Assembly: GCF_964204645.1 (NCBI RefSeq)
Contig: NC_134032.1
Span: 5,692,275-5,756,274 of the forward strand
Direction of reading: 5' to 3'
Source: Tubulanus polymorphus
Taxonomy: Eukaryota > Animalia > Nemertea
DNA: 64,000 bases
This document shows, piece by piece, positions 1 through 64,000 of this stretch (positions within the stretch are counted from its first letter, which is position 1; each line of letters starts with the position of its first letter). The position numbers and the translations under genes were made by a program. Under the pieces are notes generated by a model. That model was not told the DNA's origin. It saw only the letters and a program-made list of their open reading frames with translations, and ran no database searches.

Positions 1-1069
1 CACCATCTGTAACCGGCTGGTCGGGGAACTAGCATTAAGACCAACGGTACAGGATTCCATTCATCAGGAACAACAAGGCAGTTAAACCTTATATGTACAA
101 TCTTTATTGCATCCCGGAATGAGAATGATAATCATAACTTTACATGTCTTTATATACAGAAATCATGAGTATAATGTGAGAACTAGGTGTCAGACAAGTT
201 GTAGACATCAGGACTCACAAACTAACACCTAGTGACATGTTTGAGAGATGTAAATTAATTAATGATGAGCACTGACTAGAGCTAATTACTTTGAATACAT
301 TTTGAGAAGTCTGACATGTTGATTACGATAAAGCACATATTGATACTATATTCATTAGTAATATTACATTATTAGTACTATTATTATTATCATTATTATT
401 AATAAAGCATTTCATATAGTAAGAGATATGAAATATTATGAACCATTCAATATGAAATTGTAGATATCTTTGATTATAGAATATGCAACTTATATCAGGG
501 ACAGGGTGACACAGGCTAAGACCAGTGTCAAAGTTTGTGATGGGATATCAGTACACACAGTTTGAGGGGACTGATGAACGGAGTATCTGTAGGCTGAGAG
601 CTGCATGTGTCCCCCATCACTACAACAGCCATCTGTACCAGCAGCAGTGCAGCAGCAGCCAGTTGTCATAGTAACTGGATAGTGTGATTGTATAGGTATT
701 GGTGTGGAGTGATAGTGGATCTGTGATGTTTCAGGGTTAACAGGGGGCGGCGGGAGTTGGAATGGAGAGAGCTCTCAGATATATTGTGTATCTCATACCA
801 GTTCCAGGAGGTCAGGTTTTATAGATGCCATGATATAGAAACAATCCCACACACTAGGAAAGAAAACCAAATGTTTCCACAATATATGATGACTTGCAGG
901 ATGAAGTTGAAACAGTGAAAATGAATAGTTTTGGTCTCGTTTTTTCTCTGAATGTGGCATTTTTTTCTTGATCATAATTCATCAAGATTATTTTCGTAGA
1001 TGGGTTAACTGAACCACTGGGTCAGGTTTTTATAGACATTGACTAACTTTAAAACATCAATTGAACTAG

Positions 1070-1205
1070 TTACAGTGTTCTGAATCCACCCAGTTCCATA
1101 GTTCTGAACACAGTTCTGGATCCAATTCTACAATTCTGAATCCAGTGCCACAGAGTTACCTCAGTTCTGGGCCTTGTTCCACAGTTCTGGATCTGGTTCT
1201 ACTGT
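1070..1205 (+). repeat. 21-bp minisatellite family (CCAGTTCCACAGTTCTRGA..)
   Basis: degenerate tandem units; the same family occurs at 6340-6600 (reverse), 7570-7700, 9390-9640, about 40440-40500 and 63380-63530. Confidence 0.75.
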
Positions 1206-1641
1206 TCCCCATAGGTAGGCCTATTTATTAGAAAAGATGAATGAATACCCTGATATATATATATATATATATTTTAATATACATTTTAGCAAAAAGATGA
1301 ATGAATACCCTGAAAGGTATTTTGCCTTAATGGACAATTCCTACTCATAATGAACCAGAATAAAAGCCATTTTTGCGAAATTCATTGTACTCGTTCATGC
1401 AGGCACTATTAGCCTATATACTAAGATGCAGTTGGTCAACACTTGACCAGAAGTTTTCTGGGTCAAATTTCTATAAAGCCACAGCTAGCATTCTCTAGGT
1501 GACCGCATTTTTGTAAAATGCCAGCGCTGCATGATACTTTCTGCGTAACCAGCCACTAACTAACTAATGAATGAAGTATTAGAAGCAGCTTTCAATGAAC
1601 CAGCTTAGGTCTGAAGTTGTTAGGCAGGCCTGGGGGTGACC

Positions 1642-2222
1642 GGAAAGAATGGCCAAGCTATTTGCCTAGGAAAAAATGGCCACGGAAAAAAGGCCATGAA
1701 AGATTACATAGAAAACTAACCATCATTTCATTGTACAAGAAATCAAATGCATTGCTGTTTTGACATGTCTCTTTTTGAGATTATTAGACCTATTCCTGGA
1801 TTAGTTTACTTGGTAAATTTTGATGAGCATATCTCACTTCGATGTTATCACTACACTACACCAGTTTGCTATATAAATTACCACACAATTTCAATGCACT
1901 TACCTTTGATAAGACAGTCTGTGCCCTAATAGCTTACTTAGTGCCCTAATAGCTTACTTAGTTGTTTTGAAATATTAATTAAGTCAATTTATTAAGTTTA
2001 AGTTAATCACTATTAATTTTATCCATTGCCCACTTGCATGATAGTACTTTATATATTCATTATATTTAATGAAATTAAATGTAAGTTCACCAAATTTCTG
2101 AACTCATTTTGTTTTTAGCCCCATGAAAAATAAATGATGTCATTAAATTGAAAGCTTAATTTTCCTTGGCCTTTTTTTCCTTGGCCATTTTTTCCTAGGC
2201 GAATACCTTGGCCATTCTTTCC
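1642..2222. mobile_element. MITE-like element with ~40-bp inverted ends
   Basis: ggaaagaatggccaagctatttgcctaggaaaaaatggcca ... tggccattttttcctaggcgaataccttggccattctttcc; subterminal repeats; TSD unclear. Confidence 0.6.
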
Positions 2223-2487
2223 AAGATAACTAGCTTGGTCATTTTAGCATTAGGCCCTTGTTTTACTATTAACATGTTTGAACAATAGGCAAATACTGCA
2301 AATTTCCTAGCCATGTTCTCTTTTAGCTAGGAGTATACACCATTAAGATTTATATGCATGTAGTATTGGGGTTATTTTTAACCTGGTACCAGTAGTAGAA
2401 GAACTACACTATAGAGTTTATTGTGTGAAGGTATGATGAACTTGTATTGACCTGAAAATACAGTGTTGTACGTGTACATGGATCAAT

Positions 2488-2489
<2 letters not shown>

Positions 2490-2522
<33 letters not shown>

Positions 2523-2546
2523 CGGGCACACACACACACACACACA
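2490..2546. repeat. (CA)n microsatellite
   Basis: interrupted CA run. Confidence 0.95.
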
Positions 2547-3327
2547 GCTCAGAGTGCCAGGGGGCGGCTATAATACAAACAACAGATCCCCACACTATCA
2601 TTTGCTCTATAGCTGTTGCTGGATTTTATAGGGCTTAATAGAGTCAGTGAAACTCGCTTTTAAAAGTTAACATTATGTTGACGACTTACATTTAGGCCTA
2701 CGTAGTAAATTGAACTGAAAATATAATACAAATTCGGATTTAAACAACTTTAGTGTTGTGATCTCTAAGGGAATGGCCTTGAACACTTGAAGTTAATTGT
2801 GTTAGAAATATAAATTGGGACTAGAAAATAGAGCTGACTTTGGTAATGCGACGACTTACACTTAGTATGGGCTATTAAATTGAAAATTAGGAAATTAGAA
2901 TTTCTGAAAATTAGGACTTAGAAATATAGACAACTTCAGTTAGGTATGTGACAAATAGTAAATTGATTGGAAATACGGTTACAAATTGGGACTCGCTAGA
3001 TAGTGACGATTCTAGTAAGGTGATGAATTGTCTGTTAAATGACTTTTAACTGCGTTTGACTTGTTTTGATGATGTCATTGGTGCAATAGTATTTCATTTG
3101 GAGGCACCTTAAATCCGCTGGTTTATTCAAGAGATTTTCTGTGTAGGCCACATCAAACCGGTGACTCCAGTGAGTTTTGTTCGGTGTTCATCACGGTATG
3201 TAGTAATAATGCCAGAGGTAAATATGCCATTGGTAATAATGCCAGAAGTAAAAACGCCATATACATTATGAGGACACTACAAGACATGGTCTGCCTCCAT
3301 AAATCGCCCTATGATGTCAAATTGTAA

Positions 3328-4102
3328 AGGCTGGCTTATGTCGACAAGCAACGCGACGCCTACCGACTCCTACCGACTCCTACCGACGCAACTGAGAGCA
3401 ACCGCGATCGTAGCCCAGCTTATGTCGACTGCGCTCCGATTCGCAGCAACTGAGGCCGACTAGCGGGATATGAGATCCTCCCAGTTGCTTCCCTGCTTAT
3501 GTCGGTTGCGATTACTAGCAACTGCAACGGCTCAAATGGTCACGTGATAAGCATTTTGAGAATAAATTTGAATTATTAGGAAATATATTTCTATTAGAAA
3601 AGCTATTTCTTTAAGACTTTGATCTTTCTGATTCTTTTTTTAATACAACGTGCTAGCGACATCTATAAAGATGGCCGCTCACACCATAATTCTACCAATT
3701 TCGTTTCTAGATCTTCGGTCCAGTCCGCTGCCGTGCTGAAGGTTTGGTTTACGTTTTGAACTACTTGAATTTGAAAGTTTATGACTAATTACGAATGACG
3801 CTAACTAGCGGTGATAATTTGTACTATATATATGCAGTCTCTCATTGGCTGGAACCTCTGCGCTCAGTTCCGTCGCGTCACAGATGAGCTTATGTCGGCT
3901 GCGATCGAAAGCAACTGCCGCCTACCGTAGGCCGGAGTAGAACATGGGCAACTAGCGGGATACGAGTCGGTAGGCGTCGCGTTGCCGTCGCAAGCCGGCT
4001 TATGTCGAACCGATTGAGGAGTAGGCCGCTAGTTGCCACTAATTGGCGATAAACCCAGTTGCGTCGGTAGGCGTCGCGTTGCTTGTCGACATAAGCCAGC
4101 CT
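3328..4102. mobile_element. PIF/Harbinger-like MITE
   Basis: long TIR aggctggcttatgtcgacaagcaacgcgacgcctaccgac ... gtcggtaggcgtcgcgttgcttgtcgacataagccagcct; internal GCTTATGTCG repeats; degenerate copy near 43095-43300; TSD imperfect. Confidence 0.7.
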
Positions 4103-6339
4103 GAAAGGGCTATTCGAAATGTATGACCTTGACATCACTAAAACACTTTCAATGATATCTGCCTCCATCAATCCTCATAGGCCTATGACATCAAGACATT
4201 TGCAGACAACGATGTCTGTCTCTGTAATTAATGTTGACATTTTGTTGAATATATAAGGCATGCGTAGAATGAAGACTTTGACCGAGTGTGCTTGATAACT
4301 ATACCGAAACCTGGATACCAGTGACCCTGGTGTACATTTGATATATCATTGCCGTCATTGAGAGATTGAGAAAGAAAGAGAGTGACAAAGTGACAAAGGC
4401 AGAACAGATAAAGCACAAATACTGATAATACGCAGTGTACTGCAGGTCTAGATCGGGTGTTCGTAATCTGATTAGAAAATTGATTTGAATTTATTTATCA
4501 AAACTACATTTATGAATACTTGAATTACAAAATACATGTGTACGCTATATTTGTATTATTAAAAAACAATTGCAGTGGGAATTCAACAACAAAGTAAGCT
4601 CTCTCTTTTACTAACTTTCTAATAGCTAGGTATTGGATAGGCCTAGTTTAAAGTCCAACGTATGCGGTGCAGGGAAACACAGAAATACAGAATCAAACAT
4701 GTTTGATCTCGGAGACATGGTTTCGTGAAACCTCTCATTTCTTGTGAACGTACATGACACAAGGGAACTGCTCGGAAAAGACATGTTCTGTCTCCCATAT
4801 CCATGTTTTCCTGCATCATGTGTGTTTGGCTTTATTGTCTGGCAGAATACCTGAGCTTAATTTAAACATGTATAGGTATAGTCTAATTCATTCTCAGGAT
4901 GCAAGATCCTCCATTGTCAGTATCCCACCACGTCACAGTTTTGCTTTGATTTAAGTTTCTTATCGAGAATCCACAGGAATGATAATAGAATGATAATAAT
5001 AATAATAGTAATAATGATAATGATTGTCATTTATAAAGCGCAGTCGCGATAACGCAATATCTGTGTATGATGAATAAACACGAGAAATCCCACAATAAAT
5101 TCAGCCAAAATGAGAAACTTGAATAAAGTACGCCTGATGATGGCTAATAGTCTTTAGCTGAAAGTTGCGCAAATATATACACTCTCCTATTCAAGTTTCT
5201 TGTTTTGGCTGTATTTATTGTGGGATTTCTCGCGTTAATATAGCGCAGGTATCCTAACCAGAGTCAGTTCAAATGCGCTCCAAATAATTAGTTTAATTAC
5301 AAGCCCACGCTTGTTATTCGGAATATTGAATCGAAATAAACCGTTTTCATCCCTTTACGGTTAAGTTAACATGGTGAAAGTGGCTCTCCCTTACACTTTC
5401 TTTGAAAAACAAGGTCACATGTGCTTCAAGTGATGTAAATTGATAAGAAAAATGCACTTTTGATCATACAGCATGTTTTGATATAACAAGACGTGATTTA
5501 CATGTGAACGTGCTATTTAGATGTGGGCAAAATTTTACTTGGGTCTGATCCAGGCCAATTTGACCCGGACCAAATCATCTGTGATGGCAACTTAAGTATT
5601 GCACTCTTAAGTTATGCACTGGTGAAATTTGACTCTGGTGTGGTCCGGGCCAGTATGCCACGAATCGACACGCCTCTTTGTGATCATTGGATATTGGGAA
5701 TTTCATGAGTTGGTATCAAATATTGAGTATGAGTTTGTGAGTAGACTTCTGGGCCTCTTACTGTGGTTAAGACAATTACAGGATTAGAAACAGAATCTAT
5801 TCATCAAAACTTAAAAGTTTCAGAGTATCAAGACTATCGTTAGGTGTCTGACTAGAGGGGGTCCAAAACTTAGTAATTTTTTGCTAGATGATTAAATTTA
5901 GTTTTAGATATTCCAGATTTTATATAGATAGTTTTAATTTCACCTTCCAGAAGAAAGCGATTAATTTAGAATGAATGCAAGGTCATGAGACTGGACAATT
6001 ATAGTGTGAAGTTGAATAGATGATTACTGATTCTGTCTCTGTCTATTCACTGAACAATCATTCATGGAAGAAGCTGATTGCCTGAAATAGTAAATTACCA
6101 TGTTCCTGTTCAGGGGAGGTCATCACCTGTTTCAATTGTTTATTAATGACTGGTCATTATCTGAAGTGGTTGCCATTATCTGAGTCTTGTTGTTTATTGA
6201 TACTCATTGACTGACAACAGATGACCCACTGATTAGTGTGACCTTGACATTGAGCTCACAGACATGGCCTTTACCTTTGTACTACCCCATCTCATGTATC
6301 CTAGTGTTTTGATTGTTTACACTATTGTGAAAGTGACTA

Positions 6340-6600
6340 AAATTTCAACTGTGGTTTTGGAATGGGATGCTGTACTGTGGAATCAGATCCTGCATTGTGG
6401 AACTGGGTCCAGAACTAGAACTGTGTCAGGAACTGAAAAACTTAGTCCAGAACTGTAGAACTAGGCTCAGTACTGTGGAACTGGTTCCAGGATGGTACTG
6501 TGGAACACGATATGGGTGCCTAACTGTGGAGTTGGGTCCAGATCTGTGGAACTGTGTCCAGTAGGGTCCAGAATTGAGGTACTGGATTCTGAACTGTAGA
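6340..6600 (-). repeat. 21-bp minisatellite (reverse orientation)
   Basis: repeated actgtggaactgggtccaga; accounts for ORFs 6264 and 6367. Confidence 0.8.
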
Positions 6601-9389
6601 CCTTGCTCACTACAGTATTTAATTGACTTGATTCGTCTTCAGCCTAGATTTTGAAAGTGGTTCCCTATGTGGTTATCATAGAATATGTTCCCACCTGTTA
6701 AAATCCAGTGTGGTTTTCATGGTTTTTCATTTAATCTAGTTTGGTATCCTGTGTAGTGCGAGTACACATAGGCATGTTCCTTTGAAAATCTTCATGTCCA
6801 GCTAATTGTTTAAGGTTTGCTTAGGATTTTTGTCCAGCTTGAAAATTATCATAGGCCTCACAGAAGATTTGGACGGAGAATGAAATGCTCTTCGCAGAGA
6901 GTTAGACCCTAACTGTTGGATCAACATAGCTCCTCTTCTTTTCAGATAGTTTAAGCGTAGTTATTGGAACTGAGCCCCTAATCTAAAATCACTACCCTCT
7001 TGAGCACCCTCTCCCCTCCCATTATAACTGGTTAAATCAAGATTTTAATCAGCTATTCACATCTGATCGTCAAATATCGACATCGAAGGCCAAGGTCATT
7101 GTGACTATCGACACTGACCAAAACTTGGCAGCTGTAATTAACAATGAGATCTATTTATAATCGAAATCAACATCAGTTACTGGAACTGCACACCTTGACC
7201 TCGACCTTCGCCTGAATTATAATCGGGGTAGACGTATTGAGTAGACCAAGTCCAAGGCCATTGTGGTGAGCTCATGTGGTCGATATGGATATCAATTGCT
7301 TAGATTGATTATCAGTGACCATTATAACTACTCAAGACTAACCACTGACCACAGCTCACTGACCACAACTTAGGTTAACCACATTTAAGACTGGCCACTG
7401 ACCATAAGTACGATTGACCACTTGCTCCAGCCAATCGTTAGCTACGGCTGCTGTTAGTAGCCATGTGCTAAACCCAGAAGAAGATGCATGCTTATAGAAG
7501 GCCAGATGCTAAACCAATCGATACTGATACTGGTTTGTTAGCTAAATGTGTGGCTTGTTTCCTACAGTCACGACCCAATACCACAGTTGTGTGCTTTTGA
7601 CTCTGGATCTCTTCCACACTTATGTTGGCTTAATTTAATTCTGAATCCAGTTACACAGTTGTGTGGGTTTTATTTGACTGGATCCAGTTCCACATTGTGT
7701 GCATCTGATTTTGCTCAATTATGTCTAGTATTAATAATTCCCTACAATATCTCTCAAACACTGTTTATTTACCTTGACCACCTGGGTGACCTAAGTGACT
7801 GATGCTGTACTAGGTGGTAGACAATAGCTCCACTGCTGCTTGGATCCGAGCCAATACTATTGACCATCACTAGTTCACCACTGCCACTGACGCAGTTCCA
7901 AGTAAAGCCATACTTTAATAAGTAAACCACCAGTCACCTTGACCTAATGGCAGTATATGATAATACTAGTAATTGGTCAGTTTCTGTAGCTGTCTGTAGA
8001 AATTCATGTTACTTCTTGGTACCGTGTTTACGCCGCTGGTATTGACTGGAATAAAACTATCAGTTCCTTCTCATTGTTCCATGTCATGTGGGTGTTATTA
8101 GCTGTGGATACTTTCGCAACTTTAGGGTAGGCTTACACCTCTACTGCCTTGATTTTTTCATCTTGAATTATCTTTCTTATTTATCATCTTCTTCTTTGTT
8201 TTGGCGATAGACCTTGATATCGTGAAAGCATTTTTGACCAGGGTCGACCATTGCAATGCCAATGAGTTGGTGGCACTGGCTTGATACAGGCCAAATCGGC
8301 TCATCCAGAAATGTTGGAACAGACCTGTGCCAAATTTCAGGTCAAATGTTTAATAAATAACTCACTTACTTGTAGATATAACTCGTATTTTTGCTTATCG
8401 GATATATGAATGTCCAGGGATTTCCCATGTGTTTAAAATAAAAAAGAATCAACGCTCACAAAGGTCACGCTTGCTAAGCTATAATGATGAAATTAGATTA
8501 TATGAATAGATATGAGAACATCGAACATTGGACTATTTGATGCACTTAACGCTTCCAATCTACGGCAGAAAAGTGCCTCAAGAATACTAAAACAATTGCT
8601 GCTGCTTAAAGATTACCTTATGTAAACTAGTTGATTACGACCCAAATTGCGGAAAACTGCAATTTTAAGCCAATCTCAGTGGTGTAGGGTTAAAGTTAGG
8701 TTTAACCGGATACCTGTCTTTGTTGGGTTGGTCAACGTCACAGCAATAAGAAAATTAGGTCATGAACTTCCTTCCTGGTAGGCTTTCTAGGCTTGTTCAC
8801 TAATTTTCTCACAGAGGGAGATATCTTCCAAAATGGCTGATGATGTTTTGTACTTTTTTTTTTAATGATTTTATTTTACTAAATCAAATGCCTTCTCGTA
8901 TTTATTCACATTTCAAACTATGCTGAAAACCTTCCCACAGTTATTTAGGACCTAAGAATTGGCACATCAACGTGAAACTCCCAACCCAAAAGTGATGTAT
9001 CCTCCATAAAACCTCCAACCATCTCGATTCATTCATTGTTATTACATTGTTTCGGTGCCTTATACGTCACTTATCAATTGAAAGTTATAAAACTATGACA
9101 GATGTGACTGGGGTCTTCTAATCCCACAAATTGTTTAAATACTGCCCGATAACAATTCTTCCTTAGGAGACACGAGTGCCACAGACTTAAGGCTCAATCG
9201 ATTGTCTTGGCTTATTTTTGTTATTGTCAGACAACAATAACTTGGCGTATAAAATAGCACAGATGGTTGGTAACACCTGAGGCCTGAACGCTCTACAAGT
9301 CTTTTTATGTGATAGAACGTGAAAGTTTGATCCGGGTTATAGTGGCTTGCTGTGATCAAATGCGACAATAACTTTTCGTTACCAACAAT

Positions 9390-9640
9390 TCTGACACCAG
9401 GCCCACAGTTCGAGAACCAGTTCGGCAGTTCAGGACCCGCTTCCACAGTTCTGGATCCAGTTCTACAGTTCTTGAGCCTGTCCGCAGTTCTGGATCCAGT
9501 TACACGGTCCAGGGTCCAGTTCCACAGTTCTAGAGCCAGTTCCACAGTTCTAGAGGTAGTTTGACAGTTCTAGAGTCAGTTCCACAGTTCTAGAGCTAGT
9601 TTGACATTTCTAGAGCCAGTTCCACAGTTCTTGAGCCAGT
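9390..9640 (+). repeat. 21-bp minisatellite
   Basis: repeated ttccacagttctagagccagt; accounts for ORFs 9135 and 9352. Confidence 0.85.
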
Positions 9641-10151
9641 AGGTCGGACTGATCTGGGTTAAGGTTTGAGTCTGTCCTGGATCCAGAATTTACACAATTT
9701 GTCTTCCACAATACATGATTAAAGGACCTCAGGGTTTTTACTGGGTTGAAATTAAAGCATGGCAGTCATCAGAAAATGAGAGCCCTGAGAGTCTGGGGAC
9801 ACTACCTCGGAAAAATTTTGTTCTTGTAGGATCTCAGATCTGATTAAATGGTCAAAAGTTATTTAATCGCATTTTGCTTGTTAGTTATGTGGTAGATGTG
9901 AGGGATTAAAGCAATACCAATCAGAATTTTATACCGGTCAGAATCAAGATGACCGAATGGCAGCCATTGTTGTTCGCTGAGTTGAGCATTTCAAACCACA
10001 TCCCAAGTGGGCATGGTGTCCCTGGACCCCTAGTTAAAATCAAAATTGGTTTTGAGTACTGTAAGGATATACTTCAGGATGATATTAAACCAATTTCTCA
10101 AATATCAGCTTGCAAACGCTAATGTTTGTTTGATTTGTTATGTGTTTGCAG

Positions 10152-10327
10152 GAAGTGTTTGAATGAAAAAAGACGTCGCGATCAAGAGAATATTTACATC
10201 GAGGAGCTTGCTGAGTTGATCTCAGCGAGCATATCTGACATGAGTCAATTCTCCACGGTGAAACCAGACAAATGCGCTATACTGAAAGAGGCTGTCAATC
10301 AAATACGTCAAATCAAACAGCAAGAGG
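10152..10327 (+). CDS. NCOA: NCOA exon: bHLH domain
   Basis: ttgcag|G...G|gtaagt; [58 protein letters not shown] matches the p160 bHLH pattern ([16 protein letters not shown]...KPDKC.IL). Confidence 0.95.
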
Positions 10328-13300
10328 GTAAGTAATAAGTGTAGCCCCTACCCCTTTCAACCCTACCCCTCACAAATCGTGAAAAAAGTAAGGCTAAGTC
10401 TAATTGTTTTTGACCCAAGCTGAATTTGGCCCATGCCAGGTAAGGCCCTGGGCCAACCGTTCACACCAGTACCAAATGGTTCGATGACTGGTTGACATGG
10501 TCCAAATTTGGTCTGGCCAAAAACGTGAGTGCAAAATGTTGAGTTCATCAGTCTGATTCCTGCTTGAAATTCTGAGTTCTAAGCTTTCTAAACAATGCAA
10601 TCATAGATAAATTGTTATTGAAATCATTTTTATGGTGAGAATTTTGGATTTGGTGGATTTTACAATATTTTGCAATAGGCCTATTTCAACGTGCAGTTTT
10701 TGAGTTTTTGTCTTTTGCAGAAAGCGACGCTGCAGTTCAACAGAGTCACGTATCATCCAGTAAGCCGAACATATTGGCCAACGACGTGCTTGGACCACTT
10801 CTGCTCGAGGTAATGTAACGTAACACAGTCATCTAACAGTATTGGATTCCAATCATCAGGTAGATGTGACTAAGACTAACCCAGAAAATTTTGAAGCCTA
10901 AACCTGAACACTATCACATGGACAAAAAGTTCACTGATCTGACAATTCTATGAATAGGGGTGTGCAGTTTATTTGTCAGAGAGGCTGAAAAAAAAAGTGT
11001 CTGTCACTGTGACTAGATTCCTATATACCAAAGGGTAATTTTTGTGAATCTGGGAAGGTGCATGTGCTATTATCTAATTTAAGAAAATTAGTCAGCTGAA
11101 ACGTAATGACTATTTCAACATAATACATGTATATCAAATTTTTTCATTCATTTAGACCTCAATTATATTAATGAAAATCCCACATATATATGTGAGCATC
11201 AAACGTGCAAAATTTTCTGGGGGGAGGGCCCCCCGTACGCCGTTCTGTTCCAACCAAGTTAAAAACAAACCCTCCAGTATGTATTCCTCAAGTCATGGGC
11301 CTAGAGTACTAGTGTGTAAAAAGTAATGTTGGAGAGACTTATTAGATGGGTTGAATATTTGCGCTGCGAGTCATGTTGTATTTTGAATGAAGACAGGTGC
11401 AAAATATATGAAATGATGATGATACACAATACCTACACTTAATACACAGTCAGTGACATAGTGAACTCTACAGACCGAGTTCAATGCTATAAAATGCGTT
11501 TGTTCTGTTCGCAGTATTTATTGATCTGGTATTACAAGTATGAGCACAGCTGCTTGGAATAGCTCCACCAGCAGTGCATATATAGCACTATTTTCCTAAA
11601 ACATTCAAAATCTCTTCCTGTTTAATTCAAAGCAAAATATTTAAAGGATTCATTTAAAAAACGAAATGTATTTCATTGAAATACTTTTCGATTTAGAAAC
11701 AGAATTTATCATTGTGATATTATGATTTTTAGCAAAAATTTGCTCGGAATGCACCGGACAGCATATAATTTTTCTGGGGGAACTTTGCTCCCCTTTTTAG
11801 CCCACTTGGGACTTTAGTCCCTGCGGGCTATTGCGTTCACTTTTCGTCCGTTCGTCCGTCGTAGCGTCCGTCCGTCCGTAGATGGAATCCAGTTATTTTG
11901 GGAAGTTTTGAAGACGCTTCGAGGTAATGTCTTTATATTTGGGTTACACGTGTATCTACCCTAGACACATCTTCAGCCCAAAAACTGGCCCTGTCAGAAT
12001 CAAGATGGCTGACTGGCAGCCATTGTTGTTCGCCAAAATCAGCACTTTTTATACATTTTTGAACTTTTTGAGGGAAATTATTTTGAAGACGCTTTGATCA
12101 ATTACCTTGATCTTTCGGATATATATGAATCCCCCCAGGGCCCATCAACGAAACTAAAAATTGGGTCGGTCGGACTCAAGATGACCGTCCTATGACCTTT
12201 TTAGTGCCCAAAAATGTTAATTTTTGCCCGAATTCTGAGTCCTGTAGCTTCCTACTGGTTTACCATTTCTCATTGCAATTTGTGATGGGTATTCTTTGAA
12301 AAGGGATGTTTTATACCTCAGACAGGTATTTTTCATCAGCCAATTGGCGGCCATCTTGGTGTCACCAGTACTCATTCGTAAGTGGGAAAAAGTTTTTCCA
12401 CATTATATTGATACCTAAGCGTATTTTGCTACCACAATCAATAAGAAAGTTGTAGCTCATAACGTGTTCTATGATTGTGGTGAGTTTCAAGGTAATTGGA
12501 TTTCGTATATGGCCACCAGGGGGCGTTGAATAATACAATATCTTAGCATTTCTTTATTATATTCGTACCTATGCATATTTTGTAACCACAATCAATTGGA
12601 AAGTTGTAGCTCATGACATCATTTATGATTGTTGTGAGTTTTAAGGACATTAGTTTTTCTATATGGTCACCAGGGGGCGTTGAATAGTAGAATAACTTAG
12701 TATTTCCTTATTAGATTGGTACCTAGGCATATTTTGTTACCATGATCAATTGCAAAGTTGTAGTTCATGACATGTTCTATGATTGTGGTGAGTTTCGAGG
12801 TCATTGGGTTTTGAATATGGTCACCAGGGGGCGTTGAATAGTAGAATGACTTAGTATTTCCATATTAAATTGGTAACGAGGCATATTTTGTTATCACAAT
12901 CAATTACAAAATCGTAGCTGCTGACATGTTCTATGATTTTGGTGAGTTTCAAGGTCGTTGGTTTTTGTAAATGGTCACCAGGGGGCGTTGAATATTGAAA
13001 TTGTTAGATTGTTGAGCATTAGAAACCATTTCTCAAGTGGGCATGGTGTCCCTGGACCCCTAGTTTTCAAAATCCGCCCCTATTCTATGGAATATCATTT
13101 TGTCAGCGGTTTAAATTTAGATGGACTAAATCAATGCTGTTTTGTTAAGATACGTTTTTGAAGCACTGGTCAAGCTTGAAGCAACACTGACAAATTTCCC
13201 TTGTCTATTGTAAAATTAAGAATGTTCTGGGTCAGTCTTTTTGCTCGGTCTAAATTGGTCTGTTCTAAATAGAATGGCCCAGTTCCGACACCTGGTCCCA

Positions 13301-16300
13301 TTTAAATTGGAATGGACTTAATTCAGAAAGTATAAGTTTTTTGATTATTCGGGAATTGAGAAATTTGAAAATTAGCCGCTATGGCAGGATTCAATATTTA
13401 CACTCATATGGGTAACCAAATCCTCGTCTTTTTTTGAATTGTCTGTTTTTTATTTGGCCAGCTGATTTTTCAGCACTTTATTTAGACAGATGGACAGACA
13501 GGATAGATTGACAGGCAGGTAGACAGACAGAGACTGTTGAGTTTTGCCAACAAGCAGGTTGTCACATAGTCTATATCAGTTTCATGGATTGTGGGATATG
13601 AAAAAATTCCTAAAAGAATTTGAATTTTGTCTTCATTATAAAAAAAGATAATAATAAACGCGCAATGAAAAAACCAGACATTTGAAAATATTGAAAAATT
13701 TCTTAGATCTCTGCAAACTTTTGGTCTTCAACCTAAATGATTCATGCCTGGAATGAGGACTCTAGGTTCGACTTCTCATATTTGATTAAAGTCTATCCAT
13801 AATTTCTCAAATTCTTTGAATGGTGATCAGTAAAAACCACCTTAAATATGAATCGTAAGATCATCCGGGTTTATCAAGAGGAGCGATTTGCCTAATTTCT
13901 GATGAGGGAGGCTAAAAATCTAGATGAAAGTTCATTGAAAATGGACTACATTTTGACTGGGTTGTCGCACTGTTACGCACGCCATCTAGCGGGATAGCTG
14001 GTGGCACGAAGTCCTCATTTGAATTATGCTTTCATGAAATACATTTTCAAGAGTGTGGAATCCACAATTTTAGAAACTGAAATATTTAAAAGGATTGAAA
14101 GATTTCTCAATCGCTTGGTATGCTAGATTTTTGGCAACGAGGTCGGTAGCAATTCATTGTCAGTCGCTAAATGTGCGAGCTTTGAATCCAATAACAAAAC
14201 ATAGAATAGAATTCTTAGATAGAATTCTTGTGCGATTCACAATATGGCCCCCTCGACGTAAAGTTGCGCCTGCAATTCGGCCACAAAAATCGTTTAGTAC
14301 ATGGTTGCGGGTGACCGTATGGCGATTGGCGGCAGTTTAAACAAAAGTTGCAGATGATTAAAAATCATAAAACGAGTTTCATATAAAGAGCTTTAGGGTT
14401 GAATTAAAAGATCATTTTCAATTAGTTAACATTTGAAGCTGATCTGAAATCATGGCTGTGGAGCTGGGTCTTGTGATATAAGTGTCAGACGATTGCTTTT
14501 CTGTATTTTTCAGAATCTAAAAATGAAAGCAGCAGTAGATATTTTAAATTGATTTGTAATGTTTCTCGTGTTTCCTGTTTTTGCAGGCCCTAGATGGCTT
14601 CTTGTTTGTAGTGAATAATCAGGGCAAGGTTGAGTTCGTGTCAGACAATATCGGGCAGTACCTCGGATATACACCGGTAAGTCATAAAAACCCCCCACCC
14701 ACCCATAATCAGCCTTTACCTAGGTTGCGAAAAAACAATATCGTTTTAGAGAATTTTACAATTCAACCTGTTGCTTTTTTGCTTGTTGGACAAACCAGGA
14801 AGTGGTTCTTATATCTACTTCATGTTTCCACTTCTATACTGTTGGCCAATATCAAATCTGGTTAAATAAGAAGTTCATCCCACGAAAAATATCCCTACAC
14901 AACGTTGTAATTAATTATTAATTTTTAATTTACTATATATATGTATGTATGTATGTATGTACGTACGTACGTACGTACGTACGTACGTACGTACATATAT
15001 AAGTCTCTTATATATGTATAATTCTCTTGAATGAAACAAACTAAATTCTTTAGCTTTCAGACAAATTAAGTAATTGTCGTTGGTATAGTGAATCCCCGGT
15101 CTCCCCCACATAGATAAATTTGTCACATTTATTACAAAAAATTGCATATACTACATTTTGTGACTTACAGTTGATAAAGTTTCGGACACAATACGAGGAA
15201 CCTTCATAATTGATGAATCTATCTGAATTACACATATATGCACATGTCGCACACTTTTTTCCACACGGTTCACATCTACTTTGTTTTTTAAAAAACATAT
15301 AGTTGTGTTCTTGTTATATATATATAACAGAATATATAGGCCTATATAACAGAATATATATATAACAACAATACCATATTGATTATGTTGTATGCTGCAG
15401 CCGCTGCCTGGTGCTGTTGCTGCTGCTGCTACTTGCTGATGCTAGATTCCGCCTGTGGTGTCACTCACGTTGATTATTCGGCAAAATTTTTTGAAGTCGT
15501 TTGATTTCGTATTTCAAACGATGCAAATTGATACATGATGAGCCTCACAGATCTATATAGTTTCACAGCGCCAACGCCCAAATAGCAGTCTTAAGAACCA
15601 TTGAGTTTTATAATCAGGGTAGTGAATATTTCATTTAAAATTGGACCCAGTTCCACAGTTGCCAGTTGAAATTGACACTGATTAGCGTTAGATTTAATTT
15701 AGTCAATCGAGAATTAAAAGTTACACCCCAAGCATTTTTAACCTATTCCCCAAATTTGACTCCTGTCTGATCCAGGCTGTTTGACAACGGCCAAATCGTC
15801 TCCATGTGATCATGGTTATGGTCAAGGGTTTATGGCGTAGCGACTGTCCCAAATGTCCTTAATTCTGGCCACCACAGTACATTCACATAATACACCATTT
15901 TAGATATTCATGGCTGTATTGATATAGATTTATAATTACAAAAGCACTCTCCCTATCCCCCTCTCCCCTTCTGGGACAAATGCATGCAATGCTAATTATT
16001 TCAGCACTTAAGTTTGACTACTAAATACCTACATAGTGTACTTAGTATGAATCTTTCTATTGTGAACTCTTAAACATAATGAGATGAAATGTGAATATTC
16101 TACCAGAGTTTGTCATGCTGACTCCCAAGTTCAAAACGGTTAGCCTAAATATGAATTTTGTCCTTATTGAAAGTAGGCCTATCCAATAACAATCACACCA
16201 CATTTGAGAGTAACTTTTTTAAGAAACCTGACCCAGGGTGCTAAACTCAGTACTCTAGTTATATAATTTTCTGGCATGTATATTTATAATTGAAATGGAA

Positions 16301-19300
16301 AGTACAGATTTGATTCAATTGTCCCGACCAGAACGGTTGCACTTTACACAATCTTTCTCCCTGTGGCGTTATGTAATAATGTCCTCTTGGTGACGATAGC
16401 TATACACAGAGGTATAGGCCTTTATTTACGTACTTATAAAATATTACTGCCGTCTTGATGGTTGTGGGCTGGTCATGTGAAAGGTGGTATTAAAAGTGCA
16501 AATCACTGGACTTTTAAACGTTGCAGCGGGCCTGCGTCACTTTCAGTGAGTTATTTCACCACGTTCACATCGGATCCGAAGTTGCTCAAAAGTTTGTTCT
16601 ATTATAGCGGTGACTATTAAAAATATGGTCAAATCCGTTTAATTTGAATCACTTAAAACCAAATCATTACTGGGATTTCTGATAAACCAAATGAATTTCA
16701 TGGGTCCAAAATGATCCAAATGAAGCCAGTTATACTTTATTTTGATACCATGATATATTTATGATGGTCAATTTAAAACAACTTTTTGAGCAACAAGTAG
16801 TTTTAGTGCGCAATAATTTGTGTTTAAAGATTCCTTCGAATTTTGGATATAAGAAAGACAAAGGAAACTGGATTTAATTTATAGTAAATCAATTGGTTTT
16901 TAATAGCGCTTTGAAGCTTGGTAACTAGGATGTTTGATAACAATGATGACCGTGTCAGATTGGGATGCTCATGATTTCGATTTATCCCTCGGCTTGCCGC
17001 CATGGAAGGTTTGTGTTGGAATAATCAAAGTCACTTTCATTTTAGCGAGAAGGATACTCCATTATCTTGAAGAGCAGGACATGGGGGTAGCGGAATGGGG
17101 CCCCCATTCTGGGGTACCACATAATCATATTTGTTAAACGGGGGTGTTAAGATATCAGATAGTGACGCCGATAAACGTGGACCATATTTTATCAATTCAT
17201 TTAAATTCTAAAAAAATCGCTTTCGATTCCAAGATATTGGTAACTAAAATTTTTAGGTGGGCTGCCATTTTTAGGATCAACTGCGTTGATCCTTATAGAA
17301 TGGTTCTGAGAGTAACTTTCGGTTAGCTCTTGGTGGCACAAATTGTCACCACTGGATATAAACAGCTGATATTTTGTCATTAGGAGGGAAATAGGTGGTG
17401 GAATTGATATGGCAAGTTTCGTCCATCAGCTCTAAGCCATTTGGATGTGCTGGGAGAGAATGTGCAAAATTTCAACGAATCTTTCCGCATTCTACTAATT
17501 GATGCTTGACATTTCATGCCATCATAGGAAAAGCCCTTCACAAGTGACATTATCAAGAACTGTTTTCTACCATGTACTTGTAACTCATAGGGAAAACCCA
17601 TACCATGTATATCATCAAAATTGAACATGCTTGCTACAAAGTGCACCATGATTTCATCTTTATCAGCTGTTTATACGTTATACCAAATCCAAGAACAAAT
17701 CGATTTTTGTGCTCAAAATTAAAATGTACTCAGTTGATCCTACTGGACCCATGGTCCTTTATTTACGTTTTTTAGTTGATTTCCCGTTGAGTCAGAGTTG
17801 ATTGAAATCGGGGAGAGTCAGATTTCTATGGAGGACTTGGAAAACTATGGAAGTGCTGTAGGGACATGCCAGTTGAATAAGCCACTGACAACTAGCATTT
17901 GGGCAATGAGCAACTGGAATGGAACGTAATAGTAATGGAGCGAGGATGATTTGTATCTGTTTAGTTTGATGTAAATGTTCCGTCGTAATAAACAGCCTAT
18001 TCAGTGTTTTCAGTTTTCCTTTTGACTGCTTCCTGGTGATATGGCGGCCCACTTCACAGTTACAGATATTTTGGAATTTTAAGCGATTTTTAGGCCGGCC
18101 CTTCTTTATTAGTCTATATGGAAGTCCAACGTAATCGGCGTCAACACTGAAAAACTTTGATTTGATGTAGATGATGGTACGCCAGAATAGGGCCCCATCC
18201 GCTACCCCATGTTTCAGAGAAACCCAGAAGAGCGCGATCAAAAAGCACCCTTGTAAAACTGCAATCGAAAATAATGGCTGCTACTGCGAATCCCGTTATG
18301 ACATCATCAAATTGAGACTGTGATTAATAACTTTCAATGTTTTTTTATGTTTTTGCAGGAAGATTTGGTTGGAAAGAGTATTTATAATATAATACATATC
18401 GGTGACCATGCCCAGTACAGCTCAAACTTATTGCCTCGTTCCCTTCAAAGTAAGTAGGCCTATCATTTTTTCATGGATGTGACTGCCTTAGCACTAAACC
18501 CTGTCTGATTAGCTTAAGTGCATGGGTTAGTAAATCAGATTGCCAGTTGTATAATAACTGAGGCAAATTTTATGGATAAACTATATATGGAGTTGCCTGA
18601 GTAGCCTGGAGTAAAAATGATTTCAGATTTGCTGATAATTACATTAATTAAGCTGTGCATAAACCTATGTACTGGGGTTTATCAGGCAGGATTTCGTGCT
18701 GTGGCAGAGTCACGCAATACCATCAGGTTCAAATCCCTGCGGAGGGAAGATGTGTATTGTGTAATCTGACCCCTATGGAGTCACCTATGTCCTTTTCAAT
18801 TTGGCATGCGGGAATATATGAAATAGTTCGTGATTTTAGAGATATTTTATAAGTCGTATCACCTGCTAGTACTTAACATAATATTAGAATATAATCATGA
18901 TCTTGCGCAATATGTTACTGTGTGATAAAATAGTATTCCGTACATCTGTGTGGCCAACTACTTTAACTCTTTCATACGAGGATCTACTAAACCTGTGATA
19001 AAACAGTACACTCCCGGAGTCCCAGTCGCCTATGCAAATTCGTGTCAAATCTAAATCATATATTAATCTTGGTAACCTTCTAAGTTTTCCTTTACATTTA
19101 CTGATACGATTGATGAAACACTATGAACTGTGTTGCAAAGATGACATAAAATCCTACTCTAAGAATAAAAAGAGTGAATTATTTCCTTGTGCTAATGATT
19201 ACTCAACGTTTCGACTAATGGACATCTTCAGGAATACTGATGTTTTCCTCATTATAACAATTGAGGTAACACTGAGTACGTGTTGTAAAGATAATATAAA

Positions 19301-22300
19301 ATGTCACAATAAGAATAAAATGAATGAATGAAATTCCTTGTACTAGTTAAAGTATATGAACAGTATATTGGACATTTTGAAGAGATCCCAGCGGTCATCT
19401 TCCAAAGATTTTCATGGGCTTGCAGGCCTGAAAGCCCATCTTGCTATCGCAGGGATTGATAATTTGCTTGGGGAGTCAATGACTTTCTTGGGCTCTGATG
19501 TTTACACACATTTAATGCAGTGATAAAATCTAGGTTCCTTTCTTATATTGGCTGTCGGTTGTCGTTTTCTTGGTTGTTAATTTTCTTTTACTTTCATTGG
19601 GTGCTTGCGTTAGCGGCCATTTGAAAAATCTTTGTATGAATTTATATTTTCAGTTTAATTTTGTAAAATAGATTCTGAATTGAATTGAAGACTGGTTCCC
19701 TGTCTCTTCAGTGAGCCAGGGCCAACTTCGGTTTTCGTAGCTAGTCGACTAGTGGTCAGAACGAATAACCGAACGCGCTATAATTTGGTTGTAATGTATT
19801 TTACAGTGTCGGCCATCTTGGAAATGGGTCGGAACTACAGCAACCGTGCTCAATCCCATGGTCGACCATTTCTGGACCATAGTTCCAACTAACAGACATT
19901 CGGTTTCATTTAGTTCGACTAAAGTCGACCAACTCCGATAACCGAAGTTGGCCCAGAGGGCGGTAGTCTATGGTGGCATTGATTGTCATTGGAAGGAAAT
20001 GCAACTTATTCTAGTTTAATATCTATATTATTTAAAAAGAAAAATCGTGGCTCCTATCTATATTCGTGTTCGCATCTCTTCACAAGAAGACACTCGAGTT
20101 AGTCACGTTTTTTCTTTCAGCTGTTAATTTTTCGATACAGTAAAATTATTTTAACACAATCTGATAAGTAATCTAGCAATTATCAACATATGATTGATTC
20201 CGTTAACCCTTTCAATACCACATAGTGTCTCCACTGCTGTACCGGAGGGAATTTAGGGGTTTATAGGGGTATATTTGAGACTTCATAGAATAGTTACCAA
20301 GGTATCTGACACAGAAAATTTATATAGCATGTTGTTGATAACTTTTGGGCCAACAATTTAGACATAAATAATTTGGATATAAGTGAACTTGAGGTCAAGG
20401 TCACATACTCCAAGATGGCCGCCATGAAAAAAATTCACGAAAAAGTTTCAGATAAACTGCTCTGTCTCTCAGAAAAATGTACTGATCTATTTAATTCCAA
20501 CTGAAATTGTATGCCATATATCCTTACTTTATGTAGTAAAAATTTCAAAGCAATAGAACAACTAGAAAATAATTTATTTTCCACTCATTTACCAACTTCT
20601 CCACCGATATGTCAGAAGGCCGGATGTAAGGGGTTTCATTGGGGTATAATTTCAGGTCTCAGAAAATTGTTACCTATGTATTTGACATTGGGTACCATGG
20701 TGTTGATAACCATTGGGCTTACAAATAAGACAAATTATTTGAATATATGTGACCTTGAGGATGGACAGTTTCTGGTTCTTCATTATTGTTATTGGTGCAT
20801 GTTGCCATGACAACCGTATCAACAGGGTCTAAAAAATTGTCACTGATTTCATTTTCATCATCAAAATCATTGCCGGCACTATAAACCTGGTTTCTGACTA
20901 AGTCACATCATCTGAACTGCTGCTGTCATATTCGTTGTCACTCTCAATTTGTTCACTACCAAATTCCAAGTCACCAGCATCACTGTCAGCATCATATACG
21001 AGCTGCTGAACTGTTTCATACAGCCAAATTGTTTTTTCATGGCTGTTGCCATCTTGGATTTTATGCAGATGGCAGCACCAGCTGATACTGATAGATATGC
21101 CCTTCTAGAAGAAGGGTTAAGTGATACCGTATCACATACGGTACGGGTATGCTAGCTTGTCAATTTGTACCGTATGCCATACGGTAGTGGTATTGTAAGG
21201 GTTAAGACACCACAACATTCAAATAACAACCATCCAGAAGCTTTTACTAACTTGGTCCACGTCTCCAATAGAATCATTCCGATTTAGAATTTCTTTCTTG
21301 TTAGAATTTCTTTCTTGTTTTACTTAAATTCATTATTGTTTTCGATGTAGTTTGCTCTGCTTAAAATGTGGTTGGTCTGACACGTTTTTACAGTGTATAT
21401 TACAAACTACTAGCTCAACGACACATTTCAGACTCTCTTAATTCTTGGTGTGGGAATTCATACCAAACTTTTTTAAAGTTTTGGTTCTTGGTTCAGTTGT
21501 CACTATTAGCTTCTTGCAGGCTTTCGATAAATTAAATAATCGAGTCTGCCTCTCTGGGCTTATACCTTTTTAATGCTACTGGACTCCATCATGAAGGCTT
21601 ATACCTTTTACGTGAAATTTGATATTGTTATTCATGAAGTTGATCACTATTTCATGTATGTTTTCATGGGCTTGCATGCTTGCAAGCCCATATTGCTATC
21701 ACACGGATTGATAACTTGCTTGGGGAGTAAATAATTTTTGTTAGAAACTTTCTTGGGCTCTGATATTTACACACATTTAATGCAGTAATAAAATCTAGGT
21801 TCCTTTCGTATATTTGCCATATCGGTTGTCGTTTTCACTGTCTTATGATTTAGTTTAATCGTTTTTTGTTATTTCAGCAGCGCATACCAACCTAGGTTGA
21901 GGTTGCGTGATCAGTCTTGAAATTGGTATTCATGCGCGGCATAGTGCTGCCGACAATTCAATTCATTCTTTATTGACACAATAAAAGATTTACTTTCACA
22001 TTTTTGAAAAATTCTTTTCATTTTCTTTTACTTTCATTGGGTGCTTGCGTTTGCGGCCATTTGAAAAATCTCTGTATGAACATTTGTATTTTTCAGTTTA
22101 AATATCTAAAACTAATTAAAACCCGCTTTTCTGTAAAATAAATTCTGAATTGAATTGAAGACTGGTTCCCTGTCTCCAAAGAGCCAGGGGGCGGTAGTCT
22201 ATGGTGGCAATAAACTTTATCGGATGATCGTAGTGGATTGTCATTTGAAGGAAATGCAACTTATTCTTGCTTAACGTCTATATTATTTAAAAAAGAAAAA

Positions 22301-25300
22301 TCGTGGCTCCTATCTATATTCGTGTTCGCTTCTCTTCACCTGAAGTCACTCGAGTTAGTCACGTTTTTTCTTTCAGTTGTAAATGTCTCTATGCAAAATC
22401 ATTTCAGCACAATCCCATAAGTAATCTAGCAATTATCAACATGATGATAGATTCCGTTAAGACACTACAATATTCAAATAACAACTACCCAAAAGCTTGC
22501 ACCAACTTGGTCCACGTCTACAATAAAACCATTCCGATTCCCATTCCCCGTGTGTAACATTTCATGTAGTGATGTAAGACAACACCAATCTCTTAGCTCT
22601 TTAAAAAGTAATCAGTTCAAAGTTCGATTAATTCTACTACAGAAATACAAAACCACCAAGCCAGCTTTCAGTACAACCATGTCAGCAAGCCCATTTTTAG
22701 AATTTCTTTCTTGTTCATTTTTTAGTTATACCAGGAAGTGGCCTTACCGATGCATCAAATAAAGGTCGGACGTTCAACTGCCGTATGTTGCAAAAATCTC
22801 CTCCAGGTACGTAACCCAGGTATTTTATGCCCCACCTGTCCCGTCCAAGTCTCTTGAGCCCAGTGGCATACAATGAAATTTTCATGGGCTTGCATTCTTG
22901 CAAGCCCATATTGCTATCACACGGATTGATAAATTGCTTGGGGAGTCGATAACTTGGGCTCTGATATTTACACGCATTTAATGCAGTTATAAAATCTAGG
23001 TTTCTTTCGTATATTGGCTTAAACGGTTGTTGTTTTCATTGTTTTATGATTCTGTCCTGTGCTGTTAGCTGAGTGGAGGGCTGAGTGGAGGACTGGGAAC
23101 CAAGAGGTCCCTAGTTCGAAACCGCCTCTGGCGTTGGCTGTCGAGACACATACATGGACTAAGCTCTGCTAACTTAGTCAGGTTGTGAGCCATAACAACC
23201 TATAAAAAGGCCCTGGCCGTCTCTTAAGACCCACTAGGGTTACACTGTAAGTAATTGCAGTCGGGACGTAAAACTCTTCTAAACTTTAATCGTTTTCATT
23301 GTTTTACGATTTTGTTCAATCGTTTTTGTTATTTCAGCAGCACATACCAAACTTGGTTGAGCATGCGTGATCAGGCTTGAAATTGGTATTCATGCGCGGC
23401 ATAGTGCTGCCGACAATTCAATTCATTCTTTATTGACACAATTAAAATTTCACAATAAAACATTTACTTCAACGTTTTTAAAAAATTCTTTTAATTTTCT
23501 TTTACTTTCATTGGGTGCTTGCGTTAGCAGACATTTGAAAAATCTGTATCAACATTTATATTTTTCAGTTTAAATATCTAAAATTTGTAAACCGCTTTTC
23601 TGTAAAATAAATTCTGAATTGAATTGAAGACTGGTTCCCTGTCTCTTCAAAGAGCCAGGGGGCGGTTGTCGGATGATCATAGTGTGTCAATCCTAGTGCT
23701 TAATGTCTTTATTATTTTAAAAAGAAAAATCGTGGCTCCCATCTATTTTCGTGTCCGCTTCTCTTCACCTGTATCCCTCGAGTTAGTCACATTTTTCTTT
23801 CACCTTTAAATTTTTCTATGCAAAATCATTTCAACACAATCCGATCAGTAATCTAGCAATTATCAACATGATGATAGTTTCCGTTAAGACACTACAATAT
23901 TCAAATAACAACTACCCAAAAGCATGCACTAATTTGGTCCACGTCTACAATAAAACGATTCCGATTCCCAGTTCCCATGTGTAACATTATGAAAACGATG
24001 TAGGACAACACGATCTCTTAGCTCTTAAAAAAGTAATCAGTTCCAAAGTTCGATTAATTCTACTACAGAAATACAAAACCACCAAGCAAGCGTTCAGTAC
24101 AATATGTCAGCAAGCCCATTTTTAGGCCAGCCGTAGGCTGAGCCTATTACTATACAAATGGAGCGAATTTAAATGACATGGTTTCCACACAAAAGGCTCT
24201 TTTGCTTGCCAAGTGAGGGCATATTCGAACAAATCACGTATTTAAGCGTAATCCATTCTCGGAATCGTAGCGAGCAGAATTTTGAAATAGGCTCTCATAA
24301 AAATGTTTTCTGCATTTTTCACGAAAATAAAATCGGGAAAATTTCAATTTTTATCAGCCAATCAGGAAGTTGTGTCTTCCCTGTGATTGGTTTATCTAAA
24401 AATATCAGTAGCTGTTCACGTGAATTATCGTGATTTCATTACTGGCGCTTTTGCGCATGACGTCATGTATCAACACGCGACAATACTTCCGCGTTCGCTA
24501 CGTGTTCGCTGATTGGCCCATTTACTGGGAAATTCCACAGAAGCCTAATGTGGTTTGTTACAAGCGCTGTGATTGGCCCGACCCGATTCTGGCACGGCTT
24601 TAGCTTAGTGGGTTCGAATCCCTTGACGGGAGAAGATGATGGATCCTATCGATGCTATCAACAAATAAGTTTCCCGGTTGGGCAGCTGCGGATATCTACC
24701 GAAAGTGTTGCGGTTCGATATTTCGAGGTTTCTTTGAATTTTGGAGTGATATTGAAATCCGGTAAACACCGGCGGTAGATTGTGAAAACCCATTGCTTGA
24801 TATTTGTACTACTTAATCAACGAAAAGCGTCGGGGCCGTGCCAGGAGTTTTCGCAATTCAAGTAGCTCAATAGCCTACTTCTTCGTGTTCGACAATTTTC
24901 ACTCCGCCGATCTCTGACACGGCTCTGTCGCCGTCGGCGCTGTGATTGCACTATTCGTACCACCAAAATTTTTTATTTCTATATCAGGGAGGTCTGGAGA
25001 ATAAAAAAGTCAAAATTTGGATATCACATAGGCCTGATTTCATCGAATAAGTCGACCATGGTCGTTACGTTTCCGTACTTATTACCACCTAAAACCGTTT
25101 GAACAATTTTGTCACAACCAACATTTCGTTTATAGAAATCAGGTGTTCACATGAACCCGCGGTATCGTCTATTGTTTTACTTCCGGGTTTTATTTTAAGA
25201 TTTAAAATCATATTTCAAGATCGATTTCTATGAAATCTTTAGTTGATTTGGTGTTTGGGAGGAATTTTTATTTGCTCTACAGAAAATTCATCCTTGACAA

Positions 25301-28300
25301 TTGCGCAAGGTTCGCAAAAAATTTCTTTTCCCAAATCGAGTGTATGAACTTGATATGCTAATTAGCCATGTGCTCGAATTGCAAATTCAATCAAATTGTA
25401 TTCTGCCAAAAAAAATGTTAAATCCAATTCGCTTTCCGAGAGTTAATGGTATGCTGCATGGAACAAAGTTGTTTTGAGATGGGTCTTGAAGCTATTGAGT
25501 CGAGAGATAACCATCTAGATAGTTCATGAGAGTTCCAAAGTTTTGAAGACGCTTCAAGGTAATGTCTTGATATTTGGTTTATACGTGTATCTACCCTAGA
25601 CACATCTTCAGGCCAAAAACTAGCCCTGTCAGATTCAAGATGGCCGACTGGCAGCCATTGTTGTTCGCCAAAATCAGCACTTTTTACACATTTTAGAAGT
25701 TTTCGAGGGAAATTTTGAAGACACTTTTATCAATAACCTTGATCATTCGTATGTATTTGTATCCCCCAAGGGCCCATCGGCATGAGAAAAATTGGGTCGA
25801 TCGGACTCAAGATGGCCGTCCTGTGACCTTTTTTGTTCCCAAAAATGTTAATTTTGGCCTGAATTCTGAGTCCTGTAGCTTTCTAATGGTGTGCCATTTT
25901 TCATTGCAATTTGTAATGGGTATTCTTTGGAAAAGGATCTTTTATATCCGAGAGGGTATTTTTGACCAGGCAATTATGACGCAATTGGCGGCCATCTTGG
26001 GGTCATCAGTACTCATTCATAGGTGGAAAAAAAGTTTTGCCACATCATTTTGATACTTAAGCATATTTTGCTACCATAATTAATTGGAAAGTTGTAGCTC
26101 ATGACATGTTCTATGATTGAGGTGAGTTTCAAGCTCATTGGTTTTTGTTTATGGCCACCAGGGGGCGTTGAACAATACAATAACTTAGTATTTCTATATT
26201 ACATTCGTACCTATGCATATTTTGCTACCACAATCAATTGGAAAGTTGTAGCTCATGACATGGTCTATGATTAAGGTGAGTTTCAAGCTCATTGGTTTTT
26301 GTATATGGCCACCAGGGGCGTTGAACAATACAATAACTTAGTATTTCTATATTACATTCGCTCCTGCTGTCTGTGTTAAAACACGATTGTACTATGTAAA
26401 TGACATTGAGCAGGGAGTGTATATTGATAAATATAACCCACAGATTACATCATTTATAAAAAGCAAATCTGACAGGCTGGCCATTGTGCCCCTTGGGGCT
26501 CTTGTTACATTATTACTATACAAATGGCATGGTTTCCAGAGTAAAGGCTCTTTGACTGTGCAACTGAGCATATATTCATACAAATCATTCATTATATCCA
26601 TTCTTCATCCCCTATGAAGCTGAATTTTGAAAGAGGGCCTCGTTGAAATCTACATGAGCTATTTCGCGAAAATATTATCGCAAAAGTGTTCACGTGAACC
26701 CGCGGTATCATCTAACGTTTTACTTCCGGGTTTGATTTTAAGATCTGAAATTGTATTTCAATATAGATTTCTGTGAAATCTTAGTTGATTTGTTTTTGGA
26801 AGGAATATTTTTATTTGCACTGCAGAAAATATCATTGACAATTGCGCATAGTCCGGGAAAAATAGCTTTACTCAAATCGGATGGATTACCTTGGTATGCT
26901 AATTAGCCATGCGCTCAAACTGCAAATTCAATCAAATTTTATTCTGCAAAAAAATATCAAATCAAATTCAATTATACTTTATTGAACAAGGTAAAACAGC
27001 AAATCCAAATCAATTTTTTTTTATTGAGCAAATTTTAGGAAATTCAATTCTATTCCGCATTCAAAGCAATAAGACCAAGGCAAACAATTTATCTGAGGTA
27101 TTTGTTCCTGCCAGCTCCAGTCGCTGTCTGTGCTACTTGTGAAAACACGATATTAGCCTGGGATTAGCTAAGTCTATGAGCTGGGAGTGGATTTGGACAA
27201 TTTTAACCCACAGAATGCATCATTTGCCATTTTATGAAAAGCTGACGGGCTAACCATAGTGCCCTCTGGGGCTCTTGTTAGAATTTCTTTCTTGTTACTT
27301 ATTCCAGGGAAGTAAACCGCATATTTTTAGCTTAGAACATCCAACTATTTAGATTCATTGGTTGTGAATTTAGTATTTTAGAATGTATTCGATATTATGC
27401 GGTATTTGATCTTCCATACTTCAGACTGAATGAGTCTCAGCACCTGTGTCTAATTGTAATAATAATAAATGTTTTCCAAGAAATTGGCAATGTTCCAATC
27501 ATTCATTATATCCATTCTTCATCCCCTATGAAGCTGAATTTTGAAAGAGGGCCTCGTTGAAATCTATATGAGCTATTTCGCGAAAATATTATCGCAAAAA
27601 TGTCTGTTTTAAAAAGCCAATCAAAAAGCAAAGACTCTTCTATGATTGGCTTAGCTGTAGAGATCAGCAGGTGTTCACATGAACCCGCGGTATCATCTAA
27701 CGTTTTACCTCCGGGTTTGATTTTAAGATCTGAAATTGTATTTCAATATAGATTTCTGTGAAATCTTAGTTGATTTGTTTTTGGAAGGAATATTTTTATT
27801 TGCACTACAGAAAATATCATTGACAATTGTGCATAGTCCGGGAAAAATAGCTTTTCTCAAATCGAATGGATTACCTTGGTATGCTAATTAGCCATGCGCT
27901 CAAACTGCAAATTCAATCAAATTTTATTCTGCAAAAAATATCAAATCAAATTCAATTATACTTTATTGAACAAGGTAAAACAGCATCATTTGCCATTTTA
28001 TGAAAAGCTGACGGGCTAACCATAGTGCCCCTTGGGGCTCTTGTTAGAATTTCTTTCTTGTTACTTATTCCAGGGAAGTAAACCGCATATTTTTAGCTTA
28101 GAACATCCAACTATTTAGATTCATTGGTTGTGAATTTAGTATTTTAGAATGTATTTGATATTATGCGGTATTTGATCTTCCATACTTACTTCAGACTGAA
28201 TGAGTCTCAGCACCTGTGTCTAATAGTAATAATAATAAATGTTTTCCGAAGAAATTGGCAATGTTCCAATCAGCTGTCAGCGAAGCTGGAAGTGCCACAC

Positions 28301-31300
28301 ATGTTGGCTGTTGCTACAGGATTCCGTTCATAGCGGGCCTTGCAATCGTTGAATTATCAAAGGGGAAATTCAAGCCTCAGCAATGGTTTTCAAAATCGAT
28401 TTCGGGGCTTCAGTTTAAAAAGTGTTGCGAATCTATAGATTTATGATTTTTTTGTAATAATGGGAATCTTGGCAACAGTGTGACGATGTTTAATGGCGAG
28501 ACATATAAATTGTATTGATTTCTTTTCACTGTTGTACGGAAGGTGTCTATTTTGAATCATTAGGGAAGACCCACTACCACAAATATCCATGATAAATCAC
28601 CATGCACTGAGTTGTGTGTGATATCGCAGAGATCGTGTCCATTGACGGATTTTGATAAATTTCTTGGTTCAAGGGGAAACATGTTAGGCTTTTTTAATCA
28701 CTTGGAGCACGGATCCCCTTTGAATTTATCATATCTAACTTTAAAACAAACTTTTTCCTGATATTTCTGTTTTGACATATGACTTATTTATGATCATTTG
28801 AAAGAGTAAGATTTTTCCTCATTGGAATTCAATCCATTCCGATTCCAATTTTCGTTCTTTATTTTTCTGCAGTCCATCAGTGATTTTACATGGAAAATAC
28901 TCAAAGAAGGAAGCTATGATCCCTTCCAATTTAATAGATCCGTGATCTTAGAAATCAATATATTTTATATAAGATTGTAAATTTTATTTTCTCCTTCAAC
29001 CTTTCATTTATGCTGGTATATGATATATGCTGGTGAAATCAGTAGGCCTACTCCAACCAATTTAAAGGGCCTTTGTACAGGCATTTGGTCACTGGCTCGA
29101 AAAAATTGCAAATTTCTTAAAAAGTTGCTGCAGTTGGCAGTGAATTTTACATGAGATAGTCAGTTAATGGCAATGAAATTCACTCTTCTCGCCTGATTTT
29201 CCTGTAAGAAGTGCTTACTTAGGTTTGAAAAATGTGTATTTAAGTGCTTATATTAAGTGCTCCTATAGCCTTACAACTATGAACCCTGTTTTGGCCTTTA
29301 GTCAAAGTCGGTCGAGACCCTGCTGTTTTACTAAAAACCTGAGAGCTAAAATGATTAATGATAACACTGTGTATATGAAATTGAGGGTCTTGCAAGGAAA
29401 AATTTTGATTTTGATGATTCAAGTAACCTTATATCATACTGAAAGTGATATTCATGTTTGACGTTTTTATTATGTGGTGGGGCATACTTTATTCACTTCA
29501 TCATCTTTCCCTGGGTCTGTTAGTCTGTCCATCTGTCCGCAGTGGTTTCCGTCCCCTCGCACCTTAACCTTTTGATAGATTTGATAGATCCTGAAATTCA
29601 AAGCTTGTGTTGTACTAAATGAGGTTAGTAACTGATTAGATTTTGGGCACTGTAGGTCCTATGTCAAGGTCACAGGAAGCCATTCTTAATTCACGTTTTC
29701 AGGCTCTTATCATAAGTGGTTTAAGATGACTTGATGTATTGGCCCACTCCGCGCTGTTGCGCCACCGCGCGGGATTTATGTGAAGCATCAGAAACAAACA
29801 TGGCCACCTTTTGAATTTTCACAGGCATAACATAACTAGATGATGTGATATGGCAATGTTAATAAACGATAATACCGCAATGAAGCTAGTCACGAACTGT
29901 CCCGATTGAGTGTACAGCGGCCAAAAACATTAGCGTAGTTACATTATTTGCTGTGAATTGCTGGCGAAACATAAAGCCTTAATGGCCGTTTACAAAAACA
30001 TTATAGCAATCGCATTTGAAAGATAATAATGATTTACAACTTAAGTTAGAATAATGGCCATTTTTAAAATTATATTACTAATTTATAGTCAATGCGGAAC
30101 GTTTGGTTTTGGAACAGTAATGAGGGGTGGTAGGTAGTCATTCAATTCAAGTCATCACATGTTACTTCCGTGTTGTTGAAAATCTTCTGAGAATGACGCA
30201 ACATTGGAACTGGCAATAAATGCCAATATCAGACATATTTTTTTGTACATATTCATAATTTATCCGCTATAAAGTGCCGACAAACAATTGCATGTTTACG
30301 ATCAGTTTGGCCGTGATAGATGCCTGGGGCGCAATTTTTTTTCATAAGAGAGTTTCCGCCTTATTGTTTGCAGTGCCCATGCTCCCCATTCTGTTTGTCA
30401 ACACAATCCACATGTGTGCACTACACTCGCTGTATCAGCGTTCCCGGCTCTCAACCTACAAACAAAACATTGTCAAATAGTCTAACGGAACCCGCCAACC
30501 TGGGCACCTTTTTTATGATTTTATATCTACATGATTAAATCAATTTCCACGTATGTCATTCATATATTTCAACTCATAAACTTTGGGAGGATTTGATTAA
30601 AAGAAATAGTCGTAAAGCCTTCAAATGAGCTGAAATGCGATCGGCCGCCCCGCTCGTGCTTGTAATGGAAAATTAGTATCTTGTACGATGATGACTGATC
30701 GAAAATAAAAGATGAAATCTAAATCATTTGATTCTTTCAAAGAAATGCGTTGGAAAATGTGGTTTGGAAATAAACTGAATTTTTTATTACCTTGTTTCAC
30801 ATATTGCCTCTCCCTGGGCTACACTAACTATGATCGTTGTGATATCTGTGCTGGCCACAAATGCACACAGATCACACTACACTACCCTATCAACACCCGA
30901 CTACCCTCGGCTTAGATATAACCATCCTATTATCTAGTGTGTTTCTTCGTGGGTGGAATTTTATGGATGGGTTAAATCCTAGAAACCACGAGGAACTGAT
31001 TATATTTCAGAGGGTCAAAGGTCAAGGTCACTGTTGCCGTTTTGTATTTTTAATTTCCGGGCTCTTAACTCATAAAGAGTTATCCTAGAGACTATGGGTA
31101 AAGGTCCCAGCACACGAAAGTTCAACACATTTAGCACAGAATATAGGGCCCCGCACACGAGCCGAAAACTGCACTTAGCATAGGGAGCTGTGGCAAGCAC
31201 GTATGCATTATACAACCATATTTATTGCATATCTGTACCATTAACTTGCGACTTTTATTGCCCTTATCAAATATATTTGAATATAAAGAAATTTTTGTTC

Positions 31301-34300
31301 ATATTTCATCTAAATCGGGATTGAAAGTCTTGCAAGGGGAAAAATGTGATTTTGATAACTTAAGGTCAAAGGTCAGCTGTTGAGTAAGATGCATGCACAT
31401 TCAGGGATGAAAATCCTCCGCCTATACACATTTAATAGCGCTTCGCGGGAAATCTATATTTAGAATCTGCAATCACGCGCTTCAAAGCATATAGCCTACG
31501 TGCTCAATAAAAGTAGTCATTGTTTTAATTCAGGCATTGTGCACTTGTCTTGAGTGGTATATAGGAAGATTATAGATTGGGGCCCCTCTTGGGACTCAAC
31601 TTTTTATTAATAAGTGCATTTAAATATGAACGAGTTCTAGTGATTTGTATATTGTCGGAGCCATCCATTTCATTTACTCATGACATAAACAATGAACGAT
31701 CCATTTCATTATTGTCTTATTTTGTCATTGGAAAATAGGCCTCAGCTGCACCAAATACTCCTCGAAATTTCAAAACTTACCAAACCCCGACCCCCGCCTC
31801 CCCCTTCTGTAAAAATCACCCTCACATGAACCGAAAACTAAGCATTTGCAAATATCGGCTGCATTTAATTGAGAGCACCATTGAACATCGTATCACAGTG
31901 AAAATGTTGCTATAGAAAACTCAATTGTTATTATTATCAATATTGTTCTAGTTATTAAACAGAACCCATTGAGTTAGATAGTCTTGTTACTGCTATTAAT
32001 AATAATGTTGATTATATTTAGTTATTTGTTGTATTTTAGCTGATAGCAGTGAGGAAGGCGAATCTAATGGTGGTTCGGCAGCAGGAGGAACAGGAACAGG
32101 AGGTGTGTCGGCTACGACTCCTCAGCTACATTCGTCGCAGTACGAATTGATGCAGATATCCGCCGTTCTACAACCGTATCCAGTAGACAGAGACTGCGAG
32201 TCACACGATGATACGTTCATAGGTAATTTCTCCTACGGCATCATCACTATACACAAGCTGCATCCATAGATCCCCCATGATATCCTTTTGTTCAACCTCA
32301 ATCTCCCGATGACATCATCAAATAAATCATAATACATGCTTTTCTATTAAGACGGATGCCTACATATATCCCCTATGACATCATCACTCCCTTTTTTAGG
32401 ATCAACTATGTTGATCTTTATAGAATGGTCCTGAGAGTAACTTTGTATTAGCTCTAGGCGGCACAAATTATGTATTATGTATTGTGTATTGTAGAGAATC
32501 AGTCGTGTTTAGTATGTATCGCTCGTCGTCTGCCGATCACAGAAAAATCAAACATGCTCGGAATCGATCAGTTCACTACAAAACAGGATCTCACTGGAAA
32601 AATAGTGGCTTGTGATACCAGGTAACCCTCACAGTAAACTCCCCTTACAGGATCCCCTTACCCTCGAATGTGAAACTGTCGGAAACACTTTGAGTACTGT
32701 TACTGCAGATACTGTGTAGAACCCTTACAGTACTCCCCTTAACTGCCGTTAGCCTAGGATAACCCTAACTGTCAGTACCCTGACTGTACCTTTATTACTG
32801 ATGCCCTAGCAGTACCCTTTCTGCTATGATCACCCTTAATGAGAGTCCTTACTGCTGATACCACTCTCACAGTACACTAATGGCCAGTACCCCTGTTGCT
32901 AGTACCCTTACTGCTATTACCCTTAACCCTTTCAGTGCGTCTACACCGCAGTGCGGCGTATGAATCAGTGATGGCTTTTGCTTGTACACTGCTCTGCGGT
33001 GTATTGATGTAATTAGTAATTAGTTTTTATCTCTATTGAAAGATGGCAGCACCAGTCAAACATAGTGAAATATTAGTAACTAACGATACACTGCACCGTG
33101 GTGTAGACGCACTATAGTAGTATTCCCGTTATTCAACACACTAGGGTGGAATTTTTCAAAATTTTCATTTCAAAATAATCTCCAGCGCTATAGGGTATTG
33201 ATTAGTCAGCACTAAAAGGGTTAACTTGCTGTAGGCGACTAGTCGACATCCTGACCTATCTCGTATTTAAAGTTTGTTTTTATGTCACAAGCGCCTTGCA
33301 GCGCATTGAGTCGATGTTCTTAACGCATAGCAACTGCCGATACTCGAGAATCCAAACCCGGAAGTAATTTCTCATTTTGATATTTTGAAGAATTTTGAAA
33401 TGTGGTAAATTTGACATTTTGATGAAGATTCAAATACTTAGACTGTAATAGAAGCATAATAAAGGTTTTAACGATAGATAGTAATCAGTAATCTACAGTA
33501 TCTTTATTTATGAATATCGACGATGTAACACAAAACTGTGAGTATTCTGACTTTCTATGGGGTCTTTTTGCGCTGGACCCCCAAAATTGACCCCACCTGT
33601 GGACCCCCTCTTCAAGTTTAATCTTTCAGCACTATATGGTGGCTATGATTATAAACTACTGCTTTGTAAAGTTTCGAAGCCCTATACACAATAGTTATGA
33701 GTTATGAGGATTTAATGAGATAATTTCATTGGGGTTAATTTAAGTACTCTCACTGCTACTACCACTCTGAGAGGACCCTTACTGCTGATACGCTGACAGA
33801 GCCCTTACTACTGGTACGCTGAACCCTTCCCAGTAAACTGAGCACTTGTCTAATCTGTTAATTTGCTTATGTGTTTTTATAGCGGGGTCTCCAATCATTA
33901 CAAGTATCCAAATTTCATCGATCAGAATATTCTAGAATTCTGTCACGTCAATGACAACCAATTACTCACTAAACATCATCAGGAAGGTATGTTCTACGTT
34001 TAAAAACTCCCCCTCTACTTTTAATCCCTCATGTGCTCATGTATGTATTAAATGTTTTGTAGTATTAAAGAACGGGTCGAATACTAGCGGAATTTATCGG
34101 TTCAAACTGCAGGGAAATCGTTTTGTTTTCGTACAAACGAAAAGTAAATTGTTCAATAATCAAATGACGAGTGAACCGGAGTTCATCATGTCGACTCATT
34201 CTATCATCAGGTACGTTACAATTCCAATGGAAAGTATAGAATCCCACGCTAAGAATGAGAATTCGAAATGTTTCTTCGGGCTGATGATTATTCAACGTTT

Positions 34301-37300
34301 TGATTACATCCCAATGACCATCTTCAGGAATACTGAATTTATATTGTCTATGTTATAAAAATTTCACCTGAAAAGAAAGTCCGAAATGTTTCCTTGAACT
34401 AGTAGTTTATTTGACATTTTGACCATATCCTAATAGTTATCTCCAGACGAACTGGGGTTATGAAATATAATCCAGAAAAAATAGACTTATTGAGTAATGA
34501 GATGATCATTGATGAATCACTGACCCTGTTGTAAAGCTAATGAATTGAAAATGAAAAATTGATTCTAGAATATTTCATTGAGTTAATAATTATTCAGTGT
34601 TTTGATTCTATCTTATAACTCATCTTAAACTAATTTATATTTCAACTTAATTTGAGGGGAAATCGTGTCAAAATTATGGTTGTAGGTATGGAAACATAGG
34701 AAACATATTTTAAACTTCAAATTATGGAGTCATTTTTGTCTGCAAGCCCAATCAAAGAGGACTTTTTGACAATCGTTTGATAGATTGTTTATGGTTAAAA
34801 ATAAATCTTTTAGTTCAGCTGTTGATCTGGCCTGGACCTATATCCGGTATGCACTATTAAAACTGAATAAGCGCGGCCCCCGGATGTCCTCTCAAGCAAT
34901 GTTGAAATAGACAATAGCGTGTGTTTTTATGATTTTTCGATTTTAATGAATATTGATTTTCAAATAAAACGTTATTTTCAGGGAATGCGATAACGATTTA
35001 GAATTGAAAGGTTCAGCGTCGACAAGTTTAATGAAATCGATCATCTACCGGTCGCAACATCGGCAGCAGCCGCGACAAACCCCGTCAACGTCGGCGTGTC
35101 CGCCCGGCAATGGATTACTGCCTAATACTATAGGTGGCGCCAGTATCAGTGCGTCTGCTACTTTGAAACTGGGTAAAGACGATTTGAATATCAACGATGT
35201 TTTGGATATGTTGCCGAAGTCGAGTTCCAGTGGTTGTTGGGACACGTTTTTATCTGGTGAGATGTTCGGCTTGACAAAGGCTACCTCTAGCGGCGGTTCA
35301 TCTGCGATTACAACGAATGCAATGCCATCGGCAGCTGCGCTTTCACAGATGACCTGGTCGAATCAGTTGCTGAAGGGTCAACAGTCAATCGGTCGTAACG
35401 CATCATCAACTGTCAGTCAACATCGACCACTCGCGTTAAATATACAAGGTCGGGGTTCAATCAGTCCCGGGTTTCAAAACCAGCGCAGCCCCGGGTACGT
35501 GTCCGCCGGGCAGCACAGCCCGGCGTATTCACCAAGTCCAAGCGTGGCGGCGCGTAGTCCAGGGGGTTGCGCTTCAACCGGTCCGCAACGCAGTCCAGCA
35601 GCATTCAATCAACCACAGTGGAGTCCGGGATTTGCGACAAACCAACGTAGTCCGGCCTCTGCAATGGGTCAAGGTCAAATGAGGAATATGGTATATCAGC
35701 AGCAGACGTCAAACCCGACTTCGACGACTCAAATAATTCCTCAAATTCCCCGTGAGTAAAAAACACGTTGTTTTCAGAGTCTTTTTGTAACCGCTTTTGA
35801 AGATAAAGTGTAGCCTAAAATAGCTTTTGTTTTTATGATCGATGATGTTACATGATTACATAATAATCTTAAGAAATTTTAGCTGCAATGAGTGATGGAT
35901 TACTGAAATATAAATGATTGAAAGTGTAAATTTGAAGGAGTTTTCATGTCGGGTAGTTCATTTGACACCCATGTGATGATGGTATAATAGGGGCTACATG
36001 CTGAATTCAAGCCAGCGCGAACTTCTAGCTTCTTATTGATATTCATGGTACTCATAGTTTCAGTTATCCCCGTCTATCTTCTATTTCCTGCTTTTTGCAC
36101 ATAGTACATATATCAGTATGGAGTAAAAGTCTCTGAGAGGCATGGGAAACTCTCCTGACTTATTATATTTAAATGATGACAGTTATGAAAATGATGATAA
36201 AACCAATACTTAACCCTTTCACTGAGAGCGCGACTGTTTATACCGTAATTTGCAGAAAAATCTATATTTTTCAAATTTTTCTATACTGATAATTTATGTT
36301 TTTATCGAAGATCATGGTATTTTATCATGAAAATCAGTGCAATTTTCGTCAAAAAGCCTTCACATAGCCCATGGGGCGGGATTGAGTGGGGGAGGGGCTG
36401 GAGTCTCGCATGCGTGTATTCACTGCTTGTGTGTACGTTAACGCTAATGGTCGATAGGTGAATGACGTTTCACAAACGTCATAGGAACAACACGTATCAC
36501 TCAAATGATATTTCCAAACCGTCATGCGTAGCGAAAGGGTTAATCATGAATTCAATGAGTGCATGAAGAAGGAACAAACCAATAAAACATGCACTGATGT
36601 GGTAATGTGTATACAGTGCACATTGTATTCACTGTGTAGCCCGTATGACATCACACGCATAGCAAATATCAGTAGGCGCTCAAAAATTCGGGAACCTGTT
36701 TTTTATTTTTCAAACCCATATATTTATTCAAGTTCAGTGTTTTTCGAAGAAATCACATTTTCTCATGGTATATGGTTTAGTTATCTATTGAATGAGATCA
36801 TAAGCATTTTGACGAGTAGGCTGCACTTAATCTTTAAGGGCAAACTTCGGTTTTCCTCTATTACTCTTGATGCTTGGCCAGAACTAATAATCGAACACAC
36901 TATAATAATTCAGTCTTCCATATTTAACAGTGTCGGCCATCTTGGAACTAGGTCTGAACTACAGTGACTGTGCTTAATCCGAGATATGCTGCTTTCGGGC
37001 TAAATTACAAACTAATTGACATTCACAAATATTTGACTAACTATGAAAACGGAAATTCGCAAAAAAAACCATGAACAGCCTATCAAGCGGTCTTTTCCTT
37101 GTCAAAAGTGTTTTATCTACAATTGTATTCCTAATTTTTGGAGAAAAATGTCCTTTTTGCCTATTTTTCACTGATTCCTAAATAAATGTCCATGTGCGAT
37201 AAAATGTTTTTGAAATCCATGGTATGATATCGTTGGTATGATTTCTGTACTATCATATAAGAAGTTGATGCCGATACCTTTGGTAGTGCAACATGTTTTC

Positions 37301-40300
37301 AGTGGTGATACCAGAAGATCGTACTTGAGAAGGGTAGCCATTTAGGATATCAATCAAGAAATTTTCATTTCTTTAAAGCACATATAATCAGATTGACATA
37401 TAATCAAACGTTTTCCGTCTATGTTTAACGTATTTTGACTGTATCAATTGATTGGATTCTTAGCAGATCGAGTCAGGGACAGAGTTGCCACTTCCCCGGA
37501 TTTCTCCTGAATTCCGGATTTTAAAAAAATCCAATTTCATTTCCGGATTTTCGGGAGAAGTCAAATAACCACTAAAGAAAACATTGCGAAAAAAATAAAA
37601 TCAATTCGGGATTCGACCCTAAACATCAAAATGTGACGGCTCCATAGAGGGTTCCAAAAAGCTGTATTGTGCTGCCACGTAGTGGCAACAACCCCGCAGT
37701 ACACGATTAAACCAAGATGACGCGACAATCGAAATCGACTGACGCTTCGTTTGTTTTTGGCTCTGGTTTATATATGAGGTGTATTTGACGGAACCAATCG
37801 CTATTAGAAAAAATGATCTATAGGCGGTAATGAAAGTGAGGCCTATAACGCGTATTGCGCCAGAACGCATCTCCTAGCGTTCTAATTTCAAAAATTTTCT
37901 GGGGGAGGGCCCCCACACCCCCCGACTTTTTTTTCCGGATTTTTAGCTTCACATAAGTGGCAACTCTGCAAGGAAAATGACTTACACGAGAAAGTAAATT
38001 TTTAAAAAGTTGCCACCCTGCCAAGGATGTGGGATCATTCTCATATCATAAAAAAACAATGAATAAAACAATGAGTATTTGTGTATGAATTGCCCAAACT
38101 TTATGCCCTAACCAGTCATCTGAAATCCCTATTTCAACCCTACATAGATGAAAATTTTATCCCTTCTTTCCTATTGCTCAAATCTAAGGCACAACTTGAC
38201 AGCTTGCAATAATATGTGTGTATTATCTGTGCTTTCGTTGTAGTTTGTTTGTATCAATGATGAATATTTGTGTATTATCTGTGCTTTCGTTGTAGGCTGT
38301 CGCCTCATAAACGCTTATGATTTTGCATTTCCCACCCGCTTTGCAAATTCAATATTTTGAATTGAATTTTTAAGTTTGTGTCTACGTGAAGTTCGAATAA
38401 GATTACTGTAGGAGTTGTAAGATTGATGTGGGAAGTCAATGAAGAAAAAACCTTGAAAACGTCTGAAAAATTCGAGGCAAATGCCCTGTTTAGCAGTTTG
38501 CCATTTTCATTACTGTGCCCCTGTCCTGTACAGTTTTGATAGAACAGGGTGGAGTAGTCGATTAAACGATCCTAGGCATGCAAAGCTGCTATCTTTATTT
38601 AGAAGAGAATGGTCAGACAACTGGGTCAACCAAACAGTGTAACAACAGACCTGACTATGACTAGTATTTGAGAGTAGTTTCTATGCTTTTGAAGAGCTCA
38701 ATTACCACCAAAAATATTAATTACTATCAAAATCAGAATAACTTCTTAAGTTTGTCGAAAAAATCGCTATCTTTGATGTCAAATTACTCTCATTTTTGCA
38801 GACCTGAGTACAATAACAGTGTGATCACATAGGTATTTGTGACCAGAAGTATTTCTAGTTCATTTTCAAATAAACAACTTTCTAACGTCAAATTGTGGTA
38901 GAAACTACTACATTTAGAAGTATGAGGTAGTCTGGTTTGTATCAATGATGAACTTCGCATAGACATAGTTTGAAAATAATTGTACTGTGCTTTAGTTTAG
39001 AATAATGCTTGACTCTATCTGTTGTATGTATATTCGTGTGTATAGGGAAACCCGCTGCTTCTCCTGCTCCTGTGAGCCGTGTCTCGAGTTTCACCAGTGA
39101 CGATGGAGTTTACGTCGAACAAGTCATGAGTTCGCAAATGGCTGGCAGTAGCATGAACGCTAAAATATCCAATATGGCCGCCATGTTACAACAACAGCAA
39201 CAACAACTGCAGCAGCAGGTGGTTAATAGTAAGTGTCAATCTGTCTGCCATTCCTAACATAATGTGCTCTAGTTCCGCCCACTCTTGCTCTATGCGCATT
39301 AGTTCCACCCCTCTATTATTAAAGCGCATAGCCTAAGCTCCACCCACTCTGAATCTCTCTGCCATCTACTCAATAGCTCCACCCTTTCAAACTTTAGCTT
39401 TATTAGCTCCACCCCTTCTAAGCCAATCCTGCCATCCATTTATTAGCTCCATTTTTTTAGCCTAAAGACCATCAGCTCCACCCCTATCAATCAATCAATC
39501 TCTTAACCATTGATTTATAGCTTTAAACATTCTAAGCTTCTGCGCATTAGCTCTACACACTCTCAGTAGTCAATCTCTCTGCCATGCACTTATTAGCTCC
39601 ACCTCTTTACGGGCATAAGCTCCACCCCCAATTAGTTGATTCGATGATATCGTAGGGGGATTTATGTGGCTATAGTTTATGAAGAGTTCTGCTATCGCTA
39701 CCAGTTTATATAAGGACTGGTATACACTACATATTGTGACCGGTATGATGATATATACTTCGTGAAATATTGCCCAACTTTCTCAATGTTTGTGTCATTG
39801 ATAAGACATTTGTATTGATATGATTATTTTTATCTCGCTGGTATGAAAGAGGGGGTCGTTCCGTGTGGTGTGTGCGTGTGCATTATCTGTTCTAGTCTTG
39901 TTATATGACACCATGTGGTCTGTTAATAGATACATTCAAAACACTCGTTCTCCTGTGGCTGCATGAAATATCATGCCCTTCTCGGTTTGCAGGTATTTAT
40001 TTCAAAATCTGTTTTGCATTGTTTGCTTTTTGGGAGTTTTCGGAAATGTTGCATTTGGCTATTTAGCTGCAGTCGCGGTTTATTTTGAATGGGCTTATTT
40101 TGACTCTGGACCCAATTCTACATCCGATATGGCTGCCACAGCAGACATATTTTTCTTCGGACTTTCATTTCTTGTGAGCGTTCTGCACACATCAAATAAT
40201 GTGCAATTTCTTTTTAAACTTGGTATTTGTAATGGGTAGGTCCACGAATTATACGTTTCCACAGCTTTCTCACCCATCTGATATGGCCATCTAATATGGA

Positions 40301-43300
40301 ATTTCTTGTTAGATCTCGCACTCCACCAATGAAAACTTAATGATATTGTTGTGACATAAGTAGCGTTACGCCACTTTCTAGTTCCACGCTGGACTTGGTT
40401 CCACAGCTGTGTTAATGATAAGTTTCTTAACTCAGGTCTATAGTTGTGTGGGTTTAATTTGACTCTGGATCCAGTTTCACAGTTGTATGTGCTTAATTTA
40501 ACACCGGGCTGAGTTCACAATTCTTGTATAGGTTTAATTTGATGCTGGACAACATACTTGTGTGAGCTTAATTTTCCATGAAATTAATTTCACAGTATCA
40601 AGTGTTAATTGAGGTTTCCAGGGAATCTCATTAATGTGGCTTTTAAAATGAAACTGTTTATTGAGGAATTAACTGGTTAATGGATTATGCATCTGGTTCT
40701 CGGTGGTTCATATTGCAACTGTAAATTTCGCTATTATGCCAATAATTGTTGACTTGTAGGAAATATAAAAGTTAATCATTCAGAAAAAATGGATTTGTAT
40801 AATTTGCGTTGATCTGGAGTAAAATGTGGATGAGTAAAATGTGTTAGAAAATTTATGACTGATTTTAGTGCGGCATACAGCCAGCTATTTTCTCAAATTT
40901 TGCGTGGGAAAAGCTAGGAAGCACCATTCGTTAAAACCAGTTCTTGCATTTCTTAGGATTGTAGTCCCAGTGGGCTATTGCGTTCACTTTTCGTCGGTCG
41001 TCCGTTCATTCATTCGTCCGCACTATTTACACACTTTTCAAATTTTCAAGGGAAATTTTCAAGATGCTTTGAGCAATAACCTTGATCTTTTGTATATACT
41101 TATAACCCCAAAGGGTTCATCAGCATGAGAAAAATTTGGGCGATTGGATTCAAAATGGCCATCCCGTGTCGATTTTGGCCCAAATTCTGAGCCAAATTCT
41201 GTAGCTTCCTACTGGTTTGCCATTTTTCATTTAAATTTGTGATGGGTATTCTATGGAAAGGGATTTTTAATACATTAGAAGGTATTTCTGATCAGCCAAT
41301 TATCACGCAATTAGCGGCCATATTAGTGTCATCAGTACTCATTCGTAGGTGGACAATATCAAGAGGTTTTAACTTATAGTCTTGATATCTGATTGTTATA
41401 AGCCCTGTCATTAGATACATCTCACATCACTCGGAATTGGAATCACTTAACTCTTTGTTCTTGCCACCATCTAAGCAAATTTTGGTTACCACAACCAATT
41501 GCAACTTTGTAGCTCATAACATGTTATATAATTGTGGTGAGTTTTCAAGGTCATTAGTTTTTGCACATGGCCACCAGGGGGCATTAAATAATACAATAAC
41601 TTAATATTTTTCTTATTATATTGGTGCCTATGTATATTTTGTTACCAAAATCAATTGTAAAGTTGTAGCTCATGACATGTTCTATGAATATGGTGAGTTT
41701 CAAGTTTATTGAATATTCTATATGGTCACCAGGGGTCATTCAATAGTAGAATAACTTAGTATTTTCTTATTGTATAAATACCTAGGCTTGTTTTGTTATC
41801 ACAATCAATTACAAAATTGTAGCTCATGACATGCTCTATGATTTTGATGAGTTTCAAGGTCATTGACCTTTTTATACGGTCACCAGGGGGCGTTGAATAT
41901 TGATGTTGTTAGATTGTAAGCATTTGAAACCCCTTCCCAAGTGGGCATGGTGTCCCTGGACCCCTTGTTTGAAATATATAGAAAGATTCATCAAAGTTAT
42001 TTCTGATATAATGGATTTGTTTCGATTTTCTTTAAGTCTGGAGTAAAGTTCTTCTATGAAAAGTCCATTTTCCGTTAGTGAAAATTGAAATTGAAAAAAT
42101 TGTGATAAACTTACCGAGAATTTCAAAATGATATTTCCTAGTTTAGAAATATTTGGAAATTTGATAGATTTTCCTTCCATTCGGAAAAATAGCTCTTGCT
42201 TGCCAGAGGGCAACGTTTTGCGATCTATCTTGAAAATTAACCAGTCACGGATTAACCTTCAAAAGTTTTGAGCGTATACGTCATTATATTATTTTCAGCT
42301 TGTGTTTTGTATATAAGACTATGTAATTACACCCATCACCCTTGCACTATTATTTCGATGCTGCTCTTCATTCAAATCAAAAGGAAGCAGCTCCGTGGCA
42401 AGGTGGAATGTTTTTACTAGTGAAAATTTTGAATTTTGTTCAATAAACCGTTTTGTTCAGTAAACCTCACAGATGCTAGCCGTCATTTTGTTAGGGTACT
42501 TTTTGCCCTGTATTATTGGATCTTTTATTCTCTCTTTTGAAACTATTTGTGATGCATGTTTTATCATATTTTGTTAGTCTATAGTTGAAATTTGACAGTT
42601 TTAGCAACATTTAAACTATGAATCTCTAGTTTTCAGTTGTGTAAAATTCATTTCTCAAATTTGCAACAATGCGAAATGAGAGCAATGTGAAAATCTGTGG
42701 CCAGCTTTTGCAATATGCCTAAAAATTCAGGCTACTCAAATTTGAAGTTTGTGAAATAATTTTCCAAAAAATTCAAATATTTCAGGTACTGTGCCCTCCC
42801 AAGTGATGGTATCAGTTAATTTCCATTTGAGAAAATTGAAAAATTACCCATAGATATTTTGGAAAAATTTTTGGAAATTTTGAATCATGTTACTTACTAT
42901 CTTAATATCAGAAACAATGATATACATTGTTTGTATAGAGTCTAAAAAAGAAAATCAATAGATATTTCAGGTAATAATCAAACCTCGTTTTAGGGGTGCA
43001 AGACTTCAAATTCAAGGGATTCATTTGGATCATAGAACAGTTAAAACATGTTTTTGCGTGATATCCGTTTCATTACTTAGATATAAGACTTAAGCTGGCT
43101 TTTGTTGACAATCGAGGTAACGCCTACCAACTCCTACCGATGCAACTGAGGTACGAGATCTGATCAGTTGCTCCCCTGTTTATGTCATTTATGCTTACTT
43201 GCAACTGCTGGTCATGTGATAAGCTTTTTGAGAATAGATTCAAGTTATTTTGATTTAATGGGCAATATATTTCCAGTTGATAAACTATAATATCTTTATC

Positions 43301-46300
43301 TTTTTGAATCTTTTCACGCCTATGGGGTTTATAAAAGAAATTAGAAAACTTATTTTGGATATTCAAGCCTTATTGCCGTATTACAAGAATCGTGAAATTG
43401 AAAAATTGCCCATGAAATACTTAAGGGGTTTTGAATTCATCATCTAACTTTGGGAACGTTTCTTAAATGATTTTTCAGAGCAGCAGCAGCCAATGATGGG
43501 TCTATCGGCCGGTATGGCGATGCGGGTTGGGTCGAACGTGCAGAACCCGTTACAGGCGTTGCAAACGATGGAAGCACAGGCTGGTGGTCGTTTGTCGCAG
43601 GCGACACGCGAGCAAATCCGTCAGATTTACCAGAAGGGAATGCCAATGCCTCAATCGATCAACAACCGCATGAAACTACGTCAGCTGTTGTCGCGTGAAA
43701 ACAAAGAGCTTGAAAAAACCGCGGATGCCTCACAATCGCCTGTGTGCTTGCCATCACCGGGGCCGACCAAATCGCCCCAACAATTGCCAACGACGACAAC
43801 GATGACGACACCCGATGACGCGGACGACATTAGTCACGTATCGACGCGCTCCGAGGGAAACGAGATTTTGAAGCAGTTGTTAAGTCAGGACGATGACTCG
43901 GAAGAGCGGTCGAAGTCGCGCCGTGCGAGCGTAGACGAGTCAGCGACCACCAGTCGACGCTCGTCCGATTCAACCAATGATAAAAACGAAGCTGAGCCGA
44001 AGAAAAACGAGAATCTGCTGTTAAAGGTCGGTTTTCAATTTGTTTCCAAATTCTGATGTCCCATATTTGAAATTTTTGAATTGTCACATTTTAAATACTT
44101 CATGCGTTCGCTGCTGGCTACGCAAGTATACTCGTACTTCCGGTTCTCTCATCCTGAGCTACTACGAATATATTTGTAGCTTCTTCCTATTCATGGTAAG
44201 TGGTCCCGTGTGCGGGAGTGCAAACTTGCATTCCGGCACATGGGAATGGCACAGTTCCTGATTGGCTGGCGATGTGAACAAACTCTGCTTTTCTCAATGC
44301 TCGGGGGTCAATTTCAAGTAAAGAGCTCCAGTGTCAACCTTAGAGTATATTCATGGTGGCATTTGGGGGCAGTACTATTGAATTCCCACATTAGAAAATT
44401 TGAATACGTCAATGAAAATTGCCATTGAATTGAAAATTTTGCGTTTAATTTTATACATAGCCATTGGGTATTCATGATATTGATTGCAGTATTTGAAATT
44501 TTCAAATCACCAAATTTGAAATTCATAAATTCCCACTTTTTAACTTTTTGAATTCAGGCAAATACTGCATGTAAGGGTTTTTAGAATATTTGAAAAACCA
44601 CCGAAAATTGCCATTGAATGATAAATTTTGCCACATTTAAAATTATGTAAAATTCGTATGAATTTCCTCATTTCAAACTTTTCAATTGCCACATTTTGTG
44701 CATATATCGATGCATTTATAATTTATAGCAATTGTTGAATGATGATAGTAAACCGGAGCAGACCGTTGCCGCAACAATGACCACAGCGAAAGAGAGCAAG
44801 AAGAAAAAATGCAAAAATGAATTGTTACAAAAACTTCTGTTAGATGATGAGGATGATCAAAGAGCAAATAGTGTTGTACGTATCTCATCGTGAAATCATA
44901 ATTCACAGGAAATCAGAAACAACTAGATAATTTCAAAATTATATTTGCTGGTTTGGATTTAGTTGGGTTTCTAAATTCAGGGGCAAGTTTTTTCAGCAAT
45001 CTTTCTTAAAAATTGTCTAACTAATCAATTAGTCACCACAAAAAAGGATGATGGTATGTGCTCATTTTTACAATGGTCTCAATTCAATTCGGGAAATTTT
45101 GGGTAATAGGGGAATTTCGGATCGATGGGGGAAAATATTGAACATGGGCCGCTCTGGACTCGAGTCATAATGTTCATGGAGACGTTTAAGGGTGGCTCCA
45201 GGTTGACTCAAAGAGGAATGCTAGGTTCACAATCACGACTTTTTGAAGAGAAATCGGGAAGTTGTCTCAACTTCTCGATTTCTCAACTTCTGACCTGGTT
45301 AGAAAAATAAACAAAAGTTGTGTCAAAATGTGTTCACACACACACAACATAATACACAACACTCCAGCTGGGCGTAGATGCAACAATGCATTTACCCAGA
45401 GAAGGATGAACAAGAAATCATAATTAACGCAGAAAACAAAAACATAATTGTGAGATAAAACGATTTTGGTTATCCAGCATCCAAAGATATCATGCCCGGT
45501 GTTAGGGGATCCTGGAACCGCCTGACTCCAGAAATTTTAAAAGAGAATTCATGAGTCTCATATATTCACTTTCTGAGAGACATGAGATTGATGAAATTTT
45601 ATAAAAGGGTTATTCTTTTATTGTAGAAATATTGCTTTCTCTTACCAGAAAGGAAGACTATTAAAATGTGCGCGAATATACTGCATGTTGATTGGTTAGA
45701 TTTCTCTCGACTCCTCAACTGAGTTGAGAGAAATAGAACATGTTCTATTTCTCTCAACTAGTCGAGACTAGAGTTGTGTCGAGGAAAATCGGGCAATTTT
45801 TTTATTCACACACATGACTCACTTCAAAATAGTTGTTCTCGACTGTGAGTTGCGCATTTCCCCGATGGAAAATCGTGTGTGTGAACCTAGCATTAGGGTT
45901 AGAGAATTTGCATTCATATGACAGGGAGCAATATTAGAATCAAAATGATGGTGTTAATTTAGAAAAGGGTGGCTCCAAGTACACTTGGATTTGTTGGTGT
46001 CGAATATCTGCCATGACACATTTTTCGATGTTTTTTACTTTTTCTTGCAGGAAAGCACAACAGCAATGTCAGACGAATCGGGTTCGAAAATGAATCACTC
46101 GAAAATCATTGATTCCTCGATACCGACACCTCATTCTTCGACTAAGAATCGTACAGTGTCGGTGACCAGCGTTGATAGCCTCGGTCTGAATAACTGGTCT
46201 CAGCAGGTGCCAATGTCGTCTGGTAATATACAACAGCAGCAGCAGCAGACAGGTTTAATGGGCGAACTCGATAAACTGTTGAATAATAGTAACAATGCTA

Positions 46301-49300
46301 GTCAGTTAACAAATGATAAAGTGTTGCAATTACTTGGCAACAGTAGTCCCGAAAGTTTCCTAGCAACGTTGTATGAACGCGAGAATAACCAGAACGCTAC
46401 TGCGATGGGAATGTCGTCTGTTGGCGGGGGCACCACCGGCGGTTTATACGGTGCGCCGGCCGCATTAGTGTCAACGAGTAGTAACGTGAATTTGCTAAAT
46501 TCGGGCGGCGGACTTGTGAATATCGGATCGATGTCCAACCAAATGCCGTCGGGATTTATTTCCGGAATACAGAGCGGGGCGAGTAAAACGCTCAAACGTA
46601 AAGCGTCCACGCAGAGTGTCGATAGCACAGGTGGTGCCACCGGTTCTGACATGGACGCACACCAGCAACAACAGCATCAGAGTCAACTGGTGCAGAATAA
46701 CCAACTGTTGACACAGCTACTTTCGAAAAAAGTTGCGCGCGAAAACCAAGCGTCGCAACAATCGATAACGGTTCAACCGACTGGGATACCGCAGGATAAA
46801 CTAACAATGAAACTGGAGCGTACACCGAGTGAAACGATGCTTGAAAATCTGATTGCTGAAAGTAAGAGTATGTTAAACGAATCAGTTGGACATGGACTGT
46901 GGGACAGTTCGGCACCGCCGCAAAGTCCGTACATGGTTAAGGATGATAAAACGGCGAAGGTTCGAGGTAAATCGTCATCAGTGCGCGGCGTAGCGGTTAG
47001 TTCTTCGCCAGCAACCTCGACCAGTTCAGCAGCGATCACCTACGAGAACTTACAGCAGCTGCTAGCATCGGCACCCACCAATTCTAGTCAGACGGACGAC
47101 GACAGCGGTGGCGCGGGCGGCTCGTCGTCCAGTAACAACGACCCTTTACTTGCGCAGATCATACAAACGGCTACTGAGCTGCAAAACGATTTGCACCAAC
47201 GCTCGACGTTGAATAATGCAGCGGATCTTGAACGCGGCGCGATGTCGTTTATACAGCAGCAGCAGCAGCAGACAGCGGTCGCTGCATCGGTGGCCACATC
47301 GGTGGCGCAGCAGGTGCAGCAGCAGATGGTTTCGATGTCCAAGCAGCAGCTGCTACGTCCTATGCCACCTGCGACGGTGGCGACATCGAAAGCGAACTCG
47401 ATGACGGACGACGCAACATTACTATCACAGTTGGACCAGGTTTTGAACTCATCAAATATCTCGCTTTCGGAGATCGATAATTTGCTCGGGATTGCGCAGA
47501 GCAACGCGCAGTATAACACCCAAGACATGCCTGAACAGATGGCTATAGATGTCATACAACAACAATTGATGCAGGACGACCCGTCGTTGGGTGGCAACGC
47601 GTCTTTGAAAACAACAATTGACCAATCAGCCATGGCTGCGAAAAATAAACTAAATCCGAATACGAATATCAGTAAAATGAATGTATTGAATAGTATGACT
47701 TTTAATCTCCAAGGAAGTGGTAATAACAATGGTAACAATGCAGCCATATTGAATAGTACGAGTTTAGATTCCTTGCTGGCGATGGATAGTTCAGGTGGGC
47801 CTCAGTCGTTAGAGAGTATGCTGACAGGCGGTAGCACCGGTTTTTCCCAGCAGCAGCAGCAGCAGCAGCAAACAAACGTGCAGATGATCAAACAACCAAA
47901 TAATCCGAGTTTTAATTTAGCAGTTCGATTCCCGAATCAGAATCAACAAGGTATATGTCGGATTCCCGATCATCTTTAAATGTCTGGTATATCGCTCAAA
48001 TATCAAAACCCAAATGCTCCCTTCTTGCCTCCAGTCATTACCTTTCAGGGCTGACCAATTGATACCCTAAAAAGTTGGAGATATTTTCAAAATTGCATCC
48101 CAGTGCATTGCATAATCAGGGATGAGAATTTCCCGCTATTTGGCGGTTTCCCGCTTTTTTGTGATAAGAAATTTAAAAAAACGAGCTTTCCAAATTGTCC
48201 AGATCCGTTGAGAAATTGATGGGGGAGGGGTTGAAAGGTTTGCTGTGTCTGGCATTATGTTTCGTTATGGCAGATATTTTACTTACTATACATCGTCACG
48301 CGTCATCCTTTAAGTATTATATCCTGACAATGTGTTGGATTCGATCAAACCTCACTTCAAACCCTACAGATCACTAAAAATGTCAAAAAATTACCAAAAA
48401 TCACAAATTTACCAATGATGCTCGAAGCAGCTAATGGAAGTAAAAACTGGAGCCTGGTGTCATCGCTCTGTTGTTGAGTTCATGACTCTAAGGTGAATTT
48501 ATAGCAGGCTAAACTGATAAATATGAAATAATATGAAATAAAATTGATTATTAGAAGAACTACAATCCTAGATCCATAATGAAAATATGAAAGTACCAGG
48601 ACTCGAACCGACAATCAAAATTTGGCCGTCAAGTGCTGCCACCATGTGATACCTGGCAACCAGTCTTAACATCGTCCTGTGTTGCAAAATGTTTTTTGAT
48701 AATATTAGGACATTTATAGTGATTTTTAGCCTTTGCAGTGAGGTTTTATCGTATCCAATGTAGCGGTAGGATATCATATTTCAAGGATTAATCCTGACGA
48801 TACATAGTTAGTAAAAAAAACGCTCATTAAAAACTTGAAGCGAGAGATTTTTATTGCAAATGAGCTAAAACATGGCGGATTTAGGTTCCTATTTCCAGTT
48901 CTGACAAGCACCATCAAACGAGTAATTCCAGAGATAATAATAGAGATTATTACAAATTACTAATTACATAGATACACCAGGATGCTGTGTATTAGCTAAG
49001 TACTTCACCGATTCGTACACTGCACTGCAGTGTAGATGCATTGAGAGGTTATACCGACCCTTCCCTTCTCAGCCAACCCCTTATCACCATTTTCATCGCA
49101 TTGTTCTCATCGATTATTAGGTCTGAATAATCTGCAACAGCAGGCAGCAGTCGCCCAACAACAAGCAGCCGCAGCAGCTGCAGTGGTACAGCAGCAGCAG
49201 CAGAATCGCCTGGGTAATTTTAGTGGAATGTCTCAGGCAAACGTGCGACATTCGCTGTTGTTACAGCATCGACAAAGACAAATGAGGGACATTCAGAAGC

Positions 49301-52300
49301 GTAAACGTCTGCAACAAGAACATCAACGTCTGCTGTTACAACAACAACAACAACAGATAAATCAGTTCGGACAACAACCGGGATTCCCTCGGGTGAGTCT
49401 TGACTATCCCTTCTACCCCCTCCTTGTCTCTAGACATCCGCGATTCTCTTGGGTGAGTCTTAACACTCCCCTTCACCCCTTTGCACCTCATCCCTCTTCC
49501 CTCTAGACAGCCCAGACACTGAACAAAAACCCACAGTATAAATCTAAACACTTGTATAGAATAAATCATTTTTCAAATAAACTCTGAAGATCGGTGGAAT
49601 GTTCCACCTGAAACAAAAAGGAATAAAACAATAGCATTTAAGATTTATAATGTGGATTTTGGCTCAATGATATTCAAGACTGGAAAAAGGTCTCAATTAT
49701 TTACAGCTCAGACAGCTTAGGGTGAGTCGAAAATCTCCCTTTACCGGCTCTACTCCCTCCGTGAGTTTAACACTCCACTTTACTCCTTCCCTTTTAAGCC
49801 CCTCTACTCCCTCCTCCCTGCGGGTGAGTGTTAGACTCCCTTCTACCCCTCCTCCCTTCGGTTGAGTCTCAAAGCTCCTCTTTTGCTCCTCTATTCATTC
49901 CTCACCTTGGGTGATTCTTAACACTTACCTCGTCTCTCGTCAATATAGCCTAGATTACCTAGAGGGAAAAGGGACTGATAGCTCCCCTTTCCTATATTCT
50001 GGTTTGAAGGCCATACCTTTTACCTTTGCCACAAGCGGAATTTCCCAACCCCTATTCCTGAAACTGGCCCAGATTTATCGGCTGAAAACCTCGTCCAATT
50101 TAAAACTTCTCAACATTCGCCATTATTTTTGAGACGAGTTGAATTATGTTGTATAATGAAATAGCGGGTGTTTTTTAGGGATTTGTCGAGAATTTTGGTG
50201 AATTGATGAACGCTGGGGTCGTCCCAAATGTTTCATTACAGGTACAGATCACAATCATATCACAATCATATCTACTATATACTACTACTATTCAAGCTTG
50301 CTTTATACCTCGTATATCTATATATTTATATCTACGGAACTCAGTTCTACGGTTTTGTCAGTTCTTGTTTCATACTCACAATGAAAACTTAAACGTCATT
50401 GGCACATTATTAGTAAAATTAGATTCATAATTCGAGAATAACTAGAGTCTAATGGATTGAATTACCTGGTAGATAAAATGGTTGAATCTGTTTATGAAAG
50501 AAGAAAACAGAAAGCATTATGGGATTCGATATGCTTCTAAGTTTGTAACAATATCCTGCAAATCTGCACATCATGACATCAACAGCAACACTGTTTTATC
50601 GTGAAGACTTAGCCTAGGCCTATATGCTTGCTAAAGCAGGTTTTGATTGGATGTATTCCGGTTTATAAATAGCGATTTTGGATAAAAAAAACTCTCTAGC
50701 CGCTTCTATCAGGTTTTCAGATTAAGCTATTCATGAATAGGTAGAGCGTATATTCTGTTTGAAAGGAATGAACCAGAAGAGAATTTCGGAATTACTACAG
50801 ACCAATCAAAACCAGCCTTGAAACTGCATTATTGGATAGCAAGATAGGCTGGGAAGAACCTGCAGTGAAGCAGTGAATATTGAGGATTGTTATGTACTGC
50901 TGTATTCATCTGAGCCTATTGAACACAACGGTAACAGAATGAACTAGATAGAATGTCTGAACGAATGTCTGTATGCAAACATTCTCTGCACAGTCTCTGC
51001 AAAACCAATCCTCAAGCTGTCTTCATTACGTTAAATCGTGTAGGTGCGTTACAAAAATACTATCGGTGAAATTATGATAGCAAATGCTGCAGTAGGTTTA
51101 TAGGATTGTATTAAAATGTAAAATAGAAATTCCAGAAATAAGTGTGCAAATGACCGCGTTTAACTCTTTCAGTGCTGACTTATTAATACCCAAAAGTGCT
51201 GAAGATAATTTGTAAATTTTCAAAGCGTCCACCCCAGTGTGTTGAATAACGACCATACCGTTGTATCGTTTGTTACTGTGTTTGGCAAGTGCTGCCATCA
51301 TTCAGTAGAGATAAAAACTAATTAATAATAACACCAATACACCATGATGCGGTGTACTAGCAGTCTATCACCGGTTTATACCCTGCATTGTGGTGTAGAT
51401 GAACTGTAAAGGTTAAAGCCTGACACACACAACGCAGGGAAACAGAAACAAGTTATCAAAGATTTTGATCTTGGAAACATGATTTCAGGAAACCATGTTT
51501 CTCGTAAAGGCACACAAACCCAGAGAATGCTTAAAAACATGTTCCTGTCTTCAGTTTCTGTGTTTCTCTGTTGTGTGTGCGTTGGGCTTAACTTAATACC
51601 TGAACTCACGTGACTAACCGTAGAACTGATTCTTCGCTTGATTTTCATATCAGTATTTTTGCTAATTTATTTTGCTGTGTGGCTGATTTGCTGTTGGTTT
51701 GGTTAATTTAACTATCATCTTTCTTGCCTTCTTGATTTATATGAAGGTCCCTATTTTTTTCTGGAATCATCAATAGACTTATCAATACAACCAGAAGTTG
51801 TGCGTTTCGCGATTTTGTAGTCCTGATTATTGGAGTCATTTTCAAAGTTTTGCTGTATGTCAGTAGTACTGAGTTCCTTTCTATAGAGTCAATATGCCAA
51901 CTTCATAGGACATTTTCTCTAATGGAAAATATAGGCTTGATTGTATTGAAATTCATTCTAAGGAACTTCATTTTGTCAATAAATCTATTTCCTCATAGAG
52001 GTCTAACAGCCATGTGCTTTTTTCAACTTGACAAGGCCTTTAACGGTGGTCAAATACAATAGGAGTGATAAATCCCCTTATTATCTTTTTTTGCATCTTC
52101 ACCCGTCAAGAGATTCGAACTCACTAAGCTAAAGCTGTTCCCCAAAACCCTGGACCTCGCAACTCATTACCAGCTGACCAGAATCCAATCAGGCCAATCA
52201 CAGCATTTGTAACAAACTGAATTAGGGTTCTGTTGAATTTCCCATTAAAATGGACCAATCAGCCAACATATTATTGAATGTGGAAGTACTCTCGCAAGTA

Positions 52301-55300
52301 GTTATATATGTTATCTTGCGCAGAAGCGCCAACAATGAAATCTCACGTCGTGAGGCCAGGGGACTGGTTGAAGCGAGTTCAGGAGCGATACCGGACCCCT
52401 GGCAAGCGAGGATGCTTTTGTACGGCAAGTCTCCAGCACTGAAGGGCAAACCAATTATGATATCATGTGTAACGCCCTCTATTGTTGATCAACCACAATT
52501 ATTGATTTACATTACAGACCCTCGAAAGTTTGTAAATCCCCTGGTTATCTATATTGAATATACCTATTAGACTAATGATAATTAGCTGGCATCGGCGGTG
52601 TGATGTATTCTTTCTAACTTCATTTGATTTTATTTTGTTTTCACTCGTAAAACTTATGACTATTGAATAGTAGCATAGCAGGCATTGGCTGTTTTTGTGT
52701 GGTGTAATTTTTGTAATATTTTCTTTCTAACTTATTTCTTATTTTGTTTTATTTTCGATCGTCAATTTTCTTGTAAATCAGTTTTTTTTCTTCAATTCAG
52801 TAGCATGTTTTATACTTAACCCTTTGCCTGCCAGGCCTATTTTTCAGGAAATGCTGTGCTTTGCCAGGATTTCCGTGTTTTTCGGAGATTCATAAAACAA
52901 AAGCTAAAAGAGATATCTTCATCAAATTTGTTTTATGTTGTTCATCTGGCCTTGCTTTTTCATGTAAATTAGCAGCATTTCTTCTAAGAGTGATAAAATC
53001 AGCAGCAATCACCACAGGGGCTCGTATCAGAGTTGTAGGTAATGTAAAATCGATAATCCGTTAATCCAATGTATATAGTATATATAAAATAACAAGGGGG
53101 CTAACGACGCTCACAAACAACTCAACTTCGGTCGCTTACTATTTCGTTATTTCTCATCCGATTTTGATAATCCAGGCATGATATGAAAGCTAATAGCTTC
53201 CTACTTCTAACGAAACCAATCCCGTTAACTTCCGATAAATAGTTCGCGAATTATATGTCTTTGAACGCGATATTACGGCCGAAATCGCCTGGACCGAAAA
53301 TGCTATGACGCCGGTTTTTGCCGATTTCGAAATTTAAAACGTTGAGTTCGACACAAAATCCTTCACCGATTTTGATGATCGAGGGCTTCAAATGCGCAAA
53401 ACATTCTATATTTTTTGGATATTGTGGTTGTTTCGTTAATCCATACGATCTTCCAGCTTTGCAAACGTGAATTTTCCGATTTTACGTCAATTCACGAACT
53501 CCATGCGCGATCTCAAAATGGCGACTGTCATCTCCCACAATGCTTAGCGCAATACCGAACCGTAATGAATTTTATTTCCAATTTATTTTCTGCGTATATT
53601 TACGTCAAATTCAGAATCTATTATAACCGGATCATGTTTATTCTAGCTTAGATAAGATAAAACATTATTTGATTGAATTGTTACGAAATAAAATTCACTG
53701 CGAAACTGTTGCTAGTTCAAGTTCAAGGTCGCCATCTTGAGATCACGTGTTGAGTGCGTGAATTGACGTAAAATCGGAAAATTCGCGTTTGCAAAGCTGG
53801 AAGATCGTATGGATTAACGAAACCACCGCAATATCCAAGAAAATATAGACTGTTTTGCGCATTTAAAGCCCTCGATCATCAAAATCGGTGAAGGATTTCG
53901 TGTCGAACTCAACGTTTTAAATTTCGAAATCGGCAAAAACCGGCGTCATAGCATTTTCGGTCCAGGCGATTTCGGCCGTAATTTCGCGTTCAAAGACATA
54001 TGATTCGCGAACTTTTCATCGGAAGTTAACGGGATTGGTTTCGTTAGAAGTAGGAAGCTATAAGCTTTCATATCATGCCTGGATTATCAAAATCGGATGA
54101 GAAATAACGAAATAGTAAGCGACCGAAGTTGAGTTGTTTGTGAGCGTCGTTAGCCCCCTTGTTATTTTATATATACTATATACATTGGATTAACGGATTA
54201 TCGTTTTTACATTACCTACAACTTTGATACGAGCCCCTGTGGCAATCACCAGTGCAGAGGTGTATTTTGCAGAAAATATGCCCATTCATGCCTGTTCAGT
54301 CACTAACACACTGCATAGAATGACTGTTGATACAGTGGAACCTCGTTCTAACGAACCGCTGGGGGGAAAATAAAAAGTTTGTTAGCTCTGTTTCACATCA
54401 TTTATGTATGAAAAGAGAACAACCCCTGGTGTGATGAAAAACAAACCAACTGGTTACATTGAATTAGGCCTACTATTTAAGTATGAATACTGTCAGCTAA
54501 TAAATCGCTCATTGAAAAGTGTAAAATATGAAATGAAACATAAATCTAAACCAAATTCAGGTATGCTTTCTGTTAATTTTGTGTGGCCAATACATGTGTT
54601 GGACACATGAGTCCCTCCTACGGGATGTGATGGAACGAGATCAAGGAAATGAATGTAAACGCTAGGCAAATGTCAGAACAATTTTACAACTTCTGAGCGT
54701 TTAGTCCCTTTTTCAATTTCTCTGATGGTCTCAATCGTTTTGCGAAGTAGGTTTTCATTAAGCGCGTGTGCATATCACTGTAAACAGTCTGAAACGATGA
54801 CCAACTACCGTACTACAAATTGTAGCTGCCAACAACACATCGTTAATCTATCACTAATCTAAGATAAATAAAGCAACACTGTCTCTCGGTTTAAAACCTG
54901 ACAATAAATAAACAAGTGTGATTGATCGTGACTTAGCGGATCGTTAGAATCAATGAAAATATGTAATAGGACTCCAAAACTAAGGGGTCGTTGTTTCTGA
55001 TGAAATTTAACTGCAAATGAGAAGGATTTGGCCAGGGATTTTTTTTTTGTACGTAACAAGCGATGGTTTGTTAGTTTCGAGGTCGTTAGAACGAGGTTCC
55101 ACTGTAGTCTGTTTTAATAGTAAAATGCATTAAACAAACTGGTGTTGTGCGATGAATTCACCATCTATCGTTAGAGTTAAGAAGAAACAAGTAAACCGTA
55201 CCAGTACGTTTTTGGCAGGCAATGAGTTAAGTGTTGGGTGTCTAAGCATGCCTTTCTAAAGGTCCAAACTGGAATTAGATTTCAAGAAATATCTGATTAG

Positions 55301-56656
55301 ATATTTTCTCTTCTTATTTGCAGCCAAACCAGGTTGGGCCTCTGTCGCCGATGTACAGTCAGGGTAACGTAGCTGGGCAGGTAAGCCCAGCCCAAATGAG
55401 CCCGGCGCAGATGTCTCAGTTCAGTCCACAATCACAGTGGAATCGCAACACCTCTCAACAGAGTAGTATGATGGTATGTAACATAAAAAGATGGTATATT
55501 CCCCTATGTCCTCATTGCATAGCCTCTGTAAGCTTCTAGTAAAGATGGCTGCCTTCGTAAATCCCCCTTTCGAAATCAAATTACCCTTATAGACACTTTC
55601 TAGAAAGATGGATGCCTTCATTAAAACCCCTGCGATATCATCATATAACTCATATAACTCCTATACATAATTCAAGTAATCCCCCTGTAACATCATCAGT
55701 GTATGATGTATGTTGTTTTTCTCAAGCAGGGCAACCAGTTTGCAAATCAGTTACAAAGGTCACATTCCATGCCAACGAGTAACCAAGGCAACTTCGTCGG
55801 TGACAATTTTGTAGCAACGCCGACTAACCAGGGCATGTTTCCGTCACCAGGGCAACAACAAAAACAATCGTATCCACAGCAACAGCAGACGCCCCGGGGA
55901 GTTCTAGTTCGACAGATGAGTACACCTAGTAAGTGATCGGTATAATATATCACATCATTCATTCATCATGATTATATAGAATTATCAAATGTATATATGA
56001 TGCCTAGAACGAAATCATTGAATGCTCTCCCCTTCACTCCGTCTCAATCGATTGACCTGCTAAATACCTGCCAATGTCCCGCGTAGGTTATGAACTAATA
56101 GCATGTAAGGAATGACTACTTGAATGCAGTCAGTGTTTCAGGCAGAGTTCTTACTCGTCCTAAAAATATGGGAAAAGTTTCAGAAATAAGTAATTATCTT
56201 TTCAATCCTGGAAAAAGTTTTGAAGTTTTAAGTTAGGAGCTATGAAAGATCTATAGCCATTTGGTGGAGCTATCAAAATTTAGATACTTGGCCCTAGAGT
56301 ACGGATAATCAAAGATTACCACTACTATTTGAGAGTAGTTTCTATTCTTTTTAAGAGCTCAACTACTCCCAAAAATATCAAAAGCAGAATGATTTCTAGT
56401 TCATTTTCAATTATACTACTATATTTCATAGCAGATGACTCATTTTTGGTGAGAACTACTAAAATTTGAAAGCTCAGGTAGTCTGACCTAGAAAAAGTAT
56501 GAACCCTGCCTTTGTTTGTTTTCTTTGTTTGTTGTACCTGTCGTTTATTTCTCTCCAGACCACGGCAATACAGCACGCGTGGGCGGACCGCAGAGTCCTT
56601 ACACCAGCTCCCCTGTAACTGATCCCTTACTGATGTCCCCACAGAAAGTATCAGCC

Positions 56657-56688
<32 letters not shown>

Positions 56689-59600
56689 GTCAAACCGTGG
56701 CAACAACAACAACAACAACAATGTCCCTCAACCACAAATCAGTCCCTCAGGTATAAACGCTATTGTCATCATTCCCTACTTGGGGGGGTTAATGTGTGCA
56801 TTTTGTTATTGATTTCATTTAGGAAATTTTTGGCTGGTATTAATGCACTGCATACTTGCACACTCCCACCTGCATTTAATCATCCGCACACTCCCACTGA
56901 CTGACAATCATCTACACATTCCCAGCTGCACATACTAAATCAGCACGCTCCCATCTGCACCCTCAATCAGCTGCACGCTCATCAACGCACTCCCACCTGT
57001 TGTCATTCTCGCATGATTTCAAATTATCAGTATGATCATGAATTAACCATTTCAGTGCTACGCACACCCTATCTGACTAGAGAGGGTGTAGTCCATTGCA
57101 TTATTCATATAACGAGCACCATTTAACCCTAACAGTGCAGTCTAATTCTTACCCTTATGCACTGAAGATGATTTCTAAAGAAATTCAACCCCAGTGTTTT
57201 TGGTTTACCTTTGTCAGCGATATGATGTTGGCATTGAGCCAATTCATGTAAAATCGCGGTACGTTTTTTTATGTGAGCATTTGTTTCATTGGTATATTCA
57301 CTTACACAAGGCCTCCACATGCGCGCGGAGTGCTCACACACACAACACACACACACACACTCACTCACTCACTCACTCACTCACTCACTCACTCACACAC
57401 ACACTTCTAATAGTAGAAGAAGATGAGCGCTGTGTTTTCTGTTCGATAGAATTTGTAATAAATTGTATTTCTTGTGACCTGAAAATGCAAACTATAAGGT
57501 CTGTCGAGGTCTGAATATTGTAGTCGTAAATTCCAGGATTTAAAACGATCTAATAGCCGATTTCTTCTGTACCGGTATTTTAGCTTCCGCGGCCAACATT
57601 GGAAGAGGTTTCCGAGACCCAATATTCAGCCACCCTCTGATATGAGACATCATATGAATTTTAGGCCATCCCAAAATAATTTTCTGTTTGCGGTAACCCG
57701 ACCGACCCGACTTCAAAGGTACCGAGTGAAAAAATTATTCTGGGATTCATTGAAATTAATTTTATTTTTTATTAGAACGGCCGACCGACCGACCCACTGC
57801 CGAGGTATGAGCTACGTATGTTTGAATTCAAGTGTGAAAACATGCCTTGACATGTGGCCTAGTTTAAGTTTTCCAGGAAACTGGCAGTGTTCCAATAAGC
57901 TGCCATTCATTCTAATAGTGACTATATTAAAGCTTGGAGTAATCAGTCTCGTTACTCCAAGATTAAAGCTGGTAACGTAAAACCGCGCGCACATATTCAA
58001 TGTACTGTTTCATTTTTAACACAGAGATGACGCTCTGGACGAAGTTATAATTTTAGAATAATTCTTGAAATCTACGCTATTGGACAAATTTCCCATGCAC
58101 AATGTACATGATTTTTTGCGATATTGTTTCCATGTAAAAAAGCCAAAAGGTGAAAAATTTGGTTTTTTTTGCCCAAAAATTTTGCAAAAAAAAAATTTCT
58201 ACCTTCCTACGGAATGATCCTAAAAAGTTGAGTCGGTGTTACAGCAAACAGACAATTATTTTGGGATGGCCTTATTTGAATATTTTTTCATATTGTGAAA
58301 CATATTTTTTGGAAAATATAAAATAGTTTCCCTGCCGCGCCTACCTGTACCCTACAAAATTTGGGACGTGGACCGTAAACAAATGTATATCTTCGGTCTT
58401 ATTTGACTACAAAATAATTCTTTGAGAAAGATAAAATACATTACAAACTTGTGGAACTTTGAAGTCACAAATTAAAAAGATTTTTCAAGCTGTGCTCTTA
58501 TTCCAAACAACCTCTAGCTTTCAAGGTAAACCACACTTTGCCCATGGGCAATTTATTTGTATGATGGGCACACCACTATATATGGTGTCACCGCAGTTTA
58601 TTGTTAGCTACTAATATTAACAATGTATGACAGCTCTTTCAATAGAAATTATCACCAATTGATAATTATATTGTTACACTTCAATGTGGTGTAGTAGCCA
58701 AGTCCATCACCCATTTGTACACCGCGCTCTGATATAGAGGCACTGAAAGGGTTTTAAACCATTTAGTACTTGTTTTCTTTCTAATATATGTTTCAGTAAA
58801 TTATAACCAGCAATTGATTTAACATGATTTTCATCGGCAGTCTTTATTATTCGGTATCAATATTAAACCTCCAGTTTCCGGTTCTACGTTAATAAGTTAG
58901 AATTGACTCGGAATTTAAATCACTTCATTTTCAATGAGTTATGTAATCTGATCTAATCTTAACTCACTGTTGTGGAACTGAGTTCAGTTTGTTCAGTTCA
59001 GTTTTGGTTCTGTGTTTTCGAATCCACTGCCCCAAATCAGGTACTCATTTCTGTTTGGCCGAATATCACACACTCGGTATGAAAAACATATGTTTCCTTG
59101 AGCGTATAGTTTATTCGATGTTTCGACTATCCTAATAGTCATCTTCAGGAATATTGATGTACGGCAGTGTTCTCCATAAGGGGTATTTGAGGGGCGGGCC
59201 GCCCGTTGAAAATTTAAAAACATGAAAATCTGCCCCTGTTATTTTTTGCGGCCCTTCTATAAAAAACAAGCTCCCCTACAAAAAAAAAATGATCTACTTT
59301 GTCCCAATAAGTTGAAACGCTACCGGTACGTCAATGATTATATAAATAGAGTGAGTCAGACGCCATATGACTTATTACATACATCAATAGTAGTGGAAAC
59401 GGCTCGCCACGAAGCCACATGGCGCCGCTCAAGTAGGCTTATAAATATCCTGGGATTTCTCGGCATGCTAAAAATAAAAAATCAATGCGCGCGAAGGTCC
59501 CGACACTGCAGCATTAATAATTAACGAAACCAGTGGCCTCAACTTTTCAAGTTTCAATGCCCATAGATACACTTTTATTATGATTACCAAAATATTTTTC

Positions 59601-62600
59601 TAAAATCAGGTTACCAAATGGAAATAGATTTAATGCTTGCTGAGCTTTATTGACAAATCTAAATTATATAAATGGAAGAACATCAAACTATTTTATGCAC
59701 GTAAGACTACTAATCACCGGCAGGCAAGTGCTTCAAGCAAACTGCCGACGATCACTTTCTAGTCAAAGGATCTGAAAATTACCATACTTAACCCTTACAA
59801 TACCACAGGTCCATCCTCAAGGTCACATATATCCAAATTATTATTCTTATAAGTCTTATTTGTAAGCCCAAAAGGTTATCAACACCATGGTATATAATAT
59901 ATCAGTGTCAGATACATAGGTAACAATTTTAAGCCTGAAATTATACCCCAATGAAACCCCTTACATCCGGCAGTCCCACATATCGTGAAAAGTGGGTAAA
60001 TGAGTGGAAAAATTACTTTCTAGCCCACTTGGGCTTTTAGCCTCAAGTTCACTTATATCCAAATTATGTATGTCTACTTTGTTGGACCAAAAGTTATCAA
60101 CAACATGCTGTATAATTTTTCTGTGTCAGATGCCCTGGTAACTATTCTATGAAGCCTCAAATATACCCCTATAAACCCCTAAATTCCCTCCGGCACAGCA
60201 GCGGAGACACTATGTGGTATTGAAAGGGTTAAACTAGCTGATTATGATCCCAAATGCTGGGAAAATGTATCTGAGCAACTACAAATAGAAAATTTTCTTG
60301 GGGGAGGGCCCCTTGAACCCCCCCCCCTATCCTGATAAGTCCTGGCGGCTTCGGCCCTCATTTTCGCGTACATACCGCCCCTGAGAATTTTAATACAATG
60401 GAGAACATTGGTACGGGAACCTGATCCATCATGTAGTTCTGTGAATTTGTCAGGATCAATTGTGTTGATCCTGATAAAATGGTGCTGACTAATTTTCTGT
60501 CAATTATAACCTCTGGATATACACAGCTGATATTTTGGCATGAGTAGGGAAATAGGTAGTACGATAACCACACTCAAACGTGGTGAACAGATAATAGGAT
60601 AAAAACCCACTATGTACAAATTGAATGAATTTAAAAACAAGAATTTATTTCAAACAATCTTAAATATAAGAACACGACGTTTGGATCTCACCCTAGAGAT
60701 CATCGTCAGGTGTGAAATATTGACTAAAAACGGGTATAGAGGCAAACAGGGTAATTGAGTAAATTGGTGAGTGAATGAGTAATTAGTGTCTGGCAAGGGA
60801 AAATAGGTTTTGGAATTAATATGAAAAGTTTCGTCCATCAGCTCTAAGCCATTTGGAAGTACTGGGAGATAATGTGTAAAATTTTTATGAATTTTTCCCC
60901 ATTGTACTAATCGATGGTTAACCTTGTTTTTTGATAATGACATGACTGGGAAAGCCATATAGTATCCAAGTTCAATGTATATAGAACAAACATATTATTG
61001 ATTGTTCTGTCATGTCATGGGGAAAACCCATTACTATGTATATCATCGATGTTGAACATGCTTACTTCTGTGCATCCTCCCTCGGCAGGGATTTGAACCT
61101 GATGGCATCGCTACACAGTCACGGCACGAACCCCTGCTACACTAGACCGGGTGCGCAGGTACAAGCGCAGCTTTGCCACACGAAAACTTGTGGCACCAAT
61201 CAGATTGTTCGTTGTATAATTGCTGAGGTAAATTTCACGGAAGAACTATAAATGTGAAAACCCGGGCTGATATAAAACAGGATATCTGATTGGCCAATAA
61301 TGACATCATCTGCGCACTCGATCTAGTGTGGCAGGGTTCCGTACCGTGGCATTCTCGATGCCATCAGGTTCGATCCCCTGCCGGGGAGGATGACTTCAGT
61401 GGTGTTGTGTGCCAAGGTTTCATCTTAATACATTGCCAATCCCAGAACAAACCGATTTTTCATGCTCAAAAGTGAGATTTACTCAGTTGATCCTACCGGA
61501 CCCATGGTCCTTTATTGGAATTCCTTATTAGTTACTTAAGATTTCAATCACAATTTTCCAGTTCGTTTCCGTAACATTTTTATTTCAATGACGGCCATTT
61601 TGTTTCTGTTTTTGTTGGCTGATTGTACGAATCAAATAGAAAGTCTACGCATAGATCCACAGTTCTCTAAGTTTGCCTTTACATAAGTCAGACTTATTAA
61701 TTGAAACCAGTACCCTGTTGAAATTTGTTGTATTTCTGATTTGCAGGTGGTCTAACGATGGGTCAGAATCTGGCAAATGCAGCCGCTCAGAACTTCGCGT
61801 TGACGTCGACGATGACCTCGCAAACGATGACATCCGGCGGAACGATTCAACAATTCGATCAGAACATTGGCGCATTCACGACGAATATCCCGACCCCCGC
61901 CACCGAGCAGATTCATAATTATTCGTAAGTTTTTTTCAGATTTTTATTTATCGTTTCTAATAATAGATGGTAGAGTAGTGCTCAAACCCCTGTCAGGGCC
62001 GATTCCAGGAGATCCAAATTTTTGTCATTAATGTCTTTTTTGATGTCAGCAAAATATTAGTTTTTATAAACATCTTTTAGAAAAATCCAGGGGCAGACTA
62101 TTATCTTAATATAATCTTCAGGCAGTCAAGTGACATAAAAGAAAGATCAATAAGGAAAATTGCCCTATAAAAATTTGTTATATTTTCAAAAGGTATAGGA
62201 AAATTGTGACTTATACTGCCAGGGTTCAGATTTTAGCCCGGAATTTTTCTGTAAATGAGGTAAAATGGCTGTATTTCATGTCAAGATTTGGGGTTGATAG
62301 CCCGATTGAAAAACCTTAGCAGGAGCAGGCTTAATCATCTTCTTATTCCAGGTATTCTTAATTCTTTTTTTAAACCCCCTGTTTAATCACAGGGTGTGGT
62401 CTGATCTACTGTCCTTTTCACTTGTGTGTTATTTCGATTTTGTTTCACCTAAGACTCACCTTTTCTTAACCTTCAATTTTTGGTTTATCGGTATTTCTTT
62501 ATTTCACGTGCGAATTGAAGGCTAGAAAAAGAAAATAGAGGGATGTTAGCGATCATTCAAAGAAAAACCAACAATTATGAAGACATCTAAGGGAGTCAAT

Positions 62601-63084
62601 TCAAGAGTTGAATCGAAACATCACTACTCTCTTAGTTTTAAATGGCTCACAGAATCAAGTCGAAAAGTCACTACTCTCATAGTTTTGAAATTGGCTCAAT
62701 TGGTTCATAGTTTTGAAAATGGCCCATAGAATTGAGTCTAAACCTCACTACTCCCTTAGTTTGAAAATGGCTCATAGAATCAAGTCGAAATGTCACTACT
62801 CTCACTACTAATGTCACCACTAGTTTTGAAATTGGCTCAATTGGCTCGTAGAATCGAGTCAAAACATCATTACTCTCTTAGTCTGACTTCCTAATTCTGG
62901 GCATTTTCTTCAATTGAATTACATACACTCACTCCAACTACAGAAATGTTGGCTAATGTTGGCTATCATGTTTTTTCTTTAATAATGGCGGTCTCTTTGT
63001 TGATTTCAGCAATGGAGACCACCACAATACGATGGCTATGAATAATCAACTACTGTACAGTAATAATATGGATGACAGTTATAT
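10152..63084 (+). CDS. NCOA: p160 nuclear receptor coactivator (NCOA/SRC/Taiman orthologue); 21 coding exons visible, 5' and probably 3' incomplete
   Basis: Exon join 10152-10327, 10721-10809, 14587-14676, 18359-18449, 22726-22806, 32040-32222, 32495-32621, 33883-33986, 34063-34210, 34982-35751, 39046-39228, 43479-44026, 44729-44875, 46051-47950, 49121-49392, 50179-50241, 55324-55473, 55730-55928, 56559-56750, 61747-61924, 63010-63084. All introns are GT-AG with matching phases, giving one continuous ORF with bHLH-PAS-PAS, LxxLL boxes, an AD1-like region and polyQ. Confidence 0.93.
10721..10809 (+). CDS. NCOA: NCOA exon: bHLH-PAS linker / PAS-A start
   Basis: tttgcag|AA...GAG|gtaatg; [30 protein letters not shown] (p160 motif VQ.S.VSS......LGPLLL). 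Confidence 0.92.
11794..13065 (+). mobile_element. Helentron-associated element (HINE-like) family H1, full copy with 154-bp tandem array
   Basis: T-run; 5' subTIR cccacttggga (11801) plus inverted copy; (GTCC)n microsatellite; about four 154-bp central repeats; 3' subTIR tctcaagtggg; GC hairpin; tagtt. Other copies at about 9935-10035 (3' fragment), 25540-26360 and 40950-41970. Confidence 0.8.
14587..14676 (+). CDS. NCOA: NCOA exon: PAS-A
   Basis: ttgcag|GCC...CCG|gtaagt; [30 protein letters not shown]. Confidence 0.95.
14941..14994. repeat. (ATGT)n(ACGT)n microsatellite
   Basis: read directly; adjacent to the Penelope-like fragment. Confidence 0.95.
15050..15298 (-). mobile_element. Penelope-like retroelement fragment (Cys-rich linker plus GIY-YIG endonuclease N-terminus)
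   Basis: [11 protein letters not shown]...[33 protein letters not shown] fits the PLE pattern C.S.NVVY.I.C..C...YVGET...L..R; truncated and non-functional. Confidence 0.85.
17079..18213. mobile_element. DNA transposon remnant with ~40-bp TIR, hosting the H4 copy
   Basis: acatgggggtagcggaatggggcccccattctggggtacca ... tggtacgccagaataggggccccatccgctaccccatgt; no clear TSD. Confidence 0.55.
17268..17762 (+). mobile_element. HINE-like family H4
   Basis: 5' tttttaggatcaactgcgttgatcct (subTIR plus IR); 3' cagttgatccta plus hairpin ggacc-cat-ggtcc; partial copies at 32393-32470 and about 60800-61515. Confidence 0.65.
18359..18449 (+). CDS. NCOA: NCOA exon: PAS-A
   Basis: ttttgcag|GAA...A|gtaagt; [30 protein letters not shown]. 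Confidence 0.93.
19720..19953. mobile_element. PIF/Harbinger-like MITE with CAG TSD
   Basis: TIR ggccaacttcggtt ... aaccgaagttggcc flanked by cag/cag; the empty site gagccagggggcgg is seen in paralogous H2 copies (about 22181, 23652); degenerate copy near 36838-37040. Confidence 0.8.
20207..21201. mobile_element. piggyBac-type non-autonomous element (TTAA TSD)
   Basis: ttaa|ccctttcaataccac ... gtggtattgtaaggg|ttaa; empty site ccgttaagacac present in H2 copies 2 and 3; deleted inverted copy at 59792-60228. Confidence 0.88.
21661..22715 (+). mobile_element. HINE-like family H2, copy 2
   Basis: 5' subTIR atgggcttgc plus IR gcaagcccat; 3' gcaagcccat...ttagaatttctttcttgtt; ends 10 nt before NCOA exon 22726. 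Confidence 0.72.
22726..22806 (+). CDS. NCOA: NCOA exon: PAS-A (FNCRML strand)
   Basis: ttttttag|TT...G|gtacgt, phase 1-1; [27 protein letters not shown] contains the conserved p160 TFNCRML; not reported in this frame by the ORF track. Confidence 0.9.
22879..24123 (+). mobile_element. HINE-like family H2, copy 3 (3' tail displaced to 27280 by an insertion)
   Basis: colinear with copy 2; the tail agaatttctttcttgtt resumes at 27280. Confidence 0.72.
23056..23291 (+). mobile_element. tRNA-derived SINE
   Basis: A box tagctgagtgg, B box gttcgaaac, tail gggacgtaaaac; ~20-24-bp TSD gttttcattgttttaYgattYtgt (23032 / 23292); absent from H2 copy 2. Confidence 0.8.
24121..27279 (+). mobile_element. 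HINE/Helentron-like family H3, composite head-to-tail insertion
   Basis: 5' tttaggccagcc plus IR; 3' ggctggcc plus hairpin gcccc-tt-ggggc plus cttgtt at 26506, 27279 and 28045; inserted in a T-run without a TSD. Confidence 0.68.
26585..28270 (+). repeat. near-identical tandem duplication (about 26585-27498 vs 27499-28270)
   Basis: same text repeated, with reciprocal internal indels. Confidence 0.85.
32040..32222 (+). CDS. NCOA: NCOA exon: PAS-A loop and YE.MQ strand
   Basis: attttag|CT...G|gtaatt; [61 protein letters not shown]. Confidence 0.85.
32495..32621 (+). CDS. NCOA: NCOA exon: PAS-A end / PAS-B start
   Basis: ttgtag|AG...AG|gtaacc; [42 protein letters not shown] (p160 QSC.IC.ARR...F.T.QD..GK). 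Confidence 0.92.
32927..33220. mobile_element. piggyBac-type MITE
   Basis: ttaa|ccctttcagtgc ... gcactaaaaggg|ttaa; inverted copy at 51164-51412; remnants near 48950-49050 and 58600-58755. Confidence 0.8.
33883..33986 (+). CDS. NCOA: NCOA exon: PAS-B
   Basis: tttatag|C...G|gtatgt; [35 protein letters not shown]. Confidence 0.88.
34063..34210 (+). CDS. NCOA: NCOA exon: PAS-B C-terminal
   Basis: follows a 76-nt intron; tttgtag|TA...AG|gtacgt; [49 protein letters not shown]. Confidence 0.93.
34982..35751 (+). CDS. NCOA: NCOA exon: S/T/P-rich region
   Basis: ttttcag|G...C|gtgagt; 770 nt, open in the frame of ORF 35004-35759; repeated SPG/SPA motifs. Confidence 0.88.
36214..36539. mobile_element. 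piggyBac-type MITE
   Basis: ttaa|ccctttcact ... agcgaaaggg|ttaa. Confidence 0.7.
37480..37968. mobile_element. hAT-like MITE
   Basis: TIR cagagttgccactt ... aagtggcaactctg; TSD not preserved. Confidence 0.5.
39046..39228 (+). CDS. NCOA: NCOA exon: low-complexity / polyQ
   Basis: tatag|GG...A|gtaagt; [15 protein letters not shown]...[15 protein letters not shown]. Confidence 0.8.
39270..39630 (+). repeat. degenerate TAGCTCCACCC minisatellite
   Basis: about ten copies of agctccaccc/agttccaccc just downstream of exon 39046-39228. Confidence 0.7.
40950..41970 (+). mobile_element. HINE-like family H1 copy
   Basis: same 5' region, three 154-bp units and the identical 3' end caagtgggcatggtgtccctggacccc. 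Confidence 0.8.
43479..44026 (+). CDS. NCOA: NCOA exon: NR boxes (LRQLL, LKQLL, first half of a third)
   Basis: ttttcag|AG...AAG|gtcggt; [30 protein letters not shown]. Confidence 0.9.
44729..44875 (+). CDS. NCOA: NCOA exon: NR boxes
   Basis: tttatag|CAA...GTT|gtacgt; [11 protein letters not shown]...[26 protein letters not shown]; completes LK|QLL and adds LQKLL. Confidence 0.85.
45217..45894. mobile_element. Harbinger-like MITE
   Basis: TIR aatgctaggttcaca ... tgtgaacctagcatt; agg on both flanks. Confidence 0.6.
46051..47950 (+). CDS. NCOA: NCOA large exon: further LxxLL motifs, CBP/p300-interaction (AD1-like) region, polyQ
   Basis: ttcttgcag|GAA...G|gtatat; 1900 nt; [29 protein letters not shown] (about 47407-47493) resembles the p160 AD1 motif D..ALLDQL..LL.....L.EIDRALGI. 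Confidence 0.92.
49121..49392 (+). CDS. NCOA: NCOA exon: Q-rich
   Basis: attattag|GT...CGG|gtgagt; [15 protein letters not shown]...[19 protein letters not shown]...GFPR. Confidence 0.85.
50179..50241 (+). CDS. NCOA: NCOA small exon
   Basis: ttttttag|GGA...CAG|gtacag, phase 0-0; [21 protein letters not shown], resembling the PNVSLQ motif I recall from invertebrate Taiman proteins. Confidence 0.8.
53013..54241. mobile_element. foldback element with ~510-bp TIRs and 8-bp TSD
   Basis: GCAATCAC|cacaggggctcgtatc ... gatacgagcccctgtg|GCAATCAC; arms about 53013-53526 and 53728-54241, nearly perfectly complementary. Confidence 0.92.
54333..55104. mobile_element. pogo/Tigger-like (Tc1/mariner) MITE
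   Basis: ta|cagtggaacctcgttctaacga ... tcgttagaacgaggttccactg|ta. Confidence 0.85.
55324..55473 (+). CDS. NCOA: NCOA exon: SP/Q-rich
   Basis: tttgcag|CCA...ATG|gtatgt; [14 protein letters not shown]...[19 protein letters not shown]. Confidence 0.82.
55730..55928 (+). CDS. NCOA: NCOA exon: Q-rich
   Basis: tandem acceptor aag|cag| (start 55727 or 55730), donor A|gtaagt; [15 protein letters not shown]...LVRQMSTP. Confidence 0.82.
56559..56750 (+). CDS. NCOA: NCOA exon: polyQ/polyN
   Basis: ctctccag|AC...G|gtataa; [19 protein letters not shown]...[31 protein letters not shown]. Confidence 0.82.
57335..57403. repeat. (CA)n(TCAC)n microsatellite
   Basis: read directly. Confidence 0.95.
57664..58271. 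mobile_element. PIF/Harbinger-like MITE with TTA TSD
   Basis: tta|ggccatcccaaaataatt ... aattattttgggatggcc|tta. Confidence 0.82.
59792..60228. mobile_element. piggyBac-type element, deleted inverted copy of 20207-21201
   Basis: ttaa|cccttacaataccac ... gtggtattgaaaggg|ttaa. Confidence 0.85.
61073..61392. mobile_element. palindromic MITE with ~85-bp arms and candidate 9-bp TSD
   Basis: acttctgtg|catcctccctcggcaggg ... cccctgccggggaggatg|acttcagtg; degenerate copy near 18480-18752. Confidence 0.7.
61747..61924 (+). CDS. NCOA: NCOA exon: C-terminal region
   Basis: ttgcag|GT...TC|gtaagt; [59 protein letters not shown] (different frame from ORF 61673). Confidence 0.75.
62585..62885 (+). repeat. 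~45-bp degenerate tandem repeat
   Basis: repeated gaatcaagtcgaaa..tcactactctc.tagttttgaaa.tggctca. Confidence 0.75.
63010..63084 (+). CDS. NCOA: NCOA exon: C-terminal region
   Basis: gatttcag|C...AT|gtgagt, phase 2-2; [25 protein letters not shown]. Confidence 0.65.
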
Positions 63085-64000
63085 GTGAGTGGTTAGATCC
63101 ACGTGCCTGCTGTCTATATCTGTCTGTCTATCACTGCTACTGTCAGTTACAGCTTATTTCATATACCATGCTGCCCTTTCCTAATCAATCCTTTACACAT
63201 TTCATATTGTCATCAATCAATCATCCTGTTGAAATCAAACTATCAAATACTTGTTCCCCAGTAACCACCCAACATGAGCCTTCAGATCTCTTCCTAAAAC
63301 TTGGTCTTTATACATATAGGCTAATGTTTTACATAGATAAGGAAAAAATTAACCGGTATTGAAAAATTGTCATGATACCAATTTGACAGTTCTAGGCACA
63401 GTTTGGACAGTCTTAGACGTAATTGGGACAGTACTAAACACAGTTTGGACTTTCCAAGACTCAATTGGGACGGTACTTAACAAAGGTTGTACAGTTCTAA
63501 ACACTATTTGGACAGTTCTAAACAAATTTGTCCCATTTTATTGTTGCCAACCATATTTTCCATATTATTCATTCGCCTTAAACTTTCTCCCTCTCCTTTT
63601 ATTATTGTCCCTCAACTCAGATAATCATCCTGTGCAAGCTGCCTACTCCCTGACGCAAGTTTATGGAGGCAGCCATTTTTTTCTGACAGTATCCATATAA
63701 ACTACCGCGGAAAAATTTATTATTTAGGGCAGTTGCACCGTCAAGACATAAGTCCAAAAGTGGTCTTAAATCTAAAGACTGGTCTTAAGTTTTTGGATTG
63801 GTTATAGAACCAAAATGAGCTTAGAGTTGTCCTAAGTTGTCAGATCAGTTATAGAGCAAAAATGAGCTTAGACTGTTCTTAAGTTGATGACTTGTGCAAC
63901 TGACTCCTGAATCACAGTTGTAGCAAGGGATTCGGGTTGCCTCGGAAATCATTATCGCTGCTTGTCACTGAACAGTGTTAGTTTTTAATGAACGAATGCT

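Follow-up and report, generated by a model that had tools for sequence, protein, structure and literature searches.

The 154-bp tandem array of near-consensus CTCF words studied here, from the ribbon worm Tubulanus polymorphus, is the central array of a mobile, non-coding element of Helentron type. The reading that we consider probable is that the word is kept by the lineage of the transposing element itself, and that most of the copies that element has left in the genome are neutral cargo rather than insulators of the host.

Within the window (the whole stretch of DNA analysed, 64,000 nucleotides), TGG(C/T)CACCAGGGGGCGTTG was present in exact form at 12510, 12664, 12818 and 12972, all on the + strand, at exactly 154-bp spacing and spanning 12510–12990. 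The original prediction, made from the letters of this DNA, had claimed cores at this exact spacing on this strand, and the pattern search recovered them; its coordinates (12513 and so on) are right, as they denote the same sites counted from the fourth base. Searching the window for TGGYCACCAGGGGGCGTTG gave a fifth exact match at 26152 (+) and, with 1–2 mismatches, matches at 41877 and 41568 (+), compared with none in any of 100 shuffled controls. Three of the nine sites put forward earlier are degenerate: one G of the G-run is gone at 26306, while the sequence is GGGGGCATTA at 41568 and GGGGTCATTC at 41723. Tandem Repeats Finder delimited one array at 12391–12994 (period 154, 3.9 copies, 84% matches) and another at 41471–41899 (period 154, 2.8 copies). 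Likeness to a CTCF site was measured as the count of positions agreeing with the consensus TGGCCACCAGGGGGCGCTA, as printed in 10.1101/024620. By this measure the word in monomer 1 (12510–12528, TGGCCACCAGGGGGCGTTG) agrees at 17/19 positions, the figure claimed originally for the best unit, and the words in monomer 2 (12664–12682, beginning TGGTCACC), monomer 3 (12818–12836) and monomer 4 (12972–12990) agree at 16/19, all four being on the + strand and exact at all 12 core positions.

The array lies inside a well-delimited element. When the region was compared by BLAST with 30 genomic copies, found using one monomer as query, similarity began at 11794 and stopped at 13066, and the DNA beyond these two points was unrelated, which defines a full-length element of 1,273 bp (copy 1, 11794–13066, + strand) with 95.4% identity to the family consensus. 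Its 5′ end (11794–11832) comprises a T-run, the 5′ subterminal inverted repeat GCCCACTTGGGA and a complementary inner repeat, together forming a hairpin; DNA folding of 11794–11840 gave −8.5 kcal/mol (z = −3.2), and 0/200 shuffles folded as well. The left module contains a (CGTC)n-type microsatellite at 11849–11881, detected by Tandem Repeats Finder and present in the family consensus too, followed by approximately 500 bp of non-repeated sequence (11882–12390) with YY1-like AAGATGG / CCATCTT words at 12002 and 12351. Then come the central array (12391–12994), which holds 3.9 monomers of 154 bp and whose last motif block stands directly before the array end, and a right module of 72 bp (12995–13066) with the 3′ subterminal inverted repeat, short palindromes and the end CTAGTT(T), all of these parts being read on the + strand. 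In the consensus the 3′ subterminal repeat is CCCAAGTGGGC, complementary to the 5′ repeat, and the two subterminal inverted repeats were found at both ends in nearly all 30 copies. Written out, the termini are 5′ TTAGCCCACTTGGGAC... and 3′ ...CCCAAGTGGGC...CTAGTT. The consensus palindromes at the 3′ end are CCACTT-CCC-AAGTGG and GTCC-CT-GGAC; in copy 1 the 3′ palindrome is weakened by two substitutions (fold z = 0.7).

The last 26 bp of each 154-bp monomer form a block, ATATGG(C/T)CACCAGGGGGCGTTGAATA, which contains the CTCF-like word, so that each insertion deposits up to four co-oriented words. Across 80 copies the arrays ranged from 1 to 6 monomers (mode 4). DNA folding found no fold in the motif block, and an Rfam search of 11500–13300 returned no match. 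Among the 30 copies, elements began with a T-run and ended CTAGTT, the next base was mostly T, target duplication was not visible, and at one locus two elements lay head to tail. The left flank of copy 1, searched against the assembly, matched only itself at full length, with neither an empty site nor a second allele. Insertion into arrays near the motif was considered and discarded, as the break points in rearranged copies were inconsistent with one another.

Unrelated flanks in the 30 copies, the anatomy described above and the 154-bp array bear out the claim that the carrier is a mobile, Helentron-type element with internal tandem repeats. It is a non-autonomous member of that class (HINE), a label given on structure because no Rep locus was linked to the element's ends: the genome holds 58 Helitron_like_N matches, with a PIF1 helicase after one of these, and the element's termini were absent from 12/12 of the Rep loci examined from this set. 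The structural likeness to HINE / DINE-1 elements, for which we take oyster Cg_HINE (PMC7492417) and Drosophila DINE-1 (PMC4067079) as examples, extends to two modules with subterminal inverted repeats, the 5′ one being accompanied by a complementary inner repeat; to a short array whose monomers measure about 150–170 bp; to a 3′ palindrome; to elements joined head to tail; and apparently to insertion beside T without visible duplication of the target. Cg_HINE carries a GTCC-type microsatellite and inserts at T-rich sites without duplication (PMC7492417), and the worm element resembles it further in having a GTCC/CGTC-type microsatellite in its left module. The two are nonetheless unrelated in sequence, and the host here is a ribbon worm; kinship with Cg_HINE was rejected when neither the worm element's termini nor its motif could be found in the supplementary files searched for that paper (PMC7492417). 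The worm element differs from known HINEs in that every monomer holds a near-consensus CTCF word, and our literature search found no paper describing CTCF words in Helentron monomers.

The family is large, and it dominates the stock of such words in the genome (268 Mb in 77 contigs). Allowing up to 3 mismatches, a 27-base 3′ anchor gave 2,450 matches genome-wide against 0 in the control, so the family numbers about 2,400–2,450 recognisable copies. The element-type 22-mer ATGGYCACCAGGGGGCGTTGAA matched at 7,443 places, compared with 1 for its control. The proposal that the family spreads co-oriented clusters is supported: words phased at 154 bp occur in the thousands. The exact 12-mer core CACCAGGGGGCG gave 4,686 matches across the genome, against 4 for the reversed control. 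In only 475 of these 4,686 does the next base differ from the element's T, and on contig C1 the exact element 22-mer contains 71 of the first 100 exact cores; from these two counts the family supplies roughly 70–90% of exact cores. GCGT is the ending of the element's word; of the first 100 non-T cores listed, 71 instead end GCGC, as the canonical consensus does. Some of the non-T exact cores sit in other repeats, spaced 1,127 or 2,079 bp. Among the copies listed for contig C1, positions ran from 6.3 to 19.4 Mb and none fell within the first 6.3 Mb, a distribution typical of weakly deleterious repeats.

All three clusters of the window lie inside a single gene, as originally stated. Exons of this gene, on the + strand and searched singly against Pfam, identify it as a homologue of the NCOA/p160-type coactivators: a bHLH exon at 10123–10332 (bHLH_NCOA, E = 5.4e-22), a PAS-A region at 14560–14862 (weak Pfam match, NCOA-like by eye), a PAS_11 exon piece at 32458–32622 that precedes the PAS_11 exon at 33951–34358 (E = 1.6e-12), and a large exon at 45985–47979 matching Nuc_rec_co-act (E = 1.7e-5; 25 bits, just under Pfam's cut-off of 27 bits), all on the + strand. 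Since these exons flank the clusters on both sides, and gene and elements share a strand, all three clusters are intronic and in sense orientation. Copy 1 (95.4% identity to the consensus) retains 4/4 words intact. Copy 2 (25538–26358, +), truncated at both ends and 89.7% identical to the consensus, retains 1/2: the word at 26152–26170 is intact, and that at 26306–26323 lacks one G. Copy 3 (40952–41969, +) is older and rearranged, with 79–85% identity, and retains 1/3 cores (41877 intact; 41568 and 41723 decayed). An array-less remnant at 9934–10035 (+), in which part of the left module is joined to the 3′ end, lies about 90 bp upstream of the bHLH exon. The three copies are thus independent insertions of different ages, the older ones having fewer intact motifs, and because they differ in age their spacing of 14–15 kb is a by-product of separate events.

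A candidate reader for such words is encoded in the genome. Three degenerate DNA patterns, derived by back-translation of vertebrate CTCF peptides, had no match in the genome; a looser pattern for finger 3, R-H-x-R-Y-x-H-T-x-E-K/R-P, had a single hit, at the CTCF locus (L127, contig C3, 3429095–3432129), which comprises three open exon pieces. With exons again searched singly, the two pieces searched both had full-length human CTCF as their best match among solved structures (7w1m_H, E = 6e-70 and 7.8e-61), and the alignment ran collinearly from the N-terminal region across the fingers. It includes the cohesin-contact YDF motif (siYDFkee against human svYDFeee). The helices of fingers 3–5 are near-identical to the human ones (TSGELVRH; VELSKLKRH against VEVSKLKRH; PDTYKLKRH against RDTYKLKRH), and fingers 6–7 are more diverged. 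By homology, then, the species has a CTCF gene, as the earlier reading presumed, whose predicted core-reading fingers are very like those of human CTCF.

If the words served the host, those of inserted copies should be better kept than the remainder of the monomer, as had been proposed, and this expectation failed. Decay was measured in 80 copies from contig C1 picked by an exact 3′ anchor only, which makes the sample blind to the motif; their 256 monomers (median identity 95.5%) were assigned to four monomer types, with the majority consensus of 34 canonical copies as the yardstick. Counting all differences, the 19 motif positions fell below the rest, with ratios of 0.65–0.74 in the A/T, G/C and CpG classes. 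Counting rare variants (found in ≤3 copies, or in ≤1), which are those arising after insertion, the motif/rest ratio was 1.1–1.5 per base class, and none was significantly below 1. The 12-base core was intact in 58% of the 256 monomers, the median for all other 12-mers in the monomer being 59%. The CpG of the motif was lost by transition in 16% of monomers, as against 12–26% at four other CpGs (those without a high-frequency shared variant), and loss at motif and other CpGs alike was approximately 3 times the non-CpG rate, which suggests germline methylation and a word without protection. Private-variant ratios, core intactness and CpG loss being all like those of the rest of the monomer, inserted copies decay neutrally: the test for purifying selection on the word at inserted copies came out negative across the 80 copies, a sample that leans to young copies on one chromosome and that a small exapted minority would escape. 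Neutral decay refutes a general constraint by the host and is still compatible with a few exapted copies.

Between the element's own lineages the picture is the reverse, and the motif block is the most conserved part. Of the 154 positions, 108 are invariant across the four consensus monomer types, and the longest invariant run among them is the 19 bases CACCAGGGGGCGTTGAATA (permutation p = 0.06–0.08), so that conservation among the four types taken alone is suggestive. Across ten cluster consensuses, representing monomer types and subfamilies, 2/19 motif sites were variable compared with 52/117 other sites (Fisher p = 0.005), a contrast that rests on few independent lineages, and high-frequency shared variants tended to be depleted in the motif (p = 0.07). 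Such conservation is in keeping with selection or homogenisation at the level of the transposing lineage and not of the host, although gene conversion could also be its source.

Taken together, these data make it probable that the array is a transposon's central array in which each monomer would hold its near-consensus CTCF word, within the terminal 26-bp block, by virtue of selection or homogenisation on the transposing lineage. The word may aid the element; one way would be for CTCF, or some other factor recruited to it, to keep source copies accessible. Most inserted copies, the three in the window included, would on this account be neutral cargo; the words look like cargo of the transposon, rather than insulators of the host, because once inserted they decay like ordinary DNA. 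Young copies may be bound by CTCF all the same. The stronger proposal, that selection on the lineage has maintained a functional CTCF site in each monomer and that young copies are indeed CTCF-bound, is one we advance tentatively, and we would sooner expect it to fail than to hold.

It is unlikely, though less so than a role in the host, that the 26-bp block serves the element or its array in some way unrelated to CTCF, as the site of another protein or as a hotspot of expansion or homogenisation, its likeness to a CTCF site being coincidental. Several features would suit such a block: what is conserved exceeds the CTCF word, taking in ATATGG and AATA as well; the array end always falls directly after it; arrays hold anything from 1 to 6 monomers; and the block ends GCGT where most of the listed non-T exact cores end GCGC. 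Against this, a match at all twelve core positions would be improbable by chance, the reversed control having found just 4 sites genome-wide.

That the copies are mobile insulators or loop anchors exapted by the host, with CTCF-bound, co-oriented clusters shaping domains, here in the NCOA gene, we regard as very improbable: a word in agreement with the consensus at 16–17/19 positions, a CTCF with conserved core-reading fingers and YDF motif, and co-oriented clusters within one gene are all as this reading would have them, but mutations that arose after insertion give no sign of constraint, CpG loss in the motif is like that elsewhere in the monomer, most words of the two older copies in the window are already gone, the three copies differ in age and so do not form a designed unit by their spacing, and the copies listed for contig C1 lie between 6.3 and 19.4 Mb, with none in the first 6.3 Mb, a pattern typical of weakly deleterious repeats. 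The original suggestion of portable insulators or loop anchors is not supported, given the neutral decay and the loss of motifs with age in the window, and the GCGT ending of the element's word, as against GCGC in most listed non-T cores, weakens it further. It is also at odds with replacement experiments in mouse ES cells, described in a 2026 preprint, in which invertebrate CTCF orthologues put in place of the mouse protein reportedly formed no loop-extrusion domains (10.64898/2026.10.19.759930). According to the same source, the CTCFs of fly, sea urchin and sea squirt bind vertebrate-like motifs and depend on an extra 3′ terminal cytosine (10.64898/2026.10.19.759930). For spiralians, evidence of CTCF-based domains is limited to one squid study (review PMC10658181).

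A close parallel to transposon cargo of this kind lies in the CTCF sites borne by mammalian retrotransposons, for instance rodent SINE B2 (background in PMC7520972 and PMC8627837). There too, consensus CTCF words are spread by a repeat family of high copy number, which makes up the greater part of all such words in the genome. The worm's carrier differs in being a DNA rolling-circle element, with its words in phased tandem arrays of up to four; and unlike the mammalian sites, the worm's words are predicted ones, in an invertebrate host for which a loop-anchor role of CTCF is not established. Were the stronger proposal true, namely a lineage selected to keep working sites and young copies bound, a rolling-circle DNA element would be remodelling a spiralian CTCF landscape in waves, as an invertebrate DNA-transposon counterpart of the SINE-driven CTCF expansions of mammals, with a few copies open to exaptation.

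For the window itself, the outcome is an ordinary one: the three repeats are intronic, differ in age and give no sign of serving the host. For the genome as a whole, much turns on binding. If the words are not bound, they are a warning that scans for CTCF motifs in invertebrates can be dominated by a single repeat. If the worm's CTCF does bind them, one transposon family would constitute most of the strongest CTCF sites in a spiralian genome, and its approximately 2,400 dated insertions would amount to a natural experiment on CTCF sites outside the vertebrates, where the role of the protein as a loop anchor is disputed.

Most of the window was taken up by a single long gene of the NCOA/p160 (steroid-receptor-coactivator) type, lying on the + strand at 10123-62000. 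Its bHLH_NCOA exon (10123-10332) was followed by PAS exons at about 14.6, 18.3, 32.5 and 34 kb and by a 2-kb exon (45985-47979), downstream of which were glutamine-rich exons at about 49.0-49.5, 55.3-55.9, 56.5-56.8 and 57.5-58.0 kb, all likewise on the + strand. A remnant of the element that lacked the array (9934-10035), with a piece of the left module, the non-repeated 5′ part of the element, fused to the 3′ end, was located upstream of the bHLH exon, only some 90 bp from that exon's open frame. The window also held several arrays whose repeat unit, 20-21 bp long, had the form CCACAGTTCTAGAGCCAGTT / TGGAACTGGGTCCAGAAC, found on both strands (9403-9640, 6396-6490, 1162-1207 and 63379-63530).

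In the majority consensus of genomic copies, the left module contained three YY1-like words, at positions 197, 369 and 552 (CAAGATGGCCG twice on the + strand, CGGCCATCTTG once on the opposite strand). Copy 1 (11794-13066) retained two of the three, at 12002-12008 and 12351-12357.

The CTCF gene of this genome (locus L127, G000:C3:3429095-3432129, + strand, G000 being the assembly of the species) comprised at least three exon pieces, covering an N-terminal region with a YDF motif as well as the fingers; the recognition helices of fingers 3-5 were nearly identical to those of human CTCF.

On contig C1 (32 Mb) of the same assembly, copies with the exact 3′ anchor, a 27-base sequence from the element's 3′ end, all lay at 6.3-19.4 Mb among the first 100 matches listed, and none of these fell in the first 6.3 Mb; the family seems to be concentrated in the central part of C1. 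The first megabase does hold single exact cores (the 12-mer of the CTCF-like word), outside the element.

A variant in which monomers 2 and 3 were separated by an additional 184 bp (L002-L004, L013-L016) occurred on several contigs, each time with identical flanks, and also in tandem at a spacing of about 2.5 kb (G000:C5:15817062, 15819585, 15822108; C6:17752484, 17754983), which places it within a larger repeat. Exact cores ending in GCGC, as in the canonical consensus, rather than in the element's GCGT, recurred at constant intervals of 1,127 bp (G000:C1:14587516/14588643, 14597345/14598472, 19388930/19390057) and 2,079 bp (C1:19744014/19746093/19748172); CTCF-type words are therefore also present in other repeat families.
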